This document shows positions 1-64,000 of a DNA stretch of 64,000 nucleotides, piece by piece. The translations under genes were made by a program, and so were the position numbers. Source of the stretch: Candidatus Saccharibacteria bacterium UBA4387. Lineage in GTDB: Bacteria > Patescibacteriota > Saccharimonadia > Saccharimonadales > Saccharimonadaceae. Position 1 is the first letter of the stretch, and each line of letters opens with the position of its first letter. The stretch is taken from contig DGRN01000010.1 of assembly GCA_002391075.1 (NCBI GenBank), positions 20,738 to 84,737 of the forward strand. The letters are read 5' to 3'. The notes under the pieces were generated by a model. The model saw only the letters and a list, made by a program, of their open reading frames with translations, did no database searches and had not been told where the DNA came from.

Positions 1-2
1 TT

Positions 3-707
3 AACATTTCTGGCAAAGCCCCATCCGGCCGTACCAACCCAATCGACACTATCTATGTCTGGGAAAATAACGAATTCTATTACTACGACAACGGCGAAAA
101 ACGCCCGCTCAGCGACTTCACCAAAGCCGCCGCTGCTGGCGAATTCACCCTCGACGGTTTCTACACCGACGCAGCCAGAACCAAAAAACTCGACCTCAGT
201 CAAAAACCAGAAAGCGACCTCACTCTCTACGCCGCTTGGACTCGCACCGTCACCTTCGACGAGCGCTATCTCTGCAACTACAACGGCAATATCATTACCT
301 GCGAAGACAACAACACCCCGTCCGTCACCGCCGAAGAAAGCACCGAACTTCAACCATTCTTCCCAGAAGATTTCGCTCCATCTGAAACCCCAGGCGAATG
401 GACCATCGAAGGCGACGCCGCCACCATTGACCAAAACGGCAAACTCACTGCCCTCCAGGCCGGCGAAGTCTACGCAGTCTATCGCACCACCGACGCCGAC
501 GGCACCACCACCTACGAATACCGCGTTAAAATCACAATCACCGAAAAACCCGAAACCCCACAAGAATCCGGCAGCTCCGACAGCGCATCGCCAGAATCGC
601 CGAAAAACCCAAACACTCTCGACAGCCTCAGTACTATTCTCCTCATTTCCGGCACCTCCGCCGCCGTTCTCGGCCTCTGTATTATCTACAGGCGCCACAT
701 CCACTAA
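3..707 (+). CDS. C-terminal part of a cell-surface protein (5' end outside window): Listeria-Bacteroides-type repeat, Ig-like segment, C-terminal sorting signal
   Basis: Frame 3 is open from the window edge to TAA 705-707 (hand translation). It is absent from the ORF track because it has no start. FTLDGFYTDAARTKKLDLSQKPESDLTLYAAWT fits the G-x-F-x-G-[WF]-Y-T-D...LYA-x-W repeat. GDAATIDQNGKLTALQAGEVYAVY is Big_2-like. The protein ends KNPNTLDS + LSTILLISGTSAAVLGLCIIY + RRHIH. Track ORF 55..774 is a different, low-complexity frame. Confidence 0.8.
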   Translation, partial: NISGKAPSGRTNPIDTIYVWENNEFYYYDNGEKRPLSDFTKAAAAGEFTLDGFYTDAARTKKLDLSQKPESDLTLYAAWTRTVTFDERYLCNYNGNIITCEDNNTPSVTAEESTELQPFFPEDFAPSETPGEWTIEGDAATIDQNGKLTALQAGEVYAVYRTTDADGTTTYEYRVKITITEKPETPQESGSSDSASPESPKNPNTLDSLSTILLISGTSAAVLGLCIIYRRHIH

Positions 708-718
708 TCTGCCACACG

Positions 719-744
719 CCGCCCTCCCCGCGAGGGCGGTTTTT
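719..744 (+). terminator. Rho-independent terminator
   Basis: CCGCCCTC-cccgc-GAGGGCGG hairpin followed by TTTTT, directly after the stop at 707. Confidence 0.75.
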
Positions 745-751
745 CTATCTA

Positions 752-780
752 TTGACTTTTCCCAAAATGTATGATACAAT
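752..780 (+). promoter_or_regulatory. Sigma70-type promoter
   Basis: TTGACT (752-757), 17-nt spacer, TGaTACAAT (772-780). Lies upstream of the SD-led CDS at 855. Confidence 0.6.
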
Positions 781-854
781 AAATAAATGCACCTGCTTTT
801 CTGGTGCTCTGCACCTTAAAACAGGAAAATCTATCATACCAGGAGGTAATCCCT

Positions 855-1316
855 ATGGACAATCGCAACAGCAACCACCAGACCGTCATCGACCAGGACG
901 GATTCCCTTACGAATTCCGCCCCGAAGCCTGCAACTTCCGCGGCGAAAGCCTCGGCAGCGCAGTCGAACCCGAGCATGCCAAACTCGAGCGCCCCGAATC
1001 CGATTTCTATGTCAGAATGGCTCTCGACCGCGGCAGCGAGCACGAACAGGCCGTCCGTTATCATCTGGAGCAGTTGCTCCAACGCTTCACCGGTCGCGTC
1101 ACCGACGAAACCGGCAAAAGCCGCCCCGCCGTTGAGTTTACAGTTCGACACGCCATCTTGCGGCGCCCCCAGCAGTCCAAAGTCGAATCCCGCGGCAGCG
1201 CCGGCGGTCGCCTGATCGAATACATCTTCAGGTACAACAACGACGGCCTTGCCAAAGCCCGCCGCATCCTCTGCGGCATCCACAACACACCCGGCCTCAG
1301 CGCCGAATTCATCTAA
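855..1316 (+). CDS. Hypothetical protein (153 aa)
   Basis: ATG at 855 is 8 nt after AGGAGG (841-846). The track ORF starts earlier at GTG 804. Flanked by the promoter at 752 and the terminator at 1366. No family recognised. More CAG/GAG/CTG codons than neighbouring + strand genes. Confidence 0.6.
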   Translation: MDNRNSNHQTVIDQDGFPYEFRPEACNFRGESLGSAVEPEHAKLERPESDFYVRMALDRGSEHEQAVRYHLEQLLQRFTGRVTDETGKSRPAVEFTVRHAILRRPQQSKVESRGSAGGRLIEYIFRYNNDGLAKARRILCGIHNTPGLSAEFI

Positions 1317-1365
1317 TCAACACCGTGTTCTGCTATCCCGTCTGATTTTCCTTGTTTTTATTTTC

Positions 1366-1391
1366 GCCCCGTCTCCACGGGGCATTTTTCT
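1366..1391 (+). terminator. Rho-independent terminator
   Basis: GCCCCG-tctcca-CGGGGC followed by ATTTTTCTTTT. Confidence 0.7.
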
Positions 1392-1406
1392 TTTCACACA
1401 AATTAT

Positions 1407-1414
1407 TGTATAAT
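1407..1414 (+). promoter_or_regulatory. Extended -10 element, leaderless queA
   Basis: TGTATAAT ends 7 nt before the queA ATG (1422). No SD is possible in that space. Confidence 0.55.
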
Positions 1415-1421
1415 ATCAAAC

Positions 1422-2444
1422 ATGCTAGTCTCAGACTTTTCTTACAATCTACCCGACGAAAACATCGCCAGCGAACCGCCAAAAATCCGCGGCACCACTC
1501 GCCTGCTCGCCCTAAATCGCCAAACCGGCGCCATCACCGACAGCAAATACGCCCAGCTCGCCGACTTTCTCGAACCAGGCGATCTCATTATCCTCAACGA
1601 CACTCGCGTCATGCGCAGTCGCGTCTTCACGGAATTGCCTGACGGCCGCCCGCGCGAACTCGTCGTCCTCGAACGCCACGATTTCGAACTCGACCACGTC
1701 ATGTACCGCGGCAAGCTACACGACGGCGACCTACTCACTGTCATCAATCACGAAACCGGCGAAAAGACCAACACCGTCATCAAAATCCAAAAAATCCTCG
1801 GCAACGGCATCGCTATCACCGCCTGCGAAACCCCACTCGACCAAGTCGCCGAACAATTCGGCAACGTTCCGCTCCCGCCATACATGCATCGCGACGCCAC
1901 CAAAGCCGACATCGAACGCTACCAAACCGTCTGGGCCAAAGAAAACGGCTCCGCCGCCGCTCCAACCGCCAGCCTCAACATGACCGCCGACCTCATCAAA
2001 AAACTCCAAGCCAAAGGCATCCAAGTTCAATATCTCACCCTACACGTCGGCCTCGGTACCTTCCTCCCGATCCGCAGCGACAACGTCGAAGAGCACCACA
2101 TGCACTCCGAATGGTTCCACATCCCAGCCGAAACTATCACCGCCATCGAGCAAACCAAAGCCGCCGGCCACCACGTCATCGCCGTCGGCACCACCGTCAC
2201 GCGCACTCTCGAATTCTGGGGCAAAACCGGCAAAACCGAAGGCGAAGACGACATTTTTATTTATCCAGGCTTCCAATTCCAAGTCATCGACGCTCTCGTC
2301 ACTAACTTCCACGCCCCAAAATCCACCGTCCTCATGCTCACTGCCGCCTTCGCCGGCTGGAAAAACCTCAAACCCGCCTACGACCACGCTGTCGCAACCG
2401 GCTACAAACTCCTCAGCTACGGCGACTCCATGTTTATCTATTAG
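1422..2444 (+). CDS. queA: S-adenosylmethionine:tRNA ribosyltransferase-isomerase
   Basis: 340 aa. The N-terminus MLVSDFSYNLPDENIASEPP, PLPPYM and a full-length match to my memory of the QueA family. Located beside tgt. Confidence 0.9.
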   Translation: MLVSDFSYNLPDENIASEPPKIRGTTRLLALNRQTGAITDSKYAQLADFLEPGDLIILNDTRVMRSRVFTELPDGRPRELVVLERHDFELDHVMYRGKLHDGDLLTVINHETGEKTNTVIKIQKILGNGIAITACETPLDQVAEQFGNVPLPPYMHRDATKADIERYQTVWAKENGSAAAPTASLNMTADLIKKLQAKGIQVQYLTLHVGLGTFLPIRSDNVEEHHMHSEWFHIPAETITAIEQTKAAGHHVIAVGTTVTRTLEFWGKTGKTEGEDDIFIYPGFQFQVIDALVTNFHAPKSTVLMLTAAFAGWKNLKPAYDHAVATGYKLLSYGDSMFIY

Positions 2445-2461
2445 CCAAAAACCCAAGAAAA

Positions 2462-2484
2462 ACCCGCCCCATTACAGGGCGGGT
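2462..2484. terminator. Bidirectional terminator between convergent genes
   Basis: ACCCGCCC-cattaca-GGGCGGGT, with an A-run upstream and a T-rich tract downstream. Confidence 0.6.
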
Positions 2485-2496
2485 ATTTGAGCGGAG

Positions 2497-2868
2497 TCAG
2501 GTTCTAGCGCAATTCGCGCAATTTCCGCTGCCGAGCAGTGCAGCCTGCGGGCATTCGTCACATCTTCCCGCATAGCGCGGCACGCCATACATGGCAGCCA
2601 GCTTATCCCGATACTCCTCAGCCTCTTTCTTTGCCGCTTCCAGCCGTTCCATGACGCCGTCTCGCAGATTTGCTTTCTGCTCATCGGTCAGAGGCTGCAG
2701 AAATTCTTCCACGTTTGCGATAATCGTCGCATAGTGGCGCTCGATCGCCTTCGTGTTATCGCCGCCGAAGCAGTAGCCGGCAGTCAACAGCGAAGTGATA
2801 TTCGAGATTCTTTCTTCATCGGTCCTAGGATCCAAGACCTGATTCCTCAAATTGTCCACAAAGTTCAT
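2497..2868 (-). CDS. Hypothetical small protein with C-terminal CxxC...CxxC pair (123 aa)
   Basis: ATG 2868 is preceded by AAGGAGG (reverse complement of 2874-2880). The track ORF extends to 2925. The C-terminus is RCDECPQAALLGSGNCANCART. Encoded antisense between queA and tgt. Confidence 0.55.
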   Translation of the reverse strand: MNFVDNLRNQVLDPRTDEERISNITSLLTAGYCFGGDNTKAIERHYATIIANVEEFLQPLTDEQKANLRDGVMERLEAAKKEAEEYRDKLAAMYGVPRYAGRCDECPQAALLGSGNCANCART

Positions 2869-2989
2869 ACAGAACCCCTCCTTTAGTCGTGAACGGATAA
2901 GATGTGCGACGCGCAAGCTGCGCATACCTTTCTATTATATCACAGATTACCAGAAAAGTCAATCCAACCCCATCGACAACAAGCTATGA

Positions 2990-4132
<1,143 letters not shown>

Positions 4133-4181
4133 CCAGGATAACAGCTCCTCTCTCAGAGAGGGGCTTTCTCCTCCTCAATTG

Positions 4182-4190
4182 TGCTATACT
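4182..4190 (+). promoter_or_regulatory. Extended -10 element, leaderless transporter gene
   Basis: TGCTATACT ends 6 nt before ATG 4197. Confidence 0.5.
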
Positions 4191-4196
4191 AAAACC

Positions 4197-5432
4197 ATGA
4201 GCACCGTAAATCACAAAATCGAAGTCGACACCAAAACTTTTATCCGTTTCTGGCTAGTAATCCTAGGTTTTGCTGCCGCCGGCTTCATCTTCTTTAAGGC
4301 TATGACCGGCCTCTTCATTCTCGGCGCCGCCCTCTTTCTCGCCATCGCGCTCTCGCCACTCGTCAACAAACTCGCCGACATCATCCCGGGCGAAAGCCGC
4401 AAACTGCCCATCGCTCTCTCCTATCTCATCGTTGTCGGTTTTCTCGTCGCCTTTGTCGCCATAGTCGCGCCAGTCGTCGTCGACCAATCCATCAAATTCG
4501 CCAAAAACCTGCCCACCATCGTCAACAACACCCCTCTAAACAGCGCCGCCCTCAACGACTTCGGCCAAAACCTCGGCATCCACGATCTCCGCGGCCAAAT
4601 CGTCAATTCTATCCAAAAATACTCCACCGAGTTCGCCAATAACCTCGGCAATCACCTCATGACTTCCATCGGCGCATTCGGCGACTTCATCTCCAAACTC
4701 ATCCTCATTCTTGTCCTCGCGCTCTTCATCCTCATTGAAGGTCCCGACATCCTCCACCAGTTCTGGAGCAACTTCCGCACTAATAACCGCGTCATGCGCG
4801 CCAAACACATTTTCGAACGCATGAGCAAAGTCATCACCAAATACGTCTCCAACGCCATCATGGTCGCACTCATTAATGCATCCGCCACCGCCTGTACGGT
4901 CTTCATTCTGTCGCTCATCTTCAAATTCTCCGCCGACCTCGCTCTGCCTTTCGGCCTTATCACTGGCGCCTTCAGCCTTATCCCAATGTTCGGCTCCATC
5001 ATCGGCGGCGCACTTGTCGCTGTCCTGCTCGCCTTCAACACCATTCCCGCCGGCATCGCCTTCTTCGTATACACTATCATTTATTTGCAAATCGAATCCA
5101 ACTTCATTTCGCCCAAAATCCAAGGCAAAGGCCTCCAGCTGCCCGCTCTCGTCATTCTTTCTTCCGTCACTCTCGGCGTCTATACTTTCGGCCTAGTCGG
5201 CGCCATCATTTCCATTCCTATCGCCGGCTGCATCAAAGTCCTACTCGAAGAATACGGCGACGGCTTCCTTCCGACCGAACACAAAAAACGCACCCGCCGC
5301 AAAGTCCAGTACTTCCTGCCCATCCATCGCCAAACCACCGCCAAAGACATCCAAACCAGCACCGACCAGCTCAACGAAGCCGTTCAATACATGACCACCA
5401 CTCCATCAGACCCCACCAAGCCCAAAAAATAA
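4197..5432 (+). CDS. AI-2E family (PerM/YhhT-like) membrane transporter
   Basis: Start re-picked at MSTVNHKIEV. Track ORF 3852.. overlaps tgt in another frame. Multiple TM helices and a typical AI-2E layout, including GLITGAFSLIPMFGSIIG. Confidence 0.8.
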   Translation: MSTVNHKIEVDTKTFIRFWLVILGFAAAGFIFFKAMTGLFILGAALFLAIALSPLVNKLADIIPGESRKLPIALSYLIVVGFLVAFVAIVAPVVVDQSIKFAKNLPTIVNNTPLNSAALNDFGQNLGIHDLRGQIVNSIQKYSTEFANNLGNHLMTSIGAFGDFISKLILILVLALFILIEGPDILHQFWSNFRTNNRVMRAKHIFERMSKVITKYVSNAIMVALINASATACTVFILSLIFKFSADLALPFGLITGAFSLIPMFGSIIGGALVAVLLAFNTIPAGIAFFVYTIIYLQIESNFISPKIQGKGLQLPALVILSSVTLGVYTFGLVGAIISIPIAGCIKVLLEEYGDGFLPTEHKKRTRRKVQYFLPIHRQTTAKDIQTSTDQLNEAVQYMTTTPSDPTKPKK

Positions 5433-5468
5433 ACCCCATCGTTCAAACATAACTTCGCAGCCTATTTA

Positions 5469-5493
5469 CCCCGCGCCAAGGCGGGGATTTTTC
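5469..5493 (+). terminator. Rho-independent terminator
   Basis: CCCCGC-gccaag-GCGGGG followed by ATTTTTC. Confidence 0.7.
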
Positions 5494-5620
5494 TCACCGC
5501 ACACAGCGCGCAAACTACACCACCATCTCCGTCATCACATAGCCAATCTACAAAACCGACCAGCAAACCATAGCCACCAAGTCAGCGAGTCAGCCCTCTC
5601 AACCAAACCACCAAAACCAA

Positions 5621-5692
5621 CGAACATCAACACTCAGTCGTCAGTTCGCAGCACGAACACCAAAACTCAGCCGTCAGCTCGCAGCACGAACG
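5621..5692. repeat. 33-bp tandem repeat, about 2.2 copies, in a non-coding tract
   Basis: cgaacatcaacactcagtcgtcagttcgcagca / cgaacaccaaaactcagccgtcagctcgcagca / cgaacg... Confidence 0.8.
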
Positions 5693-5777
5693 CCCATCGC
5701 CCCATCCGACACCGACATCGCCGCGCACAAAAAGACACCCGCCATCACATAGCAGGTGTCTCGTTATTGACCGCAAT

Positions 5778-8700
5778 CTAGCGGCGGCGGCGCCTTGCCA
5801 GGAACATCATCATTCCAAAGCCTAGCACGCCCGCTCCGGCCAAGCCAGCAATCTTACCAACAATGCCGTCTGCCGTATTTGGCACCTCAGGATCCGGAAT
5901 AATCTCGTGAATGAACGTAAATGTCATTGTTTCAGGATCAAATTCCACCACCGTCGTATAGCCATCAACGTCTTTTGCCAAGACCACGCGGTAATTATCC
6001 TTCAGATATTCGAACAAAGGCGCAAAGTCAAACTTCTCCGTTTCGTTCTCCGTCGTGATGCGATTTCCGCGCTCTTTCTCGCCGTCAAGCAACAGCTCGA
6101 AATCCAGTGAACCAGGGCGCCTACCAAGCTCATCGTTATTATCCTTCCAGATATTCACCACATGAATCGTGATATTGCGCAAAACGCTCGTAAAGGTAAA
6201 CGTATGCGTTTCTTCGTCATACTCAACCGTGGTCGTATACGGATCAATCTCATCCATCTTGACATTGAACTCGTCAATAATCGCAGACGGAACCTCGATA
6301 AACTCAAACTCTTCCGGATCTTCATCGGAGCTTAGCTCGTGCGTTGCCTCTACGAGACCGCCGTCTTCACAGACAACCACATCGCCTTCTGGTTCTTCGC
6401 CATCTTCAGCATCGGAACCGTCAGCATTGCCTGCATCGGAGCCATCGCCGCCATCGGCGCCAGTCGCATCGCCGTCAGAACCATCAGAGCCGTCAGCACC
6501 AGTTACATCGCCGTCTGAACCGTCATCGCCGTCCGTCGCCTCGCAAGCTTCACCTTCGCATTCTTCTTCGGTTTCTTCTTCCGCCTCTGCGCATTCTTCG
6601 CGATCAGTCCAGATTAACTTATAATCCGTCTTCTCTGGGCGCACACCCAAAACATCGTCATCATCGTCCCAAACGTGCACCACCTTAATCGTTTCGACGT
6701 CCAACTTGCTCGTAAAGGTATACGTCACCGAGCCGTCATCTTCGTCAGTCACTTCGACCGTCGTCGTGTAGTGCGGCACGTCGATCATCGGCACGTCATA
6801 GTCTTCTTTATCCGGTCTGTGCAAGTTGATATAATCAGTTGCGCTCTCGCCATCGCGGATATTCAGACTCTTCGTATCAACCTCGTCATCCTTCTTCATC
6901 AGCGTATAGCTTGTGATGTCTGGGCGCAATCCGTAATGGTTATCGTAATCTTCCCAAACTTGCTTTACGTGAATATCCAAATCGTCGACCAGCGTACTTG
7001 TGTAGATATACGTTTTCGACGAAGGCTCATATCGCAGCGTCGTTTCATAATGCTCGATATCGAGATTCTCCATCGAGAAATTAGCTTCTTTTCGCCTATC
7101 AAGGTTCAAGAACGCATCATTAAATTCCGTCACACTGCCGTCATCGCCAAAGTCAATCGTCTTTTTCAAGTCATTTCCGCCAGAATTCTTCAGTGTGTAC
7201 GTCTGCGAATCCGGTCGTAAGCCACGCGAGTCATTATCATCGATCCAGATATGCTTCACTCTGATATCCAAATCGTCAACCAGTGTACTCGTGTAAATAT
7301 ACGTTTTCGTCGAAGGCTCATATCGCAACGTCGTTTCATAATGATTAATGTTCAAGTCTTGCATAGAATAATCAGCTTCCCTCAACCTGTTCAAGTTCTT
7401 GAACTCTTCATTAAACTCGGTCACAGTACCATCAGTACCAAAGTTAATTGTCTTGTACTGATTACTCCCATTAGCGTCATACAGAGTATATCTTTGTGAA
7501 GATGGCCTAAACTTACGTGAATTATTGTCGTCAATCCAGATATGCTTCACCTTGATATCCAAATCATCAATCAGTGTGCTCGTGTAAATGAAGGTGCGCG
7601 TCCTTTCGTCGTAAGACAAAACCGTCTGATAATGATTAATGTTTTTATCGTCCATATAATACTTATCAGAATTGAGCAACGGCAAATTAGAATACGTCTC
7701 GCTAAACTCAGTCACAGTACCATCAGTACCAAAGTTAATCGTTTTACTCTGGCTACTCGAACCCGTCTTCTTCAAAGTATATTGCTGCGAAGATGGCCTA
7801 AACTTACGCACATTATTCGCATCAATCCAAATATGCTTAACTTTGATATCAATTCTATCGCTCAATGTACTCGTAAATGTATACGTATGGTTGTTATCCG
7901 ACTTGGTTAATACCGTCGAATAATGCGTAATCGGATTCGGCGTCATCGTCACGTTGAAATCGCCGAACATATACTTCGGGAATTCCGCATACTCATATTC
8001 CTGCGAATTCACAGTCTTGTCGATGGTCATATTATACTTTTCAGCCGACGTCGTCTGCTTCATCAAATCAAATGCCAAAGTATTCGGGCGCGTATTGTAC
8101 TTGTTGTCGTTATCGATCCAAACTTTTCGCACCTTAATCTTATCAGTCGCTAATTCGCTCTTGAAGGTATAGGTAATCAAGTCCTGCTCTTCAACCCTGC
8201 TTACCAACTGAGTATTGTAACTACTTCTGCCATCGGCCGTCGCAATCCTAGATATAACCACATCATAGTCATCTTTGTAATACTCATGCAAATCCACATA
8301 CTCAATCGTCTGCGTATTGCCAGAAGTCGCCGAAATCACCTTCGTGCCATCAATCACCGACGTACCCTTCTTCAACTGTGGCGTCACGGTTGCTGGTCGC
8401 GTACTGAACTTATTATCAAGATCGACCCACTGCTTAATTACGCGAATCTTGAGCGGATGATCAATCGCCACCCTGGTCGTATTCGAACGCACACCGATGA
8501 CACCAGGAAGCGGCGCACCAGTATCCGCATCAAAACCATTCCACTCGCTACGGAACGCGCTATACGCGAAGGTTCCACGGCCACCGGTCGTCGGCGCCTT
8601 CATCTTTATAATCGTATAGATATAATCGTTCGTATTCAAAGTAGCTTTGCCGCCATCCGTCGTCAAATATTCAAAGGCAAGCGACTTTACCTGGCTCTTA

Positions 8701-11700
8701 TTCGTGGTGCCCTCAATATACTCCCTCCAAGAATTATCACTACCAAGCGAACCAGCATTGTTCTTTGTCGAATAATAAACTTTTACCTTAATATTCTTGC
8801 CATTATAATCCTTGCGGCCGTTCGCATAAGTCAAATCCACACCGTCAAAAGTACCTTGCCAGTGATCATTATCCTCGTAGGCCATTTCAATATTGCTGTA
8901 AGTCACAATATTCGTCGCGCGGCTCATACCAGTTCGCGCCGTCAACTTATACTCGTAGTTTCCGCCAGCCGTCACATATGAATCATTCGTCGTAAAATCT
9001 ACCGTCTGATCAGTGTCGACCATTTCTTTCAACGACTGCTCCGCCGCCTGCGCCATCAAAGGAGTGATATCCATCGCCTCCCAGTCTTGCGCCTCAGTCG
9101 TGTCGCCATTATCGTTATAATCATCAGTATCTTTATATCCGCAGTTACCGCCTTCTATATAGCAGCTAGGATTCCTCAATACCTGATACGTCCGGAATTG
9201 GTACGTAGCGTCAGGGTTTTCGACGTATTTCTCGTAAGGAATTTTATATTTGATAAAAAACCTAAACTCATCACTACGATAACGGTCATGTTGATTTAAT
9301 CTAGTATAAGGCTTTTCCGAAAAATCAACCTCAATCTGTACCCAATCCTGCCCTGTATTATGCCAGTTCTTTACGATTTTCACCGTAGCGTGATTCTTAA
9401 TAAATTCTTCAGCCTCATCACCACTGCTGAACAAATGTTCGCCATTCTTATCAAAAGCTTGTTCAGTCCAGTACGTCGACCAGTTCACATCTATCGAATC
9501 AAATATTTCCTCTTTCGTCGATAAAAGCGTTACGCCTTTTGGCATCATGAATTCACCATAAATACGAGATATAAAATCTTCATCCTTCATCTGCGCCGTA
9601 AATAACTTCGGATTTTTTTCACCATCCGTCGAGTATTCTATCGTAAGCAAAGTAGCTTCTGCTACGCCCACAAAACCATCCGACGAATTATCAAAAACCG
9701 GCTTACTGTAGTTATATATACTTGGATCCGGCTTACGTATAATATTCCCAAGCACATAGCCTTCCCACTCTTTCTCCGCAACCCAACGCTGCTGATAGTG
9801 ACCGTAAGTCGCCAAATCGTATGGTGCAATCTTATCTCTAGTAACACCCTCGGCGTAACTCTCCAACTCAGGAACATTCACTATCACGCCATTACGATCC
9901 ATTTCAGTATAGCTAAAGTTATAAACCTTACCGTTTTCAGGCAAATTTTGAGACTTCAAGGTAACGGTTGTTTTGAGCGTATAATCCTTTATGTCTCTAT
10001 CCATGCCTTTAATTACAACTCGCCAACCGACAACATTACCCTTAAGTTCATCGCTTTTAGTAAAACTCCAAACATCCGACCAGCAAGCAGAGCTGTAATA
10101 ATCATCTAGATCCAATCGCTTATATTCGTTCTCTCCTCTTAAGCGATAATACACTTCAGCACTATAAGTATTAACCGAATTCTCACGACAATAGAACAAC
10201 GCGCCGTTAGCGCCAACCATATGATTAGGCGATGTTATTCTATCAAAGTAGTAATCGTCCTCATTCAATTTCTTTTTTACGCCATCTGTTATATCTTCGT
10301 AATACAATATATCATCACCGATAACCAAATCATATTTCTCGCCGTTCGTATTCATTACTTGCGAGCTAATATCAAATAAAACCGACCCACCACTATCACT
10401 TTTGATGGCCCCACCATTTATTACTGGCGTGCTAGTATCAACTTTCTTAAATACACCAACGTCATTGCCCTTATACTCGAGCTTAAAGTTACTCAGGTCA
10501 ACTGTCGCAACGTTTTCAGCTAGTTCCGACTCATTCGTCTCCCTAAAATACACGCCCCTAGAATACACGGTATCTTTTACCTCGTTTTTGCCAAGAGATT
10601 CATTGTATTTATTCTTTGGGTAACCCACAAATATCTCTCTACACGTCCAATAAGCAGTCATACAGACATCGCTCGTATTACCAGATATATATCCAGCATC
10701 CGACACGATATAATACCCATTCGCATCTCTAGACATCTGATTTTTATTGGCATCCAAAACCTTCACGTCAGGGCTAAGCGCATCACGCCAATACCAACTC
10801 TTCACAGGAATCTTCTGGTAGTCTCGATAATTACTATACTCACTATATGTCGACGTCTCCGGGTTATAATTATTCGGCATATAATTGACAAAAGTGTCCC
10901 TGCTATCACCGTAATATACATAGTGAACCCATGTATAGTTATCTGCATCACTCCCCAAGCCCTCATATGAATTTATCTTTTTAGGACTTACATACACCGA
11001 ATACCTGTCTTTGGTCCATTCAAAATTATAGCTACGATTATAGTGTACGGTAGCGTTATCGCTACTCTCTATCGAATCATTTAGTGTCGCGCCAACACTT
11101 TTGTCATAAGTAAAATTAGCATTTTCCAAGAAGAATGGCGGATACAAACTGTTCTTTTCGTAACTCTTAACCCTATATGCTAGCTGGATCGCACCATCTA
11201 CGCTCATACCCGCCGGAATCGTATTCCTGTTCCAAAAATAACAAGTCGGCGCCTGACTACCATTGACAATGTCAGTCACTCCTGACTCGCATTTATATTC
11301 CCAATCTTTCGGGTTTTCCGAAGGAGTAGCACCTTTCTTCTCTGCCGCATAAGCAGTACTCACCACGGACAAACTATTCAGATACTTATCGCCAAAAACT
11401 TCATCAGTAAACTTCGTACCGTATAATTCATTTGAATTTCCACTAAACGGTTCTTTGACTGTGATTTTCAAATCACCAGGAGCATAATCTTTATCGACCA
11501 CCTCAGCCTTATAATTTACTTGGAGGGTAAATGTCCTTTCTTGTGCAGAAGTTGTGTCAGCGTCAATACTCCAAGTCTCGCTCTTAGAAGTATTTCCTTC
11601 CAAATCCACCCAGCTCGTTGACAGCTTCCATACATCAGGGCTCACCTCAGCTTCGGCATGAGTTTCGTTTTTTGCATTAATAATCGCAACCGCGCTCACG

Positions 11701-11774
11701 CTTGTCACCGCAATCACCGCCGCAACAACAAAAATGCGTTTCAAAAACCTTGATCTCCCAAAAACTCCTAACAT
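5778..11774 (-). CDS. Giant cell-surface adhesin (1998 aa): signal peptide, about 1080-aa N-terminal region, CnaB-like domain array, acidic DGSDG linker, sorting signal
   Basis: AAGGAGG lies 4 nt before ATG 11774. The N-terminal signal is FLKRIFVVAAVIAVTSVSAVA. Repeated K-x-W-x-D-x-[DN]N-x(3)-RP-x-S units are the hallmark of Cna protein B-type domains. The C-terminus is EVPNTADG + hydrophobic helix + RRRRR. Confidence 0.9.
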   Translation of the reverse strand: MLGVFGRSRFLKRIFVVAAVIAVTSVSAVAIINAKNETHAEAEVSPDVWKLSTSWVDLEGNTSKSETWSIDADTTSAQERTFTLQVNYKAEVVDKDYAPGDLKITVKEPFSGNSNELYGTKFTDEVFGDKYLNSLSVVSTAYAAEKKGATPSENPKDWEYKCESGVTDIVNGSQAPTCYFWNRNTIPAGMSVDGAIQLAYRVKSYEKNSLYPPFFLENANFTYDKSVGATLNDSIESSDNATVHYNRSYNFEWTKDRYSVYVSPKKINSYEGLGSDADNYTWVHYVYYGDSRDTFVNYMPNNYNPETSTYSEYSNYRDYQKIPVKSWYWRDALSPDVKVLDANKNQMSRDANGYYIVSDAGYISGNTSDVCMTAYWTCREIFVGYPKNKYNESLGKNEVKDTVYSRGVYFRETNESELAENVATVDLSNFKLEYKGNDVGVFKKVDTSTPVINGGAIKSDSGGSVLFDISSQVMNTNGEKYDLVIGDDILYYEDITDGVKKKLNEDDYYFDRITSPNHMVGANGALFYCRENSVNTYSAEVYYRLRGENEYKRLDLDDYYSSACWSDVWSFTKSDELKGNVVGWRVVIKGMDRDIKDYTLKTTVTLKSQNLPENGKVYNFSYTEMDRNGVIVNVPELESYAEGVTRDKIAPYDLATYGHYQQRWVAEKEWEGYVLGNIIRKPDPSIYNYSKPVFDNSSDGFVGVAEATLLTIEYSTDGEKNPKLFTAQMKDEDFISRIYGEFMMPKGVTLLSTKEEIFDSIDVNWSTYWTEQAFDKNGEHLFSSGDEAEEFIKNHATVKIVKNWHNTGQDWVQIEVDFSEKPYTRLNQHDRYRSDEFRFFIKYKIPYEKYVENPDATYQFRTYQVLRNPSCYIEGGNCGYKDTDDYNDNGDTTEAQDWEAMDITPLMAQAAEQSLKEMVDTDQTVDFTTNDSYVTAGGNYEYKLTARTGMSRATNIVTYSNIEMAYEDNDHWQGTFDGVDLTYANGRKDYNGKNIKVKVYYSTKNNAGSLGSDNSWREYIEGTTNKSQVKSLAFEYLTTDGGKATLNTNDYIYTIIKMKAPTTGGRGTFAYSAFRSEWNGFDADTGAPLPGVIGVRSNTTRVAIDHPLKIRVIKQWVDLDNKFSTRPATVTPQLKKGTSVIDGTKVISATSGNTQTIEYVDLHEYYKDDYDVVISRIATADGRSSYNTQLVSRVEEQDLITYTFKSELATDKIKVRKVWIDNDNKYNTRPNTLAFDLMKQTTSAEKYNMTIDKTVNSQEYEYAEFPKYMFGDFNVTMTPNPITHYSTVLTKSDNNHTYTFTSTLSDRIDIKVKHIWIDANNVRKFRPSSQQYTLKKTGSSSQSKTINFGTDGTVTEFSETYSNLPLLNSDKYYMDDKNINHYQTVLSYDERTRTFIYTSTLIDDLDIKVKHIWIDDNNSRKFRPSSQRYTLYDANGSNQYKTINFGTDGTVTEFNEEFKNLNRLREADYSMQDLNINHYETTLRYEPSTKTYIYTSTLVDDLDIRVKHIWIDDNDSRGLRPDSQTYTLKNSGGNDLKKTIDFGDDGSVTEFNDAFLNLDRRKEANFSMENLDIEHYETTLRYEPSSKTYIYTSTLVDDLDIHVKQVWEDYDNHYGLRPDITSYTLMKKDDEVDTKSLNIRDGESATDYINLHRPDKEDYDVPMIDVPHYTTTVEVTDEDDGSVTYTFTSKLDVETIKVVHVWDDDDDVLGVRPEKTDYKLIWTDREECAEAEEETEEECEGEACEATDGDDGSDGDVTGADGSDGSDGDATGADGGDGSDAGNADGSDAEDGEEPEGDVVVCEDGGLVEATHELSSDEDPEEFEFIEVPSAIIDEFNVKMDEIDPYTTTVEYDEETHTFTFTSVLRNITIHVVNIWKDNNDELGRRPGSLDFELLLDGEKERGNRITTENETEKFDFAPLFEYLKDNYRVVLAKDVDGYTTVVEFDPETMTFTFIHEIIPDPEVPNTADGIVGKIAGLAGAGVLGFGMMMFLARRRRR
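5900..8520 (-). repeat. Tandem array of about 10 CnaB-like domain repeats (about 95-97 aa each) inside the adhesin gene
   Basis: The three most similar units are in a 291-nt register (ATATCCAAATC at 6973, 7264, 7555). An acidic Asp/Gly/Ser low-complexity insert lies at about 6380-6560. Confidence 0.8.
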
Positions 11775-11838
11775 TGAACCTCCTTATGCCTACATAATAG
11801 CATAAGCTCAATATTTTGAACAATACATTTATTCAAAC

Positions 11839-11888
11839 GTTGTAATTATTACAACAAAAAGCAAATCATTGTTGTAACTTTTACAACA
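11839..11888. repeat. Two phased copies of the palindrome TGTTGTAA-N3-TTACAACA
   Basis: GTTGTAA-tta-TTACAAC (11839-11855) and TGTTGTAA-ctt-TTACAACA (11870-11888). Both are perfect and their centres are 32 bp apart. They lie between the cysS 3' end and the adhesin start. Confidence 0.85.
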
Positions 11889-11908
11889 TTTACCAGTTAT
11901 CCGGCACC

Positions 11909-11932
11909 AAAAAGTCCCGCCATCACGGGGAC
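11909..11932 (-). terminator. Probable cysS terminator
   Basis: On the minus strand, GTCCCCG-tgatgg-CGGGAC (one bulge) is followed by TTTTT. Confidence 0.45.
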
Positions 11933-11937
11933 TCCTC

Positions 11938-13293
11938 TTATTTATATTGCCAAATCGGCCCCGCCGCCGTATCAAGCACCTCAATCCCCTCTCGTTCTAT
12001 CTCGTCGCGCAACCTATCGGCCAATCCGTAATCTTTCATTTCTTTTGCCTTCACGCGCGTCGCAATCTTTTCCTTCAACTCATCCGAAATATCAGGCGTC
12101 GTTTCCACAATCCGCAGCCCAAAAACCGCATCCAAAAAATCCAGAAATTCTTCATTCGGCGCACCATCACCTATCGCCTGATCTAACACCGCCAAAGCCC
12201 CCGCCGAATTCATATTATTATTCAGATTCGCCATCATCTCGTCGCGCGTCGCCGCAAAATCCATCGCCTCTCGCTGCCACCGCAAAGCCGCAAAATTCCG
12301 ATAATTCCGCAAGCGCTGATGCGCCGCCCGCAAATCCGCAAAACTAAAATTCCGATTCGCCTGATAATGCCCCTGAAAAATCCACAACTTATAATCCTCA
12401 CGCGAAAATCCGCGCTCTTCCAAATCGCTAAAATAATACACATTCCCCAACGATTTCGAAATCTTCTCCCCATCAATCGTAATATGATTACAATGCACCC
12501 AATAATTGCACATCTTCCCACCAAACGCCGACTCTGTCTGCGCAATCTCGTTCGTGTGATGTACCGGCACATGATCTACGCCGCCAGTATGAATATCGAA
12601 CGGCTCACCCAACTGCGCGTGCGCAATCGCCGAACACTCCAAATGCCACCCCGGATACCCCATGCGCCCGCGATACTCCCATTGCATCGCATGGTCCTCA
12701 CCTTCCCGAATCCATTTCCACACCGCGAAATCCGACACGTTGCGTTTCTCTTCGCTGAAACCGACACGCGCCCCCGCCCGCAAATTCTCCAAATCCAATC
12801 GCGCAAAATCCGCATAACTCGCAAACTTCGACGTATCAAAATACAATCCGTCCGTCGTGTCATACAAAAAGCCTTTTTCATCAAGCAAATCAACAATCTT
12901 CTTCTGCTCTTCAATATAATCCGTCGCCCTACAAATCGCTTCCGGCTCCACTAAATTCAGCGCCCGAAAATCTTCCAAAAACGCATCCATATATTTCTGC
13001 GCCACCTCCCACACTGTCTTGCCTTCACGACGCGCACCTTTTTCCATCTTGTCTTCCCCCTCATCCGCGTCCGAAGTCAAATGCCCTACGTCAGTGATAT
13101 TCATCACGCGCTTCACGCCGTAGCCATTCTGCTTCAAAATTCGCACCAGCAAATCCCAGTAAACATAGGCCGCAAAATTCCCTATATGCGCAAAACTATA
13201 CACCGTCGGCCCACAAGTATAAATCTTCACCTGCTCAGGATTGATCGGCTTAAACTCTTCCACCTCGTGGTTCATGGTATTGTATAGTTTCAT
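11938..13293 (-). CDS. cysS: Cysteine--tRNA ligase
   Basis: Start re-picked at MKLYNTMNHEV. YTCGPTVYSFAHIGN (HIGH motif) and KISKSLGN (KMSKS motif). TATAAT lies 9 nt upstream of the ATG. Confidence 0.92.
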   Translation of the reverse strand: MKLYNTMNHEVEEFKPINPEQVKIYTCGPTVYSFAHIGNFAAYVYWDLLVRILKQNGYGVKRVMNITDVGHLTSDADEGEDKMEKGARREGKTVWEVAQKYMDAFLEDFRALNLVEPEAICRATDYIEEQKKIVDLLDEKGFLYDTTDGLYFDTSKFASYADFARLDLENLRAGARVGFSEEKRNVSDFAVWKWIREGEDHAMQWEYRGRMGYPGWHLECSAIAHAQLGEPFDIHTGGVDHVPVHHTNEIAQTESAFGGKMCNYWVHCNHITIDGEKISKSLGNVYYFSDLEERGFSREDYKLWIFQGHYQANRNFSFADLRAAHQRLRNYRNFAALRWQREAMDFAATRDEMMANLNNNMNSAGALAVLDQAIGDGAPNEEFLDFLDAVFGLRIVETTPDISDELKEKIATRVKAKEMKDYGLADRLRDEIEREGIEVLDTAAGPIWQYK

Positions 13294-13343
13294 AATACCT
13301 ATATTATACCATCTTCGCCGACGCCTTAATTCAGGCGCCAACG

Positions 13344-14822
13344 CTATTTGTCTTGATGTTTCTGACCTGTCGGCGTATCTTGCGGAGTCGAGCCAATCAT
13401 CCGGCCAATCCCCATATAATTCGCCATCTTCTCCCCCATCAGCTCCTTACCATTCCGCGCCACAGCTCCCTTAATCGCAGAATCATTTTGATCCGCAATC
13501 CGCGAATTACGCAAACGCTTGCGATGCTCGCGCAAATTATCCACTTCGCGCAAATTTGACATCTCCGCCTTCGTTTCGCGCTCATGCCCATGCCGCGCAG
13601 ACGCATTACGATAGCGATTATATTTCAACCAATAGAAGATAAAACCAGGCGTCAAACCAAATAAGCCTAGCCACGCCGGATTATCGTCATCGACATCCCT
13701 CACAATCCAATACTTAAACCACCAAAACCCAATCACGAGGCCCACAATCTCAATCAACACCGAAATCGCCATCAAGCGCGACTTATTAATCGGCACGCTC
13801 CCCATCGTCTCGCCAGTCCGCGCATTTACCGCCACATAATGCAGCAGCTTCCGCCCATTCTTCACTTCCAAATAGCTATAAAGCCAAACCGGCAAATACG
13901 CCGTCCGCCACTTCAGCCCCTTATCCTCAAACTTCTCCACATCCCAGTGCGCCCCGCGATCATATTGCTTTATTGTCGTTTTCGCCTGATAGCGCAACAC
14001 ATCGCCTGCCTGCGCAAACATCAACTGCCTCAAATCACCAACGTTCACGTCGCGTTTCTCGCTAGTATATCCACGCAAATATCGCGGATCCCACGCCACC
14101 GCATTTTCCGTATCAAACGGCATAATCGCATTAATCACATTCTTCGTATCTGCGCGCAAATCCTGCGACAACTTGTCCATCGACGCCTCAATCGTCAAAT
14201 CATCAATCTCCGAATCGAACTCACGCTCCACATCGTACGCGTCCGCATCGTAATACGTCGTCTTATTAATCCGATACGAACGCACTTTGCGCTCAGCCAC
14301 ACCCTTAAACTGCGCATGCGCATTCACATCCACCACAAAATACGGAAAATACACGCCCAAAACATTCTCGGTCGAAAACTCCTTCTTGAACTGCGGATGC
14401 GCAAAAAACTTCCGTGCCTCCACAAAATTGCGAATATTCGACTCTGCTTTCGCTTTCTCATACTGAAACGGCAACACAAAATCCGGCACCGCCCCATTCT
14501 TCAACTTCTCATTAATCGACAGCACATTCCGGCACCAGTGACACTTCGCCGTCTGCACCTCATCCGCATTAATCACCACCTCAGAGCCGCACGAGCTACA
14601 CTTCAGCGTCAAGACAATCTTTTCATTCGGAATAATATCCTCCGCACCTTCGCCAATCGATTCCCCGCTCAGCTCCTTGACGCCACCAGCCTTGTTGGCA
14701 GTTTCCGCCTTAAAAACCGTCCGACAATATTCGCATTTCAAATTGCCAGTCGTGCCATCCGGCATAATGTCCGATGCGCCGCAATTCGGACACCTAATAA
14801 TTCCATTTTTTGTTTCTGCCAT
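13344..14822 (-). CDS. Double zinc-ribbon membrane protein (YdjG-like), 492 aa
   Basis: CPNCG...CEYC and CSSCG...CHWC ribbons, a conserved middle region, and a TM hairpin (ISVLIEIVGLVIGFWWFKYW; WLGLFGLTPGFIFYWL). AGGAGG lies 7 nt before the ATG. Paralogue of the next gene. Confidence 0.75.
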   Translation of the reverse strand: MAETKNGIIRCPNCGASDIMPDGTTGNLKCEYCRTVFKAETANKAGGVKELSGESIGEGAEDIIPNEKIVLTLKCSSCGSEVVINADEVQTAKCHWCRNVLSINEKLKNGAVPDFVLPFQYEKAKAESNIRNFVEARKFFAHPQFKKEFSTENVLGVYFPYFVVDVNAHAQFKGVAERKVRSYRINKTTYYDADAYDVEREFDSEIDDLTIEASMDKLSQDLRADTKNVINAIMPFDTENAVAWDPRYLRGYTSEKRDVNVGDLRQLMFAQAGDVLRYQAKTTIKQYDRGAHWDVEKFEDKGLKWRTAYLPVWLYSYLEVKNGRKLLHYVAVNARTGETMGSVPINKSRLMAISVLIEIVGLVIGFWWFKYWIVRDVDDDNPAWLGLFGLTPGFIFYWLKYNRYRNASARHGHERETKAEMSNLREVDNLREHRKRLRNSRIADQNDSAIKGAVARNGKELMGEKMANYMGIGRMIGSTPQDTPTGQKHQDK

Positions 14823-14833
14823 CTCCCTACCTC

Positions 14834-16684
14834 CTAATAATCATAGCTATAATCAAATCCGTCGTCATAATCATAGTCGTAACTCGACCCCGAATCATAG
14901 TCATAATCGTAATCATAGTCATAACTCGACCCCGAATCGTAATCATAATCGTAGTCGTAGTCATAATCGTAACTAGAATAACCCGAGTCATAACTACTCG
15001 ACGATGTCCGATAACTTCCGCCACTGGTGCCACCCATTATCGCCATCAAAATCACCAGTATAAAACATATGAACACAATCGTACCGACGAAATTACCACG
15101 ATTCCGCACTCTACTACTTTGCTTTACGGTCGGCCGCACATATCTATTCTTCATTCCGCTCGCCAAGCTTGCCACGTGCGAATAATTTCCGCCCATCGCA
15201 AACCTGCCGCGCTCGCTCAAATTCATCGAGTTGCGTCCCGACGACAGCGAACCAATCGCCCGCGCATCGTTCCGCCCACTAATCTCCGATGTCCACACAC
15301 CATTACGCGAAACGACAAAACGGTCGCTCTTCTTCATATTCTCGATGTGGCTCTCAGTCTCATTTTCGTGCGTATGCCGCTCCGCCCCACCACTCGAACG
15401 CAAAACCGTTTTAGGATAATTTATCTTATACTTTTTCGAAAGCCCACACATCACCATTCCAAACACCCAAATCGGCAGCGAAATCGACGCATACATAATC
15501 ACCAACACGCTCAAAACGGTATGCTTGCCCGCAATCGCCACCACCATCAGCACGATTACCGCAATACAAGAAATCACGAACGCTCGCACAGTCGACTCTA
15601 GTAGCGATTTCTCTTTGTTCTTTTCGGCATTTCCGAGCGGAATATCGCCAACCACCTCACCGGTCCGGCCGTTCATCGCCACATAATAAATCCGCTTATC
15701 ACCCGTCTCTTCCGGCCGCCTGTAGCTAAAAATCCAAACCGGCAAATACGCCGAGCGCCATTTCGTCCCTTTAATCCCCAGATGCTCACGATGCCAATGC
15801 AAACCGCGGTCATATTCCGCAATCGACTCTCGCATTTTCTGCCGCCCAACATCACCCGCCTGCAAAGCCACAACTTCCTTCACCGCCCTCCGGTTCGCGT
15901 CACGTTTCTCACTCGAAAAACCGCGCAAATAGCTCGGGTCCCACGCTACCGCATTCTCCGTATCGAACGGCAAAATCGCATTAATCACATTGTTCGAGTT
16001 TACGAAAGTATCCTGATTTAATCTATTTGTTGAGGACTCAACCGTCAAATCATCAACAAATAAATCAAACTCACGCTTCACCTCATAAGTATCCACCTTA
16101 AACGGCGGATTCTTACTTCCAGACGCCGTCTTTTCACCGTCGCCAAACGCCGTATAGACCGCCCGCACATCCACCACGAAATATGGAAAATAAACACCCT
16201 TCACATGTTCCGGCGTAAAATCACTCTTAAATTCCAGGTTCGCATTACTATACTCAGCGATATACTTTCGCATCCGCTCCACCGCCTCATCGTGCGGAAT
16301 CGAAAACGGCAACACAAAATCCGGCACCGCCCCATTCGGAATCTTATTCTCCAATGTCAGCACATGCCTACACCAGTGGCAATCAACCTGCAAATTCTCG
16401 CTTGCATTAACCACTGCCTCGGCCCCGCAAGACGGGCACTTCAGCGTAATAATGACATCTTCGCTCGGAACGATATCTTCCGCGCCCGCGTCAACTTTTT
16501 CACCATTCAAGGACTCCACGCCACCAAACGCATTATTTTTTTGAGGCTCAAAAACATGCCTACAATAATTGCATTTGAGTTTTCCCTGCGTAGCATCCAA
16601 AGACACGTCGCTAGCCCCACAATTGGGGCAGCGACGTAATTCTACTTCTACTTGCGCATCCGATTCTGGCTTCTTTTTTGCCAT
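14834..16684 (-). CDS. Double zinc-ribbon membrane protein paralogue with Tyr-Asp repeat tail, 616 aa
   Basis: Same architecture and many identical blocks (NGAVPDFVLPF, GVYFPYFVVDV, PFDTENAVAWDP, YLPVW). It has extra TM segments and a C-terminal YDYDYD tail. Confidence 0.75.
   Translation of the reverse strand: MAKKKPESDAQVEVELRRCPNCGASDVSLDATQGKLKCNYCRHVFEPQKNNAFGGVESLNGEKVDAGAEDIVPSEDVIITLKCPSCGAEAVVNASENLQVDCHWCRHVLTLENKIPNGAVPDFVLPFSIPHDEAVERMRKYIAEYSNANLEFKSDFTPEHVKGVYFPYFVVDVRAVYTAFGDGEKTASGSKNPPFKVDTYEVKREFDLFVDDLTVESSTNRLNQDTFVNSNNVINAILPFDTENAVAWDPSYLRGFSSEKRDANRRAVKEVVALQAGDVGRQKMRESIAEYDRGLHWHREHLGIKGTKWRSAYLPVWIFSYRRPEETGDKRIYYVAMNGRTGEVVGDIPLGNAEKNKEKSLLESTVRAFVISCIAVIVLMVVAIAGKHTVLSVLVIMYASISLPIWVFGMVMCGLSKKYKINYPKTVLRSSGGAERHTHENETESHIENMKKSDRFVVSRNGVWTSEISGRNDARAIGSLSSGRNSMNLSERGRFAMGGNYSHVASLASGMKNRYVRPTVKQSSRVRNRGNFVGTIVFICFILVILMAIMGGTSGGSYRTSSSSYDSGYSSYDYDYDYDYDYDSGSSYDYDYDYDYDSGSSYDYDYDDGFDYSYDY
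14837..15004 (-). repeat. Coding low-complexity repeat (YD dipeptides, SGSS spacers), 42-nt register
   Basis: aactcgaccccgaatc occurs at 14881 and 14923. It encodes ...SYDYDYDYDYDYDSGSSYDYDYDYDYDSGSSYDYDYDDGFDYSYDY. Confidence 0.85.
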
Positions 16685-16700
16685 CTATTGCGCTTTCCTT

Positions 16701-18011
16701 TTATTGAGCCGTCGGATCAATTCCGCTTGCACGCATTGCCGCCAAATCATCTTCCGACAATCCGCTCAAATCCTGAGCCGCTGGCGCTGCTGGCGCTTCA
16801 GGGGCTGGAGCTGGAGCGGCCGCTGGCGCTTCAGGAGCCGGTGCAGCCGGAGCGGCCGGAGCTGGAGCAACAGGAGCCGGCCCCGCTGGTGCTGCTGGAG
16901 CAGCCGGCATGCCACCAACTGGAGAAATCAAGCTACCAGTACCGCCCATCTGATTAATTGCCATACCGATACCAAACATACCTTGCGCACCGCCATTTTC
17001 GCCGGCTGCCTTAAAGCCTTGCGCAATCGTAGCCTGCGAGTAAGCCGCACCAACGCGACCGCCGTCCGCAGCCAAAGCCTCGCCAATTGCACCCATCGAT
17101 TCGGCCTGCGCCTGACCTTCGAGCGCGGTTTCGTTGAACTTGTCGATTTTCTCGAGCGAAGCCTGATCCCAGTCAAGGCCACGAGTCTCGATCGAAATAA
17201 TGGACAAACCGTAAAGCGTAGCCCAGTGGAAGCCCTGCTCGACCGACGTATTCATATTCAATACGAAATCCTGCATGCCAGCTTGGATGTCATCAATGCT
17301 CTTACCGCCTCTCGAATACTGCGAAAGTGCCGCACCAATCGAACCAACAAAGCCCGAGAATAACGATTCTTCGACTGGTTGACCGTTCACGCCCATATCT
17401 TTCATGGTATAAACCTTCTTCGAAGTCTGACCAGTAAAGAAGCTCGGATCAACCATATTCTTAACCGCCAAAATTGGATCAACAATCTTCACCGTATAAG
17501 TACCGTTGCAGGTTACCGCCAAGTGAATATTGCGATAACGCGCATCCTGATAGCGAATCGGATTCGTCGTACCGAACTTCAAACCAGCGATTGGACGCAA
17601 GTTAACATAGAACGCCAACTGCTTATTGCTCGGCTGACCACCATACTTAAACTGTTGCCAGCTCTGACCAAACGTCGACGCAAAGAAACCGTCGCCAGCA
17701 AACAAGCTACGAGCTTCCGGCACATTCTCTGTCGTGTAGGTATAACGGCCAGCTTCAGCGATCACTGCCGTAATGCCACCATTTTCAATCAAAACTAACG
17801 CCGTATTCTCTGGCACCTCAAAATTACTGCCATCAGAAATAACATAAGCATCTTCCTGACCATCATTATTCGCACTGCCCTCTTTCTTCATTGGCACCGC
17901 GCGTGCAACAATAGTCTGCCCATCCATCTCAGCAGGTACAGTCATGTATTCTAGCCACTGATTCGCAAAACCAGCCTTGGCGCTATCGATTGCAGCTTTA
18001 ATAAAACCCAT
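16701..18011 (-). CDS. SPFH-domain / virion-core-like protein (COG4260, YdjI-like) with Pro/Ala-rich linker
   Basis: MGFIKAAID..., FGTTNPIRYQD and GTYTVKIVDP match my memory of the family. PAAPAAPAGPAPVAPAPAAPAAPAPEAPAAAPAPAPEAPAAPAA precedes a short C-terminal peptide. GAAGGAG SD. Confidence 0.7.
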   Translation of the reverse strand: MGFIKAAIDSAKAGFANQWLEYMTVPAEMDGQTIVARAVPMKKEGSANNDGQEDAYVISDGSNFEVPENTALVLIENGGITAVIAEAGRYTYTTENVPEARSLFAGDGFFASTFGQSWQQFKYGGQPSNKQLAFYVNLRPIAGLKFGTTNPIRYQDARYRNIHLAVTCNGTYTVKIVDPILAVKNMVDPSFFTGQTSKKVYTMKDMGVNGQPVEESLFSGFVGSIGAALSQYSRGGKSIDDIQAGMQDFVLNMNTSVEQGFHWATLYGLSIISIETRGLDWDQASLEKIDKFNETALEGQAQAESMGAIGEALAADGGRVGAAYSQATIAQGFKAAGENGGAQGMFGIGMAINQMGGTGSLISPVGGMPAAPAAPAGPAPVAPAPAAPAAPAPEAPAAAPAPAPEAPAAPAAQDLSGLSEDDLAAMRASGIDPTAQ

Positions 18012-18095
18012 CGAGTTCTCCTTCTTTAAATAATTTATTTTAGTATATATTTTTTCCGCCTCATCGTCAAAACACTAGCATTTTCTAAAAAACTA

Positions 18096-18123
18096 TTGAC
18101 ACGAAATATGCTCATGCTATAAT
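18096..18123 (+). promoter_or_regulatory. Consensus sigma70 promoter
   Basis: TTGACA (18096-18101), 16-nt spacer, TATAAT (18118-18123). The CDS follows at 18162 behind AAGGA. Confidence 0.7.
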
Positions 18124-18161
18124 AGAGTCACAAAAGGTCAAAATAAAAAAGGAATATCAAC

Positions 18162-19328
18162 ATGAAAAAACTAGGCATTTTCGCCGCGGCAATTTCCACC
18201 GCAGCGGCCGGAATTATCGCTCAATCTGCAAGCGCTATACCGGGCACTATCTATATAAAAGACGACAATCTCTACGAAGCACTCAAGACCAATGCAAGCT
18301 TCTACTTCATGCCTTACGGCAGCACAACATATACCAAATATACTCCAGGCTTCATCGACAAAGGTGGCGTTACGCCTATCTCCTCAGGAGAACCGTCCAG
18401 CTACGGCGCCATAGTCGACGAAATCATTCCAGATAAAATCGTCTTCGACTGCTCCAATGGCGACCCACTAGCAAACGTCGAGAGCCTCGACAGCCTCCTC
18501 GACATCAACCTCGACGAAGTTGGCGTATGTAGCGATACTGCCGCCACGGCCATCAGAACCGCATATGCCAACCTAGATCCTCAGCCAAGCACCAACCTGA
18601 ATGTTTTCGTCAACACAGGCTGTACACTCACAACCCGCTTCATCAACACTCAGGGCGAAAAACTTGCCGAAGACGATGTCTATGTCTCCAAGTGTGAAAA
18701 TATCCAACAAGACGAAGTTCATGAGATTAAAACCTTCGATAACGCCAAATACAAATTAGTTGCAGGTGATTTCATTGGCGAACCAAGCGCATTCGTCTAC
18801 TACCTCAACAACACGGAGGGCGAAAGCTCCAGGGCGGTCTTCCGAAGCAGCCAAGACACCGAAAACGACGAGGAGCTCTTCAGTGATTACTTCGACATGC
18901 AACCGATGGGCACCTGGAATGACCAAACCAACAAAACCATCATCTACACCTACGACCTAAACTTCAAGATTCCAACCGGTGATTACACCTACGAATCCGG
19001 CGAAAGCACCTCTTCGGCCGACGTCAAGCTCATCGACGCCAATGGCAACGAAACAGAATACACCCTCCAAGACGTCGAAGACATCGCCGAGGCTCTCATG
19101 GGCGACGAAGAAGCCTCAATCGAGGTTGTCAACGGCGACATCACGATCCGCATCAACGGCGTCAAATACCTCAGCGTCAAGCCAGCCACTACGCCAGAAG
19201 CAGCCCCAGAAGAAGAAACTCCGGCCAACCCAAACACCGCCGACAGCTTCTCCACTACTCTGGTTGTAACGCTTGCCGCCAGCGTCATGCTCGGCCTCGG
19301 CATCGCCACTAAGGCTCGCCGCCGCTAG
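18162..19328 (+). CDS. Secreted surface protein with C-terminal sorting signal (388 aa)
   Basis: Signal peptide MKKLGIFAAAISTAAAGIIAQSASA. The C-terminus is ANPNTADS + FSTTLVVTLAASVMLGLGIA + TKARRR. The middle segment TRFINTQGEKLAEDDVYV...YKLV is loosely MucBP-like. Confidence 0.8.
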   Translation: MKKLGIFAAAISTAAAGIIAQSASAIPGTIYIKDDNLYEALKTNASFYFMPYGSTTYTKYTPGFIDKGGVTPISSGEPSSYGAIVDEIIPDKIVFDCSNGDPLANVESLDSLLDINLDEVGVCSDTAATAIRTAYANLDPQPSTNLNVFVNTGCTLTTRFINTQGEKLAEDDVYVSKCENIQQDEVHEIKTFDNAKYKLVAGDFIGEPSAFVYYLNNTEGESSRAVFRSSQDTENDEELFSDYFDMQPMGTWNDQTNKTIIYTYDLNFKIPTGDYTYESGESTSSADVKLIDANGNETEYTLQDVEDIAEALMGDEEASIEVVNGDITIRINGVKYLSVKPATTPEAAPEEETPANPNTADSFSTTLVVTLAASVMLGLGIATKARRR

Positions 19329-19349
19329 TCTATAGCGCAAAGCAACAAA

Positions 19350-19379
19350 ATATCCCCAAGTCCCCTGGGGATATTTTTT
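19350..19379 (+). terminator. Rho-independent terminator
   Basis: ATATCCCCA-agtcccc-TGGGGATAT followed by TTTTTT. Confidence 0.8.
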
Positions 19380-19394
19380 GCCCTTCCCCACCAT

Positions 19395-19422
19395 CAAAAA
19401 ATCGCCCCGTCTCCAGGGCGAT
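19395..19422 (-). terminator. Rho-independent terminator of ppa
   Basis: Minus strand ATCGCCC-tggagacg-GGGCGAT followed by TTTTTT. Confidence 0.75.
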
Positions 19423-19435
19423 CTCCAAGCTAATC

Positions 19436-19966
19436 TTATTTATGCGACCAGCGCTTGATCGAAGCTTCGATAACTTCCTTCGCTTCGTCAACGCCAAAGA
19501 AGCCCTTCACCTTGGTCGTGCCAGGCTTCTTCAAATCCTTGTAGTGATTGAAGTGGAATTCAATCTGCTCAAGCGTACGCTTTGGCAAATCTTCCAAAGT
19601 CTCAATCGCATCGCCATTATTGCGATCATCATCAACAACGCAAATAATCTTGTCATCAACTTCACCATCATCGACAAACTTCATCACGCCCAAAATGCGC
19701 GCAGTCAAATAAATACCAGTCGTCAATGGTTGCTCGGTAATAATCAAAGCGTCAAGCTCATCGCCATCTTCGTCCAAAGTCTGCGGAATAAAACCATAGT
19801 TGCAAGGCTTCGCAAATGCCATCGGCTCAATACGATCGAGCATAAAGCAAGCTTTCGTACGGTCCCACTCAATCTTATGATTGCTGCCGGTCGGAATTTC
19901 TACCACGACATTCAACTTGCCGTTTTTGTAGTCACCTGGATCCAAAATCATGTTAAAATCTGCCAT
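19436..19966 (-). CDS. ppa: Inorganic pyrophosphatase (family I)
   Basis: Start re-picked at MADFNMILDPG (AAGGAG 5 nt upstream). VVVEIPTGSNHKIEWD, YGFIPQTLDEDGDELDALI and FVDDGEVDDKI. Confidence 0.9.
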   Translation of the reverse strand: MADFNMILDPGDYKNGKLNVVVEIPTGSNHKIEWDRTKACFMLDRIEPMAFAKPCNYGFIPQTLDEDGDELDALIITEQPLTTGIYLTARILGVMKFVDDGEVDDKIICVVDDDRNNGDAIETLEDLPKRTLEQIEFHFNHYKDLKKPGTTKVKGFFGVDEAKEVIEASIKRWSHK

Positions 19967-20074
19967 TTTCACTCCTTTCTTCTCGCGATTAGCAGTTTTC
20001 ATATACTATACCACATTTTTGTGTTATAATAAGCACAAACAATATCTAACATAAACATAGGAGAAAACATAAAA

Positions 20075-21082
20075 ATGGTTAGAGTTGCAATCAATGGCTT
20101 CGGTCGCATCGGCCGCAACGCCTTCAAAATTGCATTCGATCGCAATGACGTCGAAATCGTCGCCATCAACGACCTTACCGACAACAAAACTCTCGCTCAC
20201 CTCTTGAAGTACGACTCCAGCTACGGTATCTACTCTCATGATGTTAGCTACGACGACGACGCAATCATTGTCGACGGCAAGGAAATTAAAGCTTTTGCTG
20301 AAAAAGAACCAGCCAACCTCCCATGGCGCGACCTCGGCGTTGATGTCGTCATCGAATCGACCGGCTTCTTCACCGACCCAGCCAAAGCCCGCGCTCACAT
20401 CGACGCCGGCGCTCGCAAGGTTGTCATTTCCGCCCCAGCCAAAGGCGAAGGCGCCAAAACCATCGTTCTAGGCGTCAACGAAGACCAAGTCACCGTCGAA
20501 GACGAAATCATTTCCAACGCATCTTGCACCACAAACTGCATCGCGCCAGTCATGAAAGTCCTCGAAGACAACATCGGCATCGACAAAGCCATGATGACTA
20601 CCGTCCATAGCTACACCGCTAGCCAAAAACTTCAGGATGCCCCAGCCAAAGACCTTCGCGAAGCTCGTGCTGCTGCCGAAAACATCGTCCCAACCACCAC
20701 CGGCGCCAGCAAAGCCGCCGCAAAAGCCATCCCAAGCCTCACCGGCAAGTTCAACGGCCTTTCGGTCCGCGTCCCATCCCCAGTCGTTTCCCTCTCGGAC
20801 ATCACCGCGGTCACCAAGCGCCCAACTAGCAAGGAAGAAATCAACGAACTCTTCAAGCGCGCCGCTGCCGACCCATATTACCAAGGCATCCTCGACGCCA
20901 CCGAAGAAGAATTGGTCTCCGTCGACTTCCGCGGCAACTCGCACTCTTCCATCGTTGATCTTAAACTCACTGACGTCATCGAAGGCACTCTTATCAAAGT
21001 TGTCGCTTGGTACGACAACGAATGGGGCTACAGCAATCGCCTCGTCGAACTAACCGCCGACTTCGGCAAATTAGGTAAGTAA
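20075..21082 (+). CDS. gap: Glyceraldehyde-3-phosphate dehydrogenase
   Basis: INGFGRIGRN, SNASCTTNC and WYDNEWGYS. TAGGAG SD. TGTTATAAT at 20022-20030. Confidence 0.95.
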   Translation: MVRVAINGFGRIGRNAFKIAFDRNDVEIVAINDLTDNKTLAHLLKYDSSYGIYSHDVSYDDDAIIVDGKEIKAFAEKEPANLPWRDLGVDVVIESTGFFTDPAKARAHIDAGARKVVISAPAKGEGAKTIVLGVNEDQVTVEDEIISNASCTTNCIAPVMKVLEDNIGIDKAMMTTVHSYTASQKLQDAPAKDLREARAAAENIVPTTTGASKAAAKAIPSLTGKFNGLSVRVPSPVVSLSDITAVTKRPTSKEEINELFKRAAADPYYQGILDATEEELVSVDFRGNSHSSIVDLKLTDVIEGTLIKVVAWYDNEWGYSNRLVELTADFGKLGK

Positions 21083-21085
21083 ACT

Positions 21086-21532
21086 ATGAAAATCATCCTC
21101 GGTGCCGACCATCGCGGCTACGAACTCAAAAACCAAATCATCGCCTGGCTCCAACAAGCCCGCATCGATTATTTTGACGCCGGCGCCACCAAATTCGATG
21201 CCGAGGATGACTATAACGATTACGCCAAAAACGTCGCCCTCAGCATCCAAAACACACCCGCCGACCTCACTCGCTACGGCATCTTGGTCTGCGGTTCTGC
21301 TCAGGGCGTCGCCATGCAGGCCAATCGCTATCGCGGCGTCCGCGCAGCAATTTGCGACGCGGCCGACCAGGCGGCAGAAACCCGCAGTCACAACGACGCC
21401 AACATTCTCTGCCTCCCTGCCGATCGCGTCGACATCGAACAAGCAATCCCAATCATCGAAACATTTCTCCAAACCGCGGCTCTCACGGGCGAAAAATACC
21501 AACGCCGCAACAAAAAACTAGACGAAGAATAA
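21086..21532 (+). CDS. rpiB: Ribose-5-phosphate isomerase B
   Basis: 148 aa. MKIILGADHRGYELK and ILVCGSAQGVAMQANR (RpiB/LacA/LacB family). Confidence 0.85.
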   Translation: MKIILGADHRGYELKNQIIAWLQQARIDYFDAGATKFDAEDDYNDYAKNVALSIQNTPADLTRYGILVCGSAQGVAMQANRYRGVRAAICDAADQAAETRSHNDANILCLPADRVDIEQAIPIIETFLQTAALTGEKYQRRNKKLDEE

Positions 21533-21536
21533 AACT

Positions 21537-22187
21537 ATGGCAATCACAACAATCGCTCCAACAATCCTCACCAACAATCCAACCGAGTACAAAACCTTGG
21601 TTCAAAGATATTATCCTTTTGCGCGCCGCGTCCACATCGACATCTCCGACGGCACTCTCGCGCAAAACGTCACCATCAACGAAACTGCCGTTTGGTGGCC
21701 AAAAGGCTGGCAAGTCGACATCCATATGATGACGCTCTCCCCCGCCCAACACATCGAAAACCTCATCAAACTTCACCCAAGTCTAGTTATTTTTCACGCC
21801 GAAGCCAACGACGATCTATTGCCAATCTTCGAACAGCTAAAGCAAAACAACATCAAATGCGGCGTCGCGATTGTTAAAAACGTCTACCCTGGCAACATCA
21901 AGCAGCTACTCAACGCCGCAGATTACGCCCTCATCTTCTCCGGCACGCTCGGCCAATACGGCGGCGAGGCCGACCTCTTATTACTCGAAAAAGTCGCCCT
22001 CATTCGCGACATCCATAAAACCATCGAAATCGGCTGGGACGGTGGCGCCAACCTAAACAACACACACATCATCACGCACGCTGGCGTCGACGTCATTAAC
22101 GTCGGCAGCGCCATTTCGCGCTCCGAAGACCCAACCGCCGCCTTCAACGCCCTCAACAGCGCAACCGAAAAGGAGTCTGTACTCTAA
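21537..22187 (+). CDS. rpe: Ribulose-phosphate 3-epimerase family protein (divergent)
   Basis: IAPTILT, HIDISDG, VDIHMM, IFHAEA, IEIGWDGGAN and NVGSAI align with the Rpe blocks IAPSIL, HVDVMDG, DVHLM, HAEA, VDGG and GSAIF. The metal-ligand positions appear retained. Confidence 0.6.
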   Translation: MAITTIAPTILTNNPTEYKTLVQRYYPFARRVHIDISDGTLAQNVTINETAVWWPKGWQVDIHMMTLSPAQHIENLIKLHPSLVIFHAEANDDLLPIFEQLKQNNIKCGVAIVKNVYPGNIKQLLNAADYALIFSGTLGQYGGEADLLLLEKVALIRDIHKTIEIGWDGGANLNNTHIITHAGVDVINVGSAISRSEDPTAAFNALNSATEKESVL

Positions 22188-23140
22188 TGGCTCGCATCGT
22201 TACCGCAGGCGCCGCCCTACAAGACGTTTTCCTCATCGACCACGACGATTTCGGCACCAACAAACGCGGCTACTTCAACCAAATCGAGCTCGGCTCAAAA
22301 ATCGACATCGACCGCGTACATTTCAGCACCGGCGGCGGCGCCACCAATGCGGCCACCACTTTCGCCCGCAGCGGACATGAAACCATCTTCATGGGCTGCA
22401 TCGCCAATGATCCCGCCGGTGAAGCCGTCATCGCCGCTCTTGATCGCGAAGGCATCGACAGTAGCTACGTCAGCTACGCTAAAAACATCCACACCGGCTA
22501 CTCCGTCATTCTTCTCACTCCGTCCGGCGAGCGCACTATCATGACCTGTCGCGGCGCCAGCGCCAAATTCGACCACCTCAACCCCGAAGACCTCGAAAGC
22601 ATCTATCCAGATTGGCTCTACGTCAGCACCATGCGCGGCAACATGAACATGCTCGATCAACTCTTCACCCGCGCCAAATCTCTCAACGCCAAAATCATGT
22701 TCAACCCAGGCAATCTCGAACTCGAACACCAAAAACAACTCCTCGGCCTTCTCCCCGACGTCGACGTCTTACTCGTCAACAAAAAAGAAGCCCAAAAAAT
22801 CGTCCAGGGTTCCTCCCTATCCGAACTCGCCCATCGCCTCCATAATTACTGCTCGCACGTCATCATCACCGACGGCAACCAAGGCGCCATCGCTATCTCG
22901 CCTGACCTAGTTTACCGCCTCGGCCTTTACGAAGACGTCCCCGTCAAAGACGCCACTGGCGCCGGCGACGCTTTCGGCTCTGGCTTCCTCGCCGCCTTCG
23001 CAGCTGGCAAATCTTTCAAGGATTCCCTCATTTTCGCATCTGCCAACTCGACTTCCGTCGTCCAATACATCGGCGGCAAGTCCGGCATCATCTCAAACAA
23101 AGTCAAATTACATAACATGCCCATACAGGAGGTACGCTAA
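22187..23140 (+). CDS. PfkB-family carbohydrate/nucleoside kinase
   Basis: 317 aa. The N-terminal GAALQDVF...GGGATN and C-terminal DATGAGDAFGSGFLAAF motifs are present. The start overlaps the rpe stop (TAATG). Confidence 0.8.
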   Translation: MARIVTAGAALQDVFLIDHDDFGTNKRGYFNQIELGSKIDIDRVHFSTGGGATNAATTFARSGHETIFMGCIANDPAGEAVIAALDREGIDSSYVSYAKNIHTGYSVILLTPSGERTIMTCRGASAKFDHLNPEDLESIYPDWLYVSTMRGNMNMLDQLFTRAKSLNAKIMFNPGNLELEHQKQLLGLLPDVDVLLVNKKEAQKIVQGSSLSELAHRLHNYCSHVIITDGNQGAIAISPDLVYRLGLYEDVPVKDATGAGDAFGSGFLAAFAAGKSFKDSLIFASANSTSVVQYIGGKSGIISNKVKLHNMPIQEVR

Positions 23141-23868
23141 TGGACGAAGCAGTCACAAAATGGCTCGAACAAATCGCCGACGAAAAACTTAACGCCGAAG
23201 ACGTCGAACGCTCTCTGCGCTATGCCAGAGATCTAGAAGAAGGTCTCGCCAAAATCCGCACTTACGCCCAAGGCGTCAGCATTTTCGGCTCCGCTCGCCT
23301 CAAGCAAAACAGCAAATACTGCAAACTCGCCACCAAACTCGGCTTCCTTCTCGCTCAAAACGGCCATCCAGTCATCACTGGTGGCGGCCCGGGCATCATG
23401 GAGGCCGCCAACAAAGGCTGCTACGAAGCCGGCGGCCGCAGCATCGGCCTCAACATTCAACTCGCCCACGAGCAGCACATCAACCCTTACGTCACCGACG
23501 AAATGGAATTCCACTACTTCTTCGCCCGCAAAGTCATGCTCACCATGTCCAGCAAAGTTTACGTCTTCTTCCCTGGCGGCTTTGGCACCTTGGACGAATT
23601 TTCCGAAATCCTCATCCTCATGCAAGAAGGCAAAATGCCAAAAATGCCTATGTTCCTCATCGGTAAATCCTTCTGGAAGCCGCTCGACAAGTATTTCTAT
23701 GAAAAAATGGAGCGCCAAATGCACACCATCGCCAAGGGCGACCGCAGCATTTACCGCATTACAGACAACGTCGAGGAAGTCGTCGACGCCGCCAACCGCA
23801 TCGGCCACCCGAGCATCTACGAAAACCTCTACGACTCCCACGCCAGCAAAAAATTCAAATCCATCTAA
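23140..23868 (+). CDS. LOG-family (TIGR00730) nucleotide phosphoribohydrolase
   Basis: ITGGGPGIMEAANKG and FPGGFGTLDEFSE. The start overlaps the kinase stop (TAATG). Confidence 0.85.
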   Translation: MDEAVTKWLEQIADEKLNAEDVERSLRYARDLEEGLAKIRTYAQGVSIFGSARLKQNSKYCKLATKLGFLLAQNGHPVITGGGPGIMEAANKGCYEAGGRSIGLNIQLAHEQHINPYVTDEMEFHYFFARKVMLTMSSKVYVFFPGGFGTLDEFSEILILMQEGKMPKMPMFLIGKSFWKPLDKYFYEKMERQMHTIAKGDRSIYRITDNVEEVVDAANRIGHPSIYENLYDSHASKKFKSI

Positions 23869-23880
23869 TCGCTCCCTCAA

Positions 23881-23910
23881 AAAACTTCCGCCCCAAAACG
23901 GAAGTTTTTT
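23881..23910 (+). terminator. Rho-independent terminator
   Basis: AAAACTTCCG-ccccaaaa-CGGAAGTTTT followed by TT. The same 10-nt arms recur at 29054. Confidence 0.8.
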
Positions 23911-24047
23911 GTTACTTTATCTAGTGCGGCACTTAGCGCAGGCTTCTTCGTAGCCTCCCGCCGCCGCTAATCTCCAGCAGTCCAAAATACCCCGCCACCC
24001 GGAGTATTTTTGTTCCATCCGCGTCTAAAATATCTTAAACTATTATT

Positions 24048-24743
24048 ATGAACAAGCCGCGCAACAACATCGATTTCCTCCTTCAAGTCCCCATCGCTCA
24101 TCGCGGCCTACATAATCTCGCCAAGAAAATCCCCGAAAATTCTTTCGCCGCTTTCAAATACGCCGCCATTAAAAAATACCCCATCGAGCTTGATATCCAT
24201 CTCCTCAGAGACGGCCAAATCGCCGTCTATCACAACGACACTCTACCAGACGGCCGCAAAATCATCGACTGCATTCGCGCCGACCTCCCAAAGCTCCCCG
24301 ACCACTCTCAAATCCCTCTCCTCCACGAAGTCCTCAAACGCATCGACGGCAAAGTTCCTCTCCTCATCGAGTTCAAAACCGACGCACCAAAATCCACTCT
24401 CGAGCAAGCCGCCCTCCCTCTCCTAACATCATATCGCGGCGCCCTCGCTATCCAGTCTTTTGATCCGCGCACGCTTCACTTTTTCAAGCAGCACGCGCCA
24501 CAAATCCCGCGCGGCCAACTCATTTCACCAAAACCGCTCCGCCAATCCGAAAATCTCCGCGAATATCTCGCCCACCATCATCCCGACAATTTCTACACTC
24601 GCCCAGATTTCATTTCGGCCGACCTCAACAAGCCACCAATCCACACGAATCTCCCAATTCTCGCCTGGACCATCCGCACCCATTCCGACGCCAACACCGC
24701 TAAACGTTTCGCCAGCAATATCATCTGCGAAAAAATTCTCTAA
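24048..24743 (+). CDS. Glycerophosphodiester phosphodiesterase family protein
   Basis: PIAHRGLH...PENSFAAF...IELDIHLLRDGQIAVYHND and PLLIEFK are GDPD motifs. Confidence 0.8.
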   Translation: MNKPRNNIDFLLQVPIAHRGLHNLAKKIPENSFAAFKYAAIKKYPIELDIHLLRDGQIAVYHNDTLPDGRKIIDCIRADLPKLPDHSQIPLLHEVLKRIDGKVPLLIEFKTDAPKSTLEQAALPLLTSYRGALAIQSFDPRTLHFFKQHAPQIPRGQLISPKPLRQSENLREYLAHHHPDNFYTRPDFISADLNKPPIHTNLPILAWTIRTHSDANTAKRFASNIICEKIL

Positions 24744-24827
24744 TTGTTGTAAATCTTACAACAAACACCGCCTTTATGTTGTTATTTTTACAACAAGCAC
24801 CACATAACTGTTGTATAATTTACAACA
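24744..24827. repeat. Three phased copies of the palindrome TGTTGTAA-N3-TTACAACA
   Basis: TTGTTGTAA-atc-TTACAACAA (24744-24764, perfect), TGTTGTTA-ttt-TTACAACA (24777-24795) and TGTTGTAT-aat-TTACAACA (24809-24827). Centres are at 24754, 24786 and 24818, i.e. 32-bp spacing. Confidence 0.85.
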
Positions 24828-24864
24828 TAAACCAATTGACAGCACATGACGCTACACGACGCGC

Positions 24865-27800
24865 CTACTTCGCAACCACGCCTTCTTCGCCAAAAATCTC
24901 TTTCAGCTCGCCCAACAAAGCATCGTCGCATTCGCACCTAAACGGCAAGCGCATCGCCTTTTTATCCGGCCCAATCACCAAAATCACTTCCGAAATCCCC
25001 GGATACCTGCCGCAACTCGTCTTCAAATCCACCAGCGCCTGCTTATCCGACGGATCCATCACACGAATATACAGCTTTTTCGGCTTCAACGGCACACCAT
25101 TCGCGCCACTGGCCGATGTCGAAAAATGCGTCGTCGTCGAACTGCCTCTACCTCCCCCACCAGAGCGCCTATGCCCACTCGCGCCACTCACATTTTGCGC
25201 CGCCGTCTTGTCGCCGCGCGGCTTCTGCGCCACACCTTTTGTCGGCACTTTCAGCTTCGCTCCAGTCGACTCGTAGTTCTCCAGCTCTTCATCCGTTACC
25301 ACGTCAACTTCTTCGACGTTAATCTTTGCCTCGTCCGTCATATTCCCGTCACGATCCGTCGCATTCACTTTCCCAGTCACCTTCACGACCGTATCGGCCA
25401 CCAGCTTAGCGCCCACCGTCTCGAAAGTTCGCGGAAACACCACAATCTCAATCTCGCGCGTCTTATCCTCGATCTTGACGAAAGCCATCTTCGAGCCACT
25501 CTTCGTAATCAAGGTCCGCACATCCGTAATAATGCCACCTACAATCACCGTCGCGCCATTAATCGCCGGCTTAATTTCCGCAATCGGCATCGTCTGCTCT
25601 TCAAAATACTTATCATATTTATCCAACGGATGCGACGAAATATAAAGCCCCATCAAATCACGCTCCCACAGCAGCTGCTCCTTGTCAGTATACTGCGCTG
25701 GCGCCGGTTTCATCTCTGGCTCCGGAATCTCAGCCACCTTTCCCATCATGCCAAACAAATCCGTCTGCCCGCTCGCCTGATCTTTCTGACATTTGTTCGC
25801 ATAGGCCTGAATCGACTCCAAGTTATACAGCAAATCCGACCGCGAAAAGCCAAAACTATCAAACACGCCGCACTTAATCGAAGATTCCCAACTCTTCTTG
25901 TTAAACTTCGTCGCCGGCACGCGTTTCGCAAAATCAAACAGCGACTTAAACTTACCGTTCTTATCGCGCTCGTCAATCACCTCTTCCGCCAGCGCCTTAC
26001 CCATACCCTTAATCGCCGCCAAACCAAAGCGAATCGTCTTCGTCTGTCCCACGATACCGAAGTCTGCGTAAGATTCATTAATATCCGGACCAAGCACCTT
26101 CATGCCCATGCGCTTACACTCGGTCATCTCAATCGTCAGACGCTCTGTCCAACGCATATCCGACGTCATCAACGCCGCCATATACGCATCTGGATAATGC
26201 ACTTTCAGCCACGCTGTCCAATACGCCACCAAGGCATAGCACGCCGCGTGCGACTTGTTAAAGCAGTAGTTCGCGAACTCCAACAGCTGATCCCAAAAAG
26301 TGTTCGCAATCTCTTCCGTCGCGCCGCCAATCTTCACCGCTCCCTCAATAAACTGCGGCTTCACCTTATTCATCAGGTCAATCTTCTTCTTACCAACCGC
26401 CTTGCGCAACGTATCTGCCTGACCGCCCGTAAATCCGCACCATTCCTTGGACGCCTGCATGAACTGCTCCTGATAAATCAAAATACCATAGGTACTCTTC
26501 AGCGAGTTTTCCAACCCAGGGTGCAAATAAGTCACCGGCTCCTCGCCATGCCGCCGCTTAATAAAGCTCGGAATAAACTGCATCGGCCCCGGACGATAAA
26601 GCGCGTTCATCGCAATCAAATCCGCGAACTCCGTCGGCTGCAGCTCGCGCAAATACTTCTTCATACCGCCAGATTCAAACTGGAACACGCCCGTCGTATC
26701 GCCCCGCTGGAACAGCTTGTAAACTTCCGCATCATCCGTCGGCAAATCATTCATCACAATCGTCTGCCCATACACCTTCTTGATAATGCGCAGCGCCTGC
26801 TGAATCACCGAAAGGTTCGACAAGCCCAAAAAGTCCATCTTCAACAAGCCCAGTTCCTCAACTGTCGGCCCAGGATACTGCGTCGTCAACGGCCCTTTCG
26901 CCGAAACTTCCATCGGCAAAAACTTCACCAAATCATCCGGCGCAATCACCACACCACAGGCATGCACACCATGCCCGCGAATCGTCCCCTCCAAGCGCAT
27001 CGCAAAATCAATCACCTCTTTCGAAGTCGGATTCGTCTCATATTCCTTCTTCAAATCCGGCTCATTCACGATCGCATCTTTCAGCTTCACATGATGTCCC
27101 ATCACCGGATCCGGCACCAGCTTCGCCAGCCTATCCGCCTCCGCATACGGCACCTCCAACACGCGCGCCACATCGCGCACCGCGTTCTTCGCCATCATCT
27201 TACCGAAAGTCACAATATTTCCCACGCGCGGCTTTCCGTATTTGCGCGTACAATATTCAATCACCTCATCGCGCCGGTTATCCTGAATATCCGTATCAAT
27301 ATCCGGCATCGAAATACGGTCCGGGTTCAAGAAACGCTCAAAGAGCAAATCATACTCCAGCGGATTCACATCTGTAATATGAATCGCATACGCCAGCAAA
27401 GCACCAGCCGCCGAACCACGCCCCGGCCCATAAATAATCCCCTGGCCTTTACCCCAGTTAATAAAGTCCTGCACAATCAAGAAGTAGCCATTATAGCCCA
27501 TCTTGTCCACCACCGAAAGCTCATAGTCAATTCGTTCAATCACCTCTGGCGGCAACTTCTCACGAATCTCCTCATTGCTCATTTTCTCGATTTCTTCATC
27601 CGACGCAATCTTATAGCGCCCCGCCAGACCATGAAAAACCATGTGATCCAGATATTCCTTCTCCGACTCCCCATTCGGCGTCGGAAACTTCGGAATCAAA
27701 ATCCGCCCCAACTGAATCGTCACATTGCAACGATCCGCAATCCTCTTCGTATTCAGCACCGCCTCCGGGCAAGTCTTCTGCCACCGCGGCAGCAACTCCT

Positions 27801-28587
27801 CCGGCGGAATCACATTCAACTGAAAATCACTCAGCGACATACGGTTCTGGTCCGAAATCTTACTACCAGTACCAATACACAGCAGCACCTCGTGCACCGG
27901 CTCATCTTCAACCTTCAAATAATGCGCATCGCAAGTTACCACACACGGCAAACCCGACTTTTTCGAATAGTTCATCAACCATTCGTTAATTTTCGTCTGC
28001 ACATCCCAATGCGTCGGCGAATCCGGGTGCCCATGATCCTGCAGCTCCAAATAGAACCTGTCGCCATACACGCTGTGATACCACTCAATCAGCTTCTCCG
28101 CGCGCTCATCATCGCCATTCCGAATCGCATTCGAAATCTCCGAACCTGCACAACCAGACAAGCAAATAACACCCTCGGAATATTCTTCCATAATGCGATG
28201 GTCGATGCGCGGCTTGTAATACTTACCGTTAATCTCCGCCTCAGTCTGCAAGCGACACAAGTTCTCAAAACCTTTATCATTCATCGCCAGCAAAGTAATG
28301 TGATAGCGCACCTTATCATAGGCCGGATCTCTATCTTCCATCCGTCGCGCCGCCACATAGGCCTCCAGGCCCAAAATCGGCTTTATTCCCGCCGCGTCAC
28401 AAGTTTTATACAACTCAATCAAACCAGACATCGTGCCATGGTCCGTCACAGCCACCGCTTCCATGCCTTTCTCTTTCACAAAATCCACCAGCTCATCGAT
28501 TTTCGTCAAACCGTCAAGCAACGAATAGTGTGTGTGATTATGCAAATGCACATAATCATTTGGTTTAAGTTGTACCTCCTCTGCCAT
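24865..28587 (-). CDS. dnaE: DNA polymerase III alpha subunit
   Basis: 1240 aa. PHP domain YVHLHNHTHYSLLDG, the polymerase core, an OB fold and a C-terminal domain after a Gly/Ser/Arg-rich linker. TAAAAT lies 6 nt upstream of the ATG. Confidence 0.95.
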   Translation of the reverse strand: MAEEVQLKPNDYVHLHNHTHYSLLDGLTKIDELVDFVKEKGMEAVAVTDHGTMSGLIELYKTCDAAGIKPILGLEAYVAARRMEDRDPAYDKVRYHITLLAMNDKGFENLCRLQTEAEINGKYYKPRIDHRIMEEYSEGVICLSGCAGSEISNAIRNGDDERAEKLIEWYHSVYGDRFYLELQDHGHPDSPTHWDVQTKINEWLMNYSKKSGLPCVVTCDAHYLKVEDEPVHEVLLCIGTGSKISDQNRMSLSDFQLNVIPPEELLPRWQKTCPEAVLNTKRIADRCNVTIQLGRILIPKFPTPNGESEKEYLDHMVFHGLAGRYKIASDEEIEKMSNEEIREKLPPEVIERIDYELSVVDKMGYNGYFLIVQDFINWGKGQGIIYGPGRGSAAGALLAYAIHITDVNPLEYDLLFERFLNPDRISMPDIDTDIQDNRRDEVIEYCTRKYGKPRVGNIVTFGKMMAKNAVRDVARVLEVPYAEADRLAKLVPDPVMGHHVKLKDAIVNEPDLKKEYETNPTSKEVIDFAMRLEGTIRGHGVHACGVVIAPDDLVKFLPMEVSAKGPLTTQYPGPTVEELGLLKMDFLGLSNLSVIQQALRIIKKVYGQTIVMNDLPTDDAEVYKLFQRGDTTGVFQFESGGMKKYLRELQPTEFADLIAMNALYRPGPMQFIPSFIKRRHGEEPVTYLHPGLENSLKSTYGILIYQEQFMQASKEWCGFTGGQADTLRKAVGKKKIDLMNKVKPQFIEGAVKIGGATEEIANTFWDQLLEFANYCFNKSHAACYALVAYWTAWLKVHYPDAYMAALMTSDMRWTERLTIEMTECKRMGMKVLGPDINESYADFGIVGQTKTIRFGLAAIKGMGKALAEEVIDERDKNGKFKSLFDFAKRVPATKFNKKSWESSIKCGVFDSFGFSRSDLLYNLESIQAYANKCQKDQASGQTDLFGMMGKVAEIPEPEMKPAPAQYTDKEQLLWERDLMGLYISSHPLDKYDKYFEEQTMPIAEIKPAINGATVIVGGIITDVRTLITKSGSKMAFVKIEDKTREIEIVVFPRTFETVGAKLVADTVVKVTGKVNATDRDGNMTDEAKINVEEVDVVTDEELENYESTGAKLKVPTKGVAQKPRGDKTAAQNVSGASGHRRSGGGGRGSSTTTHFSTSASGANGVPLKPKKLYIRVMDPSDKQALVDLKTSCGRYPGISEVILVIGPDKKAMRLPFRCECDDALLGELKEIFGEEGVVAK

Positions 28588-28747
28588 ATATCTATTTTAA
28601 CACTTTCGCCGCAATTCGCTCAACAGATTAAAAACCGAACAAAACCTTAAAAACCGAACACTTTCCACACTTTTCCATCAAAAACTTTTCCACAGGGGTG
28701 TAATAGTTATAACACATTTCCGCAAAAACAAAACAAGCATAAGCCTA

Positions 28748-28776
28748 TTGACAAAACGTCCAATCTTTGCTATAAT
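28748..28776 (+). promoter_or_regulatory. Consensus sigma70 promoter
   Basis: TTGACA (28748-28753), 17-nt spacer, TATAAT (28771-28776). Confidence 0.7.
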
Positions 28777-28813
28777 AGAAATATAATCATTAAAACAAAC
28801 AGGAAAACCAAAA

Positions 28814-29023
28814 ATGAAACAATTTGAACGCTCCAACTTTAACGACGAAACCGCCCGAGACATCGACAGCGAACTCTCGGACGAAAACGAATTCGACCCA
28901 ACCGCCGTCGACACTGAAACTTTCGACGACACCGAACCAAAAACCGAAGCACTCAAAAACTCCAAAACCGACATCCAAACCATCGGCCAAAAAGCCATCC
29001 AAATCTTCAACGCCAGCCACTAG
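28814..29023 (+). CDS. Small acidic hypothetical protein (69 aa)
   Basis: Sits between a consensus promoter and a terminator. Host-like C-ending codons. No family recognised. Confidence 0.5.
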   Translation: MKQFERSNFNDETARDIDSELSDENEFDPTAVDTETFDDTEPKTEALKNSKTDIQTIGQKAIQIFNASH

Positions 29024-29053
29024 GCTGCCAAACCCTACAAAAATTCCGCTCAA

Positions 29054-29083
29054 AAAACTTCCGACCCGCCATCGGAAGTTTTG
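29054..29083 (+). terminator. Rho-independent terminator (weak T-run)
   Basis: AAAACTTCCG-acccgccat-CGGAAGTTTT followed by GC. Confidence 0.55.
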
Positions 29084-29183
29084 CTTATGCTTGCATTTTC
29101 CCCAAAACATCCTAAAATATCCCCTATGACTCCCGTCACGCACCCTTAACTCGCGAAAATCCCCCAGAAAGGAAGTTTTGCCT

Positions 29184-29705
29184 ATGATCGCCCTTGCCGT
29201 CATGTTTAGCAATTGGGTTATATGCCACAACAACCAGCCAGCCTTCAAAATCGAACCCGACCACGACCACTTCCGCCGACTCATCGAAAACAAAGTCGTC
29301 GTCTACGGCCACCACACTCTCGACATCCTCCCCAACCACAAACCCCTCAAAAATTGCAAAAACATCATCCTCACCCACCGCCGCGACCTCGACATCCCCG
29401 ACGCCACTATCGTCACCAGCGTCAACGAACTCCAATTCGTCCTCCGCAACTTCGAACCCGACGACGTTTTCCTCATCGGCGGCACCGAACTCTTCCATGA
29501 ACTCATCGACCTCTGCAGCCGCGCCATCCTAACCATCATCCAAGAAGACATCGAAACCAACTCAACCTCAGAATTCTTCCCACGCCTCGACCAGCGCCCC
29601 AACTGGCTGCCCGGCCGCTCCAGCAGCACCCACTTCCGCGACGGGCACCAATTCCACCAACAGCGCTTCATTAACACAAATTTTCGCAAGCACACCTCAG
29701 CCTAG
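29184..29705 (+). CDS. folA: Dihydrofolate reductase-like protein (divergent)
   Basis: ATG 29184 follows GAAAGGAAG. The track start is TTG 29178. The sequence aligns to E. coli DHFR: MIALAV, D-x(3)-F-RR (the Asp27/Phe31 positions), VVVYGHHT, KNIILT and VFLIGGTELF. Confidence 0.55.
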   Translation: MIALAVMFSNWVICHNNQPAFKIEPDHDHFRRLIENKVVVYGHHTLDILPNHKPLKNCKNIILTHRRDLDIPDATIVTSVNELQFVLRNFEPDDVFLIGGTELFHELIDLCSRAILTIIQEDIETNSTSEFFPRLDQRPNWLPGRSSSTHFRDGHQFHQQRFINTNFRKHTSA

Positions 29706-29744
29706 CGTTAGCCGAGGAACCCTCTCTAACGCCGGCCACAAAAA

Positions 29745-29771
29745 GCCCCGCCACTCCGACGGGGTCTTTTT
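29745..29771 (+). terminator. Rho-independent terminator
   Basis: GCCCCG-ccactccga-CGGGGT followed by CTTTTT. It abuts the 3' end of the convergent gene. Confidence 0.6.
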
Positions 29772-30360
29772 ATTTCTCGCGACCAGTCGCCGCCCTCAAC
29801 CAATAAAACCTCTCCACATTTCCAAACCGCCCCGCCAACTCATTATCGCGCTTCGCAATCACAGCAAAACCATGCATTTTCAGCCACTGCTCAAACCGCG
29901 CAATTATCTCGCGCCGCATCTTGCTATTCTTCACTACGCCGTTTTTCAATTGCCACGCCGCCGCCTCAAACTGCGGCTTCAGCATCACAAAATACTCCGT
30001 ATCCGTCTTCGCCAACTCTGCCCGCGCATACTCCAGCACTTTCGTCAAACTCACAAAACTCACATCCGCCACCACCACATCCGGCCTCTCACTCATCGCG
30101 AACTCAAAAACATCCGTCTTCTCATGCAGCTCCACCCTCTCATCAAAACGCAACGGCGCCTTCATCTGTCGCGATCCCTTCTCTACCGCTATCACCTTTT
30201 TCGCCCCCAAGCGCAAAGCACATTCCGTAAATCCACCCGTCGACGACCCAATATCCAGCACGGTTTTCCCCTTCAAAAACCCAGCCGCCCCAAACGCCCG
30301 CAGCGCTCCTTCCAGTTTATACTCCGCCCTTCCTACTACCGCCGTCTCACTCTTCTTCAT
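29770..30360 (-). CDS. TlyA/FtsJ-like RNA 2'-O-methyltransferase lacking the S4 domain
   Basis: 196 aa. KTVLDIGSSTGGFTECAL (SAM-binding motif), VVADVSFVSL and MLKPQFE, as in TlyA. There is no N-terminal S4 segment. Confidence 0.65.
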   Translation of the reverse strand: MKKSETAVVGRAEYKLEGALRAFGAAGFLKGKTVLDIGSSTGGFTECALRLGAKKVIAVEKGSRQMKAPLRFDERVELHEKTDVFEFAMSERPDVVVADVSFVSLTKVLEYARAELAKTDTEYFVMLKPQFEAAAWQLKNGVVKNSKMRREIIARFEQWLKMHGFAVIAKRDNELAGRFGNVERFYWLRAATGREK

Positions 30361-30616
30361 TACCCCAAATTATAACATTTTTCACCCATTTTTCAATCCA
30401 CCCCCACTACCTCACCTACCTCACCTACCAAACCCTAGCAAACCAGTAAACTCCCAATTACCCCCACCCCCATCCACCTCTATCCCCCAAGTAAACTCAT
30501 AATTTACCTCCACCAACAATCGCCCAAGCACTCCTCTACCATCCCACATTACCATCACTACCACTACCGCTACTACGGCCATTATCACTATCACCATCAC
30601 CATCGCTATCGCCGTC

Positions 30617-30643
30617 AAAAAATGGGTAAACTTTTAGTTTACC
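30617..30643 (-). terminator. Probable terminator of the protease/DagK operon
   Basis: Minus strand GGTAAAC-taaaa-GTTTACC followed by CATTTTTT. The stem is AT-rich. Confidence 0.45.
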
Positions 30644-30724
30644 TCTCGTAATCTTTGAAATCTATTTTTATTAATTATTAGTTTACCTTTTTACCAGCGT
30701 TTCAAAACCGCCAGCGCATCCCGC

Positions 30725-31648
30725 CTACCCCTTCATAACCGCACGCAACGGTTTCGCTGCCTTCCGAATCTCAATCGTCCGCACATTGGCAAACTTCTCG
30801 TATTCGCCCTCAGCTTGAATCATCACCGATGCAGCCTTAGCAAACACCAACTTATCATATTCACTCTCAATCCCAGGTATACGCTTAAGTACACTGCGCG
30901 CCATAAATCCAGCCAGCTTTCCAAACTTAGTCAGCTCGCCAGTTTTGCTCAAAAACTCCCGCTCCCCCAAAAACCATTTGCCGCCACGCATAATCCGCGC
31001 CACCGACAAGCCATTAATCGCCAGATAATCCGACGCGCCCTTCACCTTCACAGCCTCACCAGAAGCCCCACCTAGCAAAAACTCCGCCGGCAAAAACTCC
31101 TCACTTTTACGGCATTTCAGCCACCAATGCGCCAACACCCCCATACTAAACGTCACGCGCTTATTCCCTTTGCGCAAAGCATGCCGCGTCTTCGGATGGT
31201 CAAACACGCCACAAGCCACCGCAAACATCCCGACAGTAAAATAACACATCCCGTAACGCCAATGTTTCCCATTAATCAAACATTCCAGCGGCCAAACCTC
31301 GGTCGCATCACCATGCAAAATCTCTTTCAATCGCGGCTCCCCAAAAGTCCGCGCCGTATCATTAAAATTCCCAAACCCCAAGGTACTAAAACTCACATCC
31401 TTTGCCTTTGACAGCATCACACCATTCATCGCCGCCGCCGCCGTCCCATCACCGCCGGCCGCAACCACCAAATCACCATCGCGCAAAACTTTCGCCAAAT
31501 TCACCGCGTTCACATCCACGCTCGCCTGCGCAATCTTAAAATGCGCCAACTCCAAGCCTTCCTCGGCCTTCAGCACTCCAATCACATCCCGATTAATCCG
31601 CCCGTAGTGCGAACTCCGCGGATTATAAACCAAAACCAGCCTTTTCAT
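30725..31648 (-). CDS. Diacylglycerol/lipid kinase family protein (YegS/BmrU type)
   Basis: Start re-picked at MKRLVLVYNPRS (ATGA overlap with the upstream stop). The catalytic motif is VVAAGGDGTAAAAMNG. Confidence 0.75.
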   Translation of the reverse strand: MKRLVLVYNPRSSHYGRINRDVIGVLKAEEGLELAHFKIAQASVDVNAVNLAKVLRDGDLVVAAGGDGTAAAAMNGVMLSKAKDVSFSTLGFGNFNDTARTFGEPRLKEILHGDATEVWPLECLINGKHWRYGMCYFTVGMFAVACGVFDHPKTRHALRKGNKRVTFSMGVLAHWWLKCRKSEEFLPAEFLLGGASGEAVKVKGASDYLAINGLSVARIMRGGKWFLGEREFLSKTGELTKFGKLAGFMARSVLKRIPGIESEYDKLVFAKAASVMIQAEGEYEKFANVRTIEIRKAAKPLRAVMKG

Positions 31649-32385
31649 AGCCTCTCTTGCGCCCAATCCCTAATTTTTTCGGCATCAGCAAAGCCATGCA
31701 GCGCACCATCTTTATCAAAAATCTGTGCATACCCCTGCTCTTTCACATCTTCCTTATATTTCTTCAACAAATCAATGCCAAGATTTTGCACCACGCCATA
31801 TTCCTCTTGCAGCTTATTCTTGTCAATCTCATCAGTATCCTGATACTTCTCTTTAAACTCGGAAATTTTCTCACGATATTCCTCAAAATCCTGCCCAAAT
31901 TCCCGCAAAAACTCATTCCCCGATTCCGCAAATTCCGTAATCGTCTCTTCCGGAATCCGCCCAGTCTCCGCAACCGCATGCGCCAAACCGTCCAACTTCT
32001 CCGCCGTTTCCGCCAAATCGCCCAGATTATCAACCGTATATTTCACTCGATCGCAAGCTTCCCGCATCTCAACCCCATGCTCTTTGTCCTTACGAAACGC
32101 ACTCGACGCGCAAAAATCATCATCGCCCACCGTCTCTTTCACATCACGCACGGCCACCAAAAACTTCTCGGTCTCTTCCGATTTATACTCTTTCAAATCC
32201 TCGACTTTCTCCTCAAAATACTCCTCAATATCCGCCTTACGCGCCAGCACTTTCTCCATTTTTTCACTCAAACTTCGCAACTCGCGCTTATCGCCAGAGC
32301 GCCCCAACAGCAAAACGCCGCCAACCAGCACCAACACCAGCACTACAATAATTCCACCCAAAAATGTCGTATTTCTTCTTCTCAT
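31645..32385 (-). CDS. N-terminally membrane-anchored, Glu/Lys-rich helical hypothetical protein
   Basis: MRRRNTTFLGGIIVVLVLVLVGGVLLL anchor. The start could also be ATG 32403. The stop overlaps the DagK start. Confidence 0.55.
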   Translation of the reverse strand: MRRRNTTFLGGIIVVLVLVLVGGVLLLGRSGDKRELRSLSEKMEKVLARKADIEEYFEEKVEDLKEYKSEETEKFLVAVRDVKETVGDDDFCASSAFRKDKEHGVEMREACDRVKYTVDNLGDLAETAEKLDGLAHAVAETGRIPEETITEFAESGNEFLREFGQDFEEYREKISEFKEKYQDTDEIDKNKLQEEYGVVQNLGIDLLKKYKEDVKEQGYAQIFDKDGALHGFADAEKIRDWAQERL

Positions 32386-32387
32386 TT

Positions 32388-32972
32388 CTATAACCTTACC
32401 CATAATTCACTCGGCAACGGCCACGAATTCGGCTCGCAACCGGCCAAACCTGTCGACTGCTGCAGCATCACCGGAGCCTGCCCCGTCGCAGTCTCGCAAG
32501 TCAAAATATGCCTATGCCCCAGAAAATGCCCCACCTCATGATTCAAAACCATTTGCCTATATCTTTCAATACTTACGCCCAACTCGTTGTAGCTATCCGA
32601 ACCGCCCCGCCACCTGTCATCGTTAATCAACACCAAGCTCCCCACCGAACAACTCAGCTTATCTGAACAAACTGTCGGCGCCGCTGCCGCAACCTCTTTC
32701 GGCTCCGCCAAAATCACGTGCATCCGCCCACCACTGTCAACCCGCTTAAATCGAATTCCCGCCCGCTTCCAACCGCGCGCATCTGCCAAAATCTCATCGG
32801 TCATCCGCGAAAACTCCCCCTTATCGCTCAAAATCGTCCCCCTATAGCTCACGTCATAAGTCACTGTCGTCTGATTCGCCACTGCAAAATAAGCGTCCGC
32901 CTTCTCTTGCACCTCTACCTGCGCGCTCGCAATTTCCGCCGCCGCAATCAAACCAATCAAACTCTCAAACAT
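32388..32972 (-). CDS. Secreted zinc metalloprotease (HExxHxxGxxH, metzincin-like)
   Basis: HEVGHFLGHRH motif. Start re-picked at MFESLIGLIAAAEIASAQ (signal-like), because the track ORF (to 33128) would overrun the divergent gene. TGGTAAAAT lies 7 nt upstream. Confidence 0.65.
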   Translation of the reverse strand: MFESLIGLIAAAEIASAQVEVQEKADAYFAVANQTTVTYDVSYRGTILSDKGEFSRMTDEILADARGWKRAGIRFKRVDSGGRMHVILAEPKEVAAAAPTVCSDKLSCSVGSLVLINDDRWRGGSDSYNELGVSIERYRQMVLNHEVGHFLGHRHILTCETATGQAPVMLQQSTGLAGCEPNSWPLPSELWVRL

Positions 32973-32979
32973 TATCTTT

Positions 32980-32988
32980 ATTTTACCA
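32980..32988 (-). promoter_or_regulatory. Extended -10 element, leaderless protease gene
   Basis: TGGTAAAAT on the minus strand ends 7 nt before ATG 32972. Confidence 0.5.
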
Positions 32989-33005
32989 CGCCACAACCCC
33001 CAAAA

Positions 33006-33014
33006 TGCTATAAT
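33006..33014 (+). promoter_or_regulatory. Extended -10 element, leaderless gene at 33022
   Basis: TGCTATAAT ends 7 nt before ATG 33022. Confidence 0.55.
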
Positions 33015-33021
33015 AAACCCA

Positions 33022-33522
33022 ATGAAAACCGCTCCCAAAAAATCAAAAATCCTCTTCTTTGTCATACCAATAATCGCCATCGGCATCGTCTGCTGTATCT
33101 TCTTCGCTCGCCACATCGCCCCGACCACCTCTCAAAAATTCCGCCTCGACGCCGAATATTACAACCAAGAGCAAGGCTCGCTCCAATCCATCACCGCTAA
33201 AGAATTCGCCCAGCTCCTAGCCGACAAAAAATCCTTCGTCATCATCGCCCACATGGTCCTCTGCCCAGCCGAAGCGCCACTCACCACCACCGCCGAGCAA
33301 TTCGTCGACGACCAAAAACTCCGCTTCTACGACATCACCGAAACCGAATTCGACCAAACCGCCCTCCACGACACCGTCAAATATCTTCCAACCGCCGCCA
33401 TCTACCGCGACGGCCAACTCGTCGCTTGGCTCGACGCCGAATCCGACGCCGACCTCCCCGCCTACAAAACCACCGCCGACTTCGAGCGTTGGCTCTCATC
33501 TTACGTCCAGCTCTCCTATTGA
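33022..33522 (+). CDS. N-terminally anchored hypothetical protein (possibly thioredoxin-fold, no CxxC)
   Basis: KILFFVIPIIAIGIVCCIFFA anchor. The layout resembles membrane-anchored Trx-like proteins, but there is only a single Cys (LCPAE). Confidence 0.5.
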   Translation: MKTAPKKSKILFFVIPIIAIGIVCCIFFARHIAPTTSQKFRLDAEYYNQEQGSLQSITAKEFAQLLADKKSFVIIAHMVLCPAEAPLTTTAEQFVDDQKLRFYDITETEFDQTALHDTVKYLPTAAIYRDGQLVAWLDAESDADLPAYKTTADFERWLSSYVQLSY

Positions 33523-33547
33523 CTTTTTAGCCAAAATATGCTAAAAT
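33519..33547 (+). promoter_or_regulatory. Sigma70 promoter
   Basis: TTGACT (33519-33524), 17-nt spacer, TGCTAAAAT (33539-33547). Confidence 0.6.
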
Positions 33548-33605
33548 TATAGAGATTGCCATAACGGCATCGATCTTTATATTTCTAGAGAGGTGCGTGA
33601 TTTGC

Positions 33606-33860
33606 ATGTTAAAGAAGGACCTGTATATCAACTCCACAAGCTCAGAGAGCAAGATTTTCTTCACACCGAAATATCATCCGTCCAGCCAGCGGCTGACCGC
33701 CGTACTACGCAAAGCGGTCTTCACCAATAAGTGCTCCCGGGCTGATATCGAAAATCTCTATAAAGGAGAAATACGAATATATTTCAACCCGACCGTGCAC
33801 AAAGCGGCGGACCGAAAAGCCCTCATCAGCAAAGTATGCAACATAGTCAAAACATCTTAA
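33606..33860 (+). CDS. Hypothetical small basic protein (84 aa)
   Basis: ATG 33606 after GAGAGG (GTG 33597 is also possible). A strong terminator follows. Atypical composition. Confidence 0.45.
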   Translation: MLKKDLYINSTSSESKIFFTPKYHPSSQRLTAVLRKAVFTNKCSRADIENLYKGEIRIYFNPTVHKAADRKALISKVCNIVKTS

Positions 33861-33867
33861 TCCAAAA

Positions 33868-33896
33868 AGCCGGCACTCGCCGGCTTTCGTTTTTTC
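33868..33896 (+). terminator. Rho-independent terminator
   Basis: AGCCGGC-actc-GCCGGCT followed by TTCGTTTTTT. Confidence 0.8.
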
Positions 33897-33923
33897 AATC
33901 TGTTTATGCTAAAATAGCCTTAT

Positions 33924-35042
33924 ATGAATATACCCGGAGAACAAACACAAAACAAACCAGATTACGCCCCAATCTTCAATCAAAGAGAAAACTACAAATT
34001 TCGAGATATCACTGATACGCCAAGAAAATACGACGCCCTCATTGACAGATATCAATCCATTCGCCCACAGCCAGACGACTTTGCGGACAAGAAAATGTTC
34101 AGTCAAGAATCAATCGAAAGAGACAATCAAACAGTAGAAGAAAAGAAGCAATATCACGACAAAGACGAAGAGGAAGTGGACGCTGGTGCGCTCGAATCCA
34201 TGCTCTACTACATGACCCAACAGGGCCAATTACTCGAAGGCGCCTTCAGCGAGCCTAGCTCTGAATACGACGACTACTTACATGCCACCGACCTCATCAT
34301 CGGCATTCCCCGGCCGACCTTTAAACGTGACGCCGTCGCCAGCATAGATGCAACCACCACGACAAATTACAATGGCACAACCAATCCCATCGTCAGAAAG
34401 TTCCAACATGCCCGCGAAAAAGGCTGCAGAACTAAAGATAGGAAAGTCGTCATTCCTTACACAACCCGCATCGACTACTACAGCCACGGTTCTTCCAAGA
34501 CCAAACTCTCTCGTATTCCACATTACACACTTGGCGTCAGTCCTCAATATATTCAACGCCTCGTAGACCAATTCAATCTTCCTGCAAACGGCATCGACAT
34601 CTCTAACATCCCAAACCCTCACGTCCAAGCCAAACTCCTCACCGAGCTATACTACCAAGGCAGAGCCGGCTACTATAGCTGCCAATTAGCCGAATACGAT
34701 GCCGAAACTCCCGAATCAATATCCGCAATCAAACAAGCAGCCGGAATGCACAAAGAGTTCGCCGATCACGCCTCAAAAGAACTCCAACGACTCCTCGGCG
34801 TAGAAGATCCTAAGAAATTAGCAGATGCCATTTTTAAGTTTTTCAAATCCGAAATACAGCTCTCCGACGGAAAAGATCCCACCTTCCTAGGCATCACGAA
34901 CGAAAGCCTCCGTGCTCTCAACACGGCGATTAAGGATCTTAAAGAACGCCGAACCGCAGCCAATGCTGCCAATATCGCACAGGCCGCCAAACACACAAGC
35001 GGCGTACTTCAAGGCGGCAATCCAAAACCTGCCACTGCCTAA
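33924..35042 (+). CDS. Hypothetical protein (372 aa)
   Basis: TGCTAAAAT ends 8 nt before the ATG. It uses AGA Arg codons repeatedly, unlike neighbouring genes, which use CGC. No family recognised. Confidence 0.6.
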   Translation: MNIPGEQTQNKPDYAPIFNQRENYKFRDITDTPRKYDALIDRYQSIRPQPDDFADKKMFSQESIERDNQTVEEKKQYHDKDEEEVDAGALESMLYYMTQQGQLLEGAFSEPSSEYDDYLHATDLIIGIPRPTFKRDAVASIDATTTTNYNGTTNPIVRKFQHAREKGCRTKDRKVVIPYTTRIDYYSHGSSKTKLSRIPHYTLGVSPQYIQRLVDQFNLPANGIDISNIPNPHVQAKLLTELYYQGRAGYYSCQLAEYDAETPESISAIKQAAGMHKEFADHASKELQRLLGVEDPKKLADAIFKFFKSEIQLSDGKDPTFLGITNESLRALNTAIKDLKERRTAANAANIAQAAKHTSGVLQGGNPKPATA

Positions 35043-35050
35043 AGCCCAAA

Positions 35051-35073
35051 AATCCCCCAACCGGGGGATTTTT
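35051..35073 (+). terminator. Rho-independent terminator
   Basis: AATCCCCC-aacc-GGGGGATT followed by TTT. Confidence 0.75.
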
Positions 35074-35086
35074 CATGCACAAAAAA

Positions 35087-35103
35087 TGGCGGAGAGAACA
35101 GGA
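35087..35103 (-). other. Orphan copy of the 3' end of tRNA-Ser (att-like direct repeat)
   Basis: tggcggagagaacagga versus tggcggagaggacagga at 35219-35235 (16 of 17 identical), in the same orientation, 132 bp from the intact tRNA end. Confidence 0.6.
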
Positions 35104-35183
35104 TATAAACAATGCGCCGTCGTTTCGCAAGCTCAACCGGGCATTGGGCGAACCTTTTTGGCTCTCATCCTGTCTCGCAGACT

Positions 35184-35207
35184 CAAAAAAACAACCCTAC
35201 GGGTTGT
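35184..35207 (-). terminator. Terminator of tRNA-Ser(GGA)
   Basis: Minus strand ACAACCC-gta-GGGTTGT followed by TTTTTTT. Confidence 0.7.
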
Positions 35208-35218
35208 ATTTATGAATC

Positions 35219-35308
35219 TGGCGGAGAGGACAGGATTCGAACCTGCGAAAGCCTTGCGACCTTACACGCTTTCCAAGCGTGCTCCTTCAACCACTCGGAC
35301 ACCTCTCC
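35219..35308 (-). tRNA. tRNA-Ser (anticodon GGA), CCA encoded
   Basis: GGAGAGG acceptor, GTGGTTGAA D-loop, anticodon arm CACGC-TTGGAAA-GCGTG, a long variable arm, GGTTCGAATCC T-arm, and the end CCTCTCC-G-CCA. Confidence 0.9.
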
Positions 35309-35395
35309 AGCTCCTTCCATTCTACCACAGTCACCCTATTTCGCCAAATCCGTCCCATAACCATTTTCCAAATCCAGCAAAAAATGTTATATCTA

Positions 35396-35424
35396 TTGAC
35401 TTTTTTGCATTTTTGTGCTAGAAT
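35396..35424 (+). promoter_or_regulatory. Sigma70 promoter followed by a leader of about 124 nt
   Basis: TTGACT (35396-35401), 17-nt spacer, TGCTAGAAT (35416-35424). Confidence 0.6.
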
Positions 35425-35554
35425 AAAAAGACAAGGCATTCATGCCTAGAACCTTAAAATGTACTATTTCCCTCGTTACAGTACTTTTTCGGTTCGACTA
35501 CCTTATCATTCTGTCCGCCAAGCGGCAGATCACTTGCACAAGGAGGAAACGATT

Positions 35555-36064
35555 ATGAGCAGAAGAGGATTCATCACCCCCGGCAGCAACATCGGCTTCA
35601 TCAGGGCCGGCATCGACCTGGAAACCGCCTACGTCTGCGAGCTCCGCCAGAAGGTAGAGCTGCGCAGCGACTGCATCATGCAGTCCATGCTCGGCACCGA
35701 TGCCGACAAGCTGGAGGGCACCGATTTCCACTTCAACGGCGCTTGCGTCGACATCACCTGCAACCCCGGCAAGGGCGGCAAGATCAAGTGGCTCAACAGA
35801 GAAAGCGACCCGATCGACCGCGCAAGCGTGCCGGTAACGGTACGCTACGGCATCCGCTACCACAACGGCCGCAAGTACCTGGCACGCCCCGTCCTCGTAG
35901 TCGCCGTCGACTGCGCCAATACGTCGTGGCTCTCGAGAAACATGATGTTCCTCACCGAGAGCTTGACGACCAAGAAAATGATCGACAAGCTCATCCGCAT
36001 CATCGATGACATCATCTTCGATGCGGAGGACAATCCCGAGAAGTACGGGATTACACTCGCCTAA
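35555..36064 (+). CDS. Hypothetical protein (169 aa), atypical GC3-rich codon usage
   Basis: ATG 35555 lies 8 nt after AGGAGG (35541-35546). The track ORF starts at 35459. CTG/GAG/AAG/GTG codons are common, unlike other + strand genes here. Confidence 0.65.
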   Translation: MSRRGFITPGSNIGFIRAGIDLETAYVCELRQKVELRSDCIMQSMLGTDADKLEGTDFHFNGACVDITCNPGKGGKIKWLNRESDPIDRASVPVTVRYGIRYHNGRKYLARPVLVVAVDCANTSWLSRNMMFLTESLTTKKMIDKLIRIIDDIIFDAEDNPEKYGITLA

Positions 36065-36096
36065 CTACCCAAACAAGGAAAGGAGGTGATCATCAA

Positions 36097-36417
36097 GTGA
36101 CAGTGTTGTACTGCCTTGAAAAGCAAGGCAAAGTGCCTACAAACAAGTCACTGGCAACAATCACCTTCCTCCTGCATCAGGAGGGAGTAATTCGCGACAG
36201 CGACAAGCTCGAGGCACGAGGAGGCCATAAGTGGAACGATCCCCAAACTCTCAGCAGAGCTATCCGCAAGAACGACATCGTTACGGCCATATCGACCGAA
36301 GATGAAGGTTTCTTCTATCTGCGTGGAAAAAAAGAGATTACATATCTCAAAGAAGCACTCCGCGCAGCCAAAAACAAAACCTCATTCGAGGTCGTGATGG
36401 ATTATGTCCAGAAATAA
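36097..36417 (+). CDS. Hypothetical protein (106 aa)
   Basis: GTG 36097 lies 10 nt after AGGAGG (36081-36086). The terminator at 36438 follows. The start codon is uncertain. Confidence 0.5.
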   Translation: MTVLYCLEKQGKVPTNKSLATITFLLHQEGVIRDSDKLEARGGHKWNDPQTLSRAIRKNDIVTAISTEDEGFFYLRGKKEITYLKEALRAAKNKTSFEVVMDYVQK

Positions 36418-36437
36418 GAAATAGTACATGCCCCACA

Positions 36438-36466
36438 AGCCCCAACCGCAAGGAAGGGGCTTTTTC
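36438..36466 (+). terminator. Rho-independent terminator
   Basis: AGCCCC-aaccgcaaggaa-GGGGCT followed by TTTTC. Confidence 0.65.
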
Positions 36467-36555
36467 TTGTCTTCAATTATCGCCAAAAAACATTTTTTCC
36501 GTCTATAATATAAATTAAGTTTTCATAAAATTTAACTGCGAAGAATTGCGAGAAA

Positions 36556-37614
<1,059 letters not shown>

Positions 37615-37616
37615 AA

Positions 37617-38846
37617 ATGGCCATACTCATTAAAACTCATTTTCACCTTGCCATCGACAGCCTTCGTCGCAACCGTGGCCGCACTTTTCTTTCTGCGCTC
37701 GGCATTGCCATCGGCGTAGCATCCATCGTTCTGATTCTTTCCCTCACCGGCAGCATCGACCGCCTCATCACTACCAACAGCGACAAAAACAACGCTAATC
37801 TCATCCTGGTTCGCCCTAGCACCGGCAAAGACGCAACTGGCAGCATCATCGACGAACTCACTGCCACCAACCAATACGTCAAATCGAACCTTACCATCGA
37901 CGACGTCAAAACCATCTCCGACCTGCCGAACGTTTCCGCTGTCGCCCCAATCGCAATTTCCAATTCCGCCATCACTGTCGCAGATCGCAACTACGAAGAC
38001 GTCAACGTTGTCGCCACCAGCACCGACCTGCTCAACATCATCAACATTCCACTTAAAAACGGCCAATTCCTCGACACCACGCTTCGCGAAAATGTCGCCG
38101 TCCTTGGCTACAACACAGCCATGAAAATGTACGGCGGCCCAGAGGCCATCACTAAAACTTTCTACTACAACGGCCAACAGTTCATGGTCGTCGGCGTCCT
38201 CGAAGAAATTGACGACCCTATCAACTTCAACGGTGTCGACTTCGACAATTCCATCCTCATCAACCTCAACTTCGCCAGCACTTTCGAATCTTCCATCCAA
38301 ATCCAGCAAATCGACATCCGTACCGCCACCACCAATTCCGTCGAAGAAAGCATCGAGCAAATTAACAACAAACTCAGTGAGTCCAAACACGGCAGCAAAA
38401 GTTTCGAAATCATCTCCAGCAAAGAAGCCGCTCACCCGGCCGGTTCCCTACTCTCGACCGTTTCCTACATGCTAACCTTAGTCGCTTCCATTTCCCTCAT
38501 CGTCGGCGGCGTTGGCATCATGAACATTATGCTCGTCTCAGTCTCCGAACGCACTCGCGAAATCGGCATCCGCAAATCCGTCGGCGCCAGCAGCGGTAAC
38601 ATCCTCTTGCAATTCCTTTTCGAATCCATCATCCTCAGCGTCATGGGCGGCGTCATGGGATTCGCGCTCGGCTACATCGGCGCTTTCCTCATTTCGCTCA
38701 TTTCGCCTTTCGCGCCACACATTTCCTGGAACATTCTTGCGATTACTGGCGGAGTTTCCCTAGCAGTCGGCGTACTCTTCGGCATCTATCCAGCCATCAA
38801 AGCCGCCCGCAAAGACCCTATCGTTTCCCTCAAATTCTACCGCTAG
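37617..38846 (+). CDS. ABC transporter permease (FtsX/MacB-like)
   Basis: N-terminal TM, a large periplasmic domain, and the C-terminal FtsX domain ERTREIGIRKSVGA. Confidence 0.88.
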   Translation: MAILIKTHFHLAIDSLRRNRGRTFLSALGIAIGVASIVLILSLTGSIDRLITTNSDKNNANLILVRPSTGKDATGSIIDELTATNQYVKSNLTIDDVKTISDLPNVSAVAPIAISNSAITVADRNYEDVNVVATSTDLLNIINIPLKNGQFLDTTLRENVAVLGYNTAMKMYGGPEAITKTFYYNGQQFMVVGVLEEIDDPINFNGVDFDNSILINLNFASTFESSIQIQQIDIRTATTNSVEESIEQINNKLSESKHGSKSFEIISSKEAAHPAGSLLSTVSYMLTLVASISLIVGGVGIMNIMLVSVSERTREIGIRKSVGASSGNILLQFLFESIILSVMGGVMGFALGYIGAFLISLISPFAPHISWNILAITGGVSLAVGVLFGIYPAIKAARKDPIVSLKFYR

Positions 38847-38867
38847 CGAAATCGACGAAGCACAAAA

Positions 38868-38897
38868 ATATCTCCCAACCCGGGAGATATTTTTTTG
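38868..38897. terminator. Bidirectional terminator between convergent operons
   Basis: ATATCTCCC-aaccc-GGGAGATAT, flanked by an A-run and TTTTTTT. Confidence 0.8.
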
Positions 38898-38912
38898 TTG
38901 CAGCAGCTCGAC

Positions 38913-41900
38913 CTAATCCAACTCGATCAAGCCTGCCGCAATTAGCGCATTGAACACACCAGGCGTATCTTCACCGCGCAAAATTCGTCGGCGCGCATCA
39001 TCAGTCTGCGCATTCCAGTTATTAATGATCGCCCTCGTAATTCCTAGCACGCTCGCGTCTGGCGCCGCCCCGCCCCTAGTCATCACAGTATTCAGTAAGC
39101 TATCATCAATATCAATGTTCGTCGTCAAGCTATCACTCTTGATTGCCTCAAAGGCCGCAGCAGTCTCAGCTTCCGCTTCTGCTGGAGCCTCGACGACTGG
39201 CACTTCCGTAGCAGTCTCAGCTTCCGTTTCTGCCGGAGTCTCAACGACTGGCACTTCCGTCTCAGCCACCACTTCCTCTTCAGGCAAGACAGCTTCCTCC
39301 TCACCCAAAACTACCGGCTCTTCAGCAGTACCTTCCTCGGCTTCGCCTTCAACTTCGATTTCAGGTGCATTTGACGGCTCCTCAATAATCGGCACACCGG
39401 CGCTATATCTATTGGCCGTAGAGCGGCTTGCCGCCAACTCATTACGTCCGTTCAGACCAAACAGCGGATAATTGAACGTCGATGCTATTGTCGGATCAAC
39501 ATGTTCCGTAACCGTACGCGTCACATTAAAGATGTCTTCCATATTCTGTGTATGCGAGATTATTTCGCTGCCGTCAAATCCATGGCCCGAAGTCGTCGCA
39601 ATCGACGCGATATTTCGCACGCCATTCGAATCAAGCCCCAAATCGACACCCAAATGGAAGCGATCAAAAGCAAAACTCTCCGCCACGCCACGCAAAGTCG
39701 GATCTGCCGAACTCGACATCACGAAGTTACCGCTGGCCTGATCATATGCCGCCGGCAGCAAGAAGCCGGTTCCATTATTTCCATCTATATCATTCGTGCG
39801 CACAACCCAAACCAAACGACCATTCGCCGCTTCTAGCTTTGGATCAATCGTCATATTACTATTGAATGGATTATTACGTAACCGCGCAAACCATTTGTCC
39901 GTTTCTGTAAAGAAGACGTCTTTTTCGCTCAAATCATATTCGGCAGTACCGTTATTTAGCCAGTTTTCATCGCCAATATGAATCTGCTCTGAACGTTGCG
40001 ACACGTAATCGCCGAGCGTCACATCCGTAAATGTGCCATCCGGACGTTGCCCAACCTGCACCATCTTGTAATCTGGATGTTGCTGCAAAATCTGCTGAGC
40101 CTCGTTCCTTGTCACGCCAGTGCGATAATTCGCCACGTGCGAGATGTCCGCCCCGCCAGATTCAAGCGGTCGAATAAACGCGCCGACGCCATTCCAGCCC
40201 TCAGCTCGCGCTCGTTCAATCCTTGCAAAAGTACCTTCAAGAATCGTATGGCTTGCACCATCTGTATCTTTTACGCCGCGCAAACGATCAATCACGCCCG
40301 TCATATTCGGATCAAACGCCGCCCGAATCTCAGACGCAACCGTACCGAGCGCGAATGTCGTTGCTGCCGCCTTCACGCCAGCTCGACGCGCCATCTTGCG
40401 GCGCAACTTACACGCCAGCTTGTCTTTCTCATCGATACTTTCCTCAAGTGCATGCAACGTGTTCGCGCCCTCGCCAATCGTGCTGCGCAACGACTGCACA
40501 TCAACGCCATTATCGCTCATTATTACTTCAGCTCTCGCCAAAGCAATATCATACCTCAAACGCTCTTCCGGAATATTCTCTGGATGGTCGTTCGAATACG
40601 CAATCAAATCCACGTTTCGATCATCGCTCAACTCTCGCGCAAAATACATCGCTGAGAAAAGGCCCTTCAAACCGTCTTTTTCCGCATCCGTAATCGTGCC
40701 ATCACGCATCTTATTCAGCAAACCATTCATACTGTCTGTCGCGTCGCTAGCGTCGATCATATCATACGTGGCTTTATACAACTCACGATTCTTCGCGTAT
40801 CTCCGACCCGTCTCCGTCTCGCGCACATTCATTCCGCGCGCCAAATCGCGACGCATCTTCGTAATATCTTCCTGTGCTCTATGATTTTCTTTCACCCCCG
40901 CAATCATACCGCTAGCCAATACCGAAGCTGGGAATACGACCTTCAAAGCTCTTTGCACTACGCCATTCGACGAACTTTCCCCGCCAAACAACAAAGCACC
41001 CGCGACGCCAGTGGCCGCCGTCAGCGCACCCGCCGGCACAAAACGCCCCACCTTGCTTCGCTTCAGCTTTTCAATCACCTCATCACACTTACTCTTGTGA
41101 ATTTCCGTCCGAATATTGCTGCGCGTTTCCGCATTAACAATCGCAAAGCCCTTCATCAAGCGCTCGATGCCGTCCGCATGCTTATCACAATCAGACATCG
41201 CGTCATATTGCATTTTCGCGGCTTCCGCCATCGCAAAGAAGTTATTCGTCATTACTTCTGCGTTCGCATTTGCATTTGGGCAAATCTCACGCAAGTGATT
41301 CACCTCGCCCAGAAATGCCGCTCTGTCCGCAATTTCACCCTTCGCATAGCGTTGCACAATGTCGCGCATCCCCACCGCATAATTCACTTTTTCCAAATCA
41401 GTGGTTTCTTGCTCATCTTGTCCCGGCAAACGCTCGTAAACATGCAGCTCGCCATCGTCACCACGATGCACGCTATAAGACGCAAACTTTTCACCGACTT
41501 TCGAGTGAATCAAAGAATCATAGGCTTGCTCAGTATGGCGCGCCACAAAATCATACTTCATTGTCTCAGTCGCAGAGGCCGCCGTCCAATCGCGCTCTAG
41601 CAAATTTCGCCACTTCGTAATCTTTATATCTGCCAAAGCATTACGACGCTCGTCGTCCGACAAATTCGGATCATCATAAATCTCATTTGCCTTCTTAATC
41701 GCCTCAAACGCCTGCTTTTCATAAGAAACCTTAAAAGCCTCGCGCAGCAAATTACCAATGAATCTCTTACGCAAGCCCCGCCCAATACGACTAAACAATC
41801 CGTTCTTATTTTCATCGCCTTCGATACGCTCGCGCAACATTTCTTCCGAAATCTCTTTCGCTCTCGTGTGCGCATCGCTTTCACGATCCATATCGACCAA

Positions 41901-42989
41901 AACTATTGGCGACAACGCTTCAAACGCGCCTTGCTCTACCTCTTCTTCGGATTCCTCAGATTCAGATTCAGCCGTCTGATGCCTATCAAAGTTTACCACC
42001 CCATTCTCATCGACCGCCAAGTTACCTTCAGCAAGGGGTACTACCGCTTGCTCTTCAGCTTCGGCCGCAGCAAATTCATAACCAAGCATCGGCACATCAA
42101 TCGACGGCATCGTCGGCACATCGATTGATGGCATCGTCGGTACGTCAATTGACGGCATCTCAGGAAGCACTTGTATACCATCGTTAGCATCAATATTTTT
42201 TTCAGGCTCAACCGAAACATCTTCCTCGGCTAGCGGTTCAAGCGCAATATCGTCCATCTGAACCTTCGGCACCTCAATCGACGGCATCTCATCAGGGCGC
42301 ATATACCGCCTAATGAACTTCTTTCGCAGTCCAGCCAAAGCCTCTCTATCTACCTCAGGCGCCGCATCAGGAAAATTCGGGTCGCCATCCATCACGAACA
42401 CCGCCCGCTTCACCATTTTGTCGCGACCATAATCCGGCCGCTTCATTTGCGACAACATCTGCCCCGCCAATTTCCCCTCATCAGTGTCGTCATTTTTCGC
42501 CTCATCTTCTAGCAGCGAAACAAATTCATCGGTTGCAAAAATCTTCGAATTATCAAATTCGAATCCATATTTGCCTTGACGGCTCAAATCTTCCCGCGAA
42601 TACGGTTTGTTCCTATCTTTCTCACGCAAAATCCGCCGAATCTCGCGCAACTTATCGTATTTATTCTCGACAGTTTCCGCTTTTTTCGGCTCTAATAACC
42701 CTACGCGTCTAAAATAATCGTGAATCGATTCCCCGTCATTCACCGGATTTTTCGAAATCGTTTCACTAACTCGACTCATATCCATCGCCAAAACTTTTGC
42801 CACATCGCTATCTGCGCCTGGATACAAATCAGGAATCTTCGCACTACCACCTTCCGGATTTAGCTTGGAGGCAGCCTTAGCCGCCTCCTCGCCAACTTTC
42901 TTAGCACGTTCGCTATCTACTCCTTCCGGTACGGCAATCGATTCCATTCCAACCGATACGGATTCCATTTTCGGACCATTCGGCTTCAT
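38913..42989 (-). CDS. Large orphan protein (1358 aa) with central hydrophobic hairpin, MPSIDVP repeats and acidic C-terminal repeats
   Basis: ATG 42989 lies 8 nt after GGGAGG. The track start is GTG 42998. There is no signal peptide. Hydrophobic pair FVPAGALTAATGVAGALLFGG / ALKVVFPASVLASGMIAGV. Third gene of the operon. Confidence 0.8.
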   Translation of the reverse strand: MKPNGPKMESVSVGMESIAVPEGVDSERAKKVGEEAAKAASKLNPEGGSAKIPDLYPGADSDVAKVLAMDMSRVSETISKNPVNDGESIHDYFRRVGLLEPKKAETVENKYDKLREIRRILREKDRNKPYSREDLSRQGKYGFEFDNSKIFATDEFVSLLEDEAKNDDTDEGKLAGQMLSQMKRPDYGRDKMVKRAVFVMDGDPNFPDAAPEVDREALAGLRKKFIRRYMRPDEMPSIEVPKVQMDDIALEPLAEEDVSVEPEKNIDANDGIQVLPEMPSIDVPTMPSIDVPTMPSIDVPMLGYEFAAAEAEEQAVVPLAEGNLAVDENGVVNFDRHQTAESESEESEEEVEQGAFEALSPIVLVDMDRESDAHTRAKEISEEMLRERIEGDENKNGLFSRIGRGLRKRFIGNLLREAFKVSYEKQAFEAIKKANEIYDDPNLSDDERRNALADIKITKWRNLLERDWTAASATETMKYDFVARHTEQAYDSLIHSKVGEKFASYSVHRGDDGELHVYERLPGQDEQETTDLEKVNYAVGMRDIVQRYAKGEIADRAAFLGEVNHLREICPNANANAEVMTNNFFAMAEAAKMQYDAMSDCDKHADGIERLMKGFAIVNAETRSNIRTEIHKSKCDEVIEKLKRSKVGRFVPAGALTAATGVAGALLFGGESSSNGVVQRALKVVFPASVLASGMIAGVKENHRAQEDITKMRRDLARGMNVRETETGRRYAKNRELYKATYDMIDASDATDSMNGLLNKMRDGTITDAEKDGLKGLFSAMYFARELSDDRNVDLIAYSNDHPENIPEERLRYDIALARAEVIMSDNGVDVQSLRSTIGEGANTLHALEESIDEKDKLACKLRRKMARRAGVKAAATTFALGTVASEIRAAFDPNMTGVIDRLRGVKDTDGASHTILEGTFARIERARAEGWNGVGAFIRPLESGGADISHVANYRTGVTRNEAQQILQQHPDYKMVQVGQRPDGTFTDVTLGDYVSQRSEQIHIGDENWLNNGTAEYDLSEKDVFFTETDKWFARLRNNPFNSNMTIDPKLEAANGRLVWVVRTNDIDGNNGTGFLLPAAYDQASGNFVMSSSADPTLRGVAESFAFDRFHLGVDLGLDSNGVRNIASIATTSGHGFDGSEIISHTQNMEDIFNVTRTVTEHVDPTIASTFNYPLFGLNGRNELAASRSTANRYSAGVPIIEEPSNAPEIEVEGEAEEGTAEEPVVLGEEEAVLPEEEVVAETEVPVVETPAETEAETATEVPVVEAPAEAEAETAAAFEAIKSDSLTTNIDIDDSLLNTVMTRGGAAPDASVLGITRAIINNWNAQTDDARRRILRGEDTPGVFNALIAAGLIELD
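39160..39261 (-). repeat. 51-nt tandem duplication inside the CDS
   Basis: Units 39160-39210 and 39211-39261 are nearly identical. They encode TEVPVVE[AT]PAE[AT]EAETA. Confidence 0.85.
42087..42158 (-). repeat. 24-nt tandem repeat x3 encoding MPSIDVP[TM]
   Basis: ATGCCnTCnATnGAnGTnCCGACG three times, differing only at synonymous positions. Confidence 0.85.
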
Positions 42990-43013
42990 GTCTATCACCT
43001 CCCAATCTAGTTA

Positions 43014-45182
43014 TTAAACAGCTCTCTCAATGCTATCCGCAGCGCCGCTCAAAGCCTCACGATCGCCGCTGGTCAAAACGTCATTCGCATTCGACTCAAC
43101 ATACTTTGCAACAAACTCACTACGCAATTTTGATAGAGCGTCTTTATCAACCTCGCGCATAGCCCCATTACTATTCATTACGAATTCCGCGCGGTCAACC
43201 ATTCTCTTGCGACCATACGCGCCAAAATCGTCGCCACTTCCGGCGTTATCAATCTTCATAATCTGCAACATTTGCGCAGCAAGCTTACCATCGCTCGAGG
43301 CCGTATCAGCCGCACGTTCCTGTAGAATCTTCAAGAATTCATCGGTGCTAAAGATCTTTGAGTTGTCATAAGTAAACGAACCATCCGCACGGCGAACAAC
43401 CAAATCATCTAACTTGTACTTCTTTGTAGTCTCAGTTTCCGCCGATCCAGCAGCCGGTTTTTCAGCTTTCGGAGCTTCTACTACTGAAGTCTTAATTTCT
43501 GGCACTTTCGCCACTGGCACCACCGGCACCTCTGGTACCTTTGCCACCGGAGTATCTGCGACTAACACTTCCGGCTTAGTCGCATCTACTGTCGGAACTT
43601 CTGTCGCAGGCGCCACAGTAGCGCTGCTTACAGATGGCTTTTCTTCCGCGGCCGCAATTTTTGCCACGAGCTCGTCTGTTTGCGCCTGTTCATCAAGCGC
43701 GTCGGCGTCTTCTTCGGCTTTTCTACCGTTGCGAATTCTTTCAATTAAGCCCTTCACGAAGCCAGCACCACGGCGAAGCAAACGTCCCGGCAAAGATTCT
43801 GCAATCTTACCCGCCAAGCTCTTCAAACGCTCGCGCAAAGAAGTCTCAGGTTCAACCTTAGTCGCAGTGCCTTCAGCATTATCTTCGCTACTCTCGGTCG
43901 CCGAGCCAGCCTTAGTCTTCTCTAAGTAATCACGCAATTCCGTATCACTCATCTTATTCAAGCGGAACATGCTGATATCTGCACCAAGCTCTTCCAACTC
44001 TTTATATGCGCCCTCGCGACTAAATTCAGCTTCCTTAGATTCCGAAGTATTATTATCTACTTCGACACTTCCGGCGCCACCTTCAGTCTTACTGGCCGAC
44101 CTATCTGCCGCCTCTGACACGAAACTTACCAAAGGCTCTCTATACATACCGGTATCGTCTTTCAAGGCATCGCGAATCGTATCGAAATGCTCGTCAAACT
44201 CGGCCCTATCAGCATTAGCCGTCTTCGCGATAGGTGTAGGCAAAGGCTCCGAGTATCTACCAGTATCGTCTTTCAAGGCATCGCGAATCGTATCAAAGTT
44301 CTCATCGAACTTACCTTCCTCAGTCGCGCCGCCTTCAATATCTTTCTCGATTACTTCCCTGATTTCCTCAGAAGCGCTCGTTATCGACGCTACATACGCC
44401 GAATACGCATCCTGAATCTTCCTAGACTTAACCTCGTCCCGCTTAAGAATCCCAAGACCGCGCTCACCACTTCTGCGCGCCAACAACTCTTCTACGCTCC
44501 TGCGCCCAGCATTGAAACCATACTTCTTATGTAGAGCTTTCTTGTTCATGCTCAACAATTGCTGCACGAAATCGGCATTATCAAACCAATCTTTCGGCAA
44601 TTCAGCAGATTCTGCGTCTTCAGCACCAGTCTCAACATCACCTTCCGACGACGGAACATCAATCGAAGGCATCTCTGCAACCGGCTTCTTAACTGGAGCC
44701 TCTTGCTGAACATCTTCAAAAGCCTCACCCGCTTTCACGCGACGGATCAATTCACTTTTTAGTTTATCAAGCGGAGCTCTATCAACTTCGGCTTCCGCAG
44801 TTGGGAAATTCGGATCACCTTCCATTACAAACTTCGCACGAGCTACCATTCTGTCGTGGCCGTAATCCGGACGATCCATTTGCGAAACCATCTGAGCAGC
44901 CAACTTTCCATCACTCGATGCCGTATCGGCCGCGCGCTCGCGAAGCAAATCCTCAAACGCTTTCGTACTAAACAATTTCGCATTATCATAGCGCACATTG
45001 CCATTAGCGTCAGTACTCGTAAACTCAGAAATATCCAAACGGCGTTTACCTTGCGGTACTTCCGGCAATGCTTTTACTGTTTCTTGCTTGGCGCCACCAA
45101 ACGGAATATTCTGCAACTCAGCTACGCCTGGGTCGAGATTTGCGCCACCTTGCTCTGCATTGTTTTTAAGTCCTTCAGACAT
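43014..45182 (-). CDS. Orphan protein (722 aa) carrying two copies of the domain shared with the downstream 1358-aa protein
   Basis: AGGAGG SD. No signal peptide or TM. Acidic and helical. An internal duplicate FDE[HN]FDTIRDALKDDTG.Y.EPL. An MPSIDVP motif at aa 171-177. Confidence 0.8.
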   Translation of the reverse strand: MSEGLKNNAEQGGANLDPGVAELQNIPFGGAKQETVKALPEVPQGKRRLDISEFTSTDANGNVRYDNAKLFSTKAFEDLLRERAADTASSDGKLAAQMVSQMDRPDYGHDRMVARAKFVMEGDPNFPTAEAEVDRAPLDKLKSELIRRVKAGEAFEDVQQEAPVKKPVAEMPSIDVPSSEGDVETGAEDAESAELPKDWFDNADFVQQLLSMNKKALHKKYGFNAGRRSVEELLARRSGERGLGILKRDEVKSRKIQDAYSAYVASITSASEEIREVIEKDIEGGATEEGKFDENFDTIRDALKDDTGRYSEPLPTPIAKTANADRAEFDEHFDTIRDALKDDTGMYREPLVSFVSEAADRSASKTEGGAGSVEVDNNTSESKEAEFSREGAYKELEELGADISMFRLNKMSDTELRDYLEKTKAGSATESSEDNAEGTATKVEPETSLRERLKSLAGKIAESLPGRLLRRGAGFVKGLIERIRNGRKAEEDADALDEQAQTDELVAKIAAAEEKPSVSSATVAPATEVPTVDATKPEVLVADTPVAKVPEVPVVPVAKVPEIKTSVVEAPKAEKPAAGSAETETTKKYKLDDLVVRRADGSFTYDNSKIFSTDEFLKILQERAADTASSDGKLAAQMLQIMKIDNAGSGDDFGAYGRKRMVDRAEFVMNSNGAMREVDKDALSKLRSEFVAKYVESNANDVLTSGDREALSGAADSIERAV

Positions 45183-45190
45183 GAAACCTC

Positions 45191-45529
45191 CTAAGCCGCA
45201 ACCGCCGCAGCGTTAGCCGCATTAACTTTATCTTGACCAATATATAGCGCACGGAACTGCAACATTGTCTTCAGCGCAACGTCCTGCAAATCCACGCCGC
45301 TCTGTGCCATGAATTCCGTAACCTGCTCATCACCAAAATTCGGATCATCTAACTTCTGCGACAGCTCAACCGCCTTCTCTTCAGGAAGAGCGTAAATCGC
45401 CGCAGTATCAATTTGGTCGAGCAAACGCTGCGTCAAATCAGCTTTCAACTGCGCCCGCACATCTGCGTCTAGCGACGTATAACCCTTCTCATTAATTATT
45501 TGGTCGATAAATTGCTCGACATTTTCCAT
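45191..45529 (-). CDS. Small acidic helical protein (112 aa), first gene of the orphan operon
   Basis: Start re-picked at MENVEQFIDQII. The ALPEEKAVEL segment recalls small CPR helical proteins of unknown function (possibly DUF5663; this is from memory only). Confidence 0.6.
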   Translation of the reverse strand: MENVEQFIDQIINEKGYTSLDADVRAQLKADLTQRLLDQIDTAAIYALPEEKAVELSQKLDDPNFGDEQVTEFMAQSGVDLQDVALKTMLQFRALYIGQDKVNAANAAAVAA

Positions 45530-45643
45530 GTATTTTGACCTTTCTACATTAAACCTTATGCTAATAATAACATAAACATTTCTACAAACGCAAACACCCC
45601 TCCACACCCACAAATCGCAAAAATATAGTATAATATATAAATA

Positions 45644-46681
45644 ATGCGCATTCTTGGGATAGAATCATCGTGCGACGAAACCGCCGCTGCTATTGTTGAA
45701 GATGGCCAAAAAATCCTCTCCAACGTCGTCGTTTCTCAAATCGACATCCACTCGGCTTATGGCGGAGTTATTCCTGAGGTCGCCGCTCGCTCACACATCG
45801 AGGCTATCAATCCAGTCATCAATCAAGCCCTATCCGACGCCAAGCTCAGCATCGACCAAATCGACGCCATCGCCGTCACTCATACTCCAGGCCTCGTCGG
45901 CAGCCTTCTCGTCGGCACTTTAGCTGCCCGCACCATTGCCATCATAAACAACATCCCATTCTACCCTACCCACCACCTCAAATCTCACATCTACGCCAAC
46001 TGGCTCAGCGGCCACCAGCCCGAATTCCCACTTCTCGCCGCTGTCATTTCCGGCGGTCACACCCAAATCATCTATATGAAGCGCCACGACCACTTCGAAA
46101 TCATCGGCACCACGCGCGACGACGCCATCGGCGAATGTTTCGACAAGGCCGCCAAAATTCTCGGCCTGCCCTACCCTGGTGGCCCAGCCATCGCGACTGC
46201 CGCTCAAAACGGCGACCCTAAAAAATACCATCTCCCAATCCCTCAAGTTTCCGACCTAGATTTTTCATTCAGCGGCCTCAAAACCGCCGTCCTTCGCGCA
46301 GTTCAAAAAGACCTCAACCTCCCCATCACTACCCCATCCCACGAACTCGCCGCAAAACTTTCCCCGCAGCAAGTCGCCGACTTCGCTGCCAGCTTCCAAG
46401 ACACCGCCGTCAACATCCTTATCCAAAAACTCCGCAAAGCTACCGAAACCTACCCCGCCAAAAGCATTGTCCTGGCCGGCGGCGTCTCTGCCAACCAGCT
46501 ACTCCGCAGCAAGCTCACCAAATCCTTTTCTAAAACACACCAGGTCTACTTCCCCGAACCTCAATACAGCACCGACAACGGCGCCATGGTCGCCTCCGCC
46601 GCCTACTTTTCCATCCAAGCCGGCGAGCACGCCAGCAATCCCTACTCGCTCGACATTTCACCACGTTCAATTATTCATTAG
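45644..46681 (+). CDS. tsaD: tRNA N6-adenosine threonylcarbamoyltransferase
   Basis: MRILGIESSCDETAAAIV, and HxxxH as AHIYANW-like HLKSHIY. Kae1/TsaD family over its full length. Confidence 0.9.
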   Translation: MRILGIESSCDETAAAIVEDGQKILSNVVVSQIDIHSAYGGVIPEVAARSHIEAINPVINQALSDAKLSIDQIDAIAVTHTPGLVGSLLVGTLAARTIAIINNIPFYPTHHLKSHIYANWLSGHQPEFPLLAAVISGGHTQIIYMKRHDHFEIIGTTRDDAIGECFDKAAKILGLPYPGGPAIATAAQNGDPKKYHLPIPQVSDLDFSFSGLKTAVLRAVQKDLNLPITTPSHELAAKLSPQQVADFAASFQDTAVNILIQKLRKATETYPAKSIVLAGGVSANQLLRSKLTKSFSKTHQVYFPEPQYSTDNGAMVASAAYFSIQAGEHASNPYSLDISPRSIIH

Positions 46682-46786
46682 CCCACAACCGGGCTATTTT
46701 TTATTCACCCACGAGCAAAAATCGTGTTCATTTCCAGCCGCCGCACTCCCCTACCCGCCAAAATCATATATAATATATATAAATAT

Positions 46787-47944
46787 ATGGAAGGCGAAAA
46801 ACTTAGCAACCTCGCAGTACGCCAGCAATTGGCAAAAATCTCCGGCACGCAGCCAGACGATTGGTTTTTGTGTCTCCGCCAACGCTTTGGCCTCACGGAA
46901 GTTTACCGCGCCATCAAAGACCAACTCGGCGCCGGCGAAATCATCACCACGCCCTACACCTGCATCACCGCCATTAATCCCATCATTGTTAGCGGCCACA
47001 AAGCAGTATATGCCGACATCGACCCCACCACGCTTTCCACTTCGCAAATCCCCGAAAAACTTTTCAAAGCCAAAACTCGCGCCATCGTCATCCAGCACAC
47101 ACTCGGCATCATCCCGAACCACGACCAACTCATCAGCCAAGCCAAATCCCACAACGCGCTAGTCATCGAAGATTCCGCCCACGCCCTACTCCGCTTCGTC
47201 CGTGACAACAAAAACGAAATCGCCGCAGACATTTCCGCCCATTCTTTCGGCGTCGAAAAAATTCTCCCAGGCACCAAATTTGGAGGCGCAATCTATGTCA
47301 ACCCAAAATTAAAAATCTCCCACCCTTCCCTGTACGAAACCATTGTCAAGTACTTGACAACACTTCCAGAACCAACAAAATCTTTAGCATTCCGCATCAA
47401 ACACTACCGCTTTAATAACGCCATCCTTCAGCGCACCCCAGCCAATATCCGCCCTACCCTCCGCCACATCGCCGCCAGCCTCAAAATCCTCGAGCCGGCC
47501 GTCCAGCATTTTGAGCAGTCCGCTAAACAATCCGACCCATACACAACCAACGAATTTGTCAACCAAGCCATCCTCGCCAGCCTCAAAACCCTGAAGCAAA
47601 ACTACGCCCGCCGTCTAGCATCCGTCAAATACTATCAAAAACATCTTGACAGCCAAATTTTCCAATCCGTCACCACTGAATCTCAGCCCCTACTCGCTTA
47701 CCCCATCACCTTCAGCACACCAGCCCAAGCCAACCAAGCCTACGACGTTCTAACCTCAAACGGCTACTTTATCCGCCGCTGGTATTCGCCACTTCTCTAC
47801 CCTGGCCCTAGCGACAATTCCCTCTACAATTTCAACCCATCCAAAACCCCGATCGCCGAAAAAATCGCACCAAAAACACTTAGCCTACCAACTGACCTAC
47901 CTAACACAGAACTAGCCAAAATCGTCAAATTATTACAAAATTAA
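46787..47944 (+). CDS. DegT/DnrJ/EryC1/StrS-type PLP-dependent aminotransferase-fold protein
   Basis: Start re-picked at MEGEKL. ITTPYTCITAINPIIVSGHKAVYADID, RAIVIQHTLG, VIEDSAHAL and SFGVEK (putative PLP lysine). Confidence 0.65.
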   Translation: MEGEKLSNLAVRQQLAKISGTQPDDWFLCLRQRFGLTEVYRAIKDQLGAGEIITTPYTCITAINPIIVSGHKAVYADIDPTTLSTSQIPEKLFKAKTRAIVIQHTLGIIPNHDQLISQAKSHNALVIEDSAHALLRFVRDNKNEIAADISAHSFGVEKILPGTKFGGAIYVNPKLKISHPSLYETIVKYLTTLPEPTKSLAFRIKHYRFNNAILQRTPANIRPTLRHIAASLKILEPAVQHFEQSAKQSDPYTTNEFVNQAILASLKTLKQNYARRLASVKYYQKHLDSQIFQSVTTESQPLLAYPITFSTPAQANQAYDVLTSNGYFIRRWYSPLLYPGPSDNSLYNFNPSKTPIAEKIAPKTLSLPTDLPNTELAKIVKLLQN

Positions 47945-47994
47945 TATCAAATAAAATATAAAATATCATAAGCGGTATAAATCTACCGTGAAAT

Positions 47995-48023
47995 TAGTCT
48001 GCCCACTTTAGCAGACTATTTTT
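47995..48023 (+). terminator. Rho-independent terminator
   Basis: TAGTCTGC-ccacttta-GCAGACTA followed by TTTTT. Confidence 0.8.
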
Positions 48024-48173
48024 AATGCGCGAAGCGCAAAAATTTTTTTGGGGGTATTTTCGACTTTGCAAAATGCTAAAATTCACACGAAAAAGCTAAA
48101 GTTTACCCATCACATGCAGGATGCTAAATTAGAATCCCAAAAATCACGCAGCAAAAAAATAAGGGCCGCAGCC

Positions 48174-48440
48174 CTATTTTTTCTTCTTTTGCCTCTGCCC
48201 TGCTGGCGCCCCTTCTATCAGAGAAAATTCCGCCGAATCGTCGTCAAATTTCGACAAATCAAACAACGGCCGCTTCCCTGCATCCATCACTTTTCGCGCC
48301 TTCTTCATTAGCACACGCAGCTCATCCTCAGTCGTCGCAGATCCAATATGCTCTACCCTCACAACTTCCGAATGTTCTTTCCAGCACACCTGAACGCCGG
48401 TCGCCCCACTCGCCGTAATAAATTTTCTAACAAAAGCCAT
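48174..48440 (-). pseudogene. Possible remnant of a transposase N-terminus (88 aa ORF) in a decayed, AT-richer non-coding block
   Basis: MAFVRKFITASGATGVQVCWKEHSEVVRVEHIGSATTEDELRVLMKKA resembles, from memory, the N-terminal segment of IS4/IS1634-type transposases. No DDE domain follows. Confidence 0.35.
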
Positions 48441-48809
48441 TACCTACATCATAACATTTTCACTAATTTTTCTCACGTTTTGCACACTCTTGACACCATT
48501 TTCTAGCATCCATAGCAACCACTTGCATTAGCAACCCGCACATGCTAAACTTAACTTAGATTAGCACCTTCCATACTATTTGGACGAGACGCATTAATTT
48601 TGGGAACAATTTAGAAAAATCATAAGCATTCACGTAAAATGTATTGATTTTTAAGCAAAAGCACAATTTCACGTGCAACTTTTTGCACGAAAAGATAAAA
48701 ATCGGCCGAAAAGGGCGATATTTTTGTGCAAAAAGCCAGGGTAGGGCGCAAAAACCGAAAATTCCGCCGCTCTAAGCCGCATCTACCCCTATAAAAAACC
48801 CAAAAATAA

Positions 48810-48818
48810 TGTTATAAT
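48810..48818 (+). promoter_or_regulatory. Extended -10 element, leaderless valS
   Basis: TGTTATAAT ends 6 nt before ATG 48825. Confidence 0.55.
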
Positions 48819-48824
48819 TTACTC

Positions 48825-51383
48825 ATGAAATTTAGCAAAGCCTACGAGCCAAACGAATACGAGACGGACGTATACGCACTCTGGGAAAAATCCGGTGCTT
48901 TCCGACCAAAATCAAACAACAAAGCCAAAAATTACTGCATCGTCATGCCGCCACCAAACGCCAACGGCAACCTTCACATCGGCCACGGTCTCACCATCGC
49001 CCTTGAAGACATCCTTATTCGCTATCACCGCCTCAAAGGCGACAACACTTGGTACATTCCAGGCGCAGACCACGCCGGCTTCGAAACCTGGGTTGTCTAC
49101 GAGCGCTACCTCGAGAGCAAACACAAAACCCGCTTCGATTACAGCCGCGACGAACTCTACGACCAGGTCTGGAATTTCGTCCACGAACAGCGCGGCAACA
49201 TGGAGCTTCAACTCCGCGCCCTCGGCGCCAGCTGTGACTGGGACAGCCTCACTTTTACGCTCGATCCAAAAGTCGTCTCAACCGTCTACGACACTTTTGA
49301 GAAATTCTATAACGACAAACTCATCTATCGCGGCAAAAAGCTCGTCAACTTCTGCACCAAGCACCAAACCGCCTTCGCTGACATCGAAGTCACCCACAAA
49401 GAAGAGAAGGGCAAACTTTGGCGCATTGCTTACCCACTTGTCAATCCTACCGATGACCTCAAGGAAATCATCGTCGCGACCACCCGTCCAGAGACCATGC
49501 TTGGTGACGTCGCTGTAGCAGTCAACCCAAATGACGAACGCTACAAGAACATAATTGGACAGAATGTCAAGTTACCTCTGACAAACCGCGAAATTCCTAT
49601 CGTCGCCGACGAACACGCCGACATGAGCTACGGTACTGGCGCCGTCAAGATCACTCCAGCTCACGACCAAAACGACTACGAAGTCGCCCAGCGCCACGAT
49701 CTCCCGATGATTACTGTCATCGGTTTCGACGGCCGCATGACCGACGCAGCTGGCGACCATTATTCTGGCCTCACCACCGAAGACTGTCGCAAACAGGTCC
49801 TCAAAGACCTGGAAGAGCAGGGCTACCGCCGCGGCGAAGAAAACATTCTTCATGATGTTGGCCACTGCTATAAATGCGACACTGTCATCGAGCCACTCCT
49901 TCGCGAGCAATGGTTCGTCGACGTCAAGCCGCTCGCCCAAAAGGCCATCGAAGTCCTCAAGGCCGGCAAAATCAAATTCCATCCAGCCAACAAAAAGAAA
50001 GTCCTCATCAACTACCTCGAGAACTTACGCGACTGGAACATCTCCCGCCAAATCCCGTGGGGTATCCCAATTCCAGCCTTCCAAAACGTCGACGATCCTT
50101 CCGATTGGATCTACGACAACCGCGTCGACCAAACCGAAATCGAAATCAACGGCAAAACCTACCGCCGCGACGAAGACACCTTCGACACCTGGTTCAGCTC
50201 TGCCCAGTGGCCATACATCACAACCAGCGAAGATCAAAAATTCTTCCCAACCTCGGTCATGGAAACTGGCGCCGACCTCCTATTCCAGTGGGTAGGGCGC
50301 ATGATTATGCTCAGCCTTTACACCAAGGGCGACGTACCATTCAAAGACGTCTACATGCACGGCATGGTTCTCGACGAAAAAGGCCAAAAGATGTCCAAAT
50401 CCAAAGGCAACGTTATTAACCCGCTCGACATCGTCAGTCAATACGGCTCCGACGCGCTTCGTCTCGGTCTCATCGCCAGCCGCAGCGCCGGCGTCAACCA
50501 GGCCTTCAGCAGCAGCAAAGTCATCGCCAGCCGCAACCTTTGCAATAAAATCTGGAACATTTCTCGCCTCGCTCAACAAATCGTCGACGAGAACACCAGC
50601 CCAGCCACCAAGCTCGAATGTCGCAGCCTTGGCGAAGACTGGATTTGCGACGAAATCAACCAGACCAGCAAAGAAATCCAAAAACTGCTCGACTCCTATC
50701 GTTTTGCCGAAGCCGGCGACCTCGTCTACGATCTCGTCTGGAACCGCTACGCCGACTGGTTCATCGAAAGTCAAAAACTCTGGAAGAACGTCCCGCTCAT
50801 CCAATCAACTCTCGAGCAAATTCTTATCATCATGCACCCATTTGCTCCATTCGTCACCGAGACAATCTGGCAAAGCCTCAGCTGGACCGACGGCATGCTC
50901 ATCAACCAACAGTGGCCAAAAGCCTACAAAGTCGACAAAACCAAAGCCGACCAATTCCGCGAGCTTATCGCCATCATCACCAACATCCGCAGCCACTTCC
51001 AGGCTCTTCCAGGCAACGACCGTTATCCTATCGCCTTTATCGACGACCAGCTCATGTACGACAATCAGCTCCTCATCCAGCACCTCACTAAGGCTCCGAG
51101 CGTCCCTCAAATCAAAATCGAGGAAATCGGCGGTCTCCGCTTAGCCATCCCAGGCCACAACATCTACCTCCAAATTCCGGCCGACATCCACGCTAAGTAC
51201 AAGGCGCAGCTCGAAGAAAATATCCTCAAGCTCGGCAACGAAATCAACACCCTTGAGGCTCGCCTCCGCAATCCAAAGTACGTCGAACGCGCGCCAAAAG
51301 AACTCGTTGAAGAAACCCACAACCAACTCGCCACCAAAGAGGATCTCCTCGCCAAAATGAAAGACGAGCTCGAGTTAATCTAA
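48825..51383 (+). CDS. valS: Valine--tRNA ligase
   Basis: 852 aa. PPPNANGNLHIGH (HIGH), KMSKSKGN, an editing domain and a C-terminal coiled coil. Confidence 0.95.
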   Translation: MKFSKAYEPNEYETDVYALWEKSGAFRPKSNNKAKNYCIVMPPPNANGNLHIGHGLTIALEDILIRYHRLKGDNTWYIPGADHAGFETWVVYERYLESKHKTRFDYSRDELYDQVWNFVHEQRGNMELQLRALGASCDWDSLTFTLDPKVVSTVYDTFEKFYNDKLIYRGKKLVNFCTKHQTAFADIEVTHKEEKGKLWRIAYPLVNPTDDLKEIIVATTRPETMLGDVAVAVNPNDERYKNIIGQNVKLPLTNREIPIVADEHADMSYGTGAVKITPAHDQNDYEVAQRHDLPMITVIGFDGRMTDAAGDHYSGLTTEDCRKQVLKDLEEQGYRRGEENILHDVGHCYKCDTVIEPLLREQWFVDVKPLAQKAIEVLKAGKIKFHPANKKKVLINYLENLRDWNISRQIPWGIPIPAFQNVDDPSDWIYDNRVDQTEIEINGKTYRRDEDTFDTWFSSAQWPYITTSEDQKFFPTSVMETGADLLFQWVGRMIMLSLYTKGDVPFKDVYMHGMVLDEKGQKMSKSKGNVINPLDIVSQYGSDALRLGLIASRSAGVNQAFSSSKVIASRNLCNKIWNISRLAQQIVDENTSPATKLECRSLGEDWICDEINQTSKEIQKLLDSYRFAEAGDLVYDLVWNRYADWFIESQKLWKNVPLIQSTLEQILIIMHPFAPFVTETIWQSLSWTDGMLINQQWPKAYKVDKTKADQFRELIAIITNIRSHFQALPGNDRYPIAFIDDQLMYDNQLLIQHLTKAPSVPQIKIEEIGGLRLAIPGHNIYLQIPADIHAKYKAQLEENILKLGNEINTLEARLRNPKYVERAPKELVEETHNQLATKEDLLAKMKDELELI

Positions 51384-51402
51384 GGGCAGGGCACAGAAAA
51401 AA

Positions 51403-51427
51403 ATAGCACTTCACCGGTGCTATTTTT
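51403..51427 (+). terminator. Rho-independent terminator
   Basis: ATAGCAC-ttcaccg-GTGCTAT followed by TTTT. Confidence 0.75.
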
Positions 51428-51447
51428 CATACTCACCCCTGACAACC

Positions 51448-51476
51448 TTGACATTTTTGCAAATCTGTGCTATAAT
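51448..51476 (+). promoter_or_regulatory. Consensus sigma70 promoter
   Basis: TTGACA (51448-51453), 17-nt spacer, TGCTATAAT (51468-51476). Confidence 0.7.
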
Positions 51477-51522
51477 AGTAGTATCCGCCTATCCGCCCAA
51501 TTCCCAGGAGGTGCACATTATT

Positions 51523-51960
51523 ATGACCATACAAATGACGAGGCATCCGGGCAGTTCCCGGATCGAACCACCACCAACCACACCCGACATTCAGGTTCGC
51601 GGCGCCCCGCTCCCCGTACAGCCCATCACGCATCAAGATTACATCGATGCCGCTAAATGGGCAGAGCAATTCGTTATCGCTCACGGCCTGACCGTCGAAA
51701 ACGTCCGCATCACGTCGACTATCGACGAAATGCCCGACAAGATAGACCAGCTTAAAATGGCCTATCAACTCGACATCAACACCGCTCTCTTCCTCACAAT
51801 CTGGCACGAGGAGGACGAATACCTCGCTATTTGCAAAAAAATCGTCAACTGGGCTGACGTCCTCAAAGAAAGCCGCTATGCACAACACTATCTCCTCAAC
51901 GGAGTAGTTTACTGGCTCCAATACGTCAACCCAATCCGTGCGCGCAGGCTATATCGCTAA
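51523..51960 (+). CDS. Hypothetical protein (145 aa)
   Basis: ATG 51523 follows AGGAGG (51505-51510). The track ORF starts at 51448, inside the promoter. No family recognised. Confidence 0.6.
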   Translation: MTIQMTRHPGSSRIEPPPTTPDIQVRGAPLPVQPITHQDYIDAAKWAEQFVIAHGLTVENVRITSTIDEMPDKIDQLKMAYQLDINTALFLTIWHEEDEYLAICKKIVNWADVLKESRYAQHYLLNGVVYWLQYVNPIRARRLYR

Positions 51961-51974
51961 CTACGCACGCATAA

Positions 51975-52002
51975 AAGCCCCTCGCAATATGCGGGGGCTT
52001 TT
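51975..52002. terminator. Bidirectional terminator between convergent genes
   Basis: AGCCCC(t)CGC-aatat-GCGGGGGCT, flanked by an A-run and a T-run. Confidence 0.7.
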
Positions 52003-52015
52003 AATATCCAAATAT

Positions 52016-52390
52016 TTAAAACGCCAACTTTTCTGCTATCGCCTTAAACTCATCTTCCGTCAAGGACAAAACACGCCCATATTCCCAAGTCTCGTCCATC
52101 GGCATCAAGTGCACATGCGCGTGCGGCACATCCGTCCCCATCACTTTCATCACCACACGTCGCCCGGTCACTTCCTCCATATGTGCCGCCACTTTTTTCA
52201 CGGCCGCCCACAACGCATGATAATCCTCGTCACTCAGCTCATAAATCTTATCAACTTCCACCTTCGGCACCACCAGCGTATGTCCCTTCGTCTCCGGATT
52301 AATATCCAAAAACGCAAAAGTCTTCTCATCTTCATAAATCTTATAGCTCGGAATTTCTCCAGCAATAATTCGCGTAAAAATACTCGCCAT
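52016..52390 (-). CDS. HIT-family nucleotide hydrolase/transferase
   Basis: ATG 52390 lies 5 nt after AAGGAG. IFTRIIAGEIPS and the histidine triad HAHVHLMP. Confidence 0.88.
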   Translation of the reverse strand: MASIFTRIIAGEIPSYKIYEDEKTFAFLDINPETKGHTLVVPKVEVDKIYELSDEDYHALWAAVKKVAAHMEEVTGRRVVMKVMGTDVPHAHVHLMPMDETWEYGRVLSLTEDEFKAIAEKLAF

Positions 52391-52467
52391 ATTCACTCCT
52401 TTTCTTAAATTATATCAAACCGCCAAGTCCAAATATGCCATAATAAAGATATAACCTGAGGAAAGAC

Positions 52468-53562
52468 ATGAATAAAGAAAACACGCCCCAAAATTACGAA
52501 CAAAACGCAGCCGGCAACGCCAACCCTTGGCAAAAACTGGCCGAAGAAGTTCCACCTTTTAGCGCCAAAACCGACGCCGAACCGACAAAACCAAAAACTT
52601 TCATCAATGACGAGGGACTAGAGCTAATCCAAACTTACGACATGCCAGTCTCTACCGAAGAGCAAAAGCTCGCCTATCTCGGCGCTACCCTAGACAACGC
52701 AACGCAACGGCTCCAAAAACAAATCGAAAACGCCATCGAAGACGACGACAATAATGAAGCCGAGTTCCAAAAAGACGAACTCAAAAAAATCGAACGCCAG
52801 CAAACAATCCTTCTAGAACGCGTCAATCCAGATGAGCCAGGCGGCGTGCTTGGCAGCCTCAGAAGACAAAGAAACCAACTCGGCGAACGCATCCATAACC
52901 ACCCCGAAATGTCCGACTCCGCCAAAGAATCTGCCTTCAACGACCTTTTTGCATATAACAACCTCATCGGCACGCTCGAATTGCAGCTCGCCGACAATAA
53001 TCCGGACTACTTCTCAAAAGATAACCTCAGCAAAAAACTCATGCAAGATGCCGAGCAAGCCGAAAAAGCGATCAAAAAATCAATGACCGATTCATATTTT
53101 GATGAAAACGGCCAACTGCGCAAACTTCCAGAAGGGCAACAGCAACGCACTCCAGAAACCGACATCGCCGAAGCAAACCTAGCCCAAGCCAACCAAGACA
53201 TCAAAACTTTCCAGCTCATCATGCAAGACTTCGAAAACCCCACCGATACTGCTTACGCTTACGAAAAAACTGCCGTCCAGCCAGCCATCGAATCTTTCAT
53301 CCAGCAACGCACTACTCAAATCGACCAACTTTCCGCCGCCGCGCGCAATCTCCCGCACGATTCACCAGCCTTCACCGCCAACCTCGCACAACGTCGCGCC
53401 CTCGCGAAAGAACGCAGCTCCGCCAAGCGTATCGCCGCAAAATACTTCAAACCAATCACCGAAACTCCAAAAACATCCACAACCACCACAACCGAATCCC
53501 CAAAACATTTCGAGCAGCAACAAGAACAGCAATACGGCCAATCCAACGAAATCTCTATGTAG
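52468..53562 (+). CDS. Hypothetical Gln/Glu-rich helical protein (364 aa)
   Basis: GAGGAAA SD and a terminator at 53585. No TM or signal peptide. No family recognised. Confidence 0.6.
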   Translation: MNKENTPQNYEQNAAGNANPWQKLAEEVPPFSAKTDAEPTKPKTFINDEGLELIQTYDMPVSTEEQKLAYLGATLDNATQRLQKQIENAIEDDDNNEAEFQKDELKKIERQQTILLERVNPDEPGGVLGSLRRQRNQLGERIHNHPEMSDSAKESAFNDLFAYNNLIGTLELQLADNNPDYFSKDNLSKKLMQDAEQAEKAIKKSMTDSYFDENGQLRKLPEGQQQRTPETDIAEANLAQANQDIKTFQLIMQDFENPTDTAYAYEKTAVQPAIESFIQQRTTQIDQLSAAARNLPHDSPAFTANLAQRRALAKERSSAKRIAAKYFKPITETPKTSTTTTTESPKHFEQQQEQQYGQSNEISM

Positions 53563-53584
53563 CAATCGAACAGACCACAAAAAC

Positions 53585-53608
53585 GAGACCCACACCGGGT
53601 CTCTTTTT
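53585..53608 (+). terminator. Rho-independent terminator
   Basis: GAGACCC-acacc-GGGTCTC followed by TTTTT. Confidence 0.8.
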
Positions 53609-53615
53609 CATAATC

Positions 53616-53703
53616 TGGCGGAAGCGAGAGGATTCGAACCTCCGAGACATTGCTGCCCACACGATTTCGAGTCGTGCGCCTTCAACCACTCGGCCACGCT
53701 TCC
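53616..53703 (-). tRNA. tRNA-Ser (anticodon CGA), CCA encoded
   Basis: GGAAGCG acceptor, anticodon arm CACGA-CTCGAAA-TCGTG, a long variable arm, GGTTCGAATCC, and the end CGCTTCC-G-CCA. Confidence 0.9.
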
Positions 53704-53741
53704 ACCTCTAATCATAGCACATTCTCGCCCCCATTAACAGA

Positions 53742-55541
53742 CTAGCGCCGCGATTTAATATAGTTCCGAACTAGCTCAATCCGCCGCACATACGGCCACA
53801 TCGAAATATATTCCGCCCCTGTCGAAACTTTCACTTTATCTTTCACATCATGATCCGCCGCCACACCAGCGCGTACCGGCAATTCATACAACGGCGTCGC
53901 CACATCACCGCACTTCACGAACGACGCCCTCACACCAAACGAATTCACCGGGCTCACCGCCATTTCAGCATGCGACAACCAAGCCCGCCCCTTATCATCT
54001 TCCGAAAAAGTATAAATCAACTGCCCATCCAGCGATCGCAAAGCCCGCTGCGTAATAATACAGCTCGTCTCATTTTTCTCCTGCCAGCTCGCCACTACGT
54101 TCAGATAATCCGGCAAAATCCCCTCGTCTATCACCATTTTCTCTGGCCGTTCGCGCATATTATCGCCACCAACGCCGCCAGCGTGGCTCAGCTCCATCGT
54201 TGCGCCCCTATCTGTCTCTTGAAAAACCGCACTTCGTCGCGGCGAACGCAAATAGGTCTGCGCCGACGGAATTCTTTGCGCCGTCCCCAACGCCAACAAT
54301 CTCTTATCCAACTCGCCAGTCTGCGCCAATACGCCAGACGCTTCTACTCGCGCCAAGGCAATCTGCAAAGAAAAGGGCAACACAAATTGTTCCACCAACT
54401 GCGCCACCCCCGCACCAAAACGCAACATCTTCCCATCACGCGCCAGCACATAATCCGGCAACAATCGCCAATTCTCGCGCGCCACCCCCTTAAAAAAGCT
54501 CACAACACGCCAAAACGTCCCTGCGTTCACATAACCAATAATTACATTCTCGCCATCCACCGACATCATTTTCGACAACGCAATATTGCGCCCGTCACAA
54601 GCACACATCCAACTCGGCGACAAGTCCGCCATTTCCAACATCTCTATCGTCAACTTCTGCTCGCCATCACTCGTCGCGTAAAGCCCACTACAAATGCCTG
54701 TATATAATTCATCGCCAGACTCGACCACTTTGCCACCCAGCAAGCCATTACTATGTTCGCGCATATATTGCGCCGCCAAGTCATTCACCTCAATCTGCGA
54801 CGCCCGCAAAACCGTCATCGAATTATCTGGATTCAGCTCAAATATATCGCCATAGCCATTTGTCAACAAAACCTCATTCGGATTTGCCTTAATTCTCAAA
54901 TCATCAGACTCCGCCACTTTCGGCAACGGAGCAATCTCTTTTTTCTCCGGCTCGACAGCCCCAATCGGCTCTTCCGCCACAGCATCTTCCACCGCAGCCT
55001 CGTCGGCAGTCTTTTTACCAAATTTCTCCCGCGCTTCCGCCTTCAAATCGACAAAAGCCATCCAGTAATCATACTGCCGACCATAAAGAGACTTCTCGAA
55101 TGAGTCCATCCCATCAAAAAGCTCTTTATATTTTTCGCCACCCAACTCCTTATGCGCCTTTTGACGCAACGCGCCCAAAGATTTCCCAAAATCTTTCGCA
55201 GAAGGATACAATCGTAAGACATTTCTGAACGTCTCAATATTGGCCGCATTCCCATCTGCGCCCAAACCGCCCACAAACGCAAGCATATTGCGCCCCTCTG
55301 GCGTCATCCGCTCAAAAATTACCTCATCTCCATGAATATCGCTTGGCCTCAGCACCGCGCACGAAATCTTCTCTCCATTCTCGTTCGTGATTTCTTTCGC
55401 AAAAAGTTTACGCAAAATCACATCGCGCTCCTCCTCGCTAATCGCAAAATCGCGCACTCGAATATTCCGAATATCTCCAGTCAAAAGCACTTTAATCACG
55501 CGCCGCTTAAACGCCGCACGCTCGTCCACCTCGTTATTCAT
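53742..55541 (-). CDS. Orphan protein (599 aa) sandwiched between two tRNA genes
   Basis: Long ORF with host-type (minus-strand, G-ending) codons. TGTTATAAA lies 9 nt upstream of the ATG. No motif recognised. Confidence 0.7.
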   Translation of the reverse strand: MNNEVDERAAFKRRVIKVLLTGDIRNIRVRDFAISEEERDVILRKLFAKEITNENGEKISCAVLRPSDIHGDEVIFERMTPEGRNMLAFVGGLGADGNAANIETFRNVLRLYPSAKDFGKSLGALRQKAHKELGGEKYKELFDGMDSFEKSLYGRQYDYWMAFVDLKAEAREKFGKKTADEAAVEDAVAEEPIGAVEPEKKEIAPLPKVAESDDLRIKANPNEVLLTNGYGDIFELNPDNSMTVLRASQIEVNDLAAQYMREHSNGLLGGKVVESGDELYTGICSGLYATSDGEQKLTIEMLEMADLSPSWMCACDGRNIALSKMMSVDGENVIIGYVNAGTFWRVVSFFKGVARENWRLLPDYVLARDGKMLRFGAGVAQLVEQFVLPFSLQIALARVEASGVLAQTGELDKRLLALGTAQRIPSAQTYLRSPRRSAVFQETDRGATMELSHAGGVGGDNMRERPEKMVIDEGILPDYLNVVASWQEKNETSCIITQRALRSLDGQLIYTFSEDDKGRAWLSHAEMAVSPVNSFGVRASFVKCGDVATPLYELPVRAGVAADHDVKDKVKVSTGAEYISMWPYVRRIELVRNYIKSRR

Positions 55542-55639
55542 TAACTCTATTTTATAACATTTATGCTTTTTCTACTAGCCAAGCCGCCAAAAGAGCAACA
55601 AAAAACACCCGCAAAAGGTGTTTTTCAAAATTCAAATTA

Positions 55640-55716
55640 TGGTATGCCCGATACGATTCGAACGTACGACCTTCAGCTCCGCAAGCTGACGCTCTATCCA
55701 TCTGAGCTACGGGCAC
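55640..55716 (-). tRNA. tRNA-Arg (anticodon GCG), CCA encoded
   Basis: GTGCCCG acceptor (G1-U72), GCTC-AGATGGATA-GAGC D-arm, anticodon arm TCAGC-TTGCGGA-GCTGA, T-arm GTACG-TTCGAAT-CGTAT, and A73-CCA. Confidence 0.85.
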
Positions 55717-55822
55717 ATATGTGGTTGTAATCACCTCGGAAGGCGATTGCATCCACTCTAAAAATTAAATGTGCATCGCACTTGCGCGTGATAGATAGAT
55801 TATAGCACATTTTCCTCAATAA

Positions 55823-55831
55823 TGCTATACT
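55823..55831 (+). promoter_or_regulatory. Extended -10 element, near-leaderless gene at 55840
   Basis: TGCTATACT ends 8 nt before ATG 55840. Confidence 0.5.
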
Positions 55832-55839
55832 GAAATTAT

Positions 55840-56571
55840 ATGGCGAACAATGCAACAAAATCCAGTTTGAAACCAAAACTCCAAAAAGCCAAAGCTAAGT
55901 TTTTTTCGACCTATTACAGCAATCCGGCGAAAGACCTTAAAATCATTGTCGTAACCGGCGATAACGGACGCGAAATCGTCGCCCACTACCTTCAAGAAAT
56001 TATCAAAAATCGAGACGCCAAGACCGGCCTCATTCTCGACCCACAGAGCACATCTTCGCTCTACAAGGATCTCTACCACGTCTGGCGCACCGGCGCAGAC
56101 TACGTTGTCATCACCACGCAGGCTCACGCACTCGCCAACCATCTCTTCTATGGCATGCCTATTTACGCCGCAATTCTCACCGACACTCAGGCAGAGCAAC
56201 CCAGCGTCATGACCAGCGAAATTTCCGCCACTGATGCCAAAGCCATCCTCTTCAACAAAGAGCCAGTCTTCAGCATCCTTAGTCGCGAAAACCCAAACTA
56301 CGACATCTTCGCAAAATTCCCGTCCAAGACCGCCACGCTCAGCTACGGACGCGACCGCAACGCCGATCTCCGCATTAATCGCTCCAAAGTTTACAAAGTT
56401 GGCACCGAGGCTAACATTACCTTCAAAGGCGAAAGCTACGATGTCGCTACTTACGTCACCAGCGAAGACGCCGTAAATTACATGGCCGCCGCCGCTCTCA
56501 CTGCCGCTGCCATGGATTTCAGCTCCGACTTCATCGTCGACGGTATTTCTAACTACGAACCACAAGCATAA
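55840..56571 (+). CDS. Mur-ligase central-domain homologue with degenerate active-site motifs (243 aa)
   Basis: IIVVTGDNGREIV stands in place of the GTNGKT P-loop. ITTQAHAL replaces MEVSSHAL. ILTDTQAEQ replaces TN(L/I)xxDHLD. The protein ends where the central domain ends. No N- or C-terminal Mur domains. Confidence 0.6.
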   Translation: MANNATKSSLKPKLQKAKAKFFSTYYSNPAKDLKIIVVTGDNGREIVAHYLQEIIKNRDAKTGLILDPQSTSSLYKDLYHVWRTGADYVVITTQAHALANHLFYGMPIYAAILTDTQAEQPSVMTSEISATDAKAILFNKEPVFSILSRENPNYDIFAKFPSKTATLSYGRDRNADLRINRSKVYKVGTEANITFKGESYDVATYVTSEDAVNYMAAAALTAAAMDFSSDFIVDGISNYEPQA

Positions 56572-57422
56572 TGATTAATCAAAAACTTCTCGTATCAGGC
56601 GCAGATTTTTTCGCCGACGATTTCAAAATCAACCCATATTATTCCCAAACTACCATTAATCTCGAAAACGCCAAGCGCGAGCACGCCACCCTCATCAACT
56701 GTTTCAAGCAAGCCAATATCGAAATCGTCAAAGTTGATCCACCAAAAGACTGCCAAGACGGCGTCTATACCGCCAACTGGGCGCTCGTCCGCAACGGCCT
56801 TGCCGTCATGTCTAGTCTGCCGCAAGCCCGCAAAGCCGAAGAACCCTACGCTGAACAAATTTTGCGCGAGCAGGGCATAAAAACTTTGCACGTTCCCGAT
56901 GGCCTCCTATTTTCTGGTCAAGGTGACGCCCTCATTTGCGGCGACTATCTTTTTGCCGGCTCTGGCTACCGCTCCGACCCAGCGGCGCAACAATTCGCCG
57001 CCGAAACCCTCGGTCTCAAACTCATCCAGCTCCACGCCATCCCACAAACCAACCCAGACGGCACGCCACACATCAACCCAGAAACAAACCACGCCGACAG
57101 CTTCTTCTATGATCTCGACCTCGCACTCAGCGTCATCGACGACCACACCATCGCCTACTGCCCAGAAGCCTTCGACGAAGCATCGCGCTCAAAGCTCGAA
57201 TCCATCCCGGACCTCGACAAAATTCTCGTCGACCAGCAAGAATGCACCGATGGTTTCGCCTGCAATCTCGTCAGCACCGGCAAAACCGTCATCATGTCCG
57301 CTCGCGCCCCAAAGCTCCAATCCGCCCTCGAAGCACGCGGCCTCAAATGCCTCACTCCAGAAATCAAAGAGCTCAAAAAGGGCGGGGGATACATCCGCTG
57401 TATCAGCCTCTGGCTCAGCTAA
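56571..57422 (+). CDS. Amidinotransferase / DDAH / arginine-deiminase-fold (guanidino-group modifying) enzyme
   Basis: 283 aa. The C-terminal GGGYIRC holds a catalytic-Cys motif typical of the fold. The start overlaps the upstream stop (TAATG). Confidence 0.65.
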   Translation: MINQKLLVSGADFFADDFKINPYYSQTTINLENAKREHATLINCFKQANIEIVKVDPPKDCQDGVYTANWALVRNGLAVMSSLPQARKAEEPYAEQILREQGIKTLHVPDGLLFSGQGDALICGDYLFAGSGYRSDPAAQQFAAETLGLKLIQLHAIPQTNPDGTPHINPETNHADSFFYDLDLALSVIDDHTIAYCPEAFDEASRSKLESIPDLDKILVDQQECTDGFACNLVSTGKTVIMSARAPKLQSALEARGLKCLTPEIKELKKGGGYIRCISLWLS

Positions 57423-57445
57423 TCCCGTCTCCAAAACGCTCACGC

Positions 57446-57476
57446 TTGCATTCATCCCGCGCACTCGTTGTATAAT
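57446..57476 (+). promoter_or_regulatory. Promoter of non-coding unit 1
   Basis: TTGCAT (57446-57451), 19-nt spacer, TGTATAAT (57469-57476). Confidence 0.5.
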
Positions 57477-57483
57477 TATTGCA

Positions 57484-57705
57484 GCTCCCATGTGCGCGAA
57501 GAATTCTTCGTCCCGCGGGGGTGCTCCTGTCTAATGGCCTTGCCTCTGCTTTATATATATTTGGCGACCACGTCCCGCCAATCATTCAAACCTCTTCATC
57601 GTTTTCCATCACCTTGACCCCTCGCGGGCCTATTCGTGTGAACGATTCCGCAGGGGCAGGCCATTTTTAAATCCGGCACCCGCACAAGGGTGCCTTTTTC
57701 TTTTT
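57484..57705 (+). ncRNA. Candidate structured RNA, about 220 nt, unknown class
   Basis: A promoter lies at 57446 and the intrinsic terminator is GGCACCC-gcacaa-GGGTGCC + TTTTTCTTTTT (57675-57705). Long-range helices 57512-22/57617-28 and 57536-49/57650-62. No credible ORF. Confidence 0.4.
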
Positions 57706-57724
57706 CAACACATCACCCTAATGC

Positions 57725-57754
57725 TTGCACTAAACGAAGTAGACATGCTACACT
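57725..57754 (+). promoter_or_regulatory. Promoter of non-coding unit 2
   Basis: TTGCAC (57725-57730), 18-nt spacer, TGCTACACT (57746-57754). Confidence 0.45.
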
Positions 57755-57761
57755 CTAAATA

Positions 57762-58098
57762 CACTCAGAGCGGCACGCAAACACCTTTGCATACCACCGG
57801 CAACCCCTATGCCACCTCTGAGCGAACCTTATTAGCTCTGTCTCTATCGGCATTCTATCGGCACGCGCTTCACCATGCCGTCCAGGCGTGACGGCCTAAC
57901 CCACATGGCACCACCAACCTTACGTACGCAAAAGCCTACCACCAGCAATTCCGCCGCTTTGCGGCACACGTATCCGTTCTTTCGCGAAGGTCGCGAACTA
58001 GCCCAACCGCATACCGCACAATCATTAAGCGCACCCATGCCACTATTAGAGGCAGAGCACCCACCACTCACAGAGGCGCCCAACGGACGCCTCTTTTT
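57762..58098 (+). ncRNA. Candidate structured RNA, about 340 nt, unknown class
   Basis: Bounded by the promoter at 57725 and the terminator GAGGCG-cccaacgga-CGCCTC + TTTTT (58073-58098). Several hairpins (57877-57895, 57953-57965, 57981-57997). Only SD-less ORFs. Confidence 0.35.
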
Positions 58099-58174
58099 CA
58101 ATCCCAAAATATCCACCTAGAACGGCCAAAACCTTTATGTTATAATTAAGCAAAAGCGAGTAGGAGTTATATTT

Positions 58175-61100
58175 ATGGGTATTCGACGGAAGTCAAAGTT
58201 TTTAAGGCGGCTTTTTGCCGCTATTTTTATTACAATTCTAAGCGGCTTTTCTATTACGGCTATCATTCAGGCCAACAATAAAACCAGCGCACTCGCAGAA
58301 GTCAGCAGCGACGTTTGGAATCTTAGCCTCAGCTTCTACGATAGTACCGTCGACAACGGCAACACGGAACTTACGCAACAAACTTGGAGCGTGCCAGTCG
58401 ACCAAACATACAGCGGTGCCCGCACATTCACTATCCAGACAAACTACTCAGCAAACATCGTCGATAAAACATACAACCCTAAAGAGCTCCAAATCAAGCT
58501 CGAGCTTCCTATTCGCCCAGGTTACTCAACTAGAAGACAATACACAACAACCAACGCTCTCGGCCAAGAATGGACCGACTCTGCATTCCTCTGGCTCGAC
58601 AGTTATAACGTCTCCGCTAAACCCCTAAATGGCACTTCTACCATTGATTACGATTGGGAATATGAATGCCCAAGCGGTCAAAACTACTGCCTCTTTAGAA
58701 ATCTCAAGCCCATCGAAAAAGACGATAGCCTCCAAGGAAGTTTCCAGGTAACATTGCAGTTCCATATTAATGGCGGGGTCAACGGTGCTCCGTTCTTCGA
58801 AGAAACCTTCCATGAAGAATTAGCATACGAAGGCGTGGCTACCCTCAATAATACAGTCAGAAGCAATCCTATTAATATACACCTCTCTAAAGACACTGCT
58901 GTCGAATGGAAAAAACGCAATTATATCGTCAAGACCGCCCCGCGCAAACTCGACTCTCTCGATGGCTTCAATGTCGCCAACGCAAACGACTACACTTGGG
59001 TTCATTATGTCTATTATGGCGCCAGCGTAAACAAAAAAACCGATACTCAAACCACTGCCCCTTACGAAGCCCCCTACACGCCAGAAACCGGCCCCGAAAA
59101 CTATGTGTATGCACAAAGAAACCACTACATCCCCATAAAAGACTGGCGTTGGGAAGATACTTTCAGCGACGACGCTCTTGTCTTCAATTCAGACAAACAG
59201 CCAATGACCAAAAATAATGAGGGCAACTACATCATCTCCTCGTCTCCAGCAAAGACCACTTCTTATTGTAGAATTACAAACAACTCCAGCGTCTATGTCT
59301 TCAACACCTGTTACGAAATCTACGTCGCATTTCCAAAAGATAAGTTTAACGAAACACTAGGGATTGATAAAGTCAAAGTCAAAAATACTGTTTATTCCCG
59401 CGGCACTTATTTCCTATCCGACCAGGAAGAACTGCTTGATGAAAACTCGGCAGAAATTGATCTTCGTAATTTTGCGCTTAGCTACGAAGGTAACTCTGTT
59501 AGTATTTCAAAAGCCCTTAATACCGCAAATGCTTATGGCAACATCAATTATGCAACCTATCAGAGTCTCCGCACAAAAGCTGGCGCTTCCTTCTACTACG
59601 ACATTCATGTTAGCGCTCTAAATCTTGGCTCCGAGCCATACGATTTAGTAATTGGCGACGATATCGCTTTCTATCAAGACCGAACCACTGGCGCCGTCAC
59701 TAAATTTAACGACGATGAACACTCCTTCACTCGCATTAGAGCACCATACGAGCTCGTTGCCGCCAACGGAGAAGATTTTACCTGCGCAAACTACGACGTG
59801 GAGGTCTACTACCGACTCGGCGGCGAATCTGATTACCGCAGACTCGACGTCACCGGCAATCACGCCCACCCATGCGGCAGATGGATAGAAGGTATCTATA
59901 CTATGCAACCAACCTGGAATCTACCAGACAATAGCGTTGCTTGGAAGATCGTAATCAAGAACCTCGACAAGGGTATCGCAGATTATCCTATCTTCACCGT
60001 AGCAAACTATCACTCCCAAAACGTGCCGCAATACGGCGAACTGTACAACTTCTCCTATGCAGAAGTGCAACGCAATGGACAAACCTTAAACGTCGTTCCT
60101 TTTGAATCGTACGCCTCCGAACTAACACAGGAAAACCTTGCACCATACGACCAAGCCACATACGGACACTACCAACAGCGTGCTTTCCATGAATATAGCT
60201 ACGACATACGCCCGGTTGCACCTATCCTAAATGTTGCAACGGGCGGCCCAAGTCTCGACAGCCAATCGATTGCATATAATGCCTCTACCGATGGCTACGA
60301 GGGCATGCTCAAAGATAACGCGTATATTACTCAACAATCTTCAGATAAGGAACTAAATTTTGACGTCCTTCGTCAAGATCTTACAGAAGCAGATCTAACT
60401 ACCGAATGGACCCAATATATCCTTTTGCCGCCTGGAGTTACCGTTGCTTCAACCCCAGAAGAAATCGCTAATAGCGCCTCTGCCGAACCAACTTTTGAGT
60501 ATCTCTACAATTTAGACGGCACAAGAGTCTTCAATACCAAATTCGCCCTACGCGACTACGTCAAAACACATACTCAAGTCAGCGTAATAAAGAACTGGCG
60601 CAATAGCGGCCAAGAACTCATCCGTACTCACATCGACTTTTCCGAAAAACCATTCTTTGCACACTTGGCAAATTATTCGGGCAGCATTTCTTCGTTCAAT
60701 ATTAAGATTCGCATCCCATACGACGTCTATGCCGAAAACGAGGCAACGGATCCAGGCCATAAATATCCTCTAAAGACTGTTGTCGCAAACGACGATAGCT
60801 ATAAGCTCGGCACAACCAATATTATTTGGAGCCCAACGCCAGACGACGGCACCTTCTTCGGCAATGCTGCCTATGCAGATGTCGACGAGGACGAAAGCAC
60901 TGAGGATATCTTCTATACAAGAGATGACGATTTCTCGATTCTCACTGCCGTCGCAGCAGAGCAATCCATCAAAGCCACAACACAAACCGACCAGAATAAC
61001 ACCTACACGACAGAAGATTCCTACGCCACCGCCGGCAGCGAATATTATCACAAGCTCGCCATCCGTACTGGTAATAGTAAGGCTACCAACGTCGTTGTAT

Positions 61101-64000
61101 ACGATGTCATTGAAGCCGCCTTCGGCAACAATGAGCACTGGCAAGGCGAATTCCTCGGCATCGACACCAGCTATGTCGAAACTCAAAACGACGCTAATGG
61201 CAATCCTATTCATATCAAAACCTATTACTCACCAAACACCAATCCTGGCTCACTAACCTCGGATAATAGCTGGCAAGAGTATATCGAGGGAACCACTGAT
61301 CCTTCTCTCGTCAAATCTATCGCTTTCAAATACGTTGACGCTAACGGCGACCCAACAACCGTTCCGGCCAATAGTTACGTATATACACTCCTTCGCATGA
61401 AAGCCCCGGCCGACAATCCAAGCACCGCTTTTGCATACAACAACTTCCGTACCGAATGGAACGCCATCGATCAAAACTCCGGTATGCCGGTCCCGCAAAT
61501 TGAAGGCATCTCTTCTAATACTACGCGCGTTCAAATCGACCATCTCTTCGACATCCACGTCGTTAAGCAGTGGGATGATTTCAACAACAAATATAATACT
61601 CGCCCAAGCACCATCACGCCAAAACTCACTCGCGATATCGAGACTATCGATCACAGCTCGTCTATCAATATCGCCAACGGCGAGAGCACTCTTGATTATC
61701 ATAATTTGCACGAGTACTATCGCGATCAATACGACGTCACGCTCGACTCCATCCCGCTCTACACAACCACTCGCAGCTACGATAGCGACACTCTCACCTA
61801 CACCTTCAAGAGCGTCCTCAACACCGACAAAATCAAAGTCGTAAACATCTGGAACGACAAAGACAACGCCTACGGCATGCGCCCAGGCACTGTCGATTAC
61901 AACCTCGTTTACAACAACGCAACCGATAGCACACATCAGCTCAACGTCACCGGCAACACCGACAATTTCGACTTCGAAGGCATTCCTGCACACCTCATAA
62001 AGCAACATTCTGTCGCGCTAAAGCAAAACGTACCGAACTACACGACCACGCTCGAAGTTAGCGAAGACGGCAAAACGTACACCTTTACGCACACACTTAC
62101 CGCCACCTTCGATATCACCGTCAAGCACATCTGGATCGACAACAACAACATCAATAATCTCCGCCCAGCCAGCGTTGAGTACACCCTCACGAAGGAAGAA
62201 GAAACCGACAATACTCTTACCATCTCTGCCGCCACCAACGGCCAGGATAAATTCGCCTCACTGCCACTCCTCGACGAAGAAAAGTACTCCGTCAACGACG
62301 TTGTCATTCCACACTACACGACGACTAAAGCTTACGACCAAAGCACTCATACCTACACTTTCACCAGCACGCTTTCGGACACCTTCGACATCAATGTCGA
62401 ACACGTCTGGATTGATAACAACAACGCCTACGGCTACCGCCCAGACAGCGTCGAATATACCCTCAAGAAAGAGCAGGCCACAGAAGCAACCCTCACCTTA
62501 GACAACACCGACGCCAGTGACAGCTTTACCGGCCTCCTGCTTCTTGACGAGTCGAAATATTCCGTCCCAGATGTCACCGTCCCGCACTACACGACCACCA
62601 AGGCCTACGACTCCACAACCCACACTTACACCTTTACGCATACTCTCTCTGAGCAATTCAAGATCACCATCAAACACGAGTGGAAGAATGACGAAAATAA
62701 CGCTCGCAACCTCCGCCCGAGCAGCGTAGATTACACGATCAAGGAAACTGGCGCCACCGACCACACGCTCACGCTCGACGCAATCGATACCCAGAATGAA
62801 CTCGCTAATCTCGACCTCCTCGATTATGACAAGTATTCCGTCAACACCAACGTCACCGTCGACCATTACCGCCTCGACAGCGCAACCTGCGAAACTCCAG
62901 CCAATACTCATGACTTGGTTTGTACCTTCGTTTATTCGCTCGAGGACAACCTAGACATTCATGTCAAACACATCTGGGTAGATAACAACAACGCCTACGG
63001 CTACCGCCCAAGCAGCCTAGATTACGAACTCCAAAAGAGCAACGCAACCGATCAGACCAAGACTTCCAGCGCCAACTGGACCGCAGATTTCGTCAACCTT
63101 CACGCTCCAGATGAAGCCGAATACTCGGTCGCCGACGTCACTGTCCCGCACTACACGACCACCAAGACCTACGACTCCACTACCCATACCTACACATTTG
63201 AGAGCACACTCTCAGACAAGTTCAATATCATCATCAAGCACGAATGGCGCAACGACAACAACAACGCTCGCAACCTCCGCCCGAGCAGCGTAGATTACAC
63301 GATCAAGGAAACTGGCGTCGCCGACCACACGCTCACGCTAGCTGCAACCAACACCCAGAATAGCATCACAGACCTCAATCTCCTCGACGCGGCCAAATAT
63401 TCCGTCCCGATCGACGTCACTGTCGACCATTACCATCTCGACAGCGCAACCTGTACTACCGATCAAACCACCCATAACCAAACCTGCACCTTTATCTATT
63501 CGCTCGAAGACAACCTAGACATTCATGTCCAGCACATCTGGATCGACAACAACAACGCTTACGGCTACCGTCCAAGCAGCCTAGATTATGAACTTACCAA
63601 GTCCGGCACGACCGACCAGACCAAGACTTCCAGCGCCAACTGGACTGCAGACTTCGTCAATCTCCACGCGCCAGACGAAGCACAATACTCCGTCAGCGAT
63701 GTCACCGTTCCACACTACACAACCACCAAAGATTACGACCAGAGCACTCATACTTACACCTTCACCAGCACGCTCTCAGACACATTTAATTTCACAGTCA
63801 AACACATTTGGATCGACGAAGACAACGTTCGCGACCTTCGTCCAGCCGGCGTCGAATACACCCTAACAAAGAGCAACACAACCGCAGACACTAAGACTCT
63901 TGCCGCCACCAACGCCGAAGACTCCTTCACTAACCTCAATCTCCTTGACGAAAATCTCTACGCAGTCTCAGACGTTACCGTCCCGCACTACGCCACAGAG
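58175..64000 (+). CDS. Second giant surface adhesin, paralogue of 5778..11774 (3' end outside window; at least 1942 aa)
   Basis: TAGGAG lies 8 nt before ATG 58175. Frame 2 stays open to the window end (hand-translated; absent from the ORF track because there is no stop). The signal peptide LFAAIFITILSGFSITAII and many blocks are shared with the first adhesin (EHWQGEF, DNSWQEYIEGTT, SIAFKY). A CnaB array starts at about 61547. Confidence 0.88.
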   Translation, partial: MGIRRKSKFLRRLFAAIFITILSGFSITAIIQANNKTSALAEVSSDVWNLSLSFYDSTVDNGNTELTQQTWSVPVDQTYSGARTFTIQTNYSANIVDKTYNPKELQIKLELPIRPGYSTRRQYTTTNALGQEWTDSAFLWLDSYNVSAKPLNGTSTIDYDWEYECPSGQNYCLFRNLKPIEKDDSLQGSFQVTLQFHINGGVNGAPFFEETFHEELAYEGVATLNNTVRSNPINIHLSKDTAVEWKKRNYIVKTAPRKLDSLDGFNVANANDYTWVHYVYYGASVNKKTDTQTTAPYEAPYTPETGPENYVYAQRNHYIPIKDWRWEDTFSDDALVFNSDKQPMTKNNEGNYIISSSPAKTTSYCRITNNSSVYVFNTCYEIYVAFPKDKFNETLGIDKVKVKNTVYSRGTYFLSDQEELLDENSAEIDLRNFALSYEGNSVSISKALNTANAYGNINYATYQSLRTKAGASFYYDIHVSALNLGSEPYDLVIGDDIAFYQDRTTGAVTKFNDDEHSFTRIRAPYELVAANGEDFTCANYDVEVYYRLGGESDYRRLDVTGNHAHPCGRWIEGIYTMQPTWNLPDNSVAWKIVIKNLDKGIADYPIFTVANYHSQNVPQYGELYNFSYAEVQRNGQTLNVVPFESYASELTQENLAPYDQATYGHYQQRAFHEYSYDIRPVAPILNVATGGPSLDSQSIAYNASTDGYEGMLKDNAYITQQSSDKELNFDVLRQDLTEADLTTEWTQYILLPPGVTVASTPEEIANSASAEPTFEYLYNLDGTRVFNTKFALRDYVKTHTQVSVIKNWRNSGQELIRTHIDFSEKPFFAHLANYSGSISSFNIKIRIPYDVYAENEATDPGHKYPLKTVVANDDSYKLGTTNIIWSPTPDDGTFFGNAAYADVDEDESTEDIFYTRDDDFSILTAVAAEQSIKATTQTDQNNTYTTEDSYATAGSEYYHKLAIRTGNSKATNVVVYDVIEAAFGNNEHWQGEFLGIDTSYVETQNDANGNPIHIKTYYSPNTNPGSLTSDNSWQEYIEGTTDPSLVKSIAFKYVDANGDPTTVPANSYVYTLLRMKAPADNPSTAFAYNNFRTEWNAIDQNSGMPVPQIEGISSNTTRVQIDHLFDIHVVKQWDDFNNKYNTRPSTITPKLTRDIETIDHSSSINIANGESTLDYHNLHEYYRDQYDVTLDSIPLYTTTRSYDSDTLTYTFKSVLNTDKIKVVNIWNDKDNAYGMRPGTVDYNLVYNNATDSTHQLNVTGNTDNFDFEGIPAHLIKQHSVALKQNVPNYTTTLEVSEDGKTYTFTHTLTATFDITVKHIWIDNNNINNLRPASVEYTLTKEEETDNTLTISAATNGQDKFASLPLLDEEKYSVNDVVIPHYTTTKAYDQSTHTYTFTSTLSDTFDINVEHVWIDNNNAYGYRPDSVEYTLKKEQATEATLTLDNTDASDSFTGLLLLDESKYSVPDVTVPHYTTTKAYDSTTHTYTFTHTLSEQFKITIKHEWKNDENNARNLRPSSVDYTIKETGATDHTLTLDAIDTQNELANLDLLDYDKYSVNTNVTVDHYRLDSATCETPANTHDLVCTFVYSLEDNLDIHVKHIWVDNNNAYGYRPSSLDYELQKSNATDQTKTSSANWTADFVNLHAPDEAEYSVADVTVPHYTTTKTYDSTTHTYTFESTLSDKFNIIIKHEWRNDNNNARNLRPSSVDYTIKETGVADHTLTLAATNTQNSITDLNLLDAAKYSVPIDVTVDHYHLDSATCTTDQTTHNQTCTFIYSLEDNLDIHVQHIWIDNNNAYGYRPSSLDYELTKSGTTDQTKTSSANWTADFVNLHAPDEAQYSVSDVTVPHYTTTKDYDQSTHTYTFTSTLSDTFNFTVKHIWIDEDNVRDLRPAGVEYTLTKSNTTADTKTLAATNAEDSFTNLNLLDENLYAVSDVTVPHYATE
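61547..64000 (+). repeat. CnaB-like domain array including a 564-bp two-domain higher-order duplication
   Basis: K-[HQ]-[IVE]-W-x-D-x-NN-x(3)-RP-x-S units occur every 90-99 aa. Units 62660-63223 and 63224-63787 are near-identical. Confidence 0.85.

Follow-up and report, generated by a model that had tools for sequence, protein, structure and literature searches.

The DNA analysed here, a stretch of 64,000 nucleotides that we call the window (C12:20738-84737), comes from a Candidatus Saccharibacteria MAG of 713 kb in 32 contigs, which is 69% complete and has a G+C content of 49%. It carries genes for three surface proteins with similar C-termini, the first of them in part, and the larger part of a fourth. 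The first gene (C12:19486-21444) enters the window with its last 234 codons (window 1..707, + strand) and encodes a protein of 652 aa that begins with an N-terminal signal peptide (MNKKLAFAGKALIAAICAIGLA...) and ends with ...SPKNPNTLDS-LSTILLISGTSAAVLGLCIIY-RRHIH* (window 3-707, +); its tail, consisting of KNPNTLDS, a 21-residue TM helix and RRHIH, lies at 603-704 (+), followed by the stop codon at 705-707. The second encodes a 1998-aa Cna_B-repeat adhesin on the opposite strand (5778..11774, -), with the C-terminus ...DPEVPNTADG-IVGKIAGLAGAGVLGFGMMMFLA-RRRRR*, in which EVPNTADG, a 23-residue TM helix and RRRRR occupy 5781-5888 (-) and the stop codon 5778-5780. The third encodes a secreted protein of 388 aa (18162..19328, +) that ends with ...TPANPNTADS-FSTTLVVTLAASVMLGLGIAT-KARRR*, with ANPNTADS, a 21-residue TM helix and KARRR at 19224-19325 (+) and the region including the stop codon extending to 19328. 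Both the 1998-aa and the 388-aa protein are complete in the window, and N-terminal signal peptides could be read from their sequences (MKKLGIFAAAISTAAAGIIAQSASA... and MLGVFGRSRFLKRIFVVAAVIAVTSVSAVA..., respectively). The first 1941 codons of the fourth gene, which encodes another Cna_B-repeat adhesin of 2656 aa, reach the end of the window (58175..64000, +), and its C-terminus, ...NTPFTGDQISE followed by a TM helix and RRVRKHNK, makes it a fourth putative substrate of the xPxTxD type (tail from NTPFTGDQ to RRVRKHNK at C12:86754-86870, about 2 kb past the window end).

Translation upheld the description of three shared non-LPXTG C-termini given in the initial annotation, with coordinates that were right to within one codon. 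Its view that the tripartite layout is the anatomy of a sortase substrate likewise held in full for the tails, and a Pro/Thr motif, about 20 hydrophobic residues and a basic C-terminal tail are present in four of four proteins. The three proteins had also been called unrelated. The three tails are as described, but the 1998-aa adhesin (Cna_B in 7 stretches, E=6.8e-33) and the fourth, 2656-aa protein (Cna_B, E=1.7e-53) are both Cna_B-repeat proteins. The 652-aa protein has a weak Big_2 match, and no Pfam or NCBIfam family matched the 388-aa protein. Matches to the tail profile were significant for all four (E=1.9e-12, 3.4e-16, 2.3e-14 and 5.2e-13 for the 652-aa, 1998-aa, 388-aa and 2656-aa proteins, respectively). 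From P4 to P1 the window tails read NPNT twice and VPNT once; P1' is Leu, Ala and Ala, and Gly occupies this position solely in the fourth protein, so that the Gly or Asn expected at P1' of a class B signal is absent from the three window tails.

Two further observations concern these proteins. Residues ~1670-1740 of the 1998-aa adhesin form an extremely acidic low-complexity insert of Cys, Glu, Asp and Gly (EECAEAEEETEEECEGEACEATDGDDGSDGD...) amid the Cna_B repeats. Gene calls on four independent metagenome contigs include an identical 388-aa protein, and the exact protein also occurs in the Logan assemblies SRR873599 and SRR873603, which we take to be sheep-rumen runs; the contigs found to encode it are short, and the sortase region missing from the assembly (see below) is not recoverable from them.

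Among the 1920 six-frame ORFs of the genome, just 5 have the pattern P.T.D at the matching C-terminal distance; the xPxTxD proteins account for four of them, so the pattern is not a product of chance. A de novo scan found 17 ORFs of the genome that end in a TM helix and a basic tail, and the motif is common to the xPxTxD proteins alone. The curated sorting-signal models TIGR01167, PF00746, NF033846 (E<=0.1) and TIGR03063 left the three window proteins unmatched. The canonical LPXTG signal (TIGR01167 / PF00746) shares its tripartite layout with the xPxTxD tails, but the window tails lack Leu at P4, and the three of them lack Gly at P1'. In LPXTG signals, the Gly is often followed by an acidic residue. 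TIGR01167 matches 13 of 25 tails from the genus weakly, from the Pro onward, and in the genome under study it finds solely two pilins of a class C sortase operon. The model NF033846 (Rumino_NPXTG), a curated variant signal, has Asn at P4 as in the xPxTxD tails, whereas P1' is not Gly in the tails of the genus; it matches 5 of the 25 weakly (best E=0.024). The sortase B target model, TIGR03063, matches two of the 25 (E=0.72), which counts against an assignment to SrtB-type signals.

The initial annotation had proposed conservation of the motif in orthologues as a check, and its position is indeed conserved in the relatives. A profile made from the three tails matched C-termini in 28 of 36 genomes of the same genus and gave one weak, spurious match in 24 other families. 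A second profile (A2), made from 25 tail sequences, recognised tails in 55 of the 59 genomes of the genus; at E<=1e-3 it gave no match in another 300 genomes of the order, which represent 218 genera. The tails of the weakest-scoring genomes were read directly and are true tails (NPATAD, NPNTAD, LPKTSD, NPNTDD, SPKTYD, SPKTDD, NPNTFD, NPQTAD, APKTGD and SPLTYD). In 35 tails of the genus, P3 Pro and P1 Thr are invariant (35/35 each) and P2' is Asp in 34; P4 is mostly Asn (24), with Thr (6), Ser (3) and Val (2), and P1' is variable (Ala 12, Ser 6, Leu 3, Gly 3, Phe 3, others). Genomes of the genus encode 4-10 xPxTxD substrates each; a census of the 99% complete genome G355 yielded eight such proteins, 342-1906 aa long, and in addition a small pilin with the end NTNTRD. 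Four genus members, G002, G016, G350 and G357, are without the motif and have LPETG, LPKTG or LPQTG substrates instead. A search of a collection of 5.8 billion proteins with the tail alone (a 49-residue region) returned only the query, the region being too short for significance.

Sortase-fold genes (PF04203), which the initial annotation had suggested looking for, are present: the assembly encodes four, namely one class C, two class B and one unclassified sortase of 410 aa, all outside the window. The class C sortase, which has a C-terminal TM anchor, belongs to a pilus operon (C9:58366-65229; likewise in relatives, L083-L087) together with a 1274-aa LPYTG tip protein, a small pilin of ~211 aa and a 507-aa LPFTGG shaft pilin. 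The small pilin ends in NVNTYD, and the signal of this operon type, N[V/T/S]NT[Y/R]D followed by a TM helix and a Lys-rich tail, is a Pro-less relative of the xPxTxD signal. Both class B sortases are encoded in pilus operons (C8:7277-10906, sortase at C8:10076-10906, and C19:2604-5660, sortase at C19:5001-5660), in which DUF7601-type pilins with the ends IKTGIE, VPTGIR and VLTGVA (xxTG[I/V]) lie upstream of the sortase. The C8 operon also encodes a SipA-like S26 signal peptidase, and its gene arrangement resembles that of the FCT-type pili of S. pyogenes. The 410-aa sortase (C3:21052-22284) has a TLITCTP active site and a Tyr/Lys/Glu-rich cytoplasmic N-terminal extension of ~190 residues, and it scores below the cut-off of every NCBIfam sortase class. 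The earlier suggestion that the signal marks the whole adhesin set of the organism does not hold, as the genome also encodes LPxTG and xxTG[I/V] pilins; xPxTxD is one of three signal classes in this organism.

Class B sortases as a group are present in 34 of 36 genus genomes and in none of 24 other families. Taken alone, this co-occurrence at the genus level had to be discarded as evidence, being confounded by phylogeny and by pilus-type paralogs; the confounding was addressed by separating an orphan class B sortase from the operonic ones and by testing other genera. The reference copy of the orphan sortase gene (G355:C1:115111-115938) is flanked by leuS and nusB and neighbours the gene of a class A PBP, and the synteny PBP-leuS-SrtB-nusB-rnc was found in seven of seven loci examined. 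One full-length ortholog (54-98% identity) is present in each of 52 of the 59 genus genomes. The remaining seven are the motif-less G002, G016, G350 and G357 and three assemblies of 66-73% completeness, including the one under study; apart from these incomplete assemblies, the genomes that lack the orphan are exactly the four without the tail. It should be noted that this co-distribution within the genus traces to one clade and thus to a single gain or loss.

The best PDB matches of the orphan sortase are B. anthracis SrtB (120 bits) and the NPQTN-specific SrtB of S. aureus (117 bits), compared with about 70 bits for pilus-type enzymes. A maximum-likelihood tree places the orphans with the SrtB enzymes of the Ba/Sa/Lm clade and their operonic class B counterparts with Spy0129/4y4q, each with support of 100/99; S. 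pyogenes Spy0129 or 4y4q are the best PDB matches of the operonic enzymes, including both copies of the genome under study. The best 120 homologs of the orphan sortase that were listed have 55-96% identity and are of the same sortase type; among them, the few that carry a source name are labelled Saccharibacteria, and no donor lineage is visible. The sortase of this lineage is possibly of horizontal origin.

The orphan type was not found in the 69% complete assembly that contains the window, the two class B sortases of which (C8 and C19) are of the pilus type. However, none of the 18 ORFs of the corresponding G355 block has an ortholog in this assembly, the essential leuS included, and the absence of the orphan gene is therefore read as an assembly gap. 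The link between tails and enzyme in this particular genome comes from its relatives. The sortase envisaged in the initial annotation as lineage-specific thus finds a counterpart in so far as a class B sortase of this kind is confined, within the order, to the genus and to a few sister genera of its family; the enzyme itself is not in the incomplete assembly from which the proposal arose.

Evidence beyond the genus was obtained from a family sample of 121 genomes from 95 genera, in which class B sortases occur in this genus and in five others, as a single copy in each of the five. The enzyme is of the orphan type in four of the five (45-51% identity), and the match in the fifth, G359, is weak (85 bits, 34% identity). 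In G397, the gene directly downstream of the orphan-type sortase ends in an NPATGD tail; in G389, an NPRTGD tail is encoded three genes upstream of the sortase; G364 has the tails NPRTGD (twice), NPHTGD and NPKTGD, and G150 the tail NPQTYD. Altogether, P2' is Asp in seven of seven tails from other genera and P1' is Gly in six of seven. No such tail was found in fifteen control genomes without a class B sortase (eleven genomes of other genera and the four motif-less genus members), in which hydrophobic matches without the motif, at E>=0.02, were the only ones. The xPxTxD/NPxTGD signal is hence tied to the orphan-type sortase by co-occurrence and by gene adjacency, with independent support beyond the genus coming from only four other genera. 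The distribution points to NPxTGD as the older form and to the free P1' position as a derived trait of this genus.

The initial annotation had named class B signals of the NPxT[NG] type as the closest described ones, which proved correct, and had stated that an Asp after the Thr-Ala/Leu position is part of no known sorting motif. The latter statement has to be revised, because the P2' Asp is documented for the signal DNPKTGDE of IsdC, on which B. anthracis SrtB has been tested (Jackson et al., J Biol Chem 2025; PMC11987632). That study found that the P5 Asp, the P2' Asp and the P3' Glu are required for full activity of B. anthracis SrtB, and that loss of the P5 Asp or the P2' Asp cost most activity (PMC11987632). 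In the model presented there, Y39 and K143 are close to the P2' Asp; Y191, S231 and R243 are close to the P4 Asn, and L106, F121 and Y138 to the P3 Pro (PMC11987632). In a HMMER alignment of the orphan sortase with 1rz2, the residues L106, F121, Y138, H140, Y191, I192, S231, C233 and R243 are conserved, and the retention of the modelled contacts to P4 and P3, I192 among them, was counted as support for the SrtB-type assignment. In the same alignment, the equivalent of K143 is a Tyr, with an Arg one position earlier, which counts against it.

The signal of the B. anthracis SrtB/IsdC pair is N-P-x-T-x-D, including the P2' Asp, and hence the same as the pattern of the genus. P1' is Gly in B. anthracis IsdC, as it still is in the sister genera, whereas it is free in this genus, in which P4 is also relaxed to Ser, Thr, Val or Leu. 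The substrates differ as well, being many large adhesins (Cna_B and others) in the genus and one NEAT haem protein in B. anthracis; no NEAT domain was found by Pfam in the xPxTxD proteins, which have Cna_B, a weak Big_2 match or no domain. Moreover, the sortase gene of the genus lies beside the housekeeping genes leuS, nusB and that of the class A PBP and not in an isd-type operon. The S. aureus SrtB/IsdC pair (NPQTN) has a class B enzyme of the same clade as the orphan sortase and shares the NPxT core, but its P1' is Asn and its single substrate is iron-regulated; we know of no requirement of S. aureus SrtB for a P2' Asp. In Clostridioides difficile, SrtB is the sole housekeeping class B sortase, recognizes [S/P]PxTG and NVQTG, and anchors several dispersed surface proteins. 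It thus serves several dispersed substrates and not a single operon partner, as proposed for the orphan sortase, with which it falls, by PDB score, into the same half of the class B family. Nevertheless, the motif is different, and other sortase classes coexist in the genus.

Three other explanations of the tails deserve consideration. The 410-aa sortase, as an order-wide "housekeeping" enzyme, could process the tails if, in the genus, it had come to read xPxTxD in place of LPxTG. No other sortase of the assembly is without adjacent substrates, 59 of the 61 relatives (genomes of the order) have kept the enzyme, and the xPxTxD genes are scattered in the way usual for housekeeping substrates; the class C operon also has a small pilin with the end N[V/T/S]NT[Y/R]D, and basal pilins of known pili are, by analogy, handed to the housekeeping sortase. 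However, the 410-aa sortase is equally present in the motif-less G002, G016, G350 and G357, which carry LPxTG substrates instead, and in all other families, and its nearest solved relatives are LPXTG-type enzymes of classes C, E and A. In addition, non-pilus substrates of the LPKTG type persist alongside the motif (C16:21319-21840 of the genome under study; a 145-aa and a 719-aa protein in G355), and the 410-aa sortase consequently has other plausible clients. The argument that it lacks any other substrate failed when the 719-aa LPKTG protein and a protein with the end [L/I/M]PKTGP were found. The 410-aa sortase, which had been the initial candidate, was thus downgraded, as it occurs where the motif is absent and LPxTG clients persist where the motif is present, and we consider a role of this enzyme in processing the tails to be unlikely.

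Still less probable is that the pilus-type class B sortases, of which the C8 and C19 enzymes are the representatives in this genome, act on the xPxTxD proteins, which might, for instance, be subunits at the tip or base of their pili. An xPxTxD gene adjoins a pilus-type class B sortase gene in four loci (G024:C9, G030:C14, G022:C8 and G032:C13), and enzymes of this type are present in the assembly and, among the 61 relatives, limited to the genus. Yet their operons encode pilins of their own with xxTG[I/V] and no P2' Asp, and in one operon type a SipA-like S26 peptidase; the majority of xPxTxD genes lie far from any sortase gene; and G364, G389, G397 and G150 combine NPxT(G/Y)D tails with a single class B sortase, which is of the orphan type, and have none of the pilus type. 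It is also conceivable that the tails are uncleaved C-terminal membrane anchors and that the motif serves another purpose, for example, as a feature of a stalk or linker, in favour of which the absence of the cognate enzyme from the assembly would speak. This we regard as highly improbable, given that the Pro, Thr and Asp do not vary and keep a constant distance from the helix in proteins with unrelated passenger domains and in five genera, that the tails strictly co-occur with one sortase type, and that the pattern matches a biochemically defined SrtB signal.

The layout and conservation of the signal, the shared distribution of signal and orphan sortase, the proximity of their genes in other genera and the position of the enzyme in the tree were observed directly, and it is very probable that the tails are sortase signals of some kind. 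As judged from these comparisons of sequences, they are probably cell-wall sorting signals for an orphan class B sortase of the SrtB/IsdC type that reads N/x-P-x-T-x-D. An xPxTxD protein would be exported by Sec via its N-terminal signal peptide and would be held in the membrane by the C-terminal helix and the basic tail. A class B sortase that is anchored in the membrane and has the active site TLSTC would then cleave, presumably after the invariant P1 Thr, and the acyl-enzyme would be resolved onto an amine, probably of the peptidoglycan, so that the adhesin would become covalently fixed to the wall. Recognition would involve the P4 Asn (relaxed to Ser, Thr, Val or Leu), the P3 Pro, the P1 Thr and the P2' Asp, that is, the pattern of the IsdC signal NPKTGD, with the Gly at P1' having become free in the genus (Ala, Ser, Leu, Phe and others). 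The enzyme would be the single-copy orphan class B sortase, which the organism of the window presumably also possesses.

Most likely, xPxTxD anchoring is therewith a lineage-specific variant of the known SrtB anchoring of the NPKTGD type and not a new pathway. A more far-reaching proposal, to which we give tentative credence and somewhat less than even chances, is that the SrtB-type sortase has become the main adhesin-anchoring enzyme of the lineage and that its recognition has moved from the Gly at P1' to an obligatory Asp at P2', leaving P1' free. If so, this would be a sortase specificity that has not yet been described, it would anchor large and in some cases hypervariable adhesins by which the epibionts may bind their host bacteria, and it would provide protein labelling by sortases with an orthogonal ligation motif.

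The way in which Saccharibacteria, which live attached to other bacterial cells, display their adhesins is almost unstudied. A literature search found no description of sortase substrates or motifs in the phylum Saccharibacteria, and a search for NPXTD-type strings found nothing relevant. The rule of xPxTxD followed by a TM helix and a basic tail would delineate the probable set of wall-anchored adhesins of a Saccharibacteria genus from rumen and gut, together with one candidate enzyme. It also lends comparative support from dozens of species to the biochemical finding that class B sortases read P2', and the genus represents a natural case of an unconstrained P1' position that may be of interest to sortase engineers.

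Several additional observations concern other sortases and signals of the genus. A Lys/Glu/Ala-rich protein of 120-175 aa that ends in [L/I/M]PKTGP and a TM helix (C16:21319-21840 in the genome under study, G355:C1:526260-526697, G016:C9) is kept in genus members with and without xPxTxD and is a candidate client of the 410-aa sortase or of a small sortase. The latter, of ~220-235 aa, is encoded directly downstream of secY, overlapping or abutting its stop codon (G355:C1:244344-245006, G016:C4, G357:C13, G350:C7); it likewise occurs in genus members both with and without the motif, and it was not found in the 69% complete assembly of the window. Lastly, a subgroup of pilus-type class B sortase genes that are otherwise intact contain a single in-frame TGA in at least 12 species (for example, G026:C1:33505-34029, G024:C4:36959-37627 and G004:C21:2733-3395, and about ten more). 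In three genes that were read, the TGA stands at two different conserved Trp positions (in the motif G-W-I/L and in D-W-x-I-Y), which could reflect either repeated pseudogenisation by TGG>TGA changes or a TGA codon that is read through or recoded as Trp.

Follow-up and report, generated by a model that had tools for sequence, protein, structure and literature searches.

A two-gene module conserved across the Saccharibacteria, here joined by an additional middle gene, and its possible role as a membrane scaffold with a small partner

Three minus-strand genes, here called A, B and C, lie in a 64,000-nucleotide stretch of contig DGRN01000010.1 from Candidatus Saccharibacteria bacterium UBA4387 (the window). 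The locus is best read as this genome's form of a module of two genes that is conserved across the Saccharibacteria, to which a middle gene has been added. The conserved pair is the small gene A and the giant gene C, and we tentatively favor, over a secreted effector, a scaffold with a housekeeping role that is anchored in the membrane and served by its own small partner. The original prediction, made from the sequence alone, described an orphan operon and a candidate for an undescribed system. "Orphan" does not apply to A or C, both of which belong to large families. "Undescribed" is supported, as sequence and structure searches placed none of the three proteins in a characterized family: A, B and C gave no significant match in Pfam, NCBIfam, PHROGs, PADLOC or PDB sequences, and a Foldseek search with a model of the C core gave no match at E<=1e-3 in PDB or BFVD. 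A signal peptide is absent as predicted, judging only by inspection of the N-termini and by hydropathy.

All three genes are real ORFs, of 112, 722 and 1358 amino acids, tightly packed as follows:

45191..45529, minus strand: gene A, an ORF for an acidic, all-helical protein that lacks TM segments, the divergent DUF5663-like partner of the giant
43014..45182, minus strand: gene B, an ORF for an acidic protein that lacks both TM segments and a signal peptide, the lineage-specific middle gene
38913..42989, minus strand: gene C, an ORF read from ATG, the giant protein of a large uncharacterized Saccharibacteria/Patescibacteria family
38861..38897, no strand assigned: bidirectional terminator-like hairpin (inverted repeat I3) between C and a convergent FtsX gene

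Eight nucleotides separate A from B, as first noted, and the stop codon of A is overlapped by the Shine-Dalgarno sequence of B, AGGAGG. The second gap had been given as 15 nt, which holds only for a GTG start of C at 42998 (1361 amino acids). Because that GTG sits in the Shine-Dalgarno sequence of C, GGGAGGTG, we prefer the ATG (1358 amino acids), and the spacing is then 24 nt. Both large genes do have the strong Shine-Dalgarno sequences claimed for them. The bidirectional terminator is likewise borne out, by a 16-nt stem of 94% complementarity, by an RNA fold of -24.7 kcal/mol (z = -3.9, with 0 of 200 shuffles as good), and by A and U runs that flank the hairpin on both sides.

How widespread is the module? 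The C family numbers 449 cluster representatives (50% identity clusters) at E<=1e-3 and 303 at <=1e-10, and the region conserved in the 449 includes the hydrophobic hairpin described below. Almost all are from Saccharibacteria/Saccharimonadales; the others are a Spechtbacterales contig and two that carry the label "Patescibacteria group". Of 154 proteins, 141 are matched by the family HMM over the whole core. This core, of about 750-840 residues, occurs across the Saccharibacteria and in a few other Patescibacteria, about 750 residues being 20-47% identical class-wide, and complete giants that consist of the core only (825-863 amino acids) exist. An A-like ORF is found directly upstream of the giant, no more than about 25 nt from its start or overlapping it, in 30 of 30 loci with upstream DNA, a family sample biased by a genome scan that used one narrow motif; the same adjacency is seen in loci L001, L003, L005, L038, L039, L042 and L043. 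The linkage of A to the giant is strict, which agrees with the proposal that the small gene at the head of the operon encodes a partner dedicated to it. The pair resides in at least three neighborhoods, tsaD/DegT...FtsX, S1-IF2...fmt/def and S1...SufBCD; in the window, tsaD and ValRS are its housekeeping neighbors. The ancestral gene order reads S1-IF2-(A-like)-giant-small-DUF5663-fmt(-)-def(-). Of the supposed co-conservation of three genes, the part concerning A and C holds everywhere, but B is confined to the window and one sister lineage.

The AF2 model of A has five to six helices (pLDDT 78). About 20 close homologues were found, and alignment with canonical DUF5663 proteins by hhalign (95.6%, E 1.2e-8) indicates that A is a divergent DUF5663 protein. 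Beside the DUF5663 affinity there is a weak trigger-factor-C-like one, and weak affinities of this kind would suit a chaperone or an adaptor. We picture A as a cytoplasmic DUF5663-like protein of about 100 residues whose gene would be translationally coupled to the next one downstream, and which would bind C as the giant's dedicated holdase or as a stoichiometric subunit.

The extra gene B shares a domain and peptide motifs with C:

44703..45011, minus strand: B copy 1 of the shared ~100-aa domain (B residues ~58-160; BLASTP, alignment A7)
43092..43439, minus strand: B copy 2 of the shared domain (B residues ~582-697; BLASTP, alignment A7)
42294..42623, minus strand: C copy of the shared domain (C residues ~123-232), within a lineage-specific N-terminal extension
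42084..42288, minus strand: MPSIDVP/MPSIEVP peptide repeats in C (direct repeat family D3, five copies including one in B)
44130..44311, minus strand: tandem 37-aa repeat in B (FDENFDTIRDALKDDTG.Y.EPL), two copies (direct repeat D5)

The three copies of the domain that the original prediction counted, two in B and one in C, are recovered by BLASTP, which aligns B65-212 with C145-278 at 44% identity (3e-27) and B582-695 with C123-230 at 42% (3e-19). The MPSIDVP motifs noticed in both proteins are also real, in MPSIDVP and MPSIEVP forms, the fifth D3 copy lying in B at 44646-44673. The D5 repeat of B is 71 nt long, with 83% identity and a spacing of 111 nt. B has a single counterpart, B38, the middle gene (871 aa) of sister locus L038, with 36-38% identity in two short segments; searches of 150 family members, of other loci and of JGI metagenomes gave no further relative. 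The shared domain of C is absent from other family members and is remotely related to its L038 equivalent (hhalign E 1.3e-4, 20% identity). Within one genome, the domain of B or B38 and that of the giant are 42-52% identical; between the window and L038, A is 88% identical and C 41%, and the shared domain only 20%. B may be a third soluble protein that was inserted between A and C in the window lineage and its sister, and it might dock on, or co-assemble with, the N-terminus of C by way of this domain.

Downstream of its N-terminal extension, C is organized as follows:

39405..41927, minus strand: conserved family core (C residues 355-1195; local HMM, alignment A1, AF2 model)
40893..41042, minus strand: Gly/Ala-rich hydrophobic hairpin (C residues 650-670 and 681-699), a probable membrane anchor (Kyte-Doolittle hydropathy, KD, 1.7)
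40314..40373, minus strand: third hydrophobic helix (C residues ~873-892), after a basic KLRRK patch and with a conserved QE
39495..40181, minus strand: beta-rich domain (C residues ~937-1165; AF2 secondary structure, conserved columns in alignments A1 and A4)
39150..39392, minus strand: acidic E/A/T/V/P low-complexity linker (C residues ~1200-1280; direct repeats D2, D6 and D8)
38916..39149, minus strand: C-terminal ~80-aa domain (C residues 1281-1358), common to a subset of family members

The core (AF2 pLDDT 81.5, pTM 0.67) runs from a helical region through the hydrophobic hairpin, a second helical region and the third hydrophobic helix to the beta-rich domain, which carries conserved W..NGT...DGNEL and LATxVG motifs. 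The description of the large proteins as helical holds for the N-terminal two-thirds of C, but residues ~937-1165 are predicted to be rich in beta structure. The linker contains 51-nt tandem repeats and has a net charge of -31 per 100 residues, and the C-terminal domain matches the C-termini of family members P0022, P0023, P0027 and P0031 by phmmer. The central pair of hydrophobic helices on which the original prediction dwelt is real: its position and hydrophobicity are kept in 21 of 21 aligned members, and it is flanked by conserved motifs, ..ARxxVRTEAHR.. and ..KERNRVxxDRA... All three hydrophobic segments of the core are conserved and have K/R-rich flanks, and the moderate hydropathy (KD 1.0-2.1) suggests that C is anchored in the membrane by the hairpin.

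On which side of the membrane does the rest of the giant lie? The third helix may be either transmembrane or membrane-proximal. It forms, with its basic patch, part of one 50-residue helix in the model, and the surrounding K+R count (7.1 before versus 1.7 after) would fit an N-in/C-out protein. One might then imagine an envelope-spanning receptor or adhesin that crosses the membrane three times, so that the parts beyond the third helix (beta-rich domain, acidic or Pro/Thr-rich linker, C-terminal domain) are displayed on the surface, for instance for contact with the host or wall, with A and B acting on its cytoplasmic part. The domain after the third helix is beta-rich, and the low-complexity E/P/T-rich linkers that come next are of a kind typical for surface proteins. 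Such a topology, however, conflicts with the cytoplasm-type C-terminal fusions of relatives. Tails of more than 400 residues occur in 64 of 154 members, 60 of these 64 having a DAD motif; about 40% of relatives continue past the beta domain into a GT-A-like tail, an assignment for which a profile search against PDB gave no match and for which the recurrent Pfam matches, from GT2-clan families only, are all sub-threshold. Two relatives run into a Ser/Thr kinase domain (Pkinase, P0161 at 2e-26 and P0164 at 1e-13). GT-A-like and kinase domains need cytoplasmic nucleotide substrates, and P0164 has no hydrophobic segment between the core and its tail domains. The third helix is, moreover, only moderately hydrophobic (KD 1.1-1.9) and holds the conserved Gln-Glu, and we regard the surface reading as rather unlikely.

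The scaffold reading that we prefer is argued from architecture and conservation. The giant would be constitutive, probably essential, and held in the cytoplasmic membrane by its Gly/Ala-rich hairpin, where it would hold variable modules: at the N-terminus every lineage has repeats or domains, and at the C-terminus about 40% of relatives have GT-A-like or kinase tails. In the window genome the C-terminal module would be the short domain only. The "novel envelope scaffold" offered earlier as an alternative comes close to this, with the scaffold role itself still conjectural. An essential or housekeeping role is suggested by Southlakia epibionticum, whose genes SEML1_0159-0165 match the ancestral context by gene order. 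SEML1_0161 (767 aa, hypothetical) and SEML1_0162 were scored GD/ES/ES by Tn-seq, that is, a growth defect and then essential at later time points (PMC10633639 Tables S1/S2). SEML1_0161 is the counterpart of C by position only, and its locus has no A-like gene upstream. The module may belong, as an essential and hitherto undescribed component, to the machinery by which these ultra-small bacteria make or use their envelope.

The original prediction leaned instead toward a secreted or host-directed effector pair. The hairpin would insert in a host membrane, A would maintain C (and perhaps B) in a state fit for export, and the variable GT-A-like or kinase tails would be delivered cargo. The small acidic helical gene directly upstream, the weak chaperone-like (trigger-factor C) signals of A, the bilobed hydrophobic pair, the lineage-to-lineage variation of both extensions and the likeness of some tails to known bacterial toxins and effectors all speak for it. 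The fit is nevertheless poor, and we think this improbable, because the 750-aa core is class-conserved and encoded by a single gene in housekeeping synteny (S1, IF-2, fmt/def; tsaD, ValRS), because no signal peptide or recognizable secretion motif is present, because no secretion genes, T4SS and T4P included, adjoin A-C in the window, and because the fusions are of cytoplasmic type. There is also no immunity-like gene, and the GT-A-like tail is widely conserved (60 of 154) and not polymorphic. Essentiality of the Southlakia positional counterpart in co-culture is compatible with an effector but more typical of core machinery.

We give a similarly small chance to a membrane channel, in which the small-xxx-small (Gly/Ala/Ser) hairpin would oligomerize to a pore with invariant charged residues (RTEAHR, KERNRV..DRA, QE) at both membrane edges, or to a remodelling protein whose hairpin shapes or tethers membranes, like hairpin-anchored dynamin-like or flotillin-type proteins. 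The conserved Gly/Ala-rich hairpin, with nearly invariant polar residues grouped at its ends and large helical domains on both sides, would suit such a role, but Pfam and PDB gave no sign of a GTPase, SPFH or channel family and Foldseek no similar fold, the AhlB and VirB6-type matches being noise (E ~3, TM-scores <0.2). A prophage remnant encoding a tail-assembly chaperone and a tape measure protein, brought to mind by the order of a small acidic gene and then a very long helical protein whose middle carries hydrophobic helices, and by several tape measure proteins among the BFVD matches (E>=0.1, TM-scores <=0.1), is effectively refuted by the lack of any PHROGs match or tblastn match in 50,697 phage records, by the housekeeping flanks and by the fixed chromosomal position of the pair across a bacterial class.

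Finally, genes A-C lie on the G-rich strand, and the Ala/Glu/Asp/Val/Gly-rich composition of their proteins is due in part to this extreme strand bias.

The interval 38913-45529 is filled by three co-directional minus-strand ORFs, here called A, B and C, and a terminator-like hairpin lies beyond the last of them.

45191-45529, minus strand: A, an ORF of 112 aa, pI 4.1
43014-45182, minus strand: B, an ORF of 722 aa, pI 4.8
38913-42989, minus strand: C, the "giant", an ORF of 1358 aa, pI 4.7
38861-38897, between C and the convergent FtsX gene: terminator-like hairpin of 16 bp, with A and U runs on both sides

A and B are separated by 8 nt, and the AGGAGG of B overlaps the stop codon of A. The ATG of C lies 7 nt after its Shine-Dalgarno sequence, GGGAGGTG. 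Because the alternative GTG start of C at 42998 falls within that sequence, the gap between B and C is 24 nt, not the 15 nt of the original prediction. The A-B and B-C junctions point to coupled translation. The hairpin folds far better than shuffled sequences (z -3.9). Neighbouring genes are of the housekeeping kind, with tsaD, a DegT-type aminotransferase gene and ValRS on one side and a MacB/FtsX ABC transporter on the other.

Do these genes form an orphan operon, as was originally proposed? They are not orphans: C belongs to a large family, and about 20 close homologues were found for A. With C residues 100-1190 as query, an index-free search finds 449 cluster representatives at E<=1e-3, 303 of them at <=1e-10, and the members are mostly proteins of 800-2100 aa whose common region is centred on a hydrophobic hairpin. 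The analysis rests on this search; a word-indexed homology search of C was swamped by low-complexity words and recovered only two members, P0001 and P0171. Look-ups of the clusters yielded no family names. A local HMM detects a core of some 750 positions (C aa 355-1195) over its full length in 141 of 154 proteins, the N- and C-terminal extensions vary widely, and there are complete giants of 825-863 aa that consist of the core only. C scores 889 bits (E 5e-268) against the HMM of the core, a value that is partly circular, as C is among the 12 sequences from which the HMM was built; independent support for membership comes from C's own phmmer search, which recovers the family. The core motifs ARxxVRTEAHR, KERNRVxxDRA, SD..DLIxYS, KDxxFxKLRRKR and NGT...DGNEL are nearly invariant in the alignments A1 (the C core), A3 and A4. 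When one genome per GTDB species was scanned with a single motif, 31 loci were found, a lower bound and a biased sample, nearly all of them from Saccharibacteria/Saccharimonadales of rumen, soil, groundwater and lakes. The 31 include a Spechtbacterales (Minisyncoccia) contig, two loci that carry the label "Patescibacteria group", and two short contigs that are binned elsewhere, probably by mistake.

The expectation that the proteins would fall in no characterised family has held. A, B and C gave nothing significant in scans with Pfam, NCBIfam, PHROGs and PADLOC (for the PADLOC models, no match at E<=0.1), and PDB sequence and profile searches likewise found no significant match. We detect no relation to a characterised family or a solved fold, and the nearest named relative is itself a DUF. 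What appeared to be an orphan operon now stands as a family with defined features: the giant, whose core is modelled with confidence and matches nothing in PDB or BFVD, is strictly paired with a DUF5663-type partner. The A-giant module is conserved and wholly uncharacterised, with the caveat that Patescibacteria hold many families of this kind.

The linkage of A to the giant is strict. In each of the 30 genome loci whose sequence reaches upstream of the giant, an A-like ORF (called length 99-165 aa) ends no more than about 25 nt from the start of the giant, or overlaps it, and the same adjacency is seen in seven further metagenomic loci. In the window and in its sister locus L038, one of the seven, the rule holds, but B stands between A and the giant. 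The pair is intact in at least three neighbourhoods: tsaD/DegT...FtsX, as in the window; S1-IF-2...fmt/def; and S1...SufBCD. In one syntenic relative, L041, ORF calling splits the interval from FemAB to the A-like gene (1984-4665) into some ten tiny ORFs (34-112 aa); pseudogenisation or poor assembly may explain this break-up where tsaD is expected.

What kind of protein is A? By profile, A-like proteins align with DUF5663 (PF18908), a Patescibacteria-enriched family of small helical proteins of unknown function, whose canonical genes often adjoin the giant in other lineages. The diverse A-like alignment A10 matches the canonical alignment A8 by hhalign with a probability of 95.6% (E 1.2e-8, 69 columns), over about 70 N-terminal residues; A8 comprises proteins homologous to L015:10006-10449, which itself scores 64 bits against PF18908. 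The same comparison with the low-diversity A-like alignment A6 was negative. For A itself Pfam gives no match at E<=1, to DUF5663 or to any other family, weak matches to DUF5663 occur in 6 of its 20 close homologues (best 7e-4), and A-like proteins fall short of the PF18908 gathering threshold of 23.7 bits, that of L015 scoring 20.3 bits. A conserved FR.LYLG C-terminus distinguishes A-like proteins from the canonical consensus (A8), which lacks it. The match names a relative of A and gives no mechanism, because DUF5663 is itself without known function; literature searches for DUF5663 and for SEML1_0161-0163, genes of Southlakia epibionticum, found no paper discussing them.

A lead on how A might work comes from chaperones. 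Like A, the C-terminal domain of trigger factor, the SurA N-domain and Spy/CpxP-type modules are small, all-helical and acidic, and A-like proteins recurrently but weakly match trigger factor residues ~250-310. None of these matches is significant: TIGR00115 hits A at E 0.044 (12.6 bits, cut-off 180), Trigger_C (PF05698) matches 3 of 20 members below significance (best 0.0086), and PDB profile matches of the A-like set lie at E 0.26-1.2, those to the trigger factor structures 1t11/1w26 at 0.26-1.1. The AF2 model of A has 5-6 helices (pLDDT 78), and Foldseek with this model against PDB gave only E>=1.3 and no trigger factor match. For the DUF5663 protein SEML1_0163, a trigger-factor-C protein is listed among the Foldseek matches, and SEML1_0163 is also listed with an LTXXQ-family ECOD domain (PMC10633639). 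The likeness to trigger factor and chaperones hints at how A might act and does not assign it to a family.

Small genes also occur on the other side of the giant. In L013-L017, L020, L025, L032 and other loci there are often two downstream of it, the first of an acidic, helical type of ~100-136 aa without a Pfam match, and the other a canonical DUF5663 gene (1.5e-17). A comparison of A with the acidic downstream gene gave no signal of relation. Upstream of the A-like gene, L027 and L031 encode proteins of 480 and 536 aa into which a DUF5663-like segment has been fused.

In C, two hydrophobic helices lie side by side, at 650-670 and 681-699 (Kyte-Doolittle hydropathy, KD, about 1.7), and there is a weaker third at ~873-892; hydropathy finds no such helices in A or B. 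The bilobed central pair that had been noticed in C is therefore real by this measure, and all three segments are conserved in position across the family. By hydropathy, the family means for the hairpin helices are KD 1.3 and 1.5 (0.75-2.1 per sequence). An AF2 model of the C core, made from an alignment of 65 full-length homologues, has a mean pLDDT of 81.5 and a pTM of 0.67. At the N-terminal side it begins with a helical region, in which there are two small beta hairpins, followed by the hydrophobic hairpin (loop pLDDT <50) and another helical region; next come one helix of 50 residues, which carries a basic KLRRK patch and the third hydrophobic stretch, and finally a beta-rich domain with very long strands. 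Foldseek of the core against PDB and BFVD found nothing at E<=1e-3, and the best TM-scores were <=0.1 over mismatched helices.

How would the giant sit in the membrane? Lys and Arg together number 4.7 before helix 1, 5.3 after helix 2, 7.1 before helix 3 and 1.7 after helix 3. By the positive-inside rule this distribution reads as N-in, a hairpin, and the third helix out, and it fits a surface receptor or adhesin with three membrane passes. Such a topology is at odds with the C-terminal tails of relatives. Tails of more than 400 aa are found in 64 of 154 relatives, 60 of the 64 have a DAD motif, and those inspected show the GT-A-type pattern IPV..NIY...ILLxVN...NDADxxG. The only recurrent Pfam matches in the tails are to GT2-clan families, all sub-threshold (best 1.1e-4); a profile search of the tails against PDB gave no match, and the C of the window has no such tail. 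P0161 (2e-26) and P0164 (1e-13) are relatives with a C-terminal protein kinase domain, and in P0164 there is no hydrophobic segment between the core and the tail domains. Nucleotide-dependent domains such as GT-A and kinase domains are normally cytoplasmic, which favours a giant that would lie wholly on the cytoplasmic side, anchored by its hairpin. Surface display is still a serious rival topology; the receptor or adhesin itself we judge rather unlikely. In P0161 (1835 aa) and P0164 (2097 aa) a GT-A-like region precedes the terminal Ser/Thr kinase domain, and the catalytic-loop motif of P0164 is degenerate (HTDYNLSN), so this one may be a pseudokinase.

A possible counterpart of the giant exists in Southlakia epibionticum. 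In loci of the Microsaccharimonas type the gene order is S1, IF-2, A-like gene, giant, an acidic gene of ~110 aa and a canonical DUF5663 gene, followed by fmt and def on the opposite strand. In S. epibionticum ML1 (Wang et al., Cell 2023), SEML1_0159 is S1, SEML1_0160 is IF-2, SEML1_0161 is a 767-aa hypothetical gene, SEML1_0162 and SEML1_0163 are DUF5663-type genes, and SEML1_0164 and SEML1_0165 are fmt and def on the opposite strand (PMC10633639 Tables S1/S2). This order matches the ancestral context of the giant, although SEML1_0161 has only 767 aa and an upstream A-like gene is absent; the pair of the window has relocated to the tsaD-FtsX site. Tn-seq calls for SEML1_0161 and SEML1_0162 are GD/ES/ES (growth defect, then essential), i.e. 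essential, and SEML1_0162 and SEML1_0163 are in core, Patescibacteria-enriched families (PMC10633639). SEML1_0161 is a candidate essential counterpart of the giant by gene order alone. If it is homologous, the A-giant pair can be tested in an existing model, the one that is genetically tractable.

What, then, might the module do? We tentatively prefer, with a little less than even confidence, a giant that would act as a hairpin-anchored scaffold whose variable ends bring other activities to the membrane, with A as a holdase or subunit of the giant and B docking through a domain of ~100 aa that it shares with C. The demonstrated part of this scaffold reading is its anatomy only. A bolder version, which we regard as doubtful, is that the A-giant pair would be an essential machine of Saccharibacteria and a few other Patescibacteria, built on an unseen fold: a hairpin-anchored organiser, held by its DUF5663 partner, that positions modules at the membrane (glycosyltransferases, kinases or, as with B here, lineage-specific ones) for building the envelope or a host contact zone. 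If true, it would give DUF5663 its first functional context. The pair in any case offers a handle on this Patescibacteria-enriched family, in a large and mostly uncultivated part of bacterial diversity where much of the essential gene set is without known function. A module that organises envelope synthesis or host contact would bear on the way in which ultra-small epibionts live on a host.

The original prediction offered, as speculation, a secreted or host-directed effector pair with its chaperone, or a novel envelope scaffold. Chlamydial Inc proteins and T3SS translocators with class II chaperones likewise have two hydrophobic helices of ~20 aa and a short loop in a large protein, and in effector- or translocator-chaperone pairs a small acidic helical protein is likewise encoded just upstream. 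In contrast to such pairs, A and C have no T3SS context and no CesT or TPR chaperone match, the core of the giant is conserved class-wide in housekeeping synteny, and relatives carry enzyme fusions of a cytoplasmic type. Pfam and NCBIfam place none of the three proteins in a chaperone or effector family, and the neighbours (tsaD, DegT, ValRS, MacB/FtsX) include no secretion-system genes. A constitutive module fits better than an effector, because the core is deeply conserved, the giant is a single gene in a housekeeping context, its partner is strictly linked and essentiality is probable; a secreted, membrane-inserting effector with its chaperone is improbable. A channel or membrane-remodelling protein is, in our estimation, just as improbable. 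A prophage remnant can practically be dismissed: a phage tape measure protein and its tail assembly chaperone also present a small acidic gene before a long helical protein with central hydrophobic segments, but PHROGs, BFVD and phage tblastn lend no support, the flanks are housekeeping and no phage genes are nearby. The Pam pilus operon, recently described in CPR bacteria, is unrelated, since all Pam components carry signal peptides.

B is clade-specific, being found only in the window and in L038, a locus of the same synteny in which A is 88% and C 41% identical to those of the window. The middle protein of L038 and B are alike only over two short stretches (36-38%). B and C have in common MPSIDVP repeats and the domain of ~100 aa, which B carries twice and C once (BLAST E 3e-27 and 3e-19; 50-52% identity in a three-way alignment). 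Between the middle protein and the N-terminus of its own giant, the domain is 42-52% identical in the window and 48% in L038; between the two genomes it is barely recognisable (20% identity, hhalign E 1.3e-4). This pattern points to one of two histories: sequence copied or converted again and again between B and C, or a homotypic contact under co-evolution. Searches for relatives of B or of the domain elsewhere, JGI metagenome contigs included, found none.

A different repeat, of ~55 aa in tandem (EKSREEML.EL....AK.W.....SDEELK.LY), is common in the N-termini of other giants (26 proteins at E<1e-3). One to five copies lie just before the core in L001, L002, L003, L007, L011, L012 and many other family members, and the C of the window has none. 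That B is a split-off N-terminal extension of other giants is unsupported, B and its L038 counterpart matching the repeat only at E ~0.5.

The window as a whole (1-64000) shows an extreme strand asymmetry, with a GC skew of -0.2 to -0.5 in every 2-kb bin and a third-codon-position skew of -0.68 in plus-strand genes and +0.41 (sense) in minus-strand genes. The plus strand is C-rich whichever way genes run, and therefore GNN codons (Ala, Glu, Asp, Val, Gly) are inflated in minus-strand genes such as B and C, and long shadow ORFs occur. At 24865-28650 two ORFs, each of more than 1100 aa, overlap on opposite strands. The minus-strand ORF (24865-28587, 1240 aa), which starts MAEEVQLKPNDYVHLHNHTHYSLLDG, resembles real minus-strand genes in its codon-position profile and by eye looks like a DNA polymerase III alpha (PHP-domain) gene; the plus-strand ORF (25126-28650), with 16% Arg and no Pfam match, is a shadow ORF. 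The MacB-type ABC ATPase at 36556-37614 (plus strand) has a low-complexity C-terminal tail of ~110 aa, rich in Lys, Pro, Glu and Thr, consistent with a C/A-rich coding strand. At 14834-18011 (minus strand) a 436-aa SPFH/Band_7_1 protein adjoins a 616-aa protein with N-terminal zinc-ribbon-like matches and then a 492-aa protein without a family. The 1998-aa protein encoded at 5778-11774 (minus strand) has three Cna_B domains near its C-terminus (6.8e-33) and is probably a large surface adhesin.
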